39,164 nt of DNA from Hydrurus foetidus (lineage: Eukaryota). The stretch covers positions 1 through 39,164 of the forward strand of contig UYFQ01000703.1 of assembly GCA_900617105.1 (NCBI GenBank), read 5' to 3'. The notes beneath the pieces were generated by a model. It was not told where the DNA came from. It did no database searches and saw only the letters and a list, made by a program, of their open reading frames with translations. Made by a program: the position numbers and the translations under genes. This document shows positions 1 to 39,164 of this stretch, piece after piece. Numbering within the stretch: position 1 is the first letter of the stretch; every line of letters starts with the position of its first letter.

Positions 1-9
1 GTTCTACTC

Positions 10-2948
10 ATGCAACTGGCGAGATGTCGAGCACGAGAAAGCACTGGTAACTACGTAGAGGAGAATCTGAAGTCGTTTACGAAACGAGAGATTGAGCAGG
101 CGAGACGAGCCCGTGAGCTGTTAGCTAGGATGGGCTTTCCAACGGTGGAACAGGTGATGTCAATCGTGAACAGTGGGAGCAACTTCGACATCACAGCGAG
201 AGACTTTCAGGTCGTTGATGCGACCGCTGATACTACAGTCAGCACGAAGCTAGTTCAGAGGGATCAGGTGCTGTCAATCGACATTATGTTTATCGACAAA
301 CTAGCGATACTAGTTGGGGTATCTACACCACTAGGACTAACTGTTGCATATAGCCTAAACACAGCAGATCTAAAGAAGCCAGCGAGGACAGCAGCCCAAG
401 TAAAGATCGGGATCAGCCACTTCATCGCAGTCCTGGCTGCGCAGAACTTTCGGACATCCGTGATCATGAGCGACGGAGAGGGGGCTGTCAAGAGCCTCGT
501 AGATGAGCTGGGGAAGCTTGGAGTGGAAGTTGACGTAAGTGGAGCCGGCGGCCACGTCGCCAGAATTGAAAGGAAAATCCGAATCATTAGAGAACGGGTG
601 CGATGTCATGTAGCGTACTACCTTCCGTTCACACTGTCGACAGTGGGTATCGCCATGCTCGCACTGTACTGTATATCCAGACTGAACAACAAACCGACCG
701 GATTACGGGAATGGGGCCCGAGCCCACGCGAAGAATACATTGGAAGGAAGACTGATGGGAAGAGAGATTTCAGATGCTCTTTCGGTGACTACATGCAGTG
801 TACCGTTCCTAACACCGATTCAGGATTCAAGAGCCGAACGGAGGATTGTGTTGTCATACTCCCGCTTGGGAACCGTACAGAGTCGGTTAGGATGCTATCT
901 CTGAGCACTGGGCGACTAGTGAACAGGGATCAGTTTAGAGTGCTACCGATGCCGGATTTGGTCATAAAGAGACTGAATTGAAGGATAAGGGTGACCTGTA
1001 CGCACGGCCAACATCGTACGAATAGTACGGGGACGCTGCGAAGGGTCTACCAGACACGATAGAGCTGATCGTGAACAACGGCGTAGATCCGTCGATAGAA
1101 CCACCTGTAGGTGGAGACGACCACGAGCTGATCAACGTAGACGGGTATGACGGTGAGCTGCATCAGGCCGGAGGGGGCGAACCCGAAGCGCAACAGTATG
1201 ACAGCGGTGGAGTATCGAATGAGCCGGACCCGAATGATGACATCGAGCCATATGAAGAGGACATACCAGATGTGCGAACAGACGAGCATGATAACGACAT
1301 GGACGATCTGGTCGACAGTATGAATAGGATGCGAGCGGGACCGCGAGACCCCATCGGAGATCCCGAGGGGGGATTGGACGAGAGGGGTGTACAGGAGAGC
1401 TATACTTCGGCCGGCGAGATACGGGACGAGTATAGCGACGCCAGAGATTCAGTGAGACGAGCTACGGAACTGCTGGCCGCACCAATACCTCGCTGTAGCG
1501 TAAGTAGACACGAGGTAATGATCTTTTTCAGGAACGGTAGCGGGACCGCACTGCTAACACGCAACTATGATGGTGATGGTACAAACTGGGGGGACTACGT
1601 ACCGAACATATCGGTGAACGAGGCGCTGAGAACGAGGGGCGATATAGCACTGAGTGTGATAGAGAATGAGCTTAAGCAAATGATCGACAAGAAGGTGTGG
1701 GGACCAGTCGATGTGAGCAAACTATCAGTAGAGGAGAAGCATCGCATCATCAGGTCCAGCATGTTCCTAAAGGAGAAATTCCTGGCCAGTGGAGAGTTTG
1801 AGAAGCTGAAGGCACAGCTGGTCGCAGGAGGGAATCAGCAGGACCGCGACCTATACGACGACCTATCTGCACCATATACGGTAGCGACGACCTATACGGT
1901 AGCGACAAGCTCGGTGTTCACGCTACTCAGCATAGCGGCACACAAGAATTGGACGATCACAGTGATCGACATCAGTGGGGCATTCCTTAACGCGGATATG
2001 GACACGGGACTGGCGGTGCACATGAGGTTGGACAGGAACATGTCGAGCACAATGATCAAACTAGCACTCCACTACGCGCGATACACAGATCATAAGGGAC
2101 GCATCGTGGTGAGACTGGACAAGGCACTATACGGGTGTGTGGAATCAGCCGCATTGTGGTACGAGAACCTGAGGGCAAGCCTGTCCGATCTGGGATACTC
2201 ACCCAATGCTCACGACATGTGTGTGTTTAACAAGCACGACGAGTATGGGGTGCAATGCACCATCGCAGTGCACGTAGATGATCTGATGATCACTAGTGCA
2301 AATGGTAAAATGATTGAGTCAGTGTCAGCTGGTCTAATAAAAAGATGGTCCTATTGTAAATTATCTCGGTATGGTGTTCGATCTTACTACTACAGGTGTA
2401 GCGCGCGTGTCGATGACCGGATATGTGGAGGACATGCTGAGGGAAAGCGGAACGATAGGGGGTGCGAGGACCCCGGCAACGGCGAGTTTGTTCGACGTGA
2501 GGGACGACAGTGACATGGCGACTGAGGAGCAGCGAGTCAAGTTCCACAGGCTAGTGGCGAAGATGCTCTACTTGGCGAAGCGTGCGAGGCATTATTTGTT
2601 GCATTATCTGACTCCACTAACCAAGCACTTCACCTGAGACACTTCATCATAGGACAAGGAAATGCGCGTGGGCCGGCGACAGTGTACCAGGATAACATGT
2701 CGTGCATGTCGCTCATCGAGAGAGGGCAGTCAGCGGCGGAGCGCACACGCCATATCGCCATCAGATACTTCTGGCTGAAAGAGCGGGTGGGCCAAGGGGA
2801 AGCGAGAGTGAGACACCTCGGGACGAGAGAGATGTATGCGAACCTTCTGACGAAGCCGGGAGAAGGGTGCACAATTCAAGTGCGAGAGACAAGGGCTTAC
2901 GGGCTGGGACACGACAACAGTAGTTTAGATTATTATAACAACATATGA
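10..2948 (+). pseudogene. copia pol remnant (integrase core, RT, truncated RNase H)
   Basis: Integrase motifs SIDIMF/SDGEG/IERKIR (10-981). RT motifs KLKAQLVAGG, IDISGAFLNA, LDKALYG, VHVDD (1071-2340). RNase H tail YQDN..ERTRHIAIRYF..ANLLTKP (2682-2860). Stop at 979-981, frameshift near 2345, RNase H deletion near 2590, short duplicated YTVAT. Confidence 0.9.
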
Positions 2949-2990
2949 TTAATGCGTGAATAGTAATGATTGTGATGTGGCATAGGGGTG

Positions 2991-3329
2991 TGTTGGAGAT
3001 ATCGAAGTTTATGACACGGACACAATCTGTGTACTTATTACTTATGCATTCGTACGGACGTACGGATTAATGTGTGTGTGTGTGTGTGCGTACATGCGTG
3101 TCGACGATGAATGGACCCGTGCATCGTCTCTGTACTTCAAGCGTAGAGTAGGAATGACTTTTGTTGTTGCGTTGAAAGGGACTCAGGGACTTCAGCAGGG
3201 ATGAAGCACAGTCAATTAACAAGTGTTTACTGCTTATACACAGCTTATTCCACGAGTCTTGACCGAGCGATCTTCAACCACTGTACAACGAGAGACATAC
3301 ATGTGACCCAAACCAAAGATCCGTCAACA
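2991..3329 (+). repeat. 3' LTR of family D element
   Basis: Begins TGTTGG directly after the PPT-position sequence and ends TCAACA (inverted termini). There is no partner LTR in the window, so the right end is inferred. Confidence 0.65.
3071..3088. repeat. (TG)9 microsatellite inside the LTR
   Basis: Direct reading. Confidence 0.9.
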
Positions 3330-3387
3330 ATAGGCAGTGTTCGCGTATTCGCCACAGGGTACATACGGTATTATACATACTTCATAG

Positions 3388-3705
3388 TGTTGGAGTATCC
3401 GGAGAAAAGACACTGCTGTAGTTGTATAGTATATGTGTGGATCCTGACGGTCAGCGGTGTGCATCCTGGGGATGTGGACTCTGGACCGTTGGTTGTATGG
3501 GCTCATGGAGCCATCCATTCATCTATCTTCAACATGGATAGAACATGTGCAATTGCCTTGATATGTAAAGCTTCGTTGCCGTCTTGATTGATGCCGGTGC
3601 ACAAGTTTAATTATCAAGTAATTACACAGTACAAGTCTATTTTACGAGCCTTGGGTCACCGGCAGCAAGTTTCACTAAGCATCCGGACTTTGAGAAAGCC
3701 CAACA
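3388..3705 (+). repeat. 5' LTR of A1 (318 bp)
   Basis: TGTTGGAG...CCCAACA; near-identical to 8661-8936/16799-16840 and to the A2 LTRs in reverse orientation. Confidence 0.95.
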
Positions 3706-3715
3706 TAATTAAACT
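3706..3715 (+). promoter_or_regulatory. PBS-position sequence TAATTAAACT, complementary to the element's own LTR (3604-3613)
   Basis: Abuts the LTR-terminal CA, lacks TGG, and is the reverse complement of AGTTTAATTA in the LTR. Confidence 0.75.
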
Positions 3716-3730
3716 AGGCAGCGCATCGAG

Positions 3731-6700
3731 ATGCCGCCGAAGAAACAAGAAGAACCAAAATCAGGTGCAGAGCAGTCCATGCTGAAATTTGGGCGTTACA
3801 ACAACGTGGTTCAGTGGAGGGAAGATATGCAGAACGAGGCATGCGGCCTCTACGGGATGACGGGCACGTTCTTCACCACCAACAAGAGTTACGTCCATCC
3901 GTATCCTCGCGAGGAGGACTACAACCCCACCTTTCTAACGGTGGAAATCGATACCCCGACAGCGGGTACCGAAAACGAAGACGAGGAAGACGAGTCCGTA
4001 GACTTCGAAAATGTCATGATCGGGCCACAGCCTCCTCCAGAGCCCCTGTCGTGTACTCCGAGGCACTTATCGACAGGCTGAGAGCCAATGCGTTCGAGGG
4101 ACGCCGCAAGGCAGTCGAGACTCAAAAAGTCGACGAGCAAAAGCTCTTCCCACTCATGTGGTCGAGAATGTCGACGGGGTCCAAATCCAAGGTGCGCGAG
4201 GAACCAGGATTCGAAGCGGCCCGTCTCAGACTCGACAGTGTGAAACTGTGGGAGTACATTCCTAGGAGCCACTTAACTCACATCTACGGAGAAGATGATT
4301 CAATGAGAGCAATGAACGTTCACGAGCAAACGATTAGGTACAACTACCTCAGACAAGGTGAACGTGAAATAATAGGCGATTTCAAGACACGCTTCGACAA
4401 TCAGGTATTAGCCAACAGAGGTGTTGGCATGACTGAAGTAGAAGAACCGATTAGAGCAATCGACTTCCTCAGTAAGTTAGACCCGAAAAGGTATACCGGT
4501 ATGTTGACACTGATGCGTAACAACGCTGTACAAAACCTACCGAATAGTTTCCCTTCCACCTTAGCCGGAGCCTACAGGGTAGCGTCATCCTGGACCAGCT
4601 CGGGCGGTGGACCCCCTCGGAGCCGAGCAACATTCTGCATTCCTCACTGACTCTTTGATAGGCACAAAGGAAAAAGTCGCGGGAAAAGGATCGAAGGGGA
4701 AGACAGCGGGGACGAAGAAGAAAGTATCGTCAGTGATATGTTTCGTATCCGGAAAGACGGGTCATTTCGCAAGAGATTGTGAGCAACGCAAAGATGGAGA
4801 GCACGCTCTACTCACCAGCGTTGAAGAAGATATTGAGGAGGACGACGAGAGCATAGAAGCAGCCTTCGTCGTGACAGACGAAGTCGTCCTCTTCACTCGC
4901 AATCACGTGCTTCTAAACAACCTAGCTTCGGTTAACATCTTTTGCAACCCAAGCCTTCTCACGGATATCAGGAAATCGCAACACTCGATCCTGCTCAATG
5001 GAGTACAGTCCGAAGCGCATGGTGTCAGAGTCGATCAAGAAGGAGACTTTGGCGAGATTGGACCTGTATACTTCAGTCGTGGGGCAACTGCCAACATGCT
5101 TTCCTTCGCCGCGATGGCAGACAGTGGTGCAGACATCAGTTACGACCATGAGACTGGATGCTTCATGCTACGACCAGCAGGCAGCACGACCAAGTACAGC
5201 TTCAGCAGGCAAGACTTGCCAGGTTCGACAGGCAGATTCTATGTGTGGGACGCAAGCGGGATGGAAGAACAGACACATCGACCTGCAGAGCAGGCGATGG
5301 TGACGACAGTTCAAGACAATATGGCGAGGTTCACTAAACGCGAGATAGGATCAGCAGCAGCCGCCAGAGAGCTGCTAGCTCGGATGGGTTACCCACCGGT
5401 CGAGATGGCGATAGCGATGATCAGGGGAGGCAACAACTTCAACGTATCGGAAGCGGACTTCAGGAATGCGCACTCCATCTGGGGTAAATGTCTCGCCAGC
5501 CTCAGAGGCAAAACTCATAAGAAGTCTTCACCTGTGGCGGACATCTCGCTGACACCTGCACCAGCGCAGCAGCAACAACTATTGAGCGTAGACATTATAT
5601 ATCTGGAGACTACAGCAATACTTATCGCGGTTTCCACCCCTCTGGATATGACACTCGCTGTCAGCCTAATTCGACTTGATACCGAGAAGACCTCGCGAGC
5701 AGCAGCAGTTGTGAAGCCGGCCCTATGTGAGATGATATCCATACTAAAATCCAGGAATTTCATTGTGCAAGTCGTCATGTCTGACGGGGAGGGTGCCATC
5801 GGCAAAATGAGGCTTGATCTGCTAGCACTAGGAATTGAGGTAGATGTCAGTGCAGCTGGCGGACATGTAGCCAGAATCGAACGGCAGATTCAGATGGTGA
5901 AGGAGCGAGCACGTGCTCACCTCTGCGGTAGGCTCCCATTTACCCCAACTGAACTCTGTCTAACCTATCTAGCACTCTACTGCGTCTCTCGCATCAACTG
6001 CCAACAGTCAGGATCAAGGCCAGGGGGTCTTTCGCCAAGGGAATTATTCTCCGGACGGCGGGTTGACGGGAACCTGGACTTCCGTGCCGCCTTTGGAGAC
6101 TACGCCGTTTGTACCGTACCAAATACCAACAACACTATGCAATCGCGAACTGAAGATTGCATTGTCATGCTGCCTACACACAGTAGGACCGGGTCGTTCA
6201 AGATGCTGTCACTGGCAACCGGCAAGATCGTAACTCGCGACCAATTCAAGATACTGCCGATGCCGCAGTCGGTCATCGTGACACTGAATGCCATGGCACT
6301 TAAAGAAGGGAAGAAAATCATTCAAACTCAATTGCATGTGTTTGATGAACTGCTATTCGCAAACAGTCTCGATAAGTCTAAAATGCCACATTTCATTACC
6401 AACCCCCCCACTCAGGATGCACCTGTCGACGCCGGATTAGTAGACCAATCCACTCTCACTGACCTACAATCAGCCGACAGCATTTACGAGATTCCACGTT
6501 CCGATGTGGGGGGGGAGGTACCAGTTTCATTTGAAGCAACAGCATTATCGCCACGAGACGAAATCGGAAGTGAGGAACCCGATACAATCGGGGTGCAAGT
6601 TCGCGACGTACTTACACCACCCTCACCAGTACCATCACTCGAACCAGACGACTGCCCAGTCGACACACCTGAACCTGACAGCGCGGCTCTCCCACAGCAA

Positions 6701-8519
6701 CCAGCACACACGGTGCAACCGACTGTGAGAGAGCAACGAAGAACACCCGCACCGACAGAACGTATGGTGACACGGTCAGTTTGTACGAGCGAGGACGCGT
6801 TCGTGACGACGGTTGGGGGTACCACCCATAGACCAGCATATACAGGACCTGGAACACACGATGTAGAGGAAGTGATAAAGCGACATAGGGAGGAAATGAG
6901 CAAGAGCAGCACAGCCAACATCAGTGTTAAAGAGGCCTTTCGCACTAGGGGGGATGAGGCTAAGAAAGTCATCGTGTCAGAGCTAAGACAGATGATAGAC
7001 AAGAGGGTATGGGTGCCGGTGATGGGAGGCAAGCTGTCTGCGATGCAGAGAGCAGCGACCATCAGATCGTCCATGTTCCTGAAGCAGAAGAACAACCCAG
7101 ACGGAAGCTTCCTCAAGCTCAAGGCTAGACTGGTTGCAGGGGGCGACCAACAAGACAAGAGCCTGTACGAGGACTTATCTTCCCCAACCGTGTCCACCAG
7201 TGCTGAATTCACACTACTAGCGATTGCAGCACATGAAAGGCGTCGAGTCGCAGTTGTTGACATCAGAGGGGCGTATCTTAACGCGGACATGTCATCGGGA
7301 GTGCCGGTGCATATGCGCCTCGATCGCACCATGACAGACATCATTATCGACATCGACCCATCATACGGTAAGTACACGGATGCGAAAGGGGGCATGACCG
7401 TGCATCTAAAGAAGGCGCTATACGGGTGTGTCGAGAGCGCCGGATTGTGGTATGAGAATTTGCACGTCACAATGCGGGGTCTGGGGTACATACAGAATAT
7501 TCAACCGGAAGGGTCCAGATGGGCATCAGTGTACTGCTGCAGTACACGTAGATGTTCTACTCATTACGAGTAAGAGCAAAGACACTATGCTCCACCTAGT
7601 CGATGGACTACGAAAGAGGTACGGAGCAATCACCTTATCGCATGGTCCTGTCATAAATTATCTCGGTATGGCAATCGACATGCATGTACCAGGACAGGCG
7701 ATGATCACCACCACAGGATACTGTGACGAGATAGTCAAGGTATCAGGGGTGAAGGGTGTGGCACGGACACCAGCAACAGAAGGACTATTCGAGACAAGGG
7801 AGAGTGCCACAGGTGTGACAAAGCCAGTGCGAGTCTGGTTTCACAAAGTGGTCGCGATGGTGCTCTACCTAGCCAAGCGTACCAAGCCGGAGTGTCTAGT
7901 GGCGGTGGCCTTCCTTGCGACACGTGTGAATAAGTGCACCTCAGATGATGTTGACAAGTTACAGCGATTGGTGCGGTACGTACATGCGACGAGGGACAGC
8001 GGCGTAGTGCTGAGGCCAGGTGCAGGGGGGATCTCAGTGAGGCTATTTGTGGACGCATCCTACGGTGTACACAGTGATGGAAGGTCCCACACGGGCAGCT
8101 GCGTTGTGATTGGAGACATCGGGGCCGTTCACTGTCGATCTTCGAAGCAGACGATAGTCACCAAGTCAAGCACAGAGGCGGAGCTGGTGGGGCTGTCCGA
8201 CTCAGCTAATCAAGGCATATTCATCCGTATTTTTCTTATTGCACAGGGTTACAAAATGGAGCCGGTGACCATCTACCAGGACAACCAGTCGTGCATGGCC
8301 CTGGTGGAGCGTGGCAGATCAGGGGCGGAGCGCACACGCCACATCCAGATCCGTTACTTCTGGGTGAAAGAGCGGGTGGTGACCGGCGAGGTGCGTGTGG
8401 AGTACTTACGCAGCGAGGACATGTACGCGAACGTACTGACCAAGCCGCTCCAAGGATGCCAGTTCCAAAGAGAGAGAGATGGGCTCACGGGGTGGTCCAC
8501 AGAGAACGGGAAGAATTAA
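3731..8519 (+). pseudogene. copia gag-pol of A1 (frameshifted)
   Basis: Gag from ATG 3731; zinc knuckle remnant CFVSGKTGHFARDC; protease-like VLLNNLAS; IN SVDII/SDGEG/IERQI; RT KARLVAGG, KKALYG, VHVDV (A2 has VHVDD); RNase H VDASY, SSTEAE, ANVLTKP. Frameshifts near 4045, near 4610 and near 7500 (17-bp deletion relative to A2). Confidence 0.93.
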
Positions 8520-8660
8520 GGGTGCCGGCGACAAGGACAGCTCACCGTCAAACGATATTTAGTTAGACATTACTGCTTGCAAATCAATTCACATTTATTT
8601 TATTGCTGACATGAAATCCATTGCGTGCCGGGTGCTCAACTACTGCGTGACTGTTGGGTG

Positions 8661-8936
8661 TGTTGGAGTATCCGGAGAAAAGACACTGCTGTAGTTGTAT
8701 AGTATATGTGTGGATCCTGACGGTCAGCGGTGTGCATCCTGGGGATGTGGACTGTGGACCGTTGGTTGTATGGGCTCGTGGAGCCATCCATTCATCTATC
8801 TTCAACATGGATAGAACATGTGCAATTGCCTTGATATGTAAAGCTTCGTTGCCGTCTTGATTGATGCCGGTGCACAAGTTTAATTATCAAGTAATTACAC
8901 AGTACAAGTCTATTTTTCGAGCCTTGGGTCACCGGT
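8661..8936 (+). repeat. 3' LTR of A1, left part
   Basis: Matches 3388-3663 and breaks at CCGGT, the TSD of element B. Confidence 0.95.
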
Positions 8937-9227
8937 TGTCATTGCATTGTCATTTCAAACACAAACACACAACACAATGCTCACCGAACGACCGAGCGGT
9001 CCCAACGGCACGATGACGATCCGATCTTTCCACGTTGAAGCAGTTCAGAAGAGAACTGGTCGCGACCAGTTCTCCAACAGCTACACATTGTCCATTTCAA
9101 TTGCATTCATTCCACTCAATTCACCTCATCGTTTCCATTCCACAATCACAATCTTTCACTCGGTAAACTTAAAAACCAATTCTGTTTCTACCGTTTTCCG
9201 TTTCTGGATTACCGCCGAATCCCGACA
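8937..9227 (+). repeat. 5' LTR of B (291 bp)
   Basis: Direct repeat of the split 3' LTR; about 2 substitutions seen. Confidence 0.95.
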
Positions 9228-9240
9228 ATTGGTTTTTAAG
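9228..9240 (+). promoter_or_regulatory. PBS-position sequence ATTGGTTTTTAAG, complementary to the element's own LTR (9168-9180)
   Basis: Abuts the LTR end and is the exact reverse complement of CTTAAAAACCAAT. Confidence 0.75.
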
Positions 9241-9242
9241 CA

Positions 9243-12200
9243 ATGCTCTCCACATCCACAGCCGCTGCCACTTCCACTGCTCAACATCCAATGCTGGACC
9301 TCCACTCAGACAACTGGTCGCAGTGGCATCAAGCCTTGAAGCTCCTCTGCTTCACCAAATTTGGTGTCGCTGGGCAGCAAATCCTCTCCGACACCACCAT
9401 CCCGCTCCAACCATTTCCGATCGAGCCAACAAAGGCCGACCTCGAGGCCGACCTCACAGGAGCTCCCACTCCAGGTCTCTTCACTTATCAGCGCCGACAA
9501 GCCACCGACGCCGAAGCCGCTCAACCCAACTTCGATCCCGCCACTCTTCCCCTCAGCACCCTCGGCAATACCAACTTTAGAGATGACAAAAAGATCTTCT
9601 CGGCAGCACAGCGTCGGTTCTCCGACGAGGACACAGACTGCCTCGACCATCTCTACCGACATATTTCCTTGGCCTCCCATACCGCAGTCAAAACCCACCC
9701 CAACTACCCTACCTACCAACTTCAACCCATCGGCTCTCGGAGCTATCCCTTCTATGTCATGGTCCGCGACATTCACTCCATCGGGAATGCCGCCACCAAA
9801 CTCCATCGCACCCGCCTTTATGTCAATGTCTCACAATCCGACTTGCCACATGAATCCTACATTGAACTAATAACCACTATGACTGAAACATTCAAGCTCG
9901 ACTTCGAGTCCGCGGTTCACCCGGCCTTTGTATCTATACCTGAATTAACTAGCTTCCTTTACCTCGCAGGACTCAACCGCAACGAGTTCCGCCGCGCCCT
10001 TGATGAGCTCCTCCACAACCATCCAACTGGACGGTTCCCAGATCCCACAGCTCTTATGTCCCAACTCGCATTTCTTCGCATTTCCACCTCCTTCGACTTC
10101 CATCTTTTCCTTCATTCCTCGGCTCGTCCATCCTTCCTGTCCACTATTCCATTTCCTTCCACCACTCCACCCCTCCCTGCCTCCACCATTTCCAGAACAC
10201 CTCCACTGCCACCTCATCAGAGCCACCATCGAGTCTCCACTCCTCGGACTCCGCCTGACTACCAGCCACCATCGCCCCCCTTGCACTTTTCTCCCGTCCA
10301 CTCGCCCTCGCTTCCTCCAGTACACCAACCTCCTCCACCCACCATCCAGTCTCCACCCATGATCCCCTCCCTCCTTCCTCCATCCATCCAGTCACCCTCC
10401 ACCCGGCCGCCCTCCCCCCACCACCACTATGAACTCTGCCTACTTTTCTCCACACTACCCGTTAACCTCTTCAGCCTGGGCCAAACAACGCTTTCATATG
10501 GACCTGACCCCCTTCGCCCCCTTAGTCACGTCACTATCCGCTCCTCCCCCTCAGGACCCCTCTTAGCCCACGCCGCCCTATCCACCCACAACCTCCTGCC
10601 TGTAGACTTCGCCGCCCTCCTCCACGCTTCGTCAATCAACCCTCTCTCATACTATCACCCCGTTGCAATGGCCGCGCATTCCCTCGTACCCCACACTACC
10701 GCAGAGCAGCCTACCCCCTACCCCTCATGCATGCTGTACCCCATATCAACTCTGAGCAGCGCTCTCGCGCTGATGCTGCTGAAGACCTCCACATTGAACT
10801 TTGCCACCCCTCCGATCGCAGCCTCTGTGTCAACCTCTCCACCGGCAAGCTCCCTTTCAGCACCTTAACCTGCTCCGATGTCACCCTTAACCGCCAACTC
10901 CGCGGCCCTTGCCCCCACTGCACCGCTGGTAAACACCGCAGTCCCTCCCATCCCCCCTCCACTAGCGCCCCCGCCACCTCACTTGGAGCCGTCCTCAGCT
11001 TCGACCCCAGCTCCTCCCAGAGCCCTCCCCAGGCCTACACACCCATGAAATCATCATAGTCGACGAGTTCACTGGCCACCTCTCCATCGTTGGTGCCTCA
11101 TCCAAATCCACTCCGGCTGTCTTCAAAGCCCTACACCACATTATCGCCACCACGTACAATGCACATCACCATCGCGTTCACACCCTTCACGGCGACTGTG
11201 AGAAGATCAACACTTCCCTCGCTGCACCACTTGGATCCCTCGGAATCTCCCTTCAGCTTTCCCCCTGAGAACACGCCGCACGCGTCTTCCACCACCTTCC
11301 CTACAACTACATTCCTCTCCATTCCTCCATCCTTCATTCCCCTCCCTTCACCACTATTTTCCACCACACCCTTCATTCTTTCCACCAAACTTGATCCACG
11401 ACCATCCATTTCCACAAAATTCCTGATCTTCCTTCATCCACTCTTCCTTCTTGCAAACGGTGCAATCGTGCCCCCCCGTCCAACCGCCCCCTTCCCCCAT
11501 CACTTCGTTCCCTTCAACTGGAGTCCAAAACCATTCGTTCCCAACGTTCCCTTCCCCCCTCAACCCATTCCCCCATCCATGGCCATCCTGTTTGTTGTGT
11601 CCCATCCTTCATCCGCCCCTCCGTCCGACCTCCTCCTTCCCTGGTCCACCATTCCACCGTCCACCCCCCCGTTCCTCCGGGCCACCCTCCCCCCCTTCCC
11701 ATCCCCTCCTTCCTCTGTCCATTCCCAACCCTTCCGACCCCCAGCCCTCGTCCCCGTCCCCGTCCCCGCAGCCCCCATCCCAGCCCCCTCGCCGAACCAC
11801 AACTCCGCTTCAACCAACTACAATCCCATCCCCACTCCCTCCGCACCCACGTCACCCCCCTGACACCACTGCGTCGCTCATCCCGTGCCACACATCCCAC
11901 CAACTTCTGGCGAGGCTGTTATTCTCTACCCTCGACACCGGTCCCACCTCCTTTACTCCCTCCCTCCGCGTACATCAACGCTGCCCAACGTAAACTCGAC
12001 AACGCTAAACTCGCCGCAGCCCGCAATCGCCAGCACCGTATAGACAATCCTCCAACAATTCCCCTCAACAATCGACACACGCTCCTTGAACCCCAACCGC
12101 TTACCCCCCAACGTGCTGAAATGTCCATTCGTAAAGCCTCGCAGCCCCTACCTGCCTCCGACATTGCTGCAGGAATAGCAAAAAAACTGGGAAAACATTT

Positions 12201-13741
12201 TGACACCTACCAGTCCCTCCAACTCATCCCTCGTTCCAGTGTCGAATCCAAAGCCATCTTCCTACGTAGTCAAATGCTGATCAAGAAGAAATCCAACGGC
12301 ATTGTCACTGCCCGCCTCGCCATCGACGGTAGCCGCCAACCACGTGAATCCTACAACGATACATACGCAGGAACCTCCGACACAACCAATCGTGCCTTCA
12401 TCCTCAGCTCCTACCTCGCCGATGCTGCACACCGTAACTGCCTCGACCAGCTCCTCCTTGGAGACTTCGATTTTCCAGGCGCCTTCCTCCACAACAAGCT
12501 CACACGCGAGATGACCAACGGCCACCAGCTAATCGCGATCCTCCCGGCCGACCTCCCTAGTCCCCTCGCCAACAAGCTCGCAGAAATCACTGGCTGTTGC
12601 TATGGTATAAAGCAAGCCAACCACGAATACGACAAAGACCTCATCAACCTCCTAACATCTGCTGGCTTTCACCCAACACTCTCTGACCACCACAGCTTTT
12701 ATAAGCAATGTCCCGACAACCCCGCCGACTCACTGACCCTCAACATGCATGTCGACGATGGATGGTACGTCACTTGCTCCCGTACACTACGCGATGAACT
12801 CAAAACCATCCTTACAGGACGCTACGGACCCATAGCCTTCAATGATGCCTCGACAGGTGTCTGCGGAGTCCGTCTAACACGTAACGCTGACCACTCATGT
12901 ACTCTCGACCAAGGCGCCCACATCTGAAGTTCTTACATCAATCTGGCATGGACCTCGTCCCCCCCGCACTTACACCATCCACCGCAAACTTCTTCGACCC
13001 CCCATCCGACCTTACCCCAGTAGACCGCACCCGCTTCTTACGCATCAACGGCACTCTCATATTCCTACTTTCAATTCGACACGATATCAGGAAAGAAGTT
13101 GTCCACCTATGCACTCGAAACATTTCCCCAACCCAATCCGACCTCTCAAAACAAATCCACCTCCTCCGATATCTCAAAGGCTGCCCCCACATCGGCCCTA
13201 CTTTCTCCGCCAACCCATCCTCATTTCCATCCGGAGTCACTATCCTCGCTGCCGCTGACTCATCCCACGCATGCCATCCGGATGGACACTCTCACTCTGC
13301 GTACACTATCCAGATCGGCACGACCAACGCTTCATTCGCCGTCCACTCTTCCGCTGAAATTTCCGGCGTCGCCCTCAGCCCCTGCGAAGCTGAGTATCTC
13401 GCCCTCGGAAGATGCGCGAAAGATGTCAAACTCTTCCGACAGTTTGCAGCAGATCTAGGCTTCCCCCAAACATCTCCAACAGTTATCCTCGAAGATAACC
13501 AACCAGCTATCAATCTGACCACCGCACACCAGATCACCCGCAAGTCCCGCCACATCGCCCTCAAATCACACTACATACGCTGGCTTTACAAAACCAAAGA
13601 GATTGTCCCCAACACATAGGTACTCATGACATGATTGCCGATGGTCTCATCAAAAGCCTCACCCCCTCCAAATTCTTATGGTTCCGCAGCAAACTACTCA
13701 ACACTCCAACTACTTCACACAACCCTCACTCATCATTGTAA
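9243..13741 (+). pseudogene. copia gag-pol of B (heavily deleted and frameshifted)
   Basis: Gag-like N-terminus (NWSQW); IN zinc finger LHIELCH...CPHC (about 10790-10925) with a truncated core; RT TARLAIDG, DFPGAFLH, CYGIKQA, MHVDD (12121-12927); RNase H ADSSH, SPCEAEY, EDNQPA, MIADGLIK. Confidence 0.88.
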
Positions 13742-13829
13742 TTTCTCACCCCCCCTACATATAGTACTCCACATTTCTCAATATAACATAAGCCACATAT
13801 CGATTCATCATATATCACTTACCGGCGCA

Positions 13830-14004
13830 TGTCATTGCATTGTCATTTCAAACACAAACACACAACACAATGCTCACCGAACGACCGAGCGGTCCCAACG
13901 GCACGATGACGATCCGATCTTTCCACGTTGAAGCAGTTCAGAAGAGAACTGGTCGCGACCAGTTCTCCAACAGCTACACATTGTCCATTTCAATTGCATT
14001 CATT
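13830..14004 (+). repeat. 3' LTR of B, left part
   Basis: Matches 8937-9111. Confidence 0.95.
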
Positions 14005-14437
14005 AGAGTGTTCCTGATTCGTCCAAAAACGGGTAAAAGACAAATAAAAAAGACAAATCTGTCTCGAAACCATCGAAACCTCGTGCCCCTCGGACGAATT
14101 TTCGCAGAATCTGTCCTGCCTCGAGACAACATATCATCATTCAGAAACCCACTGTAAGAAAACTTCACTGGCAGCCGATCATGAGATTCTATCGCAGACC
14201 AGCGATTAAAAAGTTGTCACTTCGTCGGAGATGGTTAGGACTGACATCCTTGATGCGAATCTCGTGCAGAAAACTTGAGAAGGTGGACTTTGAGACTTTA
14301 TCTTTCGAACGTCAACGTCTCTAACAGCGTCGCAATCCATTACCTAGATTATCATCAAGCTCGTCAGAATCTTCCGCCGGATCAGATATGTTGAAAGTAG
14401 GAGGAAAGTAACGAGACTGAAGAGAGCAATTCTGAGA

Positions 14438-15559
14438 TTGTTGATTCGACGTCACAAGATAGTCAGTGTTCCCAAGGAATTAGAGGAGAAGCTGCCGAGA
14501 ATACGGAATCTTCGCAGAACAATTGATTCATTCTCCGACGAGGAAATTCCCGTCTACTTTCGATTCCGGAGTAAAGAGCAGCTTCATCGTCTGATGCGGG
14601 GTTTTCAAATTCCGATGCAAGTCAAATTACCTAAGACGGGCAATGTATTCGAAGGGGAAGAACTGCTTCTTATCGGACTGTATAGACTCCACCGACCAAC
14701 GACACTATCTGAAGGCGGTTTCAAGCTCATCTTTGGAATGGGACATACAGCAGTGTCAATGGCCTTCAATGCTTTCCTTGATTTCATAGTGGATAAATGG
14801 AGTTACATCATCACGGATAACATGGATTTTTGGCTACTGTATTTACCAGACTGTGCACAGGCCATCCGAGATAAATGTGTCGAAAAGGGTTGCTACTTTC
14901 CAGATGCGCGATCACCCGGAGGACTTAGAGTAGCAGCGTTTATAGACAACACTATGAACGCTACCTGCCGCCCTGGTGGAGGTCCTGCGCGAGATGGCCG
15001 AGATGCGCCGAGGAACGACCCTCTCATTCAGCGCGCCTGGTACAGCGGCTGGAAAAAGCTCCACGGAATGAAATATCAGACTATAGATATGCCGAATGGG
15101 ATGAACTTACATGTCTGGGGTCCCATCAGCGTGAGACACAACGATCTGACATCATTAAGAGATTCTGATGTCAATCAGAAAATAGTCGATATGCAAATCA
15201 ATGAACCGCTTCAGTGGGTATTCTACGGGGACTCTGCCTATGTTCATGTGCCAGATTCGCATATTCTAGCGAGGCACCATAACGAAGTCAACACTGAGCG
15301 TCAGAACCAAGAGAAAAGATGTCTCTCAGCTTGTCGTGAGTGCATCGAATGGGACTACGGCGACGTCGGAAAGATGTGGTCGATGGTGGATTACAAAAAG
15401 GTTTTAAAAATGCAATTAATGCCTGTTAAGGATATCTATTTGACTGCTCTAATACTAAGGAATGCTTACGTCACAATGAATGGTGGTACCGCTCCAGAAT
15501 ATTTTAATTTGACTCCACCAACTTTTGAAGTGTGGGTACAACAGGGTCCACGCTGTTAA
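14438..15559 (+). CDS. Harbinger/HARBI1-type DDE transposase (true start probably upstream and disrupted)
   Basis: FRFR..L HTH-like region, FIDNT, YSGWKKLHGMKYQ..PNG..GP..RHND, YGDSAY, RECIEW. The ORF track start is a TTG; the upstream ATG at 14231 is followed by stops. Confidence 0.88.
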   Translation: MLIRRHKIVSVPKELEEKLPRIRNLRRTIDSFSDEEIPVYFRFRSKEQLHRLMRGFQIPMQVKLPKTGNVFEGEELLLIGLYRLHRPTTLSEGGFKLIFGMGHTAVSMAFNAFLDFIVDKWSYIITDNMDFWLLYLPDCAQAIRDKCVEKGCYFPDARSPGGLRVAAFIDNTMNATCRPGGGPARDGRDAPRNDPLIQRAWYSGWKKLHGMKYQTIDMPNGMNLHVWGPISVRHNDLTSLRDSDVNQKIVDMQINEPLQWVFYGDSAYVHVPDSHILARHHNEVNTERQNQEKRCLSACRECIEWDYGDVGKMWSMVDYKKVLKMQLMPVKDIYLTALILRNAYVTMNGGTAPEYFNLTPPTFEVWVQQGPRC

Positions 15560-15610
15560 ACCTTATTGTTTAATAATATATTTCATTTTCGTTTTCATAA
15601 ACACTTCACT

Positions 15611-16474
15611 TTAAAACGTATCTTTCATGTTTCTCGCGAAGAACTCCATCATTTTCATTTGTAAGTTGGACGCGGCGAGGTCCGCTTTGGATCGTTCCAT
15701 TTCGGCTTTTGAACGCTCAAACGACATCTTCTCCTCTGAATCCATTCTTCTTTTCTCAATGTCTCGCGCGTGTGCTCTGTCGGCAATTGAGTCTTCCAGC
15801 CTTTGCTTTCTCTCAGCAATCTCCAATTCTAGGAGTCGTGGATCGTCTTTCATTGCCTTTAGAACCTCGACTTCAAAGTCTTCCCCTGCCTTGTCCTGCT
15901 GTTGAAATGATGGAGACCGTCTTCTTTTAATTGTTTTCGGGACGATGGTGCTTCCATCAGAGCAATCAGAAACAACATCCTCAGGAGAAGCTGCAGAGAA
16001 CTCCTCTTCCTCATGTCTGTCATGTCGCGCCAGCATTTTCTTCTCGTGCGTAATCATCTTATCGTTTCGCTCTTTGTCTTTCACTTTCTGATCCTCTTTT
16101 GCTTTTGCTGTTTCAAACCTCTCTTTCAGCATCGTCAGGACCAGCTTATCCAGCTCCGAGGGCTCCTCGTCTAGGCCAGACAGATTTGCCCCCTCGACAC
16201 TGATTGCGTACTTGGTGTCGACGTTAAAGGCGATACGGTCCCACTTCTTTTTTAAGGCAGCACCATCCAACATGGCTCCCGAAAATGCTTGATCAGAGCT
16301 GATTTTAATGCTCACTGCAGTAAACTTGTCAGTCAAATTGGTATCTCTCCGCATGTAACCTTTTTCCTTAAAGACATAGTTTGCTAGAGTGAGCTCCTTT
16401 TGCTCAGTCCAAGCAAAATTACGCTTCACAGGCTTCGCTGCCTTTTGAGTTGGGGGGTTTTCAATCTCTTGCAT
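15611..16474 (-). CDS. Harbinger accessory protein (Myb/SANT-like N-terminus, coiled-coil C-terminus)
   Basis: FAWTEQKELTL...LKKKW pattern and an E/K/R-rich tail; lies within the TIRs, convergent with the transposase; ATG at 16474. Confidence 0.75.
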   Translation of the reverse strand: MQEIENPPTQKAAKPVKRNFAWTEQKELTLANYVFKEKGYMRRDTNLTDKFTAVSIKISSDQAFSGAMLDGAALKKKWDRIAFNVDTKYAISVEGANLSGLDEEPSELDKLVLTMLKERFETAKAKEDQKVKDKERNDKMITHEKKMLARHDRHEEEEFSAASPEDVVSDCSDGSTIVPKTIKRRRSPSFQQQDKAGEDFEVEVLKAMKDDPRLLELEIAERKQRLEDSIADRAHARDIEKRRMDSEEKMSFERSKAEMERSKADLAASNLQMKMMEFFARNMKDTF

Positions 16475-16677
16475 TGTTAATTGATTGTGCCATTGTGCGC
16501 ATCGCAATGAAGCAAGTTTGTAAATCTTCAGAAAAAATTTCGAATTTATTTGAATCTTTTTGAAAATGTGTCCTATTTACTGACAGACAAATCAGAACCA
16601 CCTGCTTTTTGTCTTGCGTATGGGGACAGACTTGTCCACGGACAAATTTGTCCTGGACGGATCAGGAACACTCTATT

Positions 16678-16793
16678 CCACTCAATTCACCTCATCGTTT
16701 CCATTCCACAATCACAGTCTTTCACTCGGTAAACTTAAAAACCAATTCTGTTTCTACCGTTTTCCGTTTCTGGATTACCACCGAATCCCGACA
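16678..16793 (+). repeat. 3' LTR of B, right part
   Basis: Matches 9112-9227 and ends CCCGACA. Confidence 0.95.
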
Positions 16794-16798
16794 CCGGT

Positions 16799-16840
16799 AG
16801 CACGAGTCACTAAGCATCCGGACTTAGAGAAAGCCCAACA
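16799..16840 (+). repeat. 3' LTR of A1, right part
   Basis: Resembles 3664-3705 and ends GCCCAACA. Confidence 0.9.
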
Positions 16841-16849
16841 CATATAGTA

Positions 16850-17169
16850 TGTTGGGCTTTCTCTAAATCCGGATGCTTAGTGGCGCGTGCTTCCGGTGAC
16901 CCAAGGCTCGTAAAATAGACTTGTACTGTGTAATTACTTGATAATTAAACTTGTGCACCGGCATCAATCAAGACGGCAACGAAGCTTTACATATCAAGGC
17001 AATTGCACATGTTCTATCCATGTTGAAGATAGATGAATGGATGGCTCCATGAGCCCATACAACCAACGGTCCACAGTCCACATCCCCAGGATGCACACCG
17101 CTGACCGTCAGGATCCACACACATATACTATACAACTACAGCAGTGTCTTTTCTCCGGATACTCCAACA
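16850..17169 (-). repeat. 3' LTR of A2
   Basis: Reverse complement of the family A LTR. Confidence 0.95.
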
Positions 17170-17312
17170 CACCCAACAGTCACGCAGTAGTTGAGCACCC
17201 AGGCACGCAATGGATTTTCATGTCAGCAATAAAATAAATGTGAATTGATTTGCAAGCAGTAATGTCTAACTAAATATCTTTTGACGGTGAGCTGTCTTTG
17301 TCGCCGGCACCC

Positions 17313-19643
17313 TTAATTCTTCTCGCACGCTGTGGACCACCCCGTGAGCCCATCTCTCTCTCTTTGGAACTGGCATCCTTGAAGCGGCTTGGTCAGTACG
17401 TTCGCGTACATGTCCTCGCTCCGTAAGTACTCCACACGCACTTCACCGGTCACCACCCGCTCTTTCACCCAGAAGTAACGGATCTGGATATGGCGTGTGC
17501 GCTCCGCTCCTGATCTGCCGCGCTCCACCAGGGCCATACACGATTGGTTGTCTTGGTAGATGGTCACCGGCTCCATTTTGTACCCCTGTGCAATGAGAAA
17601 AATACGGATGAATATGCCTTGATTAGCTGAGTCGGACAGCCCAACCAGCTCCGCCTCCGTGCTAGACTTGGTGACTATTGTCTGCTTCGAAGATCGACAG
17701 TGAACGGCCCCGATGTCTCCAATCACAACGCAGCTGCCAGTGTGGGATCTCCCATCACTGTGTACACCGTATGATGCGTCCACAAATAGTCGCACTGAGA
17801 TCCCCCCTGCACCCGGCCTCAGCACTACGCCGCTGTCCCTTGTCGCATGTACGTACCGCACTAATCGCTGTAACTTGTCCACATCATCTGAGGTGCACTT
17901 ATTCACACGTGTCGCCAGGAAAGCCACCGCCACTAGGCACTCCGGCTTAGTACGCTTGGCTAGGTAGAGCACCATTGCGACCACTTTGTGGAACCAGACT
18001 CGCACTGGCTCTGTCACTCCTGTGGCACTCTCCCTTGTCTCGAATAGCCCTTCTGTTGCTGGTGTCCGTGCCACACCCCTCACCCCTGATACCTTCACTA
18101 TCTCGTCACAGTATCCTGTGGTGGTTATCATCGCCTGTCCTGGTACATGCATGTCGATTGCCATACCGAGATAATTTATGATAGGACCATGCGATAAAGT
18201 GATTGCTCCGTACCTCTTTCGCAGTCCATCGACTAGGTGGAGCATTGAGTCTGTGCTCTTACTCGTAATGAGTAGATCATCTACGTGTACTGCAGCAGTG
18301 CACTGATGCCCATCTGGGCCCGTCCGGTTGAATACGCATTTATCGCTGATATTCTGTATGTACCCCAGTCCCCGCATCGTGACGTGCAAATTCTCATACC
18401 ACAATCCCGCGCTCTCGACACACCCGTATAGCGCTTTCTTTAGATGCACGGTCACTCCCCCTTTAGCATCCGTGTACTTACCGTACGATGGGTCGATGTC
18501 GATAATGATGTCTGTCATGGTGCGATCGAGGCGCATATGCACCGGCACTCCCGATGGCATGTCCGCGTTAAGGTACGCCCCACTGATGTCAACAACTGCG
18601 ACTCTACGCCTTTCATGTGCTGCAATCGCTAGTAGTGTGAATACAGCACTAGTGGACACAGTTGGGGAGGATAAGTCCTCGTACAGGCTCTTGTCTTGTT
18701 GGTCGCCCCCTGCGACCAGTCTAGCCTTGAGCTTGTGGAAGCTTCCGTCTGGGTTGTTCTTCTGCTTCAGGAACATGGACGATCTGATGGTTGCTGCTCT
18801 CTGCATTGCAGACAGCTTGCCACCCAACACCGGCACCCATACCCTCTTGTCTATCATCTGTTTTAGCTCTGAAACGATGACTTTCTTAGCCTCATTTCCT
18901 CTAGTGCGAAACGCCTCTTTGACACTGATGTTGGCTGTGCTGCTCTTGCTCATTTCCTCCCTATGTCGCTTTATCACTTCCTCTAGATCGTGTGTCCCGG
19001 GTCCTGAGTTCGCTGATCTAGGGGTGGTACCCCCAACGTTTGTCACGAACGCGTCTTCGCTCGTACGAACTGACCGTGTCACCATACGTTCCGTTGGTGC
19101 AGGTGTTCTACGTTGCTCTCTAACTGTCGGTTGCACTGTGTGTGCTGGTTGCTGAGGGAATGACGTGCTGTCAGGTTCAACTGTGTCGACTGGACTGTCG
19201 TCTGGTTCGGGTGATGGTGCTAGTGAGGGTGGCGATGTAAGTACGTCGTGCACTTGCACCCCGCTTGTATCGGGTTCCTCAATTCCGATTTCATCTGGTG
19301 GTGATAATGATGTTGCTTCAAATGGGACTGGTACCTCCCCCCCCACATTGGAAAGTGGAATCTCGTAAATGTTGTCGGCTGGTTGTAGGTCAGTGAGAGT
19401 GGATTGGTCTACCGATCCGGCGTCGACAAGTGCATCCTGAGTGGGGGGGTTGGTAATGAAGTGTGGCATTTTAGACTTGTCGAGACTGTTCGCGAATAGC
19501 AGTTCATCAAACACATGCAATTGAGTTTGAATGATTTTCTTCCCTTCTAACTGCCGGCATTCAGTGTCAGGATGACTACTGCGGCATCGGCAGTATCTTG
19601 AATTGGTCGCGAGTGACGACTTGCCGGTTGCCTTTGAGAGCAT
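17313..19643 (-). pseudogene. A2 pol C-terminal part (intact RT and RNase H frame; no protease or integrase core)
   Basis: VDISGAYLNA, KKALYG, VHVDD, VDASY, SSTEAE; nearly identical to A1. Confidence 0.9.
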
Positions 19644-19649
19644 CTTGAA

Positions 19650-20376
19650 CGATTGGTCTAATCGGTGTGTACTTCAGCATGCCAACACCTCTTTGGCTTA
19701 CCTGATTGTCGAAGCGTGTCTTGAAATCGCCTATTATTTCACGTTCACCTTGTCTGAGGTAGTTGTACCGAATCGTTTGCTCGTGAACGTTCATTGCTCT
19801 CATTGAATCATCTTCTCCGTAGATGTGAGTTAAGTGGCTCCTACGAATGTACTCCCACAGTTTCACACTGTCAAGTCTGAGGCGGGCCGCTTCAAATCCT
19901 GGTTCCTCGCGCACCTTGGATTTGGACCCCGTCGACATTCTCGACCACATGAGTGGAAAGAGCTTTTGCTCGTCGACTTTTTGAGTCTCTACTGCCTTGC
20001 GGCGTCCCTCGAACGCATTGGCTCTCAGCCTGTCGATAAGTGCCTCGGAGTACACGACAGGGGGCTCTGGAGGAAGCTGTGGCCCGATCATGACATTTTC
20101 GAAGTCTACGGACTCGTCTTCCTCGTCTTCGTTTTCGGTACCCGCTGTCGGGGTATCGATTTCCACCGTTAGAAAGGTGGGATTGTAGTCCTCCTCGCGA
20201 GGATACGGATGGACGTAACTCTTGTTGGTGGTGAAGAACGTGCCCGTCATCCCGTAGAGGCCGCATGCCTCGTTCTGCATATCTTCCCTCCACTGCACCA
20301 CGTTGTTGTAACGCCCAAATTTCAGTATGCACTGCTCTGCACCTGATTTTGGTTCTTCTTGTTTCTTCGGCGGCAT
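19650..20376 (-). pseudogene. A2 gag, C-terminally truncated
   Basis: MPPKKQEE... nearly identical to A1 gag, without A1's first frameshift; ends at the deletion junction near 19650. Confidence 0.9.
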
Positions 20377-20401
20377 CTCGATGCGCTGACTAGTTTAATT
20401 A

Positions 20402-20721
20402 TGTTGGGCTTTCTCTAAATCCGGATGCTTAGTGGCGCGTGCTTCCGGTGACCCAAGGCTCGTAAAATAGACTTGTACTGTGTAATTACTTGATAATTAA
20501 ACTTGTGCACCGGCATCAATCAAGACGGCAACGAAGCTTTACATATCGAGGCAATTGCACATGTTCTATCCATGTTGAAGATAGATGAATGGATGGCTCC
20601 ATGAGCCCATACAACCAACGGTCCACAGTCCACATCCCCAGGATGCACACCGCTGACCGTCAGGATCCACACACATATACTATACAACTACAGCAGTGTC
20701 TTTTCTCCGGATACTCCAACA
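20402..20721 (-). repeat. 5' LTR of A2
   Basis: Followed on the minus strand by TAATTAAACT (20401-20392), complementary to LTR positions 20494-20503. Confidence 0.95.
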
Positions 20722-20935
20722 TAGTACATATAGGTACTTCATAGAAATCGCGGTCAATGACTGGATAACTCATCGGCAGAAGGCAGAAGGCAACCAAATT
20801 GTTCACCTCGCTCAGCCTGGGCCTAACTCTGTGGGATCAACCAGAAATTTCGAAGTCACCAGTTGAACGAGATTTCTGAGTGCATAGGCAAGGACTTCTT
20901 TCATTGGAACGGCAGTAGGAGGAAGCGGCGACAAC

Positions 20936-21549
20936 ATGTTACTTCGTAGCAACATTTCAATTCCACGAGCAATGCTCAATCAGCATTGTCAGCTATCATC
21001 TAAATTGCGGACCTTCAGTAGCATCAGCGACGATGGAGAGAAAGCTCCTAAGATTGCAGAGAAGGTGATGAAGAAGGAACCGAAGAAGAGCTCCAAAGAG
21101 GATTCCAAGGGCGTGAATAAAAAACAGCAGTTGGACATCCTACAACAGTTCTATGATGCATCCGAAGCGGCGTTAAAGTATGCAATGTCGAAGCCTATAC
21201 ATTTCACGTGACATCTTTTTAACGGAGCATTTATTTCTATTTCGACAGATTTAAACCTGATTTTTCCGAGGAGGAGAAAATTGAGCACCATCGGATTGGC
21301 AGAAATTTTAACATTGAATCGTTTAAACGCCACAACAGAGATCAAAAAGACTACGCCAACAAGTGTTGGCTGATATCTGAGGCTTTGAAATCGATGCGGC
21401 CTGACCTGAGGGCAAATGCGATAATCGTCGACTCAACACCGCCACCGAAAGATAGGCCGTTTCCTATTTTTCACACCCCACCTATTAAAGGCTTCAAATT
21501 GAAAGACTACATGAAGAAAGCCGAATCATCTAGTGAATTCTCAAGTTGA
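20936..21549 (+). CDS. Mitochondrial ribosomal protein mL40-like; exons 20936-21177 and 21249-21549 (180 aa)
   Basis: A 71-bp GTATGC...GACAG intron keeps the frame; N-terminus resembles a mitochondrial transit peptide; C-terminus EALKSMRPDLRANA..D..PP..RPFP..TPPIKGF resembles the mL40/MRP-L28 motif as I recall it. Confidence 0.7.
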
Positions 21550-21663
21550 GGGGAAGAGCCATCAAATAGTTGCATATCGGAATGTTGACCTTTCGAATTT
21601 ATGGATTTTGTTAATATAAAAGAATAATTGGATCAAATCTAATGTTAGGACTAATGTCAGAGA

Positions 21664-22644
21664 TCAGTTGTTACTCTCCAATGGCGGAAATATGTAAGAT
21701 TTGAAGCGCTCCACTTCAGAAGCGGATCCATAGCAGACACCTACACGCCTATCGAGATCACCTACGATGACGTCCAGGAGTGATACTGGAGATACAGATT
21801 CAGCTGCCTCACTTGGGCAGACACACGTCGCGCCACCTGCAGCCTCGACAATAAGTGCTATAGGAGCAGCCTCAAAGAGTAGCCTGAGTTTGGCTTTCGC
21901 GGCAGGGGATGATGCATTTGCTAAGACTCCTTCTCCTTTGATCAGAATATGGTAAACATCTGGTACAAGGCCGCCACTGTAGCGCAAAGTATACTTGTTC
22001 TCAATCCAGTATGCAACCAGCCTCCTATAGCAATCATTGTCAACCGTCGCCCTCAGATTTCCTGGTGCGAAGGTTTTCCCCTTATGGGCGATGACAAGCT
22101 TATCTTTCGACACCATCCATCCTAAAGGAAGCATCGTCAGTTCCATGGCGATTGGTACGCCATCAACAGTGTTCATGCCATTTATAGCTATTGCTACAGT
22201 GACTTTCGGCCCATATTGCGCTATCATAGAGGCTGATTGTTCCCGACCACAACGATTTAGCAGCCCATTACCGGGCCATATTCCAACTATAGTGCCGACA
22301 GCAAAATTGCAGTCAACAATCGACGAGCCATCGAGGGGATCGAAGGCAACAGAAAATCCGACGCCGCCGCAGTCGATTTCAACTGGATTCTCCTCTGATG
22401 CGGCCACATGAACAAGAGAGCTCGATCGCAAACAGGCAAAAACCAGTTCATCAGTCTTCACATCGACGTCGAGCTGATGATCACCGAAAGCATTTTGAGT
22501 GCCAACCTCAGATGTTGAATAGCCGCAATCTCTAAGCGTGGTGCCAATCTCCCTTATACCTCCTAGTAATTTGGATATGAGATTGTGTAGGCCACTCTTC
22601 GTCGCTGTATTATTCAAAATTACGGTCAGTTCGGTGGGTAACAT
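21664..22644 (-). CDS. Sedoheptulose-1,7-bisphosphatase (FBPase class I family), 326 aa
   Basis: NAFGDHQLDVD, ASEE, FDPLDGSSIVDCNFAVGTI, FAPGNLRAT, YTLRYSGGLVPDV, KLRLLFEAAP; first ATG at 22644; intronless. Confidence 0.9.
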   Translation of the reverse strand: MLPTELTVILNNTATKSGLHNLISKLLGGIREIGTTLRDCGYSTSEVGTQNAFGDHQLDVDVKTDELVFACLRSSSLVHVAASEENPVEIDCGGVGFSVAFDPLDGSSIVDCNFAVGTIVGIWPGNGLLNRCGREQSASMIAQYGPKVTVAIAINGMNTVDGVPIAMELTMLPLGWMVSKDKLVIAHKGKTFAPGNLRATVDNDCYRRLVAYWIENKYTLRYSGGLVPDVYHILIKGEGVLANASSPAAKAKLRLLFEAAPIALIVEAAGGATCVCPSEAAESVSPVSLLDVIVGDLDRRVGVCYGSASEVERFKSYIFPPLESNN

Positions 22645-22799
22645 TATTCTCGACTTCCTCAAGTATGTCAGTTCTCGGAGCTGGTCCGCACGTTGAACTG
22701 CATGCAATTTATGCTGCCGTAGGGGTTGGAGACGCTCTCTACACCAGACGAGATGGATGGTAAAGATAGGCAAATGGGCAAAATACTGCACCGACTGGA

Positions 22800-22841
22800 T
22801 GTCGTAACTAAGGATCAGTTTCCACTGAATGGAAAACTATA
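22800..22841 (-). repeat. 3' LTR of C, distal fragment
   Basis: Identical to 33658-33699. Confidence 0.93.
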
Positions 22842-23083
22842 AGCCGCTCACACCGAAATTCTTTGTACTGGGTACCAGTTTTTCACCGCCGACAACAATC
22901 TGCACACTCGATCAGTCACATCACCTTCACTCCATAACCTCATAAATTTACAACTCGCAACCATCTGCTAAGTTACTGAGTGATTCTTGCAGAGTGGATC
23001 GCAGAGCTTCAGCCAAACGGCGAAAACGGGAAAGTTTTTTTTGCTCGGTAACTGCTTCCGCAAATATTTCGAATCGATTATTT
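22842..23083 (+). repeat. Left TIR (242 bp)
   Basis: Reverse complement of 27466-27711 apart from one ~4-nt indel. Confidence 0.95.
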
Positions 23084-23096
23084 TCTAGTCACGCTA

Positions 23097-25025
23097 ATGG
23101 GGATAAAAGACCTGATAAGCAAGATTTTTCCTGAGGAACTGAAGATAGAATCTAGCTCTGAGATCCTCAGAGACAAAACTATGGGCGTAGACGTATCAAA
23201 TTACATGTTTAAATTGATCACTACTCGTGATAATCTTGTCCGAGATTTTCACTGTGAACCGCGACTTGATACTTCTGCTCAAATTTTGAAATTCTGGGAC
23301 TCCTTCAAGAAACTTTGCGATAGATTTGATATCAAACTAGTGCTTGTATTAGATGGGAGAAGAAACACTGCAAAATTCGATACCAACCAGCTCCGAGATG
23401 CGAAGAGAGCAGCCATTATCGTAAAATTAAACGAACTTCTTCTAAATGCCAACAGTGACGATTCTGAAGAAATTTTGAAGCTACAGAAAAGTGCAATGTT
23501 CATATCAGAGGATATGCTATATGCTATTAAAACTTGGGCGGCTGAGAATGACGTTGTCTGTGTCCAATCACTCTATGAAGCGGATGCTGGTCTACAGCAC
23601 CTGGAAGATATGGGTATAACAGATGGAACTTTTTCTGAGGACGGAGATTTTTTTCCTCTCGACAGCAAATTGTGGGCTACAAAAGTGAGTCTTTCTAAAG
23701 GAATTTTAATCCTTTTCAACAGCGAGAATATCCGAACAGCCTTAACTGCACGGTTATCCCCCAGCAGTGAGGTTATCATGACAGCAGACCATGGACGGGT
23801 ACTGAGTGTGCTCCTGGGCAGCGATTTTTTGCCCCGACCAGCTGGTTTCGGACCAAAAACTGTTGAGAAGTTTATCGCAACTTGGATGATTTCATCTGAA
23901 GAGGAAAATAATAAAAGTTTAATGGAAATTGAAAAAGGTAAAAAAAAGAGGAAAAACGGTGATTCTGACGCACAAAATACCGATGCTTTTCCGAGTTACT
24001 CCTCCCGGTTTTGGCTCGCATTCAATATGTTAAAACATCCTCCTGTGTTCAAATTCACATCGTTGGAAGAAGGTGCATCTGTTAATATCGGGTTACTTGG
24101 TATTGACGACCTGAATCTAAGCAAGGAGCATGTCTTTCGCACACTAGGGTTCAATGCCTTACTAGACGTTGAGAATATAGGAGACTACAGAAAGCTTCTC
24201 TTCCTTGCGGATGACATATTCGTTAGGACTATGATGCCTCTACTACCAATTATTCAGCCAAAGAATTCTGAAGGATTGCTTCTTCCTTGGGGTTCTCAAC
24301 TAAACTTTGACAAGTGGCCTCCTAACATGTGCACATCTGACATGTTAAATAAGTGGTAACGAGCAAGAGGCGTACGTTATTCTCCAACTGTTGCTCACGA
24401 TGAATTAGTGAGATCGGTAATGACCCTTATGAATGAAGTGCCCCAGAGGGACATCATACCTGTCGACGATATACCTGAGGAGGCAGATTTTGGTGTGGGG
24501 CCTGGGGGTATACAGTGGAATTTGGACGGTGATTACAATTTTGCTCAGATAAGAGACAGCGAAGTTACTCCACCTATTAACGAAGAATTTATTGATGCAA
24601 TATTTGGTCATCGCGGTGGAGTGGAAAATCGGGCGATGCGACTCATACCTGGTGGCCACTTCAGTATGTCTACACTCAAGATATGTCGCATCATGTGCAA
24701 GCGTTCAGGCGTAAACGAAGAATGCGTTATGTATCAAATAAAGAGCACACCTTCAATGAAAGCCAACGAGTATGCAGTGAATTTAGTATTTAGAAAAGGT
24801 GTTTTAGATAATGATGAAGTTGGAGTCAGGTTTGTTAGAAGCCCTTACTCTCACTGTGATTGCCCAGCAGGCCAAATGTTCTGTTCTCACATGTTAGGTT
24901 TCTTAGGTATACTAAGAGTAATTCAAGAACATCTTCTGCTTCCATACAGCAAAATAAGTGCTTTACTTCCTCCGTCTGTTAAGGCTTTATCAAGTACAGG
25001 CATCTTACTTGAATATGTATTCTGA
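23097..25025 (+). pseudogene. XPG/FEN1/EXO1-family 5' nuclease + SAP + SWIM protein (~642 codons, one in-frame TAA at 24357-24359)
   Basis: MGIKDL, GVDVSNY, LVLDG, YEADA, SEDGDF, LLGSDF..GFGPKT (H3TH); SAP-like TSDMLNKW*RARG...DELVRSV; SWIM CDCPAGQMFCSH. The two ORFs are in the same frame. Confidence 0.88.
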
Positions 25026-25043
25026 ATTGTATTACTATTCAAT

Positions 25044-27459
25044 TTACACATACTCTCTATCTTTGTATTTCTTACAGAGATTAGCATTTGCATGACCCCA
25101 TGATATGCAATCTTTGATATAAGGTAAACAACTAGCAGGTATCACATCAGTCAGTAAATTTTCATCAGTAACTCTTGCAAAGTTAGTTTCTGAAATGTAT
25201 CTCAACTTGCATTTTACCATATCAGATGAAAGTTCAGATGTAGTAAACTGGTCTCTCCCTGATAGGAATGATGGAGTCATCTGGACATTCATGTTTGGAT
25301 ACCGTGTGGCATCATTAGCGAATCCACGATCTGCAAGTATAGCCCACCCCCGAGGGAATTTTCCTAACCGTAACGGTAACCTCAACTCTGCTAATCTCAG
25401 ATTGCGTACGACGGGGCTTAGATCGATGCCATTGACTTTCAAGGTTTGACCTTTCAGCACTCTTATCATATCGCTTCTTAACTTTGTAGTCACCTCTAAA
25501 TACTCGGATAGGAGACAGGATTCTAAATTACCACATGCGTACTGTGTGTGCAATCTCTTCAAACATTTCAATTGAATCAATTTAGACTCTGGCGATTTGT
25601 TTGGTCCTGATCTTAATACAGCTTGCTCTACTACATCGTGATCCTCTGTTGAATATATTCTTGCCTTCTTCCTACTATTTGCAGTGTTTTCTTTGTCAGC
25701 TGAGATCATACTCTGAAACCACTTATCTATTCGACTACAAAAATGTTCGCTGTCTGCTTCTCCTGGTGCTATATCTTCGTCCCCTTCCATGACTTCTCCC
25801 TGTACCTTAGTAACACCAGCAACCATTTTTCCTACATTTCTCGTACTAACACGCGATTGTATTGGACGTTTTATTTTCTTTAAATCCTTGTAGAGCTGTT
25901 TATCAATTAAACGCAAGGGTACTTCTCCAATATGAGACCCCAGTACCTGCACTATGTGAGTTTCAGACGCTCTTCCAAGATAAGGCTCAGATCTCTCACC
26001 GTTCAAGCCATTATTAAGCACCCAAGATAATACCCTCAGAGCTGAACAGTTAACTTTGTTGGAGTGTCCTGCTCTAGTAATTCCACTGTGAGTACGTATC
26101 GTTTCTGTTTTAAAATCCTCGCCATCAACTAGGCCACACACTTTGTCAGTAGAGCCGTTGACAAAATCTTCAGGAGTGAGAGATATAAGAATGGATTCGT
26201 TGATATCTAGTATAGACAGATTTGCACCCGCTTCTCCCCAAAGGGGGGCCCATATTTTGACATACCGGCCTATATTACTTCGCCCCCATATGTTACCAAT
26301 TAACTCAAACTCCAAACCTTTTCTGAAATACATTTTTGTTATCATACTTTTTTCAAAGTCACATATTTGCCCGTCTTTGATTTCTACCGTTGTATTCACA
26401 TAGGGCCAAAGACACTTGTGGTAAATGACGAACTCTGCAAAACTAATGAATCCGAGCCAGTAGTGACAGAACTTAGGGTGACTCTCGTGCCAGATAGGGC
26501 AAACGATGTTAGACCGAGTAATACCTTTAGATAAAGTCACTTTCATTTTCCCCAATTCGTCTGCAACTTCACGATTTTTTATCTTGCAACAACCGGTTAC
26601 TTTCAGCTGACACCTCGAGCTGCCTTTTCAATACCTTGACTTCACTTTCAATTTTTCTTAGCACTTTCTTCCCTTCATCGGTCATATTATTAATTATCGT
26701 TACTTTCTTTTCTTCGTCAGCAACTATTTTATTTTTACTCTTCTGCTCCAGCATTTTTCTCTCCTCAATCAGAATCTCAGCAGCCATAAATGCGGACTTC
26801 TGTCGGACCGTTGCTAGTCGGGCAAGATCTTCTCCAGGGAACTTATTTTCACTGCTGTTGGAAGACAATGCTTTTCTTATCGCTGCAGGTACAGAGTGGT
26901 CGCCAGAAGCCAGATTGTTAATCTGCTGATCCAAGAATACAGTATTTAGATAATTTCGGTAAAATCCAACAGTAGCCGAGGGAACATTAAAATAGTAGCA
27001 AGATGAGGACGAGATAGCTGCTGGTACTCGATCAGGGGTTGTCAATCCTATCTCTCTGCCTAGTTCGAGGCTCAGAATCTTTGGAAAGATCTTTTTCGAT
27101 GATCCTTCATTGGAATTACGGTGTTCCTCGAGAACCCTCGGATGCCAGTGACTGAAGGCCAAAAAATTTGGTGATTTGTCTTTCAAATCTGTCAAGCGAA
27201 GATGATTAATCACTAATGACCTATACTTGTCAGATATGATAGCTTTAGGAGTCGAACTCGTCTTCGATTTGGTCGGAATATAGCACAAGCCCACCCTGTG
27301 AAAATGAGACAGTAATTATACAGTAGAGGCGTCGCAGTTGAAAGCTCCTGAAATTCCTGAAAAGATAGGATCTTACATATCATGCTGTTCGAGAGCAATT
27401 AGACGCTCCTGCAGTTGACTGCACTCATCAGAATCAGTGCAACAGCACTTTCTACCCAT
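25044..27459 (-). pseudogene. ISL2EU-type DDE transposase; exon 1 27459-27377, intron 27376-27296, one frameshift at 26575-26580
   Basis: Cys-rich THAP-like start MGRKCCC..C, coiled coil, HTH (FEK..ITKMYFRKG..FELIG.IWG), LVDG, YLGRASE, ILADRGF, TPSFLSGRDQF, LRYISE. Confidence 0.85.
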
Positions 27460-27465
27460 ATCCTC

Positions 27466-27711
27466 AAATAATCGATTCGAAATATTTGCGGAAGCAGTTA
27501 CCGAGCAAAAAAAACTTTCCCGTTTTCGCCGTAACTGTGGCTGAAGCTCTGCGATCCACTCTGCAAGAATCACTCAGTAACTTAGCAGATGGTTGCGAGT
27601 TGTAAATTTATGAGGTTATGGAGTGAAGGTGATGTGACTGATCGAGTGTGCAGATTGTTGTCGGCGGTGAAAAACTGGTACCCAGTACAAAGAATTTCGG
27701 TGTGAGCGGCT
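27466..27711 (-). repeat. Right TIR (246 bp)
   Basis: Inverted copy of 22842-23083. Confidence 0.95.
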
Positions 27712-27714
27712 ATA

Positions 27715-28036
27715 TCCTTCCTGGGTACGCGCTCCTTCTGCAGGTTCAACACGTGCGCTAGCAACTTTCCCGGGCTCAAGGCGAAAGCTCTGCTGGTGTG
27801 AGTATTAAGGTAATTAACGATGCAACATCGCTTACATCGTTCATGGAGACAGGCGAAAAGATCGCGCTGTCCCGCACAGTCAAACATGGTGCACTTTCAT
27901 CTTTTGATGTTCCTGGGTTAAAGGAACCTGGACCGGTGGAGTAGCGACCACCACACGGCACACGACGTACGAAACGTCATCAAATGTACATACGTAATAA
28001 CTTATACGGTTACTTAGCTCATTAGTTATTCCGACA
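27715..28036 (-). repeat. 3' LTR of C, main part
   Basis: Matches 33700-34022 with about 3 differences; preceded on the minus strand by CATAGGGGTG (28046-28037). Confidence 0.95.
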
Positions 28037-28422
28037 CACCCCTATGGCGTGAGTCGTCGGGTTGGTGTACGCGAATGAAAACGCAATAGAATTCAAAAAT
28101 GCTCCGTTTACTTGAAGCTTCACAAATGGTGTATCATAACATGATTTTATATTGTAGGGAAGTAGGGTAATGGTGGGGTTGACCTTAATTGTGACGTTAG
28201 ATAATTTATTGCATGCAGGGTAATATTAGTATCATAAGGTCTGACTGATCCGAATGAGCATAGAGTTAAACAATTCTAAAAAGACTTTATGTAACACGCA
28301 AAAGATTACACTTAAAATAATTTTCTGACTTGTTATACTATCTGATTCCGGAATCGGGTCTTGGGTCTGGGTCCACGGTCCTCGCTCTTTATGTCTCTGT
28401 CGGGGTTTTCTTGAGTCGCACT

Positions 28423-28585
28423 TGATGGGGTAGAAGAAAAATGATGGAGGGGGGCAGCAGGAATGATGGAGTCTTGGTGTCTTGAGTGGTCAGTCTTCGT
28501 CATGACGCGCGCTGATGGGGTAGTAGAGTCGGATGTGGGGGCAGTAGGGATGACGGAGTCTTGGGGTCTTGAGTGTTCAGTCTTC
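28423..28585. repeat. Imperfect tandem duplication (~87-90 bp period) downstream of C pol
   Basis: TGATGGGGTAG...GGAGTCTTGG.GTCTTGAGTG.TCAGTCTTC occurs at 28423-28498 and 28513-28585. Confidence 0.75.
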
Positions 28586-28663
28586 AGCTGAAGCGGACAG
28601 CGGCGTTGTAGAAGGGTAAGATGGAGGGGTTAGCATGTCGGATGGATTCTTCGTCGGTAGGTA

Positions 28664-31600
28664 TTAGTTCTTCTTGGATGTAGGGTATGGAAATCGTGGG
28701 TTGAATTTGGTGCGTACGGGTGTCGGCGCGGAGTCCGTACGGTCCTCAGTCTTGCATCCATCTGCGTACGTGAGGGTAGGTGGTGAAGTGTTGAGCAGCT
28801 CCTTCCTGAGCTTCTTGAACAATTCACCCTGCAGTGGCTTGGTTAGAATGTCTGCAATCATGTCAGTAGTAGGTAGGTACACAATGTCTACATCGCCTGT
28901 ACTGATTCTGTCGTGCAGGAAAAATACCGTATATCAACGTGCCGCGTACGTTCGCTGTTCGAGCGACCGTTACGTATGAGCTGTATCGTAGACTGATTGT
29001 CTTGATACACTAAGGCGGGAGGTTGAGGGTGTCCCTGGCACTCCAGGAAGTTCCTGGTCCACAGAACTTGGTTGGCGGAGTCGCTGAGTGCGACTAGCTC
29101 GGCCTCCGTGCTGGACTTTGTCATGAGGCGCTGAGTACCGCTCTTGGCGTAGATCGCTCCCTTCCCAAGGGTGATTACGCTGCCTGTGTGACTTTTCATA
29201 TCGGGATGTATGGCAAAGGATGCATCGATATATGCAATAACATGAATAGGTTCATATACTTCAAATGTTATACCCGTATGCTGACTACCCCGTATGTACT
29301 GTATCGTACGGGTCAGCTTGTCGTAGTCGTCCCTTTGGGGCCTCAGCACTCTCTTTGTCAGGAACGCTACGGCAGTCAGAATGTCTGGCCTCGTCCTCTT
29401 ACTCAGGTAGAGTAGCTTCGCTGTAATAGAGTGAAAACGCTCACGCAGATTATCAGGTAAGGGTGAGTCAGATTCATCAGGTATAGTGAATAGATTGGCT
29501 CGTGCGGGTGTGTTTGCCGTGCCCGGCATATCCTTACACCCCTCAATGAGGTCTTGTACGAAGCCTTCCATAGTCATTTTAACGCAGCCTTCCTTGCTGA
29601 AGTCGAAAGTCATGCCTATGTAATTTAAAACTTTTCCTCTGTGTTTGGTTAGACCGGGATATATAGTTTCAATTTGTTTTATAACATCATCAACGCGAGA
29701 TTCACTTGAAGCAGTAATTATCATATCATCAACATGAATTACGAGTGATGTTTGTGTGTTATCCGATTCAGTTCGGTTGAATACGCATATGTCATATTCA
29801 TTAGCAGTATAATTGAATTTAATCAAATCACTGGATAGCTTATCATACCATAGTTTAGCAGATTCAACGCATCCATATAAAGCTTTCTTAAGTTTAACAA
29901 TACATGTTCCATTGTTATTCATGTATTTGTTATATGTTGCATCAATCTTAATTAGTGCAGCAGTCAGTTGTTTATTCAGACGCATGTATACAACATGGTC
30001 GCCGGTCAGCGGCATATCACTATTCAGGAATGCACCGGGAAAGTCAACAGTGGCGACAGCACGCTTCTGTCTAGCAGCAATTGCAGTCAGTATGAATACA
30101 CTAGATGTGCTAGCAGTAGGCGAGGCGCCATTGTTATAAACATCTCTATCTTGTAAGTGCCCACCGGCTACTAGTCTAGATTTCAGTTTTTCAAACATAC
30201 CATCAGCAGTGTACTTTTCTTTTAGAAACATGCTACTAGATATGATGGTGCGTTTTTGTTGTGGGGTGAGGGATTCATAAGTTACACCTTCCCAAACATT
30301 CTTTTCACACATTTGTTTAAGTTCAGATGTGATGGAGTCAACAGCTATCACCCCTAACTTATTAATACCTTCATTAACAGTCATTTTATACAGGTGAGTG
30401 TGATTATAAAACAGGTTACCAACATATTTCTTATCCCATTTTCCAAGTTGGTGATTTCTACCACTTCTACGCAGTATGGGTGAGTTAATAACAGGTGGGT
30501 CATATGCAGTGTCTATTATGGTGTCAGGTGGAGTGAATACTTCAGGGTGTACAGTTACATCAGCGAAGTCATCTTCATCATCACTTATGCCAAATATGTC
30601 ATCTATCAGTGCTTGATCATATTTAGGTTGGGGTACATGTGTATCATCATGTGTGTCATCATAATATAGTTCGTCATTGTCGTATGTAGTGTCACTCACA
30701 TATAGTGTGTCATCTACATACTCATCTAATGTGGGTGGGTGATTTTCATCAGACATATCGAGTTGTGATTCAAGATGTGTTTCGTTATCATTGTGATCGT
30801 TATCTTCAATAATCTCATCGGTGTAATCTGCGTTAGCATTTTCATCGACAGTTTCATATTCAACATCACCAATGTAAGCACTATCATCTTCAACATCGTC
30901 ATCATCATCGAATACAATGTGACTACTATTCTCAAATACAGGCTGTTTAACATTGGCAGTTTTTCTCTTTGAAGCTAGTACATTCAAGTGTAATATAACT
31001 TCATCAGGCATAGGTAGTACAGTTGCTTTAGTACGTTTAACAATGCGTTCGTTAGCTAACAGCATGTAGTACCATGAACCTTCTAGATTACCGGAGCTCA
31101 TAAGTGCTATGGCCCCGGCTGTTCTTGGTTTGGTAGAGTTATCAATGACATCATTATGCACTTGGACATAATCACCAAAACCATGTTTAATCTCCTTATC
31201 TACGTCTAACTTTCTTCCAGTTAATTTCTCTCGTGGACTGATGTGATTAAGTGAGTTACGTGTGGGTGCTAATACAATTCTACTGACTGCATACTTAACT
31301 AACCACACTTCTAATTTCTCATTCAATGAGAACGGTAGAGAATTGACTACTGATCTTACTCTCTCCTTTATGTGTCGTATCTTACGCTCGACTACGGCTA
31401 CGGCTTCTCCGGCTCCGGTAACGTCTAGTACTATACCTCTTAAGCCGACTTTGTTGTGAAACCATTCTGTATTGATTGCACCCTCGCCGTCTACTCGGAT
31501 CATCTTAACTCTGAATCTGTACTTTACCATGCTTGCTAATGAAGTCTTTAGGCTGTTCCATATGCTCTTGTGCTCTCGGTTAGCTAACTTGCTAACGTAT

Positions 31601-32550
31601 AGGAACTCGATGGGCTGCACTACTGATACTAGATATGGTACTTGGTTGACAAACATTATATCTACATACATAATCTGTTCTGTCTTGTACTCAATACCTA
31701 TCAGTGGTAGCTTCTCTTCTAACTTGGCCTGGTGACTGGTGGTCTTCCCCTTAAGGGATCCCACGTCCGGTCCCCATATATCAATGGCTCTATGTACGTC
31801 TCGCGCAGTCACTTTGCTATTAGTCAAATTCCCTTGGGATATCAACTTAATAGTCTGTGCTGCGCTAGCGTATCCTAATCTACGCTGATAGTCTCTAGCT
31901 AACGACGCGTCTCTGACTTCTCTTACTGTATACTTCTTCTTATTCTGCTCTACTGTCGTAACTAACATTGGCATGCATTCTGTTACCATAGTGTCAAGAT
32001 TACATTGGTATATATTCATAGCCTCATCTCGTGAGAATCTATAAAAATATTTTCCGCTGACGTCTTGCACTATGTAACAATCATAGTCATGTAAGTACTT
32101 AACATCAGTACAGTCACGTACAGCATTACCAAAAGACAATATGTTACCAGCACAGTCAGGGCTATAGTACACGTTGCCGAACGCCGACACCCCACGTTTC
32201 TTGATTATTAGCGGTTTTCCTTTCGGATTCACCCCGCTAACAATCATAGGTGTGGGTGCGTGTTCGACATTATACAGCAGGGATGAGTCGTTGAAAACCG
32301 ACTCACCAGCACATGTGTCAAGCAGAATGTGTCTACTTCTAATCATGTTATATATATTGCATGTATTGGCACTAAAAACAATATGATCACATGTTTCAAT
32401 TCCGCTAGTGGAATCAGCCAAACATGGAGGATCGGTGAGTGTATGTATAGGTGTGTGTGTGGATGTAAGTGTGGGTGAATGTACAGGTGAGGAATAATGT
32501 ATCTTACTTAGTTTACCGACTTTCCACTGGGTGCTGATGCACCCGCTTGG
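28664..32550 (-). CDS. copia pol of C (PR-IN-RT-RNase H); one frameshift near 28920
   Basis: LLDTCAG; YVDIMF/RVDGEG/VERKIR; KSRLVAGG, VDFPGAFL, KKALYG, IHVDD; IDASF, SSTEAE; tail ADILTKP in another frame after an A-run. The frame is open upstream to 32550. Confidence 0.9.
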
Positions 32551-33620
32551 CTATCCTTGGCCGTACACTCATAGGAGTAGTGTCCGGCTTCACCGCACTT
32601 ATTGCAATTTCCGGGACGGGTGCCGTACGACGTACGCCCACCCCTCCCTCTGTCCCCGTTCCCACTAGCCTTCCCTTTACCAGCATCAGTAGGTTTCTCA
32701 CCGCCAGCCGTTTTCGTGGCGAAAACGTTGGTCTGGTTGGGTGGTGTTGCTGCTGCTGATTTCCTCGGCGTGACCTTAGCCATCTCGATGTATGCATCCT
32801 CGAGTGTGTCTGGCCACTCCTTCAGTCCGTGCTCGTAGTATTCTACGTAGTGACGGTAACCGGAGTTCAGGCCGTTCATGAACTTCATCCCTGTTAGAAG
32901 TTCATTATGTGCGGTCATGGCCTCGTTGAACTCGGGCATGACCCCTAGTGCCCGCATCGTGTCCTTGTATCCGGATTTCAACGCTTTAAAGCGTTGATAG
33001 TAATACTTCAGCACGTCATTCTGCTCCATCTTGACTGTCTCGTAAGCCATTCGGACTCTCAACAGATTTTGATCGGCGCCCAACCTCGGATCAGAGAGGT
33101 GGGTCAGAATGATGGCTCTCAACAATAGCAATGGGTCCTCCGCAGTCATAGCTGCTGGCCCTGTTTCTGCCTCTCGAATTGTCGCTTTCGACCCTTCGCT
33201 AATCTGACCGAGCATTAGTCCGAAGACTTGCTTGCGGTCCTTTCTCAGAGTAAGTATATTTCTATCATATAGCTCCAATGCTCGCTTCCATTTTGTTGAT
33301 ACCATGAAATTTGCATCGGCAGCTATGTCCGCTGGAGCGACATATTGCGGGTAATCACCCGGTATGCCCTCGTTGCCGAATATCTCAGAGATATCGGACT
33401 TATAGTTCGCGCGAGTATACTCGCGGAACTTCCTCATCCATGCGCTTACGCTGCCATGGTTCATCTCTCTTCCAAGATCCAGGAATGCGCCAATCGCGGC
33501 TACCGTTCCTGTTCTTGGTGGAGGCTTCGCACCGCGGCCAGCATTCCCTCTGCCACCGTTGGCAGGGTTTGCTCGACCGCCTGCGGTATTGTGTTCTCGG
33601 CCTCGGCCTCTGCCTTTCAT
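32508..33620 (-). CDS. copia gag of C
   Basis: 370 aa starting 37 nt after the 5' LTR; RG-rich N-terminus; CNKCGEAGHYSYEC zinc knuckle. Confidence 0.9.
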   Translation of the reverse strand: MKGRGRGREHNTAGGRANPANGGRGNAGRGAKPPPRTGTVAAIGAFLDLGREMNHGSVSAWMRKFREYTRANYKSDISEIFGNEGIPGDYPQYVAPADIAADANFMVSTKWKRALELYDRNILTLRKDRKQVFGLMLGQISEGSKATIREAETGPAAMTAEDPLLLLRAIILTHLSDPRLGADQNLLRVRMAYETVKMEQNDVLKYYYQRFKALKSGYKDTMRALGVMPEFNEAMTAHNELLTGMKFMNGLNSGYRHYVEYYEHGLKEWPDTLEDAYIEMAKVTPRKSAAATPPNQTNVFATKTAGGEKPTDAGKGKASGNGDRGRGGRTSYGTRPGNCNKCGEAGHYSYECTAKDSQAGASAPSGKSVN

Positions 33621-33647
33621 GTTGCAACTGGTTGCAACGAAAGCAAC

Positions 33648-33657
33648 TCGTTAATTA
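33648..33657 (-). promoter_or_regulatory. PBS-position sequence TAATTAACGA, complementary to the element's own LTR (33796-33805)
   Basis: Abuts the LTR end; forms a perfect 10-nt inverted repeat with the LTR-internal site. Confidence 0.75.
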
Positions 33658-34022
33658 TGTCGTAACTAAGGATCAGTTTCCACTGAATGGAAAACTATAT
33701 CCTTCCTGGGTACGCGCTCCTTCTGCAGGTTCAACACGTGCGCTAGCAACTTTCCCGGGCTCAAGGCGAAAGCTCTGCTGGTGTGAGTATTAAGGTAATT
33801 AACGATGCAACATCGCTTACATCGTTCATGGAGACAGGCGAAAAGATCGCGCTGTCCCGCACAGTCAAACATGGTGCACTTTCATCTTTTTGATGTTCCT
33901 GGGTTAAAGGAACCTGGACCGGTGGAGTAGTGACCACCACACGGCACACGACGTACGGAACGTCATCAAATGTACATACGTAATAACTTATACGGTTACT
34001 TAGCTCATTAGTTATTCCGACA
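33658..34022 (-). repeat. 5' LTR of C (365 bp)
   Basis: Uninterrupted copy of the split 3' LTR. Confidence 0.95.
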
Positions 34023-34993
34023 CTGGGTGTAACCTAAGACCGTTCCGTTTCTTACGGTTTGAGATCTGGGAATTGACTTTACGTTTTTTTCCCAGATCCC
34101 ATTTCGATTTCTCAGAACCCAATCCACGGTCAAGTGTTCTAACTTCTGGATGTCACATTACCGTGTAGGTTGGCTACTCATCTGTTATGAATGCAGCAGG
34201 CAGTTTCTCGATTACGCTAGCCGAGATGGATGTGTATTCCTGAACGTCATGAATTTTGTCTCCTCATTGATGTTTGGATTAGTTTTGATTGAATTATTCC
34301 TTTCAGAGCTGACTCGGGTGTTGAGGAAACAGACTCCAGATAGTAATTTGGATGATGTGTTGATAATAACTTACACAACTTTGTACAGCAGGCGATCAGG
34401 GTTACTGAAAGAGGCACATCGTTCGAAACTAGAAATTCTTAAATTATCCGCTGACACGAATGAAAATTTCTGGTTGTCCGCTGGCAGGGATTCGACACGG
34501 AGATTAGAAGCAATTAGCATCAAGCATCACACAAAAGTGGCAGCGTTTACCCCGTAAAATTAGATTGTCATCGTTATCATGGAGAGTATGAAACAAGCGC
34601 ATCGAAAAGTCGCGGCGATAAAATACACGACGCAAGGTGCAGAAGATCAAAATACACGACAGCGGAAAAAATGTGCGATGAATCACGCAGCCATAAATCC
34701 GCGCTCTTTCTTTGTTCAGCGCTCATCATGTGTCACTACCCGGCCTGCTGAATGCCGTCTTACTTCGTTGACGCCGCCAACCACGTCATTGATTCCGCCG
34801 CCAACTACGTCATGAAAGTCTTCAAATCAACGACGCCTATCAGTTTAGCAAATTTCTAATGAGGTTTAACAGAGTCAAAACGTTAGGAAACTTGCCGAGC
34901 TGTTCGTCGTCAGAGACTTTGAAGTTGTTTTGAATCGATGCATCTTCATATGCCTTCTAGTCCGGATAGGAAAGTAGGTCGATAGAGTGGAGG

Positions 34994-35162
34994 TGTTAGT
35001 TAGTTACAAGTCTAAGCTAGAAGCTAGGATAACTTCTACGAGTAGGCTAGAGCTAGCTAGCAGCTGCGCTAGAGATGTATGTGTACAGTAGGCGGTAGGA
35101 TCGGATGGATCGGGACTAGGTCCGGTACGGCCCGTAGGCCCGGTATAGCCGATCCGACCACA
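34994..35162 (-). repeat. Putative 3' LTR of the gypsy element
   Basis: Starts TGTGG after the PPT; the distal ...TAACA end at 34994 is a guess because no partner LTR is visible. Confidence 0.5.
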
Positions 35163-35506
35163 TTACCCCACTTATCTTTTTTCTGAAGAAAAAGAACCTA
35201 TGACGCGACCACCACGTTTTGTACAAAAATCTAATAAGGCTAAAACTAACTAAAGGAAGAATAAAGAAAAAGATTACAAAAATGTAAATCTCAAAAATTT
35301 AAATATAAAAATAAAATAAAAATCTATACAAATAGACTGGGTGGTGGGTCGGTCTAAGGTGATAAGGTGGGTGCCTAGTACCATGTACTTGCGCACGAGA
35401 CCTCGATACGTAATTATGTCAGATTTTTACTGACTAAAACCATAAAACCTCATAGAGGGAAAATTAGGAAAAATCTTCAAAAGATAATACGTTCGAGATC
35501 AGCAAC

Positions 35507-38500
35507 TTAGGCTGATGTCTCAATGTTTTTGGGAATGAAATGTTTCATTTTATTATCCCGTAAATAATCATGGAGTGCTTCACAGAGCCGTAGTGATTTC
35601 CACGGCTCCCATGTATTATGAGAATCATCGTAGTTGAGCCATTTAACATGGAACGACATTGTAGTCGGTTTCTTGGTGTCACCAGCGTGACCCAGAACTT
35701 TCTCAACCACGAACTCCATGTAATCGCGACGAGCAGTGTCAGCAGGTATATCTACCTCTGGGTCATAATTGAATATTTTCAAATTTTTGACATGAACACT
35801 TCGTTTCTTGTGATTTACAAGATTTGCGAGAACGTACTCGGACCCCTTAAAGGAGACAATACAGTAAGGGCCATGCCACTTAGTATGTAATCGAGTTGGA
35901 GGTCGATCAGTGTATCGGCATAAGACATATGACCCCACGGGGAACACAGTCGCTGATTCAGCTGACGCGGCGTTTTTAGCATCCGCTTTTAACAAAGTTT
36001 GAACCGCAGTTTCAAGTACTTTGTCTTGTACACTTATCAAATCTGATATGTACGTTGATCTTGAATGTGTTCCGACACTTAAGTGTGGAGTGAGAATACC
36101 ACGATTCAAATCAAGTTTGTTCCCAAACAATAAATGAGCGGGGCAAACACCTGTGCGTCTATTAACTGAACTGTTAATGATACGTTGCACGAATGGGATT
36201 GACTTAGCATATCCCTCAAGGGTTTGTTTATCAAAAACTAAACCTCTTAGGTGTCTATTCACCTCTTTGTTGACTCTTTTAACAATTGCATTCTCTTGTT
36301 TCGAGTAAGCAAGGGTGAGATTATGTGGTGTCCCACAAAGATCTAAGAATTCTTTGATCAATTCATTTGCGAAATGTGATCCTCGATCAGATCTAATCAT
36401 ATTTGGTGATCCAAATCGACCAAAATGCGCAAGCAAACAGTCAGCTGCTGATTTAGCATCTGCGTCTGCACACCAGAACAATTCTGTCCATCGTGTGAAT
36501 GTATCGATGATGACAAGGATATAACCTTTGTCAGGAAATGGACCAATATAGTCAACATTTAGCGTATCGAAGATAGCATAATTTGAAGTTGCAAAATGAG
36601 ACGCATTGATCTTAGGATCTTTTGCACTCAATTTTGACAACACGGACAGTTCTGTATGAACGTACGTACATGTTGTTTCATGTGTTTCCAAACTTGTTGT
36701 AAACTAAACAACCGAGTAAGGGTACGGTCTACGCCGTTGTGACCGACAATTGCATTGTGGCACATTTGAATGTATTCTAACTGATCGTCTGAAGCCGGTT
36801 CTATGACCGTCAGAGCTGATACAGTGAAAGAAGATGATGAAGTTGGAAGTAATTCCAATTCTTCTGTTCGTAATGGCAGAGCAATTTCTGTCAGATTAGG
36901 ACAAAGCCTTGACAGTGCGTCTGCCAAAACATTTGAAGTACCGGGTACGAATACCACGGTAAAATCTAGTTCTTGCATAGCAATGAACCATCTCGCCACC
37001 ATTGAGGTAGGATTTTGTTTCATATATGTTATGTTCAAATGATCCGTATGGATAGTGAACGTACGATCTCTAATTAGATAATCGAGTTGTGTACAACAAA
37101 AGAAGATGGCATAAGCCTCTTTTTGTATCGTAGACCACCTTATTTGTGTGGGTGTCAACGATTTGCTAATGAAAGCAATTGGTTGCCAAATGGCACCAAC
37201 AACTTGGAATAAGACACCACCGATACCAAAGTCGGACGCGTCTGTATACAAGCGGATGTCTAACTTATTGTCATCAATGAAGTACATTAATGGACAACGA
37301 GATATAGCAATCTTTGTGTCAACAAATGAGTTGGTGCTCTTTTGAGTCCAAACTACAGCAGAACGTCTCGGAGCAGAGTGATCAATCATATCCTGCATTG
37401 GCTTAACCAAAGTGGAATGCATTGGTACAAACTGTCGAAAATAGTTTGCTAAACCTAAAAATGACCTGAGTAAGGTTAAATTTTTAGGTATAGAAAAGTT
37501 TAAAACTGTTTCTATTTTTTCTTTTGACATGGATAAACCATCTTTGTCAACGACTCTGCCAACGTATTCAATACGTGGAAGGCCGAAACGGCACTTTTAG
37601 CTTTGAGTCTTAGACCCTTAAGTCTAAATCTTTCAAAACTTTTTCAAGTTAGTTAGAAACTCTGCTTCACCCTTGCCATATACTATACAATCGTCGAGAT
37701 ACATCTCAACAATGATAGATAAGGCCATAGAGGACCGCCGTTACCATCTGCTCTTGAAAGTAAGAGGGGGCTCGACACGGACCAAAGGGCAGTCTCGTAA
37801 ACTGAAATACCCCGCAAAGCATATGAATGCCGTAAAATGCGGTGTGCGGTGTAACGGTGCTTGATGGTAACCTGCGGTTAAATCCATCACACCAAAATAT
37901 CCGGTTTTTTATTACCGATCCTCTCAAAGAGGTGTTTGATATTTGGTAACGGGAATGAGGCCGGCTTAAGACACCTATTAAGTGGCCGGTAATCGATGCA
38001 GGTTCGAAATTTACCGGGTGACTTAGTTACTATTACAGGATGACTGTAATAAGCGGCATCTGATCGCTCTATAACCCCTGATGCAAGCATCTCGTCAAGG
38101 TTTTCTTTGAGAGCAACCTCTTTTGTTGATGACTGGGGACGTACCGGCGTACGGTTTTCGTCTTTTTCCCACAACTCAAGTGGGATGTTAATCTCAAAGG
38201 GTTTAAGTGACGCTGGTTTCTCAGCTAATTGATCACTGAAGATGTCTGAATATTCAGAACAGAGCTCTCGGAGCTTCCTTTGAAAGCTTTCATCTCCTTC
38301 AAAGGTAATCTCGTTGAGGAAATCCTCTGGCCCTTTGGGCAAGTCATCTTGACTAGGTTTCTCCGCCAAGAAGGGGGCAAACGTATCTATCTTGCCATCG
38401 TCAATCTCGTCAACTGAGAGTGCGACACCACTGGGCCATAAAGGCTCAGTGACATAGTCTAAGGTATCAGAGTCCTCAGAAGTGTTTGTAGGGGTGGGAA

Positions 38501-38573
38501 TCTGGTCGCCACCTAGGTGCGGTGTATCACCCGTACGTTTTGCGAGAATAGTAGTGACACTATTGGCAGACAC
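35507..38573 (-). pseudogene. gypsy pol (RT, RNase H, integrase, chromodomain), several frameshifts
   Basis: RTCIDYRPLN, TRLPFG, YLDD (near 37700), LRSFLGLANYFR, TDASDFGIG, EKEAYA-like QKEAYA, TDHLN, ADALSR, H..GH..CPCC, VDYIGP, SDRGSHF, WHGPY, chromodomain VEKVL..VKWLNY...TWEP. Confidence 0.92.
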
Positions 38574-39164
38574 ATACTGCAGAATAATGATTTTTACTCC
38601 GACTGATCATATCTTCATTGTGATGAATCAGTCGACGATGATCGATGCGTCTCTACCTCGAATTTGCCTGAGGCCTGGAAGCATTTTTTTCCACACGCTT
38701 TCTGGCCTGTGCAACTTAGGGATACAAATTTCGGTATAACCACGTCTAGTACTCTATAAGCACACTGTCAAACTTTGCCTCCCTAAGTTTAAAAATTGAT
38801 TTTTTTGTGGCTGTGTTTCCACTCTGCGACATGCTGACCTATCTCTACTACGAGCTTGAACACCGATTCAACATCTTTCATGTGCCATTGTGATGGTACA
38901 GGATTTAGTACCACATTCCTACCCTCCATAGTACCGTATAGCCGTCCGTACATGTGGCTGAGAGTCCTTCTGACCTCTCGCAGCTTGTAGTTACCTTGCA
39001 ACGCTTTGCATGCAGAGTTTTACACCTCTGCAAGCTCACCCACCACTCTTTCCGTTGTAAGCCTAACTACCTTTCTGCCTCTCCTAGCTTCATTTGGACT
39101 ACAGTGGATCTACTCGTTCCGCTTTCCTTCTAAATTCTACTACTTTGCCCCCTACTACCCATCC

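What the first reader, a model, noticed from the sequence alone, without database searches (positions are those of the whole stretch)
3604..3715. Family A copia: PBS complementary to its own LTR, suggesting tRNA-independent self-priming
Seen: directly after the 5' LTR's terminal CA lies TAATTAAACT (3706-3715), with no TGG. It is the perfect reverse complement of AGTTTAATTA (3604-3613) within the LTR. Copy A2 shows the same pair (20392-20401 and 20494-20503). The 3' end of the LTR motif would pair exactly with the first base after the LTR, the register needed to prime minus-strand strong-stop DNA. Established: this is the architecture of Schizosaccharomyces Tf1 (Ty3/gypsy), where the 5' end of the mRNA anneals to the PBS and RNase H cleavage creates the primer; Ty1/copia elements are known as tRNA or tRNA-fragment primed. 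Inference: a self-priming Ty1/copia lineage, which I do not know to have been described.
Basis: partly seen in the sequence, partly recalled or inferred. Interest (0 to 1): 0.88.

Follow-up and report, generated by a model that had tools for sequence, protein, structure and literature searches.

The report
Self-priming copia retrotransposon in an alga
This jumping gene has no tRNA-binding site; instead the 10 bases after its left repeat pair with a piece of that repeat, and distant relatives keep such a pairing with different letters, so the group likely starts copying itself with the front end of its own RNA, a trick proven only in a yeast element and predicted for one plant group.

Summary
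TAATTAAACT (3706-3715) directly follows the 5' LTR (3388-3705) and is the exact reverse complement of 3604-3613; copy A2 repeats it. A second copia family in the window (C) and 11 outside elements show the same junction-anchored match of 9-16 nt with different sequences: 13 of 13 testable, against 0 of 5 other copia with tRNA-type sites and 1 of 156 cross-family pairs. This covariation argues against a tRNA primer. A CA initiator-like dinucleotide sits at the 5' edge of the match in 9 of 13. Best reading: Tf1-like self-priming in a diatom-type copia clade of an ochrophyte alga (0.8). The transcription start, the cleavage and the priming are inferred, not shown. Against: in the A1 copy the helix is not the lowest-energy fold, and a blind test on family B was inconclusive. 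The novelty claim is overstated: self-priming was already predicted for the plant copia lineage TAR (PMC6317226). This scan also noted the same feature earlier in diatom DNA. I found no paper describing it for this algal clade.

The parts
3388..3705 (+). 5' LTR of copy A1 (TGTTGG...CCAACA, 318 bp)
   Evidence: repeat of 8661-8935 plus 16792-16840 and of both A2 LTRs
3602..3603 (+). CA dinucleotide at the 5' edge of the predicted primer; initiator-like, predicted transcription start at 3602-3604
   Evidence: CA at this edge in 9 of 13 families; diatom Inr-like CAY+1A / TCAH+1W in PMC4686930; inference
3604..3613 (+). predicted self-primer (first about 10 nt of the element RNA)
   Evidence: exact reverse complement of 3706-3715
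3651..3703 (+). predicted U5 stem (3651-3656 with 3698-3703) next to the primer helix; its loop varies between copies
   Evidence: present in the folds of A1 and A2 at 37 C; copy differences
3706..3715 (+). primer-binding site, no spacer after the LTR, no TGG
3731..8519 (+). gag-PR-INT-RT-RNase H region of A1, broken by frameshifts (ORFs 3718-4650, 4583-7573, 7410-8519)
   Evidence: (RVT_2); integrase-type region upstream of RT = copia order
8661..8935 (+). 3' LTR of A1, first part (interrupted by a nest of DNA transposons)
16792..16840 (+). 3' LTR of A1, last 49 bp
16850..17169 (-). 3' LTR of copy A2 (1 difference from its 5' LTR; target-site duplication TAGTA)
20392..20401 (-). primer-binding site of A2
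20402..20721 (-). 5' LTR of A2, predicted self-primer at 20503-20494
   Evidence: helix present in the lowest-energy fold
33648..33657 (-). primer-binding site of family C (TAATTAACGA)
33658..34022 (-). 5' LTR of family C; predicted self-primer TCGTTAATTA at 33805-33796
   Evidence: no blastn match to the family A LTR
2991..3329 (+). 3' LTR of family B with a candidate primer motif at 3209-3218; its 5' end is outside the window
   Evidence: test of the predicted site inconclusive

Best explanation
Family A is a Ty1/copia retrotransposon whose primer-binding site is complementary to its own LTR and which likely primes reverse transcription with the 5' end of its own RNA, as Tf1 does. Shown: the 10-nt complementarity, its register at the LTR end, the lack of TGG, and the covarying recurrence in relatives. 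Inferred: (1) transcription starts at the CA initiator-like site, 3602-3604; (2) the first about 10 nt fold back over a 92-nt loop onto 3706-3715, next to a U5 stem, probably helped by Gag; (3) the element's RNase H cuts at or next to 3613/3614 and frees a 3'-OH; (4) RT extends from there through U5 and R, giving a minus-strand strong-stop DNA of about 92 nt joined to a 10-11-nt RNA. Steps 3 and 4 are taken over from Tf1 by analogy.
For: Own-LTR match starting at the first base after the LTR in 13 of 13 testable families, 9-16 nt, 11 of 13 at 10 nt or more; per family 0-15 of 2000 base shuffles and 0-2 of 500 dinucleotide shuffles reach it. The site of one family against the LTR of another reaches 9 nt in 1 of 156 pairs and 8 nt in 2. 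The sites share only 38% mean identity over their first 9 nt, and none has TGG or GGTTAT. Families A and C share the core TAATTAA and differ at three outer positions, changed on both sides. Five other copia elements carry conserved GGTTAT-type sites and reach at most 6 nt. Pairing stops at the LTR end plus or minus 1 base. In 2 studies' contigs, diverged subfamilies match through 3618-3635 and again from about 3694, and differ in between (table 5). RT with YxDD-type motif (HVDD) and the first three acidic RNase H residues are present.
Against: No RNA data, so the start site, the cut and the primer are untested. In the A1 5' LTR the helix is not the lowest-energy fold: 0 of 10 pairs, mean pair probability 0.26 at 37 C and 0.17 at 20 C, about 2 kcal/mol above a competing local hairpin; L080 is also weak and L018 partial. 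The family A duplex is weak, -6.5 kcal/mol. Two relatives reach only 9 nt, below the 10-nt criterion of Neumann et al.. For the 11 outside elements I set the LTR junction by hand after seeing the inverted-repeat list; in 3 of them (L004, L007, L027) the LTR start was not identified. The last acidic RNase H residue is Asn in family A. Host tRNAs could not be searched.
Confidence: 0.8

Rival explanations
1. The pairing is real and selected but structural (packaging, dimerisation or a U5-IR-like switch), and the primer is some other RNA.
For: A palindromic TAATTA core recalls the fungal GalEa conserved hairpin site; the A1 RNA has an alternative fold that hides the motif.
Against: A purely structural helix would not need to begin exactly at the first base after the LTR in 13 of 13 families, or to sit at an initiator-like CA. 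Most relatives' sites are not palindromic, and the GalEa partner lies downstream of the LTR, not inside it.
Confidence: 0.08
2. The primer is the element's own 5' sequence but is supplied in trans (from the second packaged RNA or from short transcripts), or is released by a host nuclease instead of the element's RNase H.
For: Sequence alone cannot separate cis from trans; the cis helix is disfavoured in A1; the last acidic RNase H residue is Asn in A, B and five relatives.
Against: The cis helix is fully in the lowest-energy fold in 11 of 14 sequences at 37 C, including A2 (folding from the primer's edge favours it, so this shows feasibility only). Self-pairing relatives such as C, L004, L011, L018, L019 and L071 keep the Asp.
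Confidence: 0.07
3. A host tRNA or internal tRNA fragment primes, and the LTR match is incidental.
For: Half-tRNA priming is common in Ty1/copia (Osser, Bryco, Bianca); host tRNAs were not available to search (none in the window); five families share a TAAT(T) or CAATT start.
Against: tRNA-dictated sites are conserved between families, as in 4 of the 5 control elements, which share GGTTATCAGCCG. These sites instead diverge (38% identity) and each tracks its own LTR.
Confidence: 0.05

Closest known systems
Tf1/Tf2 of Schizosaccharomyces pombe, Tj1, Tf1/sushi and Tcn1 groups (Ty3/gypsy chromoviruses)
   Same: Site after the 5' LTR complementary to an LTR segment. In Tf1 the first 11 bases pair with the PBS and RNase H cuts between bases 11 and 12 (passages of PMC7175516; PMC4600332).
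   Different: Other superfamily: RVT_2-type RT with integrase upstream, and no chromodomain found. Match 9-16 nt, not 11. No experiment exists here.
TAR lineage of plant Ty1/copia (Houba, Osr-1, Fourf)
   Same: Ty1/copia with predicted self-priming, 89% of 203 elements (PMC6317226, supplement 5). Family A meets that paper's rule of 10 bp or more starting 0-5 bp after the LTR. 5-bp target-site duplication.
   Different: Host is an ochrophyte alga. The RT reads RLVAGGDQQ and lacks the G.D[YF].ETF motif (0 of 120 homologues), which I recall as typical of canonical plant copia. No TAR sequence was available for the tree, so separate origin is inferred.
Diatom CoDi lineages (CoDiI and CoDiII; PMC2806351)
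   Same: Nearest Atlas clusters for the RT-RNase H region are RVT_2 proteins whose few labelled members are mostly Bacillariophyta. CoDiI and CoDiII lie outside the canonical Copia lineage.
   Different: In the passages I saw the paper says nothing about primer sites ('tRNA' 0 occurrences). No named CoDi sequence was compared, so the subgroup is unassigned. The host gene points to a freshwater ochrophyte, perhaps a chrysophyte.
Fungal GalEa copia with the Conserved Hairpin Site (PMC5445492)
   Same: Copia without a tRNA site; a palindromic AT-rich motif directly after the LTR (CTAATTAGT variant).
   Different: Its partner is 12-41 bp downstream, the sequence is conserved, and the authors found no complementary LTR sequence.

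Membership tests
Ty1/copia LTR retrotransposon | LTRs with TG...CA ends and a target-site duplication | tested here: met
   (A2 exact 5 bp; A1 and C 4 of 5)
Ty1/copia LTR retrotransposon | RVT_2-type RT with integrase upstream of RT | tested here: met
   RVT_2 E 1.9e-20; integrase-type motifs upstream by inspection (no Pfam rve hit)
Self-primed LTR elements (Tf1 mechanism) | PBS complementary to own 5' LTR, 10 bp or more, starting 0-5 bp after the LTR | tested here: met
   10 bp at offset 0; rule
Self-primed LTR elements (Tf1 mechanism) | No tRNA 3'-end complementarity (no TGG) | tested here: met
   0 of 14 sites; host tRNA fragments not searchable
Self-primed LTR elements (Tf1 mechanism) | The complementary segment is the 5' end of the transcript | tested here: inconclusive
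   only an initiator-like CA in 9 of 13 families; no RNA reads
Self-primed LTR elements (Tf1 mechanism) | RNA folds into the primer-PBS helix | tested here: inconclusive
   yes in A2 and C (0.96), no in the A1 5' LTR (0.26)
Self-primed LTR elements (Tf1 mechanism) | RNase H-dependent cleavage creates the primer | not testable with these tools
   three acidic residues present, the fourth is Asn
Tf1/sushi group | Ty3/gypsy domain order and RT | tested here: not met
   RVT_2 and copia order
TAR lineage | RT-RH-INT phylogeny inside TAR | not tested
   no TAR sequence available (REXdb file too large); a sister relation to the canonical-type control L072 is rejected, p-AU 8e-7, which does not place TAR
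Diatom CoDi lineages | RT clusters with named CoDi elements | tested here: inconclusive
   only unnamed Bacillariophyta-labelled clusters
Fungal GalEa CHS | Conserved 9-bp palindrome pairing with a downstream partner, none in the LTR | tested here: not met
   partner is upstream in the LTR and sequences vary

The most novel reading that the evidence does not exclude
A deep-branching algal Ty1/copia clade is wholly tRNA-independent and owes nothing to TAR or Tf1. It would then be a third origin of self-priming or, most boldly, a survivor of the ancestral LTR priming mode, working with primers as short as 9-10 nt.
Probability: 0.3. Interest if true: 0.72.

Novelty: new variant of a known kind. 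Interest (0 to 1): 0.52.

Why it matters
Self-priming has been shown experimentally for Tf1 and predicted for one plant copia lineage. A large, diverse algal copia clade using it would mean the switch away from tRNA happened repeatedly, or that hairpin priming is ancestral, as PMC3601003 speculates. It would also mean such elements escape control through tRNA supply or tRNA fragments, and are missed by annotation tools that require a tRNA PBS. The natural series of 9-16-nt primers over 53-205-nt loops makes the rules of primer cleavage directly testable.

Tried and rejected
No whole genome is held, so host tRNAs and further copies could not be searched. The window holds no tRNA and no Rfam match. 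No RNA holder was listed among sequencing runs, and contigs cannot show a start site. Blind test on family B: I predicted its site from the LTR motif before seeing the reads (note). Of the 5 loose-end rows at 3329-3331, one (X2, 2 contigs, agreement 0.63) matches 7 of the first 9 predicted letters and the other 4 look like flanking DNA, so the test is inconclusive. Two scans of viral contigs found no relative. The one metagenome scan used RT patterns but confirmed against an integrase query, so only 5 of 605 matched stretches were kept. The RNA 3603-3730 is no more stable than shuffles (z -0.33). The piece 22799-22841 first looked like an LTR fused to a host gene; it is the end of family C's 3' LTR, split off by a DNA transposon. 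An Atlas look-up meant to anchor the control element L072 did not complete. The careful tree did not finish; both trees are quick searches. Earlier-finding look-ups by sequence, by place and by chrysophyte words gave nothing.

Full report
Observation. The window is a nest of transposons in a eukaryote. Copy A1 has a 318-bp 5' LTR (3388-3705), followed without spacer by TAATTAAACT (3706-3715), the exact reverse complement of 3604-3613. A2, on the minus strand, repeats this; its LTRs differ at 1 of 320 positions and it has an exact 5-bp target-site duplication. A match this long arose in 1 of 2000 base shuffles and 0 of 500 dinucleotide shuffles of the A1 LTR. The RT is of the RVT_2 type with the integrase region upstream, so the element is Ty1/copia. 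Both copies are damaged: A1 has frameshifts and A2 an internal deletion.

Host. The neighbouring FBPase/SBPase-like gene has named homologues in Ochromonadaceae (62%) and Ectocarpus (60%) among 120 listed hits, most of them unnamed. The element's DNA is held mostly by freshwater, sediment and biofilm runs (four of them laid). I infer a freshwater ochrophyte, perhaps a chrysophyte. The nearest Atlas clusters of the RT-RNase H region are labelled Bacillariophyta on 3-4 members each.

Covariation inside the window. Family C, whose LTR has no blastn match to A's, has TAATTAACGA after its LTR and TCGTTAATTA inside it. The core is shared with A, and the three outer positions differ on both sides so that pairing is kept.

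Covariation outside. Relatives came from eukaryotic contigs mis-binned into prokaryote assemblies and from metagenomes. In the first tree an 18-row clade (SH-aLRT 98) holds the window elements. Eleven of those 18 rows contain the 5' LTR junction, and all 11 show the match; the other 7 (B, L002, L010, L025, L051, L054, L069) lack the junction. L082 (not in the trees) and L080 (position unstable) also match. L005 was dropped as a duplicate of L004, and A2 is counted with A1. That gives 13 of 13 families with 9-16 nt of exact complementarity from the first base after the LTR, 11 of them 10 nt or more, over loops of 53-205 nt. In the second tree a 14-row core has support 99, while L027 and L080 fall outside it on long branches, so the clade's edges are uncertain. 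Controls: the site of one family against another family's LTR reaches 9 nt in 1 of 156 pairs; moving the junction 15-40 bases downstream gives at most 7 nt. Five more distant copia elements with a recognisable GGTTAT-type site reach at most 6 nt over ten offsets. I recall that motif as half-tRNA-Met type; no call tested it. In other distant contigs examined I could not place a junction and did not count them. A caveat: outside junctions were set by hand after I saw the inverted-repeat list. In 9 of the 11 the junction repeat was the top-ranked one in the region searched, it tied in L071 and ranked second in L080. For A and C the junction is fixed independently by the LTR pair.

Start site. There is no RNA evidence. 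A CA dinucleotide lies at the 5' edge of the match in 9 of 13 families against about 12% expected (positions chosen after the fact). Passages of PMC4686930 give CAY+1A and TCAH+1W as diatom initiator-like motifs; family A fits the CA but not the full TCAHW. This points to a start at 3602-3604. In public contigs from two studies, depth is highest within the A LTR at 3558-3651, and diverged subfamilies align through 3618-3635 and again from about 3694. This fits selection on the motif and the LTR end, but the tables were cut and contig depth is a rough measure.

Folding. Starting one base before the motif, the helix is fully in the lowest-energy fold in 11 of 14 sequences at 37 C, including A2 and C (pair probability 0.96). 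It is not in the A1 5' LTR named in the finding (0.26, 2 kcal/mol above a local hairpin) or in L080, and it is partial in L018. A1's U5 differs from that of its own 3' LTR at 5 of 49 positions, so this copy may not be representative. Folding from the primer's edge favours the helix, so these results show feasibility only.

Mechanism. By analogy with Tf1, where the first 11 bases pair with the PBS and RNase H cuts between bases 11 and 12 (passage of PMC7175516), the RNA's first about 10 nt would pair with 3706-3715, be cut free at 3613/3614 and prime a strong-stop DNA of about 92 nt. In 6 of 13 families the pairing can extend onto the LTR's terminal A but not to a second base, so the cut site is uncertain by one base. 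I put this at 0.8. A structural-only role, priming in trans, and tRNA-fragment priming share the rest.

Comparison with what is known. Neumann et al. (PMC6317226; passages, section 13 and supplement 5 read; the element table and FASTA were too large to open and may bear on the TAR comparison) predict self-priming for TAR copia and cite Capy 2005 for Houba and Osr-1, which I did not see. So self-priming copia are not new as a concept. The family A RT lacks a motif I recall as typical of canonical copia (0 of 120 homologues), and a sister relation to the canonical-type control is rejected, but no TAR sequence was in my trees. For the diatom CoDi paper (PMC2806351), the fungal GalEa paper (PMC5445492), PMC4600332, PMC3601003, PMC3599244 and PMC12477816 I saw passages only; none of these passages describes self-priming in algal copia. 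Six searches bore on the point and listed no such paper; they cover only the open library, and I read only the top rows of the larger lists. This scan's earlier notes report the same feature in diatom-type copia in other genomes. They are unchecked AI notes and are not counted as support.

Verdict. A real, lineage-wide feature, best explained as Tf1-like self-priming in an algal copia clade. It is a new variant of a known kind, with the decisive RNA evidence still missing. Interest 0.52.

Noticed in passing
window 7410-8519 and 17313-19673 (RNase H ends); 2526-2945: The last acidic RNase H residue is Asn (A-N-x-x-TK) in A1, A2, B, in 106 of 120 close homologues (13 unmatched, 1 Thr) and in L002, L008, L025, L069 and L070, but Asp in C and the other relatives. 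It marks a subclade and does not track the self-pairing.
   Followed up: partly
window 3657-3705 vs 16792-16840: A1's two LTRs differ at 5 of the last 49 bases but only 3 of the first 275, which suggests recombination or conversion in U5.
   Followed up: partly
window 22842-27710: Element with about 245-bp terminal inverted repeats inserted into family C's 3' LTR; it carries an XPG-like nuclease ORF (23052-24359) and several ORFs without a Pfam match. Superfamily not identified.
   Followed up: no
window 8936-16791: Nest of DNA transposons inside A1's 3' LTR, with a DDE_Tnp_4 ORF (14348-15559) and unassigned long ORFs (9240-10868, 11395-12927).
   Followed up: no
window 35507-38606 (-): Ty3/gypsy fragment with RNase H, integrase and chromodomain; its primer site was not located.
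   Followed up: no
window 21664-22836 (-): Intronless FBPase/SBPase-like host gene directly next to the end of family C's 3' LTR.
   Followed up: partly
G001 (L002, L006, L011, L069-L079, L083-L118): An assembly filed as a bacterium holds more than 60 RVT_2 matches; several prokaryote genome bins contain eukaryotic retrotransposon contigs.
   Followed up: partly
L076, L090, L092, L113: Four distant copia elements share the site GGTTATCAGCCG; the priming tRNA was not identified.
   Followed up: no
L082 about 254-551: The RNase H reading frame runs about 200 bases into the LTR and ends just past the predicted self-primer motif.
   Followed up: no

Follow-up and report, generated by a model that had tools for sequence, protein, structure and literature searches.

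A Ty1/copia retrotransposon with a primer-binding site complementary to its own LTR: a candidate for Tf1-like self-priming

Family B, a Ty1/copia element found in the 39,164-nt stretch of DNA analysed here (the window), carries a primer-binding site that is the exact complement of a segment of its own 5′ LTR. Judged from the sequence and by analogy, it probably primes reverse transcription from its own RNA in the manner of Tf1, a reading to which we give a probability of about 0.75. The 13 nt at 9228–9240, which lie directly 3′ of the LTR end (offset 0) and are the sole copy of the site in the window, are complementary to 9168–9180. When the terminal A of the LTR is included, the arms become 9168–9181 and 9227–9240, 14 nt with 100% complementarity, and a loop of 47 nt is left between 9180 and 9228. 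An earlier note on this DNA had described this arrangement, and its coordinates and sequences are confirmed. The LTR arm is the predicted self-primer. What is observed directly is the duplex in B, its start at the first base past the LTR and, in the relatives of B, pairing of the same kind with their own LTRs in different letters. What appears to be new is that self-complementarity of the primer site occurs in a distinct, deep-branching lineage of copia, and that in part of this lineage a non-purine motif replaces the polypurine tract. Self-priming as such is not new for copia, as it has been predicted for the plant TAR elements.

All features of B are on the forward strand. The element is inserted within the 3′ LTR of a family A copia element and is flanked by a 5-bp target-site duplication, CCGGT, at 8932–8936 and 16794–16798. 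The 5′ LTR (8937–9227; 291 bp, TGTC...GACA) is followed by the primer-binding site and, 2 nt past it, by the start codon of gag (9243–10100), in which the frame changes after about residue 286; in relatives it is about 410 aa long. The pol region (10452–13720) was matched in seven pieces in three frames and has the copia order of integrase region, RT and RNase H, with YGIKQAN and HVDDG in the RT and the acidic motifs DSSH, CEAEY, EDNQ and ADG in the RNase H. The frame breaks, one in gag and those that divide pol into seven pieces, may be assembly errors or decay. A non-purine tract ending in GCGCA occupies the position of the polypurine tract (13816–13829). The 3′ LTR is split by a PIF/Harbinger-type DNA transposon (14005–16674; DDE_Tnp_4, terminal inverted repeats, ATT duplication) into a first part at 13830–14004, identical to the 5′ LTR at 175 of 175 positions, and a second part at 16675–16793, which is 98% identical and includes a second copy of the arm from 16734. 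About 2 of 291 positions differ between the two LTRs. Three independent features establish 9227 as the LTR end: the 3′ copy, which ends at 16793, the TGTC and GACA termini, and the CCGGT duplication.

The two LTRs with TG...CA ends, a target-site duplication in the 4–6 bp range and the order gag, integrase, RT, RNase H (the integrase being recognised from motifs only) are those of Ty1/copia. Full-length relatives of B match RVT_2, which makes the RT copia-type; the broken ORFs of B in the window itself have no Pfam match. B falls outside the Tf1/sushi group, as its RT and domain order are those of copia and not of a Ty3/gypsy chromovirus, and no chromodomain is seen in it. A polypurine tract would be expected next to the 3′ LTR, but the tract ending in GCGCA adjoins it instead. 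The same ending is found in the relatives L102, L103 and L105, which represent two distinct families, and purine tracts are found in L101 and L104. The missing polypurine tract was treated as a variant trait and not as a ground to exclude B from Ty1/copia. In the B family, Gag and Pol are encoded by separate ORFs. The Gag ORF is about 410 aa long, its zinc knuckle (C-X2-C-X10-H-X4-C) is atypical, and it has no Pfam match. The family is large, with 85 gag relatives at 38–97% identity and, for the RT, 34 and 18 matches as well as 111 representatives at E up to 1e-30. These relatives were found in freshwater, sediment and air metagenomes, and among the gag matches and the 34 and 18 RT matches listed, the only name given is “hypothetical protein”.

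The complementarity is rarely reached by chance. Matches of at least 13 nt to the first post-LTR bases arose in 1 of 20,000, 0 of 10,000 and 0 of 3,000 LTRs with shuffled dinucleotides, so that the match in B was equalled in 1 of 33,000 shuffles overall. The duplex has a folding z-score of −3.2, with none of 200 shuffles equally stable. From all six transcript start points considered, 13 of the 14 pairs have a predicted probability of 0.6–1.0 and the terminal A pair one of 0.4, and the duplex is thus predicted to dominate the ensemble whichever of the six is used. The whole hairpin is found, identical, on a single 833-nt contig from run X16, which excludes an error of assembly in its runs of five A and five T; the window itself may derive from X16. 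The earlier note had also seen a GGATT/AATCC stem in the loop. The stem is present as sequence (9206–9210 and 9218–9222, the inner U5 stem at 9206–9222), but its formation is not predicted in the window copy (P about 0). In L001, a close relative with 94% identity, the corresponding stem is 8 bp long and predicted to be stable (P about 0.97), and the weakened version in the window is the remnant of such a stem. No Rfam family or ribozyme reached the gathering score in the window and seven loci, and near the hairpin there was a chance match only.

When JGI metagenomes were scanned for the RT, 12 loci were obtained, eight of which have a readable LTR end and primer site. Left out were L105, which ends in its LTR and is a near-copy of L102, L106 and L112, which have no LTR, and L111, a duplicate of L110. 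Together with families A, B and C of the window, this makes 11 distinct junctions, and in ten of them (A, B, C and seven of the eight metagenome elements) a perfect complement of 8–16 nt to the element's own LTR starts at base +1. The LTR-terminal A also pairs in eight of these ten. What the earlier note suggested for this host's copia elements, a self-priming geometry that is widespread, is supported by these counts. The exception, L109, apparently a decayed relative of L108, has 6 nt only, and the LTR end that its terminal repeat picks out has no complement.

In family A, the arm is at 3604–3614 and the primer site at 3706–3715 on the forward strand (10 nt plus the terminal A), and in family C, which is on the reverse strand, the arm is at 33805–33796 and the primer site at 33657–33648 (10 nt). 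These lengths were reached in 1 and 5 of 3,000 shuffles, respectively. For A3, another window copy of family A that entered one shuffle test only, the figure was 9 of 10,000. L107, L108 and L110 have 14–16 nt of pairing, reached in 0 of 3,000 shuffles each. The B-lineage relatives L101, L102, L103 and L104, which share 35–48% RT identity with B, pair over 9, 8, 8 and 8 nt, with shuffles reaching the observed length in 11, 64, 104 and 84 of 3,000 cases. Taken one at a time, L102, L103 and L104 with their 8 nt give weak evidence (p 0.02–0.035); the Fisher combined p for the four relatives is about 7e-5, a value to be read with L102 and L103 being sisters.

Several controls bear on these numbers. 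Same-sense matches are 4–8 nt long and matches to the 3′-LTR flanks 4–6 nt, and primer sites tested against foreign LTRs match over at least 8 nt in 7 of 110 cells, so that little can be concluded from an 8-mer taken singly. For collapsed contigs, the first choice of the LTR end was made by eye. When the end was picked blindly from the terminal repeat, it coincided with the best-complement end in six elements (B, A, C, L101, L102 and L108), tied with it in L104 and disagreed in L109; the procedure is not applicable to L103, L107 and L110, the last two of which have no LTR start. Scans with the gag alignment found no match in JGI metagenomes or viral contigs, nor did RT scans of the viral contigs. 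A search of these contigs for the LTR-end pattern returned 91 stretches, which are chance matches, none of them resembling the B LTR by blastn; ARAGORN, run on 60 of the 91, found five tRNA genes.

The earlier note had proposed to look for conservation and covariation of the pairing in B-like elements. Pairing is kept in four of four B-lineage relatives, with changed letters, although at 8–9 nt it is shorter than the 10 nt asked for in the definition applied to the plant TAR elements. The MAFFT alignment of the leaders was uninformative, and pair changes were counted from the LTR end. Counted in this way, the five B-lineage elements have changes on both sides: position +5 is occupied by four Watson–Crick pair types and position +1 by three. 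The idea, also put forward in that note, that the TGG/CCA in B is a relic of a tRNA-type site finds no support here: TGG is found in only one of the ten positive junctions, that of B, and its second G is the variable +5 position, at which the five elements have four pair types. The TGG in B thus appears to be incidental.

Variation of the hairpin within the B family was read from contigs of eight runs. In four of them (X1, X3, X11 and X10), there is a loss of one base in both the A run (at 9171) and the T run (at 9233). The arm lacking one A has a depth of 4.6 in X1, 140 in X3 and 5087 in X11, and the primer site lacking one T has a depth of 3.75, 57.9 and 1896 in the same runs. The resulting ratio of arm to primer site is 2.4–2.7 in X3 and X11, which matches the ratio of LTR to internal sequence in the main form, and 1.2 in X1. 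The shorter primer site was also found in X9 and the shorter arm in L001, but among the contigs of the runs the two were never on one contig. X10 is discordant, with four A on the single contig that covers the LTR (depth 49.4) and either five T (26) or four T (21.2) in its primer sites; either mismatched elements exist or the assembler may have dropped a variant. A mismatched duplex is weaker, at −9.1 compared to −13.8 kcal/mol, with the primer end still paired. The one-base losses would fit a sister subfamily with a compensated deletion, but since the two changes never share a contig, this is suggestive only. A genome scan gave three loci: L001, which has the four-A arm and a primer site shortened by a deletion, and L002 and L003, which have no LTR. 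The contigs of all three lie in two bacterial MAGs (Polaromonas and Flavobacterium), most likely through binning contamination. A 79-nt contig from run X4 (depth 3), which aligns to window positions 9189–9233, passes from the LTR end through the primer site and continues as the reverse complement of LTR sequence that lies upstream of the arm. Fold-back during amplification may account for it, or it may have been copied from a 5′-extended self-primer.

B is distant from A and C, as the earlier note had held. In an unrooted RT tree of 54 rows, from which L105 was left out, B and L101–L104 lie on one side of a branch with 100/99 support (L104 is on a long branch and its placement is unsure), and a second clade (100/99) unites A and C with L107, L108 and L110. 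Two rows that carry canonical copia gag domains come off between this clade and the B lineage. Because the tree is unrooted and most of its rows have no known primer site, a single origin of the signature with later losses and two separate origins both fit. Self-priming might be ancestral and dominant in these two deep protist Ty1/copia branches, with tRNA priming acquired later, and part of the B lineage might also have swapped its polypurine tract for the GCGCA motif, leaving both strands primed without the usual signals; as a whole, this scenario is a tentative one and rather doubtful.

The proposed mechanism for B follows that of Tf1. Its transcript would begin within the 5′ LTR, either at 9168 or a short way upstream of it, possibly around 9158. 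A candidate start is the TCA at 9156–9158, 10 nt upstream of the arm, which, like the CTCA of relatives, we take to be an initiator-like motif. The sequence TC/GCA is kept at this position in variant loose contig ends. In the RNA run X20, contigs end at 9158 and start at 9151, although contig ends do not mark transcript starts. As the nearest initiator-like motif lies 10 nt upstream, a start at 9168 is not assured and the primer may have a short 5′ extension. In L107, L108, L109 and L110, CTCA immediately precedes the arm, as would suit a primer located at the RNA 5′ end. The arm of B would then fold onto 9228–9240 across the 47-nt loop, and a nuclease, by analogy the RNase H of B itself, would cut 3′ of the arm at 9180/9181 to produce a paired 3′-OH. 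From there, the RT would copy the remaining approximately 47 nt of the LTR into minus-strand strong-stop DNA, which would jump to the 3′ LTR. During plus-strand synthesis, the primer would be re-copied into the primer site, which would keep both arms changing together. The RNA start, the cut site and the cDNA end in this scheme are predictions made from contig sequences.

The duplex could instead be a conserved leader structure, comparable to a U5-leader stem, through which gag translation, dimerisation or packaging is controlled, while another RNA or a protein serves as the primer. The position of the gag start only 2 nt beyond the 3′ arm of B would suit such a role. Six elements (A, C, L103, L104, L108 and L110) also have further, imperfect predicted pairing that goes past the core and upstream of the arm, an extension that is unlike the Tf1 pretzel and would fit a general leader hairpin as well. 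Fungal GalEa copia elements are described as having a non-tRNA hairpin of unknown role at the same place (PMC5445492). However, the core starts from base +1 in all ten positive junctions, where DNA synthesis must begin, whereas the next ATG is anywhere from 15 to 84 nt away. Moreover, the cores are AU-rich (62–94%), which is poor for a purely structural stem, and no other primer site is evident. A purely structural role is thus considered unlikely.

It is very unlikely that B is primed by the 3′ end of a tRNA, or by a tRNA half, that matches by chance, with the LTR arm merely sequestering the site. The TGG does lie 2 nt past the LTR end, which is the classic spacing, and the arm presumably begins like the anticodon loop of tRNA-Leu(UAA). 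Half-tRNA priming is also described for the Osser, Bryco and Bianca copia elements (PMC6317226). A whole tRNA would, however, require an acceptor stem made almost entirely of A and U. The pattern for such a stem occurred in two stretches among 2.9 million viral contigs, a collection that is not the host's tRNA set, and neither is a tRNA by ARAGORN; the window has no tRNA genes. Furthermore, the relatives lack the TGG, the ten primer sites are all different and each fits its own LTR, and the variable T run is hard to square with a fixed tRNA. The inverted repeat might also be a by-product without function, formed through fold-back copying errors or by chance, and the X4 contig shows that fold-back copying does occur here. 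Against this stand the identical position of the complement in ten elements of two deep clades with different letters, the intact hairpin on the X16 contig (even if X16 may be the window's source) and the single shuffle in 33,000 that did as well, which together make a functionless origin hardly credible. Self-priming is thus preferred for B.

For Tf1, self-priming has been demonstrated, and for the Tf1/sushi group it has been proposed (bioRxiv 10.1101/2022.12.06.519325; PMC4600332, on Tj1). In Tf1, the RNA's first 11 bases pair with the primer site, and the cut made by RNase H lies between bases 11 and 12 (PMC7175516; bioRxiv 10.1101/2022.12.06.519325). B resembles Tf1 and Tf2 of Schizosaccharomyces pombe, Tj1 and the Tf1/sushi-Tcn1 chromoviruses, all Ty3/gypsy elements, in that the primer site directly follows the CA of the LTR and is complementary to a short LTR segment. 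It differs from them as a copia element, with the integrase region before the RT, relatives that match RVT_2 and no chromodomain seen. The duplex in B is 13–14 bp long with a loop of 47 nt, compared to 11 nt of duplex in Tf1. The three-duplex pretzel of Tf1 is not clearly present in B: the central duplex is firm, the inner U5 stem is predicted to form in L001 but not in the window copy, and the outer extension involves sequence upstream of the arm. The primer of B may also not be at the extremity of its RNA, and B, unlike Tf1, is known from sequence alone.

Among copia elements, the closest parallel is the plant TAR lineage (Houba, Osr-1), in which self-priming was predicted in 89% of 203 elements, defined by at least 10 bp of complementarity to the element's own 5′ LTR starting 0–5 nt past the LTR (PMC6317226). 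By this definition, self-priming is predicted for B as well, and like the TAR elements it is copia with a primer site complementary to its own 5′ LTR. It appears to differ from TAR in that its gag has no Pfam match and its RT clade is, in the 54-row tree, apart from the two rows with canonical copia gag. Its host is presumably a protist, whereas the hosts of TAR are plants. The fungal GalEa elements have a “conserved hairpin site” and no tRNA site, with the hairpin at the primer-site position (PMC5445492). However, both arms of the GalEa hairpin are downstream of the LTR, and its authors report having found no complement in the LTR, whereas the 5′ arm of B is inside it (PMC5445492). The diatom CoDi elements are, like B, deep non-plant copia groups, and in a nearest Atlas cluster to B-type Pol, Bacillariophyta is the commonest phylum among three recorded members. 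A word search of the main text of the CoDi paper found no mention of primer sites, tRNA or priming (PMC2806351). In the literature searched, which covered few subscription journals, no report of self-priming in protist copia was found.

Self-priming is usually regarded as a peculiarity of a single gypsy group and a single copia lineage of plants. According to one proposal, hairpin priming was the original mode of LTR elements and tRNA primers were taken up late (PMC3601003). With the signature of self-priming present in two copia clades that are far apart, both from aquatic microbial eukaryotes, this idea can be put to the test. There is also a practical side, as such elements will be overlooked or wrongly scored by tools that look for a polypurine tract or a tRNA site. 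B illustrates the danger, with a TGG that resembles a tRNA site. The weight of these points is tempered by the mechanism being already known from Tf1 and predicted in TAR copia, and by the present evidence being that of sequences.

The window as a whole is a nest of transposons from a eukaryote. The PIF/Harbinger-type transposon at 14005–16674 has a second ORF on the strand opposite to DDE_Tnp_4. A 4.9-kb insert at 22839–27715, within the 3′ LTR of family C, has terminal inverted repeats of about 250 bp and an ATA duplication; it includes a gene for an XPG/FEN1-type nuclease and one for a protein with faint DDE_Tnp_4 and HTH_Tnp_4 matches (E about 0.04), and on these features is likely a Harbinger-like transposon with nuclease cargo. 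At 16792–16898, two family A LTR ends face each other at a distance of 7–9 bp, forming a 49-bp inverted repeat. They are the end of copy A2 and that of an inverted, internally deleted A3 with a TAGTA duplication, an arrangement of clustered or targeted insertion. At the left end of the window, a fourth copia element (2990–3386) is about 71–78% similar to family A, with its 3′ LTR from about 2990 and its primer site beyond the window. A gypsy element bearing a chromodomain (rve, Chromo, RT_RNaseH) is at 35507–38606 on the reverse strand; its LTR pair was not found in the window. The only clear host-type gene in the window, which points to a photosynthetic eukaryote as the probable host, is a sedoheptulose-1,7-bisphosphatase-like (SBPase-like) gene at 21664–22836 on the reverse strand, with a family C LTR end at its 5′ edge.

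Follow-up and report, generated by a model that had tools for sequence, protein, structure and literature searches.

The closest described systems belong to the PHIS (PIF/Harbinger-ISL2EU-Spy) superfamily. According to the available text of PMC4482050, PMC4122938 and PMC9179366, ISL2EU elements possess two ORFs, one for a transposase with HTH and DDE_Tnp_4 domains and the other for a nuclease, and ISL2EU as such is defined by its YqaJ partner, its animal hosts and its AT target duplication (PMC4482050). The ISL2EU exonuclease is described as a domain only, with no account of its function found in the available literature on ISL2EU; we also found no mention of SWIM in the accessible parts of these three sources, nor of XPG in the accessible supplements of PMC4482050. 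Most Spy elements, in the same superfamily, consist of a single ORF, as stated in the available text of PMC4122938. PIF/Harbinger and Pangu also combine a DDE_Tnp_4 transposase with a second gene, which is a Myb/SANT partner in PIF/Harbinger (TWA duplication) and an ORF without known domain in Pangu (ANT duplication). Kolobok, which represents another superfamily with a TTAA duplication, has accessory nucleases of the DEDDh (KolobokD), lambda exonuclease-like (KolobokE) and His-Me (KolobokP) types, and the words "XPG" and "SWIM" are absent from the available main text of that study (PMC9587614). In Tn7, the non-transferred strand is cut by TnsA, fusions of TnsA and TnsB (TnsAB) occur naturally, and mutation or loss of the nuclease leads to cointegrates, according to the available text of PMC9881144. 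The literature search found no description of an XPG/EXO1 partner or of a split transposase for the PHIS superfamily, with Repbase, Dfam and most subscription journals lying outside the search. Among the Repbase entries are three-gene HarbingerS elements from oomycetes that carry a nuclease gene, and the family described below may have been catalogued earlier.

The window analysed here, a 39,164-nt stretch of Hydrurus foetidus DNA (contig UYFQ01000703.1), carries a 4,870-bp (about 4.87-kb) element, which is bounded by terminal inverted repeats (TIRs) of about 242 bp and lies inside a Copia LTR. The left TIR (22842..23083, plus strand) starts with AGCC, or with AAGCC from 22841 if the target duplication is AT, and forms an inverted-repeat pair with the right TIR (27466..27711, minus strand), the perfect arms being 174 and 67 nt. 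The duplication (22839..22841 on the left and 27712..27714 on the right, plus strand) can be read as ATA, or as AT followed on the left by the first A of the element; the empty site is compatible with both, namely ATA with perfect ends or AT with a right end one base short. In the relatives L007 and L022 the duplication is readable as AT only, and ATA precedes AGCC in each listed flank of the other insertions (one in runs X3/X4, two in X8, and one in X9 as a consensus of two contigs).

Repeat comparison showed that the element interrupts the 3' LTR of a Copia (left piece 22800..22841, resuming at 27712-28036), the 5' LTR of which is uninterrupted (33658..34023) and provides the empty site, and that the gag and pol genes lie between the two LTRs (28888-33650). 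The joined flanks of the element match this second LTR copy exactly, and the insertion therefore postdates the formation of the interrupted LTR; identity between the two LTRs is still about 99%. The depth of the element is close to that of the single-copy flank in run X1 and 1-2 times the flank in X3, contig depth being a rough measure. Run X1 carries a nonsense codon in the nuclease gene and a frameshift in the transposase gene, neither of which is present in runs X3 and X7, where the DGK motif at the first catalytic Asp (D1) is restored; the window copy is therefore broken, and intact alleles exist. We conclude that the window copy is a recent insertion, now broken. In RNA run X21 (about 6% read; the same species label, of a strain that may be element-free), no reads fell on the element and the neighbouring gene was covered. 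A joint in run X7, considered as an excision footprint, was rejected, since it reads as an LTR variant.

The nuclease gene (23097..25025, plus strand) is an ORF of 642 codons, including one in-frame TAA, and was identified by Pfam, a family profile, a fold search and motifs. It consists of an EXO1/XPG core (about residues 1-320), a SAP-like motif (about 410-445) and a SWIM-like zinc finger (552-598). Pfam matched XPG_N (E 9.6e-6) and XPG_I (E 4e-6) above the cut-off, the family profile had human EXO1 as its best match (E 4.4e-15), and human EXO1 was also the top match (E 1.2e-10) of a fold search with a low-confidence model of the homologue P0003 (pLDDT 55.5). The original prediction of a nuclease domain with retained acidic motifs between the TIRs was borne out, since VDVS, LDG, EAD, SEDGD and GSD, as well as SMK and CDC..CSH further on, were all located as described. 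An alignment of 54 rows has 40 that bear XPG; of these, D182, D184 and D243 are found in all 40, K93, R100 and E161 in 39, D86 in 37, D32 in 36 and D163 in 32 (E in 7); these positions presumably correspond to EXO1 catalytic residues, some by equivalences that we assume and others by alignment with EXO1. The EXO1/FEN1/XPG fold, with its acidic and basic catalytic residues, is thus present, as judged from sequence and model, and 5' exonuclease or flap endonuclease activity is predicted.

The in-frame stop (codon 421, 24357..24359) proved to be a mutation of the window copy. Fourteen homologues were found at 57-97% identity, seven of them full length (640-660 aa, 63-70% identity), and codon 421 is Leu in all 11 that cover it, as well as in runs X3 and X7; the nuclease is therefore one ORF, and the concern that intact copies might hold two separate ORFs can be set aside. 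The stop was also considered as an assembly error, which was rejected because the X1 contigs contain it, and as an intron or the mark of a second gene, which was rejected because of Leu in the homologues. The segment after the stop has no Pfam match, either to YqaJ or to SWIM, so that the SAP and SWIM assignments depend on the motifs, on weak Pfam SWIM matches in relatives (E 0.04 to 0.0008, below the cut-off) and on Atlas look-alikes of residues 395-641 in SAP/SWIM clusters (0.95 and 0.92). Accordingly, the predicted SAP-SWIM fusion holds at the level of the SMK and CDC..CSH motifs, but not as a Pfam SWIM match in the window, and we word these parts as SAP-like and SWIM-like. As predicted, the protein ends soon after SWIM, 44 residues past the SWIM histidine, without a YqaJ domain, and Pfam gave no YqaJ match among the ORFs of the window or the family proteins scanned (27 and 38).

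The transposase gene (25044..27459, minus strand) is convergent with the nuclease gene and encodes a Cys/His N-terminus, a coiled coil, HTH_Tnp_4 and a DDE_Tnp_4 core. Alignment placed the catalytic residues D1 near 26126, D2 near 25331 and E near 25190, and these are invariant across 32 aligned transposases. The window copy has a one-base frameshift near 26575, and a GT-AG intron of 81 nt (27296..27376), predicted from the DNA, contains both in-frame stops of the 5' region. Pfam matches of the window protein are weak (E 0.04 each) and are split by about 190 inserted residues that separate D1 from D2 (25370..25950), while DDE_Tnp_4 is above the cut-off in the relatives. Despite the Cys and His motifs at the N-terminus, 11 sequences gave no Pfam match at E up to 1 to THAP, the N-terminal domain of ISL2EU transposases. 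A structural model of the transposase (pLDDT 73) had no PDB match at E up to 0.001, the top one being Tn5 transposase (E 1.4).

To judge the linkage of the two genes, at least 32 loci were fetched by transposase motifs, with the nuclease not used in the search. Nuclease-family sequence is present in 13 of the 32 transposase loci, always on the opposite strand, being convergent in nine (L002, L004, L005, L013, L014, L016, L019, L021 and L029) and divergent in four (L009, L012, L025 and L032). The profile that gave these 13 was built partly from six of them; a profile from the window's clade alone already matched 12 of the 13, one of them (L025) weakly, and L021 was matched through its tail alone. 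Seventeen further loci could not be judged because of their short or fragmentary state, and the remaining two, L007 and L022, have no nuclease gene. In addition, four nuclease/transposase homologue pairs have a longest contig of equal size (4749, 4433, 4185 and 12180), which is indirect evidence of linkage. The pairing persists down to about 25% identity and is a family trait. The architecture is hence not unique to this copy, and the view that the nuclease belongs to the element instead of being passively captured was upheld by the family-wide linkage.

A profile search of 1.84 billion representatives returned 1,936 nuclease matches at E up to 0.001, 383 at 1e-10 (including some host EXO1s) and 47 at 1e-30, the 150 matches listed being examined. 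The named family members are all diatoms, namely Chaetoceros tenuissimus, C. neogracilis and one MMETSP transcript for the nuclease, and Skeletonema menzelii and Thalassiosira oceanica for the transposase. Of the few Atlas cluster members that have a record, most are from diatoms or green algae. The family is large and has no name in the protein collections searched, where its genes are annotated as plain 5'-3' exonucleases or hypothetical proteins. A nuclease-motif scan of metagenome contigs and a transposase scan of viral contigs gave no matches.

Similar to ISL2EU, the family has two ORFs, an HTH and DDE_Tnp_4 transposase, a nuclease as second gene, an AT duplication in the relatives, a length of about 4.8 kb and TIRs within the range of 6-259 bp given in the accessible parts of the three PHIS sources. 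Unlike ISL2EU as described there, it has an EXO1/XPG fold in place of YqaJ, has ends beginning with AGCC/AAGCC (window) or AAGCG (relatives) where ISL2EU TIRs usually begin with GG, has diatoms as named hosts where the available text of PMC4482050 gives animals only, and shows no Pfam THAP match, and its domain X and split or fused layouts, discussed below, are not described for ISL2EU. The family is therefore of the PHIS/ISL2EU kind but outside ISL2EU as defined, being set apart by the published description and not by ISL2EU reference sequences, the search for which returned members of this family only. For residues 395-641, an Atlas SAP-YqaJ cluster scored 0.81 (rank 16), a lead for a SAP-SWIM module shared with ISL2EU. 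It had been proposed that a non-homologous nuclease replaced YqaJ; the nuclease does occupy the place of YqaJ (PMC4482050, available text), but its replacement is a hypothesis, the trees being unrooted. Different nuclease folds accompanying one eukaryotic DDE superfamily recall Kolobok. The family differs from PIF/Harbinger in having no Myb/SANT partner and no TWA duplication, and from Pangu in its ATA or AT duplication and XPG second ORF. Compared with cellular EXO1/FEN1/XPG, the fold and catalytic residues are shared, but identity is about 20-28%, a SAP-SWIM(-X) tail replaces the host C-terminus, and the gene lies between TIRs.

Most relatives' nucleases extend about 200-280 aa beyond the SWIM region, and 11 of the 32 aligned transposases have an insertion like that of the window. 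A profile of these 11 insertions gave 19.5-48.8 bits with the nuclease tails of P0080, L009, L005, L012, L019 and L016; L002, whose tail is the shortest, reached 12.8 bits and was not above shuffled sequences (best 13.1 among 1,800). The reverse profile, from 12 nuclease tails, matched the transposase insertions (best E 5e-16), and hhalign of the cut alignments gave 98.5% (E 3.3e-15), a relation that comparison of whole-alignment profiles had missed because the insertion is present in only 11 of 32 rows. On these profile matches, the insertion and the tail are assigned to one domain, X. The domain has no Pfam or PDB match, and in the transposase model its region is predicted to be helical and preceded by a disordered acidic linker. 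The window nuclease would thus end after SWIM because its usual C-terminal domain is now within the transposase.

Three gene layouts can be distinguished. Layout A combines a nuclease that ends in X with an undivided transposase. In layout B, one gene encodes nuclease-X together with the D2/E half of the transposase, and the D1 half forms a gene of its own, convergent with the first. In layout C, that of the window, X lies within the transposase and the nuclease is short; this movement of the nuclease tail into the transposase is what the window adds as new. Layout B is represented at the DNA level by one locus, L005 (79-bp inverted repeats), with a D1-half gene and a convergent ORF of 943 codons comprising nuclease, SAP, SWIM, X and the D2/E half, and at the protein level by the fused P0080, P0091, P0113 and P0125. 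No partner transposase is assigned to P0089 and P0092-P0095. The breakpoints agree: the D1 half of L005 ends at the motif where the window insertion starts, and the window nuclease ends where the relatives' tails start. As the genes are convergent, inversion of the D2/E segment would convert A to B, and inversion of X together with D2/E would convert B to C, making two nested inversions in total; by this geometry no single inversion would convert A to C, the series being unrooted and its direction not fixed.

Some further arrangements were observed. L017 (394-2590) joins the N-terminus and HTH of the transposase to its D2/E half and has the D1 segment (Asp changed) on the opposite strand, an arrangement that one further inversion from layout B would produce; P0164 looks similar. 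In P0207, a cluster of 1102-aa members, the nuclease core is absent, and SAP-SWIM and a tail are joined to a complete transposase. The right end of L005 (4853-4938) consists of a short unit flanked on each side by an element-type end motif, one of them outward-facing; the inner one is found again at the left end, and such composite-like termini could allow internal inversion.

A careful nuclease tree was built from 23 of 52 rows, leaving out near-duplicates, likely truncations and long branches. Seven short-tailed proteins and four of the five B fusions form one clade (98/96), with all nine A rows outside it, as are the B protein P0113 and two short-tailed proteins. In the tree of the D2/E transposase half, B groups with C at 80, in a clade that also takes in L017 and the A-type L029, and a joined-core transposase tree (27 rows, 11 dropped, quick method) gave neither a B+C clade nor a single C clade. 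The broad nuclease alignment yielded no usable pattern. The A-B-C series is supported by the breakpoints and the nuclease tree and is unconfirmed by the transposase trees.

We propose that this is a two-gene, ISL2EU-related transposon in which the EXO1-fold nuclease is likely a subunit of the transposase and would cut or trim the 5' non-transferred strand in a TnsA-like manner, a reading to which we give a rough probability of 0.55. TnsA itself has a fold unrelated to that of the EXO1 nuclease. The DDE core would make a 3'-OH nick and join it to the AT target, and the nuclease would remove the donor DNA remaining on the 5' ends, before or after joining. According to PDB titles, EXO1 acts on 5' flaps and recessed ends, and a DDE enzyme cutting the transferred strand only would leave a substrate of this type. 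Similar to TnsA+TnsB or TnsAB, a proposed functional analogue, a DDE enzyme is here paired or fused with a second nuclease; unlike the bacterial Tn7, the family has no TnsC or TniQ, and TnsAB joins whole enzymes (PMC9881144, available text) whereas here the DDE core is divided. Since X can belong to either chain and each chain can carry part of the active site, we infer that the two chains assemble; X and half of the active site could change chain only because both proteins would already be together on the transposon ends. A more far-reaching version, to which we would give somewhat less than even odds, is that of a two-chain eukaryotic transposase with EXO1-type second-strand processing, the DDE site of which can be divided between opposite-strand genes and still work, and in which X moved via the split state.

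The single-ORF Spy elements (PMC4122938, available text) count against an obligate nuclease, and so does the nuclease-free element (L007:5823-8012, with an open 577-aa transposase ORF, and L022:4992-6147), one end-bounded element that is present at two sites, each with an AT duplication. It counts against an obligate cis partner and may be complemented in trans or move alone, and the suggested requirement of 5' processing for transposition is hypothetical.

Double-strand-break end resection is the established host role of EXO1. The nuclease could be tethered to a transposase that cuts both strands and act after excision, resecting the broken donor site so that sister-chromatid repair recopies the element and copy number rises. 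We regard this as unlikely, perhaps one chance in four, although it draws on that host role, on the L007/L022 element having moved despite lacking a nuclease gene, and on the unrelated accessory nucleases of Kolobok, one of them 3'-5' (PMC9587614, available text), so that no single chemistry need be required. Copy number, by the rough measure of contig depth, looks low (about flank depth in X1, 1-2 times in X3), and a role in the core reaction would account for the linkage and the shared catalytic core no less well. Less likely again is an optional helper apart from the transposase, engaged in clean-up of intermediates or anti-silencing, with layouts B and C as tolerated inversion accidents. 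The nuclease-free copies, the transposase trees, which do not resolve the series, and the odd layouts L017, P0164, P0206 and P0207, which point to frequent rearrangement with some copies possibly dead, are in keeping with a helper; however, in the B fusions of five divergent lineages the ORF is open over 941-1030 aa and the nuclease and D2/E residues are kept, and a core whose halves lie on opposite strands cannot be restored by frameshifting, so that two chains must assemble. Finally, a fragment of host EXO1 captured passively, or a pair of separate ORFs, as the stop, the frameshift and EXO1 as nearest solved relative might suggest, is very improbable and is refuted by the full-length homologues at 63-70% identity, Leu421, the deep transposase linkage and an identity of 28% over 271 aa to canonical EXO1 (P0226, one of the profile matches), unless the host's own EXO1 is near-identical.

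The existence of a sister group of ISL2EU with an unrelated 5' nuclease suggests that the activity matters. As the EXO1 active site is well mapped, the question is directly testable by single mutations, with intact alleles available in wild runs, and layouts A, B and C are natural constructs to map the complex. A DDE core spread over two convergent genes would, if true, be a rare active site assembled in trans.

The window also contains a second PHIS element (14005-16674) in another Copia LTR, with AGAG ends, a DDE_Tnp_4 ORF (14348-15559, E 9e-8) and a convergent ORF without a Pfam match (15611-16576). Its ATT duplication was confirmed by the empty LTR at 9109-9111, and it fits the description of Pangu in the available text of PMC4482050. 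A gene of the FBPase/SBPase family (21664-22836, minus strand) abuts the Copia LTR with its 5' end, and its body is covered by X21 RNA reads; run X3 appears to be without the Copia at this site. Gypsy-type fragments with integrase, chromodomain and RNase H lie at 35507-38606 (minus strand), and the rest of the window consists largely of nested Copia elements.

Follow-up and report, generated by a model that had tools for sequence, protein, structure and literature searches.

To our knowledge, Ty3/gypsy retrotransposons are the only elements in which self-priming of reverse transcription has been demonstrated. Lin and Levin reportedly found in 1998 that one of these elements, Tf1, needs a U5-IR-like structure, and Atwood-Moore is said to have found in 2006 that the Tf1 primer is kept. 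Passages of PMC7175516 describe how the first 11 nucleotides of the Tf1 RNA pair with the primer-binding site (PBS) and how RNase H cuts between nucleotides 11 and 12. For Ty1/copia elements, self-priming has previously rested on sequence prediction in one plant lineage, the TAR copia elements (Houba, Osr-1), which have a 5-bp target-site duplication (TSD); self-priming was predicted for 89% of 203 elements, the call being an LTR match of at least 10 bp that starts 0–5 bp after the LTR (passages of PMC6317226), and these passages contain no covariation or initiator analysis for TAR. Fungal GalEa elements are copia elements without a tRNA PBS in which a palindromic motif, CTAATTAGT or CTGATCAGT, immediately follows the LTR; its partner lies 12–41 bp downstream, and the authors who described it found no LTR complement (passages of PMC5445492). 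The diatom lineages CoDiI and CoDiII are copia lineages of heterokonts that lie far from the main Copia lineage, and the terms 'primer binding' and 'tRNA' never occur in the main text of the paper that describes them (PMC2806351). We found no report of self-priming in algal copia elements in the open-access literature.

The 39,164-nt stretch of Hydrurus foetidus DNA analysed here (the window) carries on its minus strand a young Ty1/copia LTR retrotransposon, family C, recognizable by an RVT_2-type RT, an integrase before the RT, TG...CA LTRs, and a 5-bp TSD. Its 5' LTR (33658–34022, 365 bp) has TG...CA ends, and the flanks of the element, CCCAG and TCCAG, form the target duplication with one mismatch. 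The 3' LTR lies in two parts, 27710–28036 and 22800–22841, the last part having been displaced by an inserted TIR element, and across its first part, 327 nt, the 3' LTR departs from the 5' LTR by 2 substitutions and 1 indel. The insertion is a DNA transposon of ~4.9 kb (22842–27709), possibly Academ-like; it splits the LTR at a TA-rich site, has perfect terminal inverted repeats of 174 nt and codes for an XPG-type nuclease. A short polypurine-tract-like AGGGGTG (28037–28043, minus strand) abuts the 3' LTR, and relatives have similar motifs. The gag ORF (32508–33620, minus strand) encodes a CCHC zinc knuckle, and pol (28888–32550, minus strand) follows in a separate frame with the order PR-IN-RT-RH. 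The Pfam RVT_2 match of pol is weak (E 2e-21) and there is no Pfam rve match; the integrase, before the RT, was recognised by inspection of its HHCC-like and DDE-like motifs, and the RNase H shows its acidic motifs in translation, although in this copy its C-terminus has shifted out of frame. In their motifs the RT and RNase H look CoDi-like. Where pol overlaps gag in another frame (32550–32502, minus strand), the gag stop TAA is directly followed by a splice-donor-like GTAAG, which is absent from the same place in 14 relatives. Elsewhere in the window are a Ty3/gypsy chromovirus fragment with RT, RNase H, integrase, and chromodomain (35507–38606, minus strand) and a host gene of the FBPase/SBPase family (21664–22836, minus strand), whose best named matches are from ochrophytes, namely Ochromonadaceae (62%) and Ectocarpus (61%), so that an ochrophyte host is likely.

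Read along the minus strand, the 5' LTR of family C ends in ...GTTACGACA at 33658, with TAATTAACGA (33657–33648) directly abutting it, 27 nt before the ATG of gag. These ten bases are the perfect complement of TCGTTAATTA (33805–33796, minus strand) within the LTR, across a 138-nt loop, and TCGTTAATTA recurs in the 3' LTR at 27820–27811. Sequence features of Tf1-type priming are present, with a PBS that complements a site in the element's own LTR, lies flush with the LTR end and has no TGG start; the LTR arm would be the first 10 nt of the RNA as well as the primer. An initiator-like CA (33806–33807, minus strand) directly precedes this arm. In 200 dinucleotide shuffles of the leader the best CA-anchored pairing averaged 6.6 bases, compared with 10 in the real sequence (p=0.015). 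The duplex is weak (−8.3 kcal/mol), and the helix is present in both the MFE and the centroid fold of a leader with an overall z of −2.07. The fold of family C also contains a predicted U5 hairpin (33668–33704, minus strand) within the 138-nt loop. A search of 33500–34100 against Rfam gave 0 matches at E<=1, and neither arm was hit by contig variants among the 40 of 98 rows listed.

Pairing of this kind occurs with different letters in the other copia families of the window. In family A, the LTR arm AGTTTAATTA (3604–3613, plus strand) is preceded by CA and complements the PBS arm TAATTAAACT (3706–3715, plus strand) across a 92-nt loop; a second copy on the minus strand, with its PBS arm at 20392–20401 and its LTR arm at 20503–20494, has the same pairing and loop. 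CA-anchored pairing in family A exceeded that in shuffles at p=0.005 and 0.01 and reaches 11 bases if the last A of the LTR is counted, the duplex being worth −6.5 kcal/mol and the leader overall having a z of only −0.47. At 16840–16850 two family A elements meet in tail-to-tail orientation, separated by 9 bp. A preliminary description of this DNA had reported the family C pairing and its repetition in the 3' LTR, loops of 138 and 92 nt, and PBS arms that differ between A and C in their last three bases, each matched by its LTR partner although the LTRs are otherwise dissimilar. All of this is borne out by the sequence: the arms differ at positions 8–10, and blastn found nothing better between the two LTRs than an 8-mer at E 5.6. 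The same description ranked this pair of families as the strongest evidence in the window, which proved too generous, because 7 of the 10 letters are common, the TAATTA core is palindromic and the difference could be a single indel; the A/C comparison alone is modest evidence, and the strength lies in the wider comparisons.

Family B offered a prediction. Only its 3' LTR (2991–3329) falls within the window, with the PBS outside, and it contains the arm CAGTCAATTA (3209–3218, plus strand) after a CA; the expected PBS was written down from CA|CAGTCAATTA before public contigs were checked. One contig from run X3 continues past the LTR end with TAATTGACTGC, 10 of 10 bases as predicted, and two contigs from run X12 continue with TAATTGACT, of which 9 letters are shown. 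A mixed consensus of three in run X1 starts CAATTGACTG, with a different first letter and an agreement of 0.62, and no such continuation is listed for run X9; the predicted PBS was seen cleanly in two of the four runs. In all four runs the segment 3186–3232, made up of the predicted primer and its immediate upstream neighbours, is covered by many more contigs than other parts of the family B LTR; although contig depth measures this poorly, the segment may be the one that subfamilies conserve best. Family D, whose RT/RNase H is only 27–30% identical to that of family C, pairs over 13 bases with its own LTR, between the PBS arm ATTGGTTTTTAAG (9228–9240, plus strand) and a 13-nt LTR arm (9168–9180, plus strand) across a 47-nt loop; here the CA motif before the arm is missing and TGG occurs at +3. 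This family D element (8937–16793) is strongly C-skewed and frameshifted and is nested in the 3' LTR of family A, where CCGGT forms the target duplication; inside its own 3' LTR sits a Harbinger-like element (DDE_Tnp_4; 14005–16674) whose terminal inverted repeats are short.

We extended the comparison to relatives by aligning the pol of the window with 78 of the 120 homologues listed; used as a query, this alignment recovered 74 loci from metagenomes and 19 from genome bins and no relatives from viral contigs. The last 19 (L075–L093) are copia elements of the same eukaryotic clade whose contigs had been assigned to bacterial genome bins, probably through contamination during binning. A rule that placed LTR ends by a PPT pattern plus the best terminal repeat was abandoned, as it recognised no PPT in most regions and gave most others wrong ends. 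Leaders were instead chosen blind to pairing, by a 5' gag match with at least 250 nt upstream, which left out 57 loci and retained 36 of the 93, making 39 leaders with the three window copies. The preliminary description had named the absence of pairing from related families as a finding that would count against it; what we found is that 31 of the 39 leaders pair over 9–19 bases right after CA, and 24 of them over at least 11. Any other dinucleotide used as the anchor gave at most 4 leaders with at least 9 bases and 1 with at least 11, sub-stretches of the CA helix being excluded. The eight misses were read by eye: L010 is a stretch without an LTR, the contigs of L046 and L065 begin past the partner site, L034 has a variant LTR end and pairs 9 bases, L027 has 15 of 16 bases paired and L059 pairs 14 with two G-U. 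In L053 the PBS, which pairs 14 bases, fell beyond the stretch that was searched, leaving L081 as the one miss that reading by eye did not explain. L053 also carries, shortly before its LTR ends, a second, 11-nt copy of its LTR arm, which might pair locally with the PBS as a hairpin.

The pairing is specific to each element. When the 24 distinct arms were combined across elements, 0 of 552 combinations reached 9 bases, and TGG was found at offsets 0–3 of the PBS in none of the 24. In a quick tree of 42 rows, family C falls in a 99% clade with L001–L004, its four nearest neighbours, all of which pair, each with its own sequence. The check for covariation over many families that the preliminary description had proposed came out in its favour: in 12 chosen pairs of sister elements, 2–12 arm positions differ and Watson-Crick pairing is kept throughout in both members. 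From PBS+1 to the CA motif, 34 distinct elements have 434 Watson-Crick pairs, 5 G-U pairs, and 10 mismatches, as counted in a search that favoured perfect pairs, and with 12 hand-picked loci added the number of distinct arms rises to 36. The pairing is real, non-random, and lineage-wide, occurring with different letters in four families of the window and in dozens of relatives.

At its outer end the LTR arm hints at a transcription start. CA is found there in 20 of the 24 distinct arms, directly before the arm in 14 and with its A as the first base in 6, whereas the background is 0.06 per position; a binomial calculation gives 3e-15, which is overstated because relatives were treated as independent. 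A T precedes this CA in 24 of 34 elements. In diatoms a putative initiator, TCAH+1W, has its +1 at the base after CA (passages of PMC4686930), and it supports a start site here only indirectly, because it was found by eye and is present in 68% of 5' flanks according to the same passages. The paired length up to the CA motif is mostly 10 in the group of families C, A, and B and 14 in the other group. When leaders were folded from the start of the arm, the helix had a probability of at least 0.87 in 21 of 24 and of 0.38, 0.00, and 0.00 in the other three. For family C it was 0.97 with an RNA start at 33805 and 0.01 when 100 nt upstream were added, because a local hairpin there captures the arm. 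A predicted start near 33805 would thus fit both the initiator-like CA and the modelled folding. Against such a start, contigs from RNA runs span 33805 (record 33693–33841, X18), though these could come from 3' LTR read-through or from DNA. A crude test for a second helix, between U5 and the leader, gave no excess (−11.18 kcal/mol for own and −11.13 for cross combinations).

From these comparisons, we propose that family C probably primes reverse transcription with a 10-nt piece of its own RNA, in the manner of Tf1, and not with a tRNA. Transcription would start at 33805 or one base earlier, and nucleotides 1–10 of the RNA would fold back on the PBS across the 138-nt loop. The element's own RNase H would cut after nucleotide 10, and from the 3' end so created RT would synthesise DNA across U5 and R. 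Points that weigh against this reading are the weak duplex, the three leaders that fold poorly into the helix, the case of L081, the lack of excess U5-to-leader pairing, the missing CA and the TGG at +3 in family D, and a crude anticodon-arm pattern that fits 5 of 24 arms. If the primer were then retained and copied into plus-strand DNA, the PBS would be rewritten from the LTR arm in each cycle and the match would stay perfect. Such templating is suggested by pairs that are almost all Watson-Crick, and if it occurs the covariation is partly mechanical and not only the result of compensatory selection. The earlier claim that selection acts on pairing is thus upheld in part: pairing is kept while the letters change, but copying of the PBS from the primer is an alternative cause. 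We infer that either cause, templating or selection, would imply priming.

The helix might instead be a selected RNA structure that acts in packaging, dimerisation, or translation control, or as an auxiliary fold comparable to the 5' pseudoknot of Ty1, with something else as the primer. We consider this unlikely. It can draw on tRNA-primed Ty1, whose nucleotides 1–7 pair over a long range and matter for reverse transcription (passages of PMC3592414), and on the palindromic TAATTA core, which recalls the CHSeq1 motifs of fungal GalEa (passages of PMC5445492). However, the 3' arm begins at the very first post-LTR base, where the 3' end of a primer is required to lie, no other primer site is evident, and wobbles are few (5 G-U), though in a search biased towards perfect pairs.

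The diversity of the arms bears on another possibility, that the primer is a tRNA fragment (half-tRNA) or other host RNA and that the match to the LTR arises only incidentally. With 36 distinct arms, dozens of primers would be needed; an anticodon-arm pattern, a crude one run without a null, fits 5 of 24 arms and neither A nor C; and the specificity of each PBS for its own LTR would be left unexplained. Even though half-tRNA priming is established in Ty1/copia (copia, Osser, and Bianca; passages of PMC6317226) and a TAAT start is common within the C/A/B group, we regard this reading as very unlikely. That the inverted repeat is functionless, left by a DNA-level event such as template switching or LTR-end hairpin repair or arisen by chance in AT-rich sequence, seems to us slightly less likely still. 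The arms are indeed AT-rich, and family C taken alone gives p=0.015, but this explanation is already largely refuted by the controls, since pairing is anchored after CA only, its outer end is sharp and lies at the initiator-like motif, and the family B prediction was confirmed.

Self-priming in Ty1/copia, as put forward in the preliminary description, gains comparative support here, but the proposal is not new, having been predicted for plant TAR elements (passages of PMC6317226). What is added here, in algae, is covariation across many families, an initiator-like motif at the start of the predicted primer, and a confirmed prediction. Self-priming by family C would imply a copia RNase H able to cut an RNA-RNA substrate and, likely, that self-priming arose more than once; control by tRNA fragments would not reach such elements, and annotation tools that look for a tRNA PBS as a requirement would overlook them. 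The proposal also yields a single-base prediction of the RNA start of family C. For the clade as a whole, we lean slightly towards a view in which a large clade of ochrophyte copia elements lost tRNA priming independently of Tf1/sushi and TAR, the primer being the 5' end of the RNA, with a length set by the distance to CA (~10 in the C group, ~14 in the other), a free sequence and a PBS rewritten each cycle.

Membership of family C in the Tf1/sushi clade was considered and is ruled out by the copia domain order (PR-IN-RT-RH) and RVT_2. Family C nevertheless shares the geometry of Tf1/Tf2 of Schizosaccharomyces pombe and of Tf1/sushi, with an arm of 10 nt in place of the 11 of Tf1. Tf1 is a Ty3/gypsy element whose start and cleavage have been demonstrated, whereas family C is a Ty1/copia element known from its sequence; where Tf1 reportedly needs a U5-IR-like structure, family C has a predicted U5-internal hairpin, and the crude test gave no U5-to-leader excess. 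TAR elements, compared here by description, are from plants and mostly have one ORF, whereas family C is algal and has separate gag and pol frames. In GalEa the partner lies downstream of the post-LTR motif, whereas in family C it lies inside the LTR.
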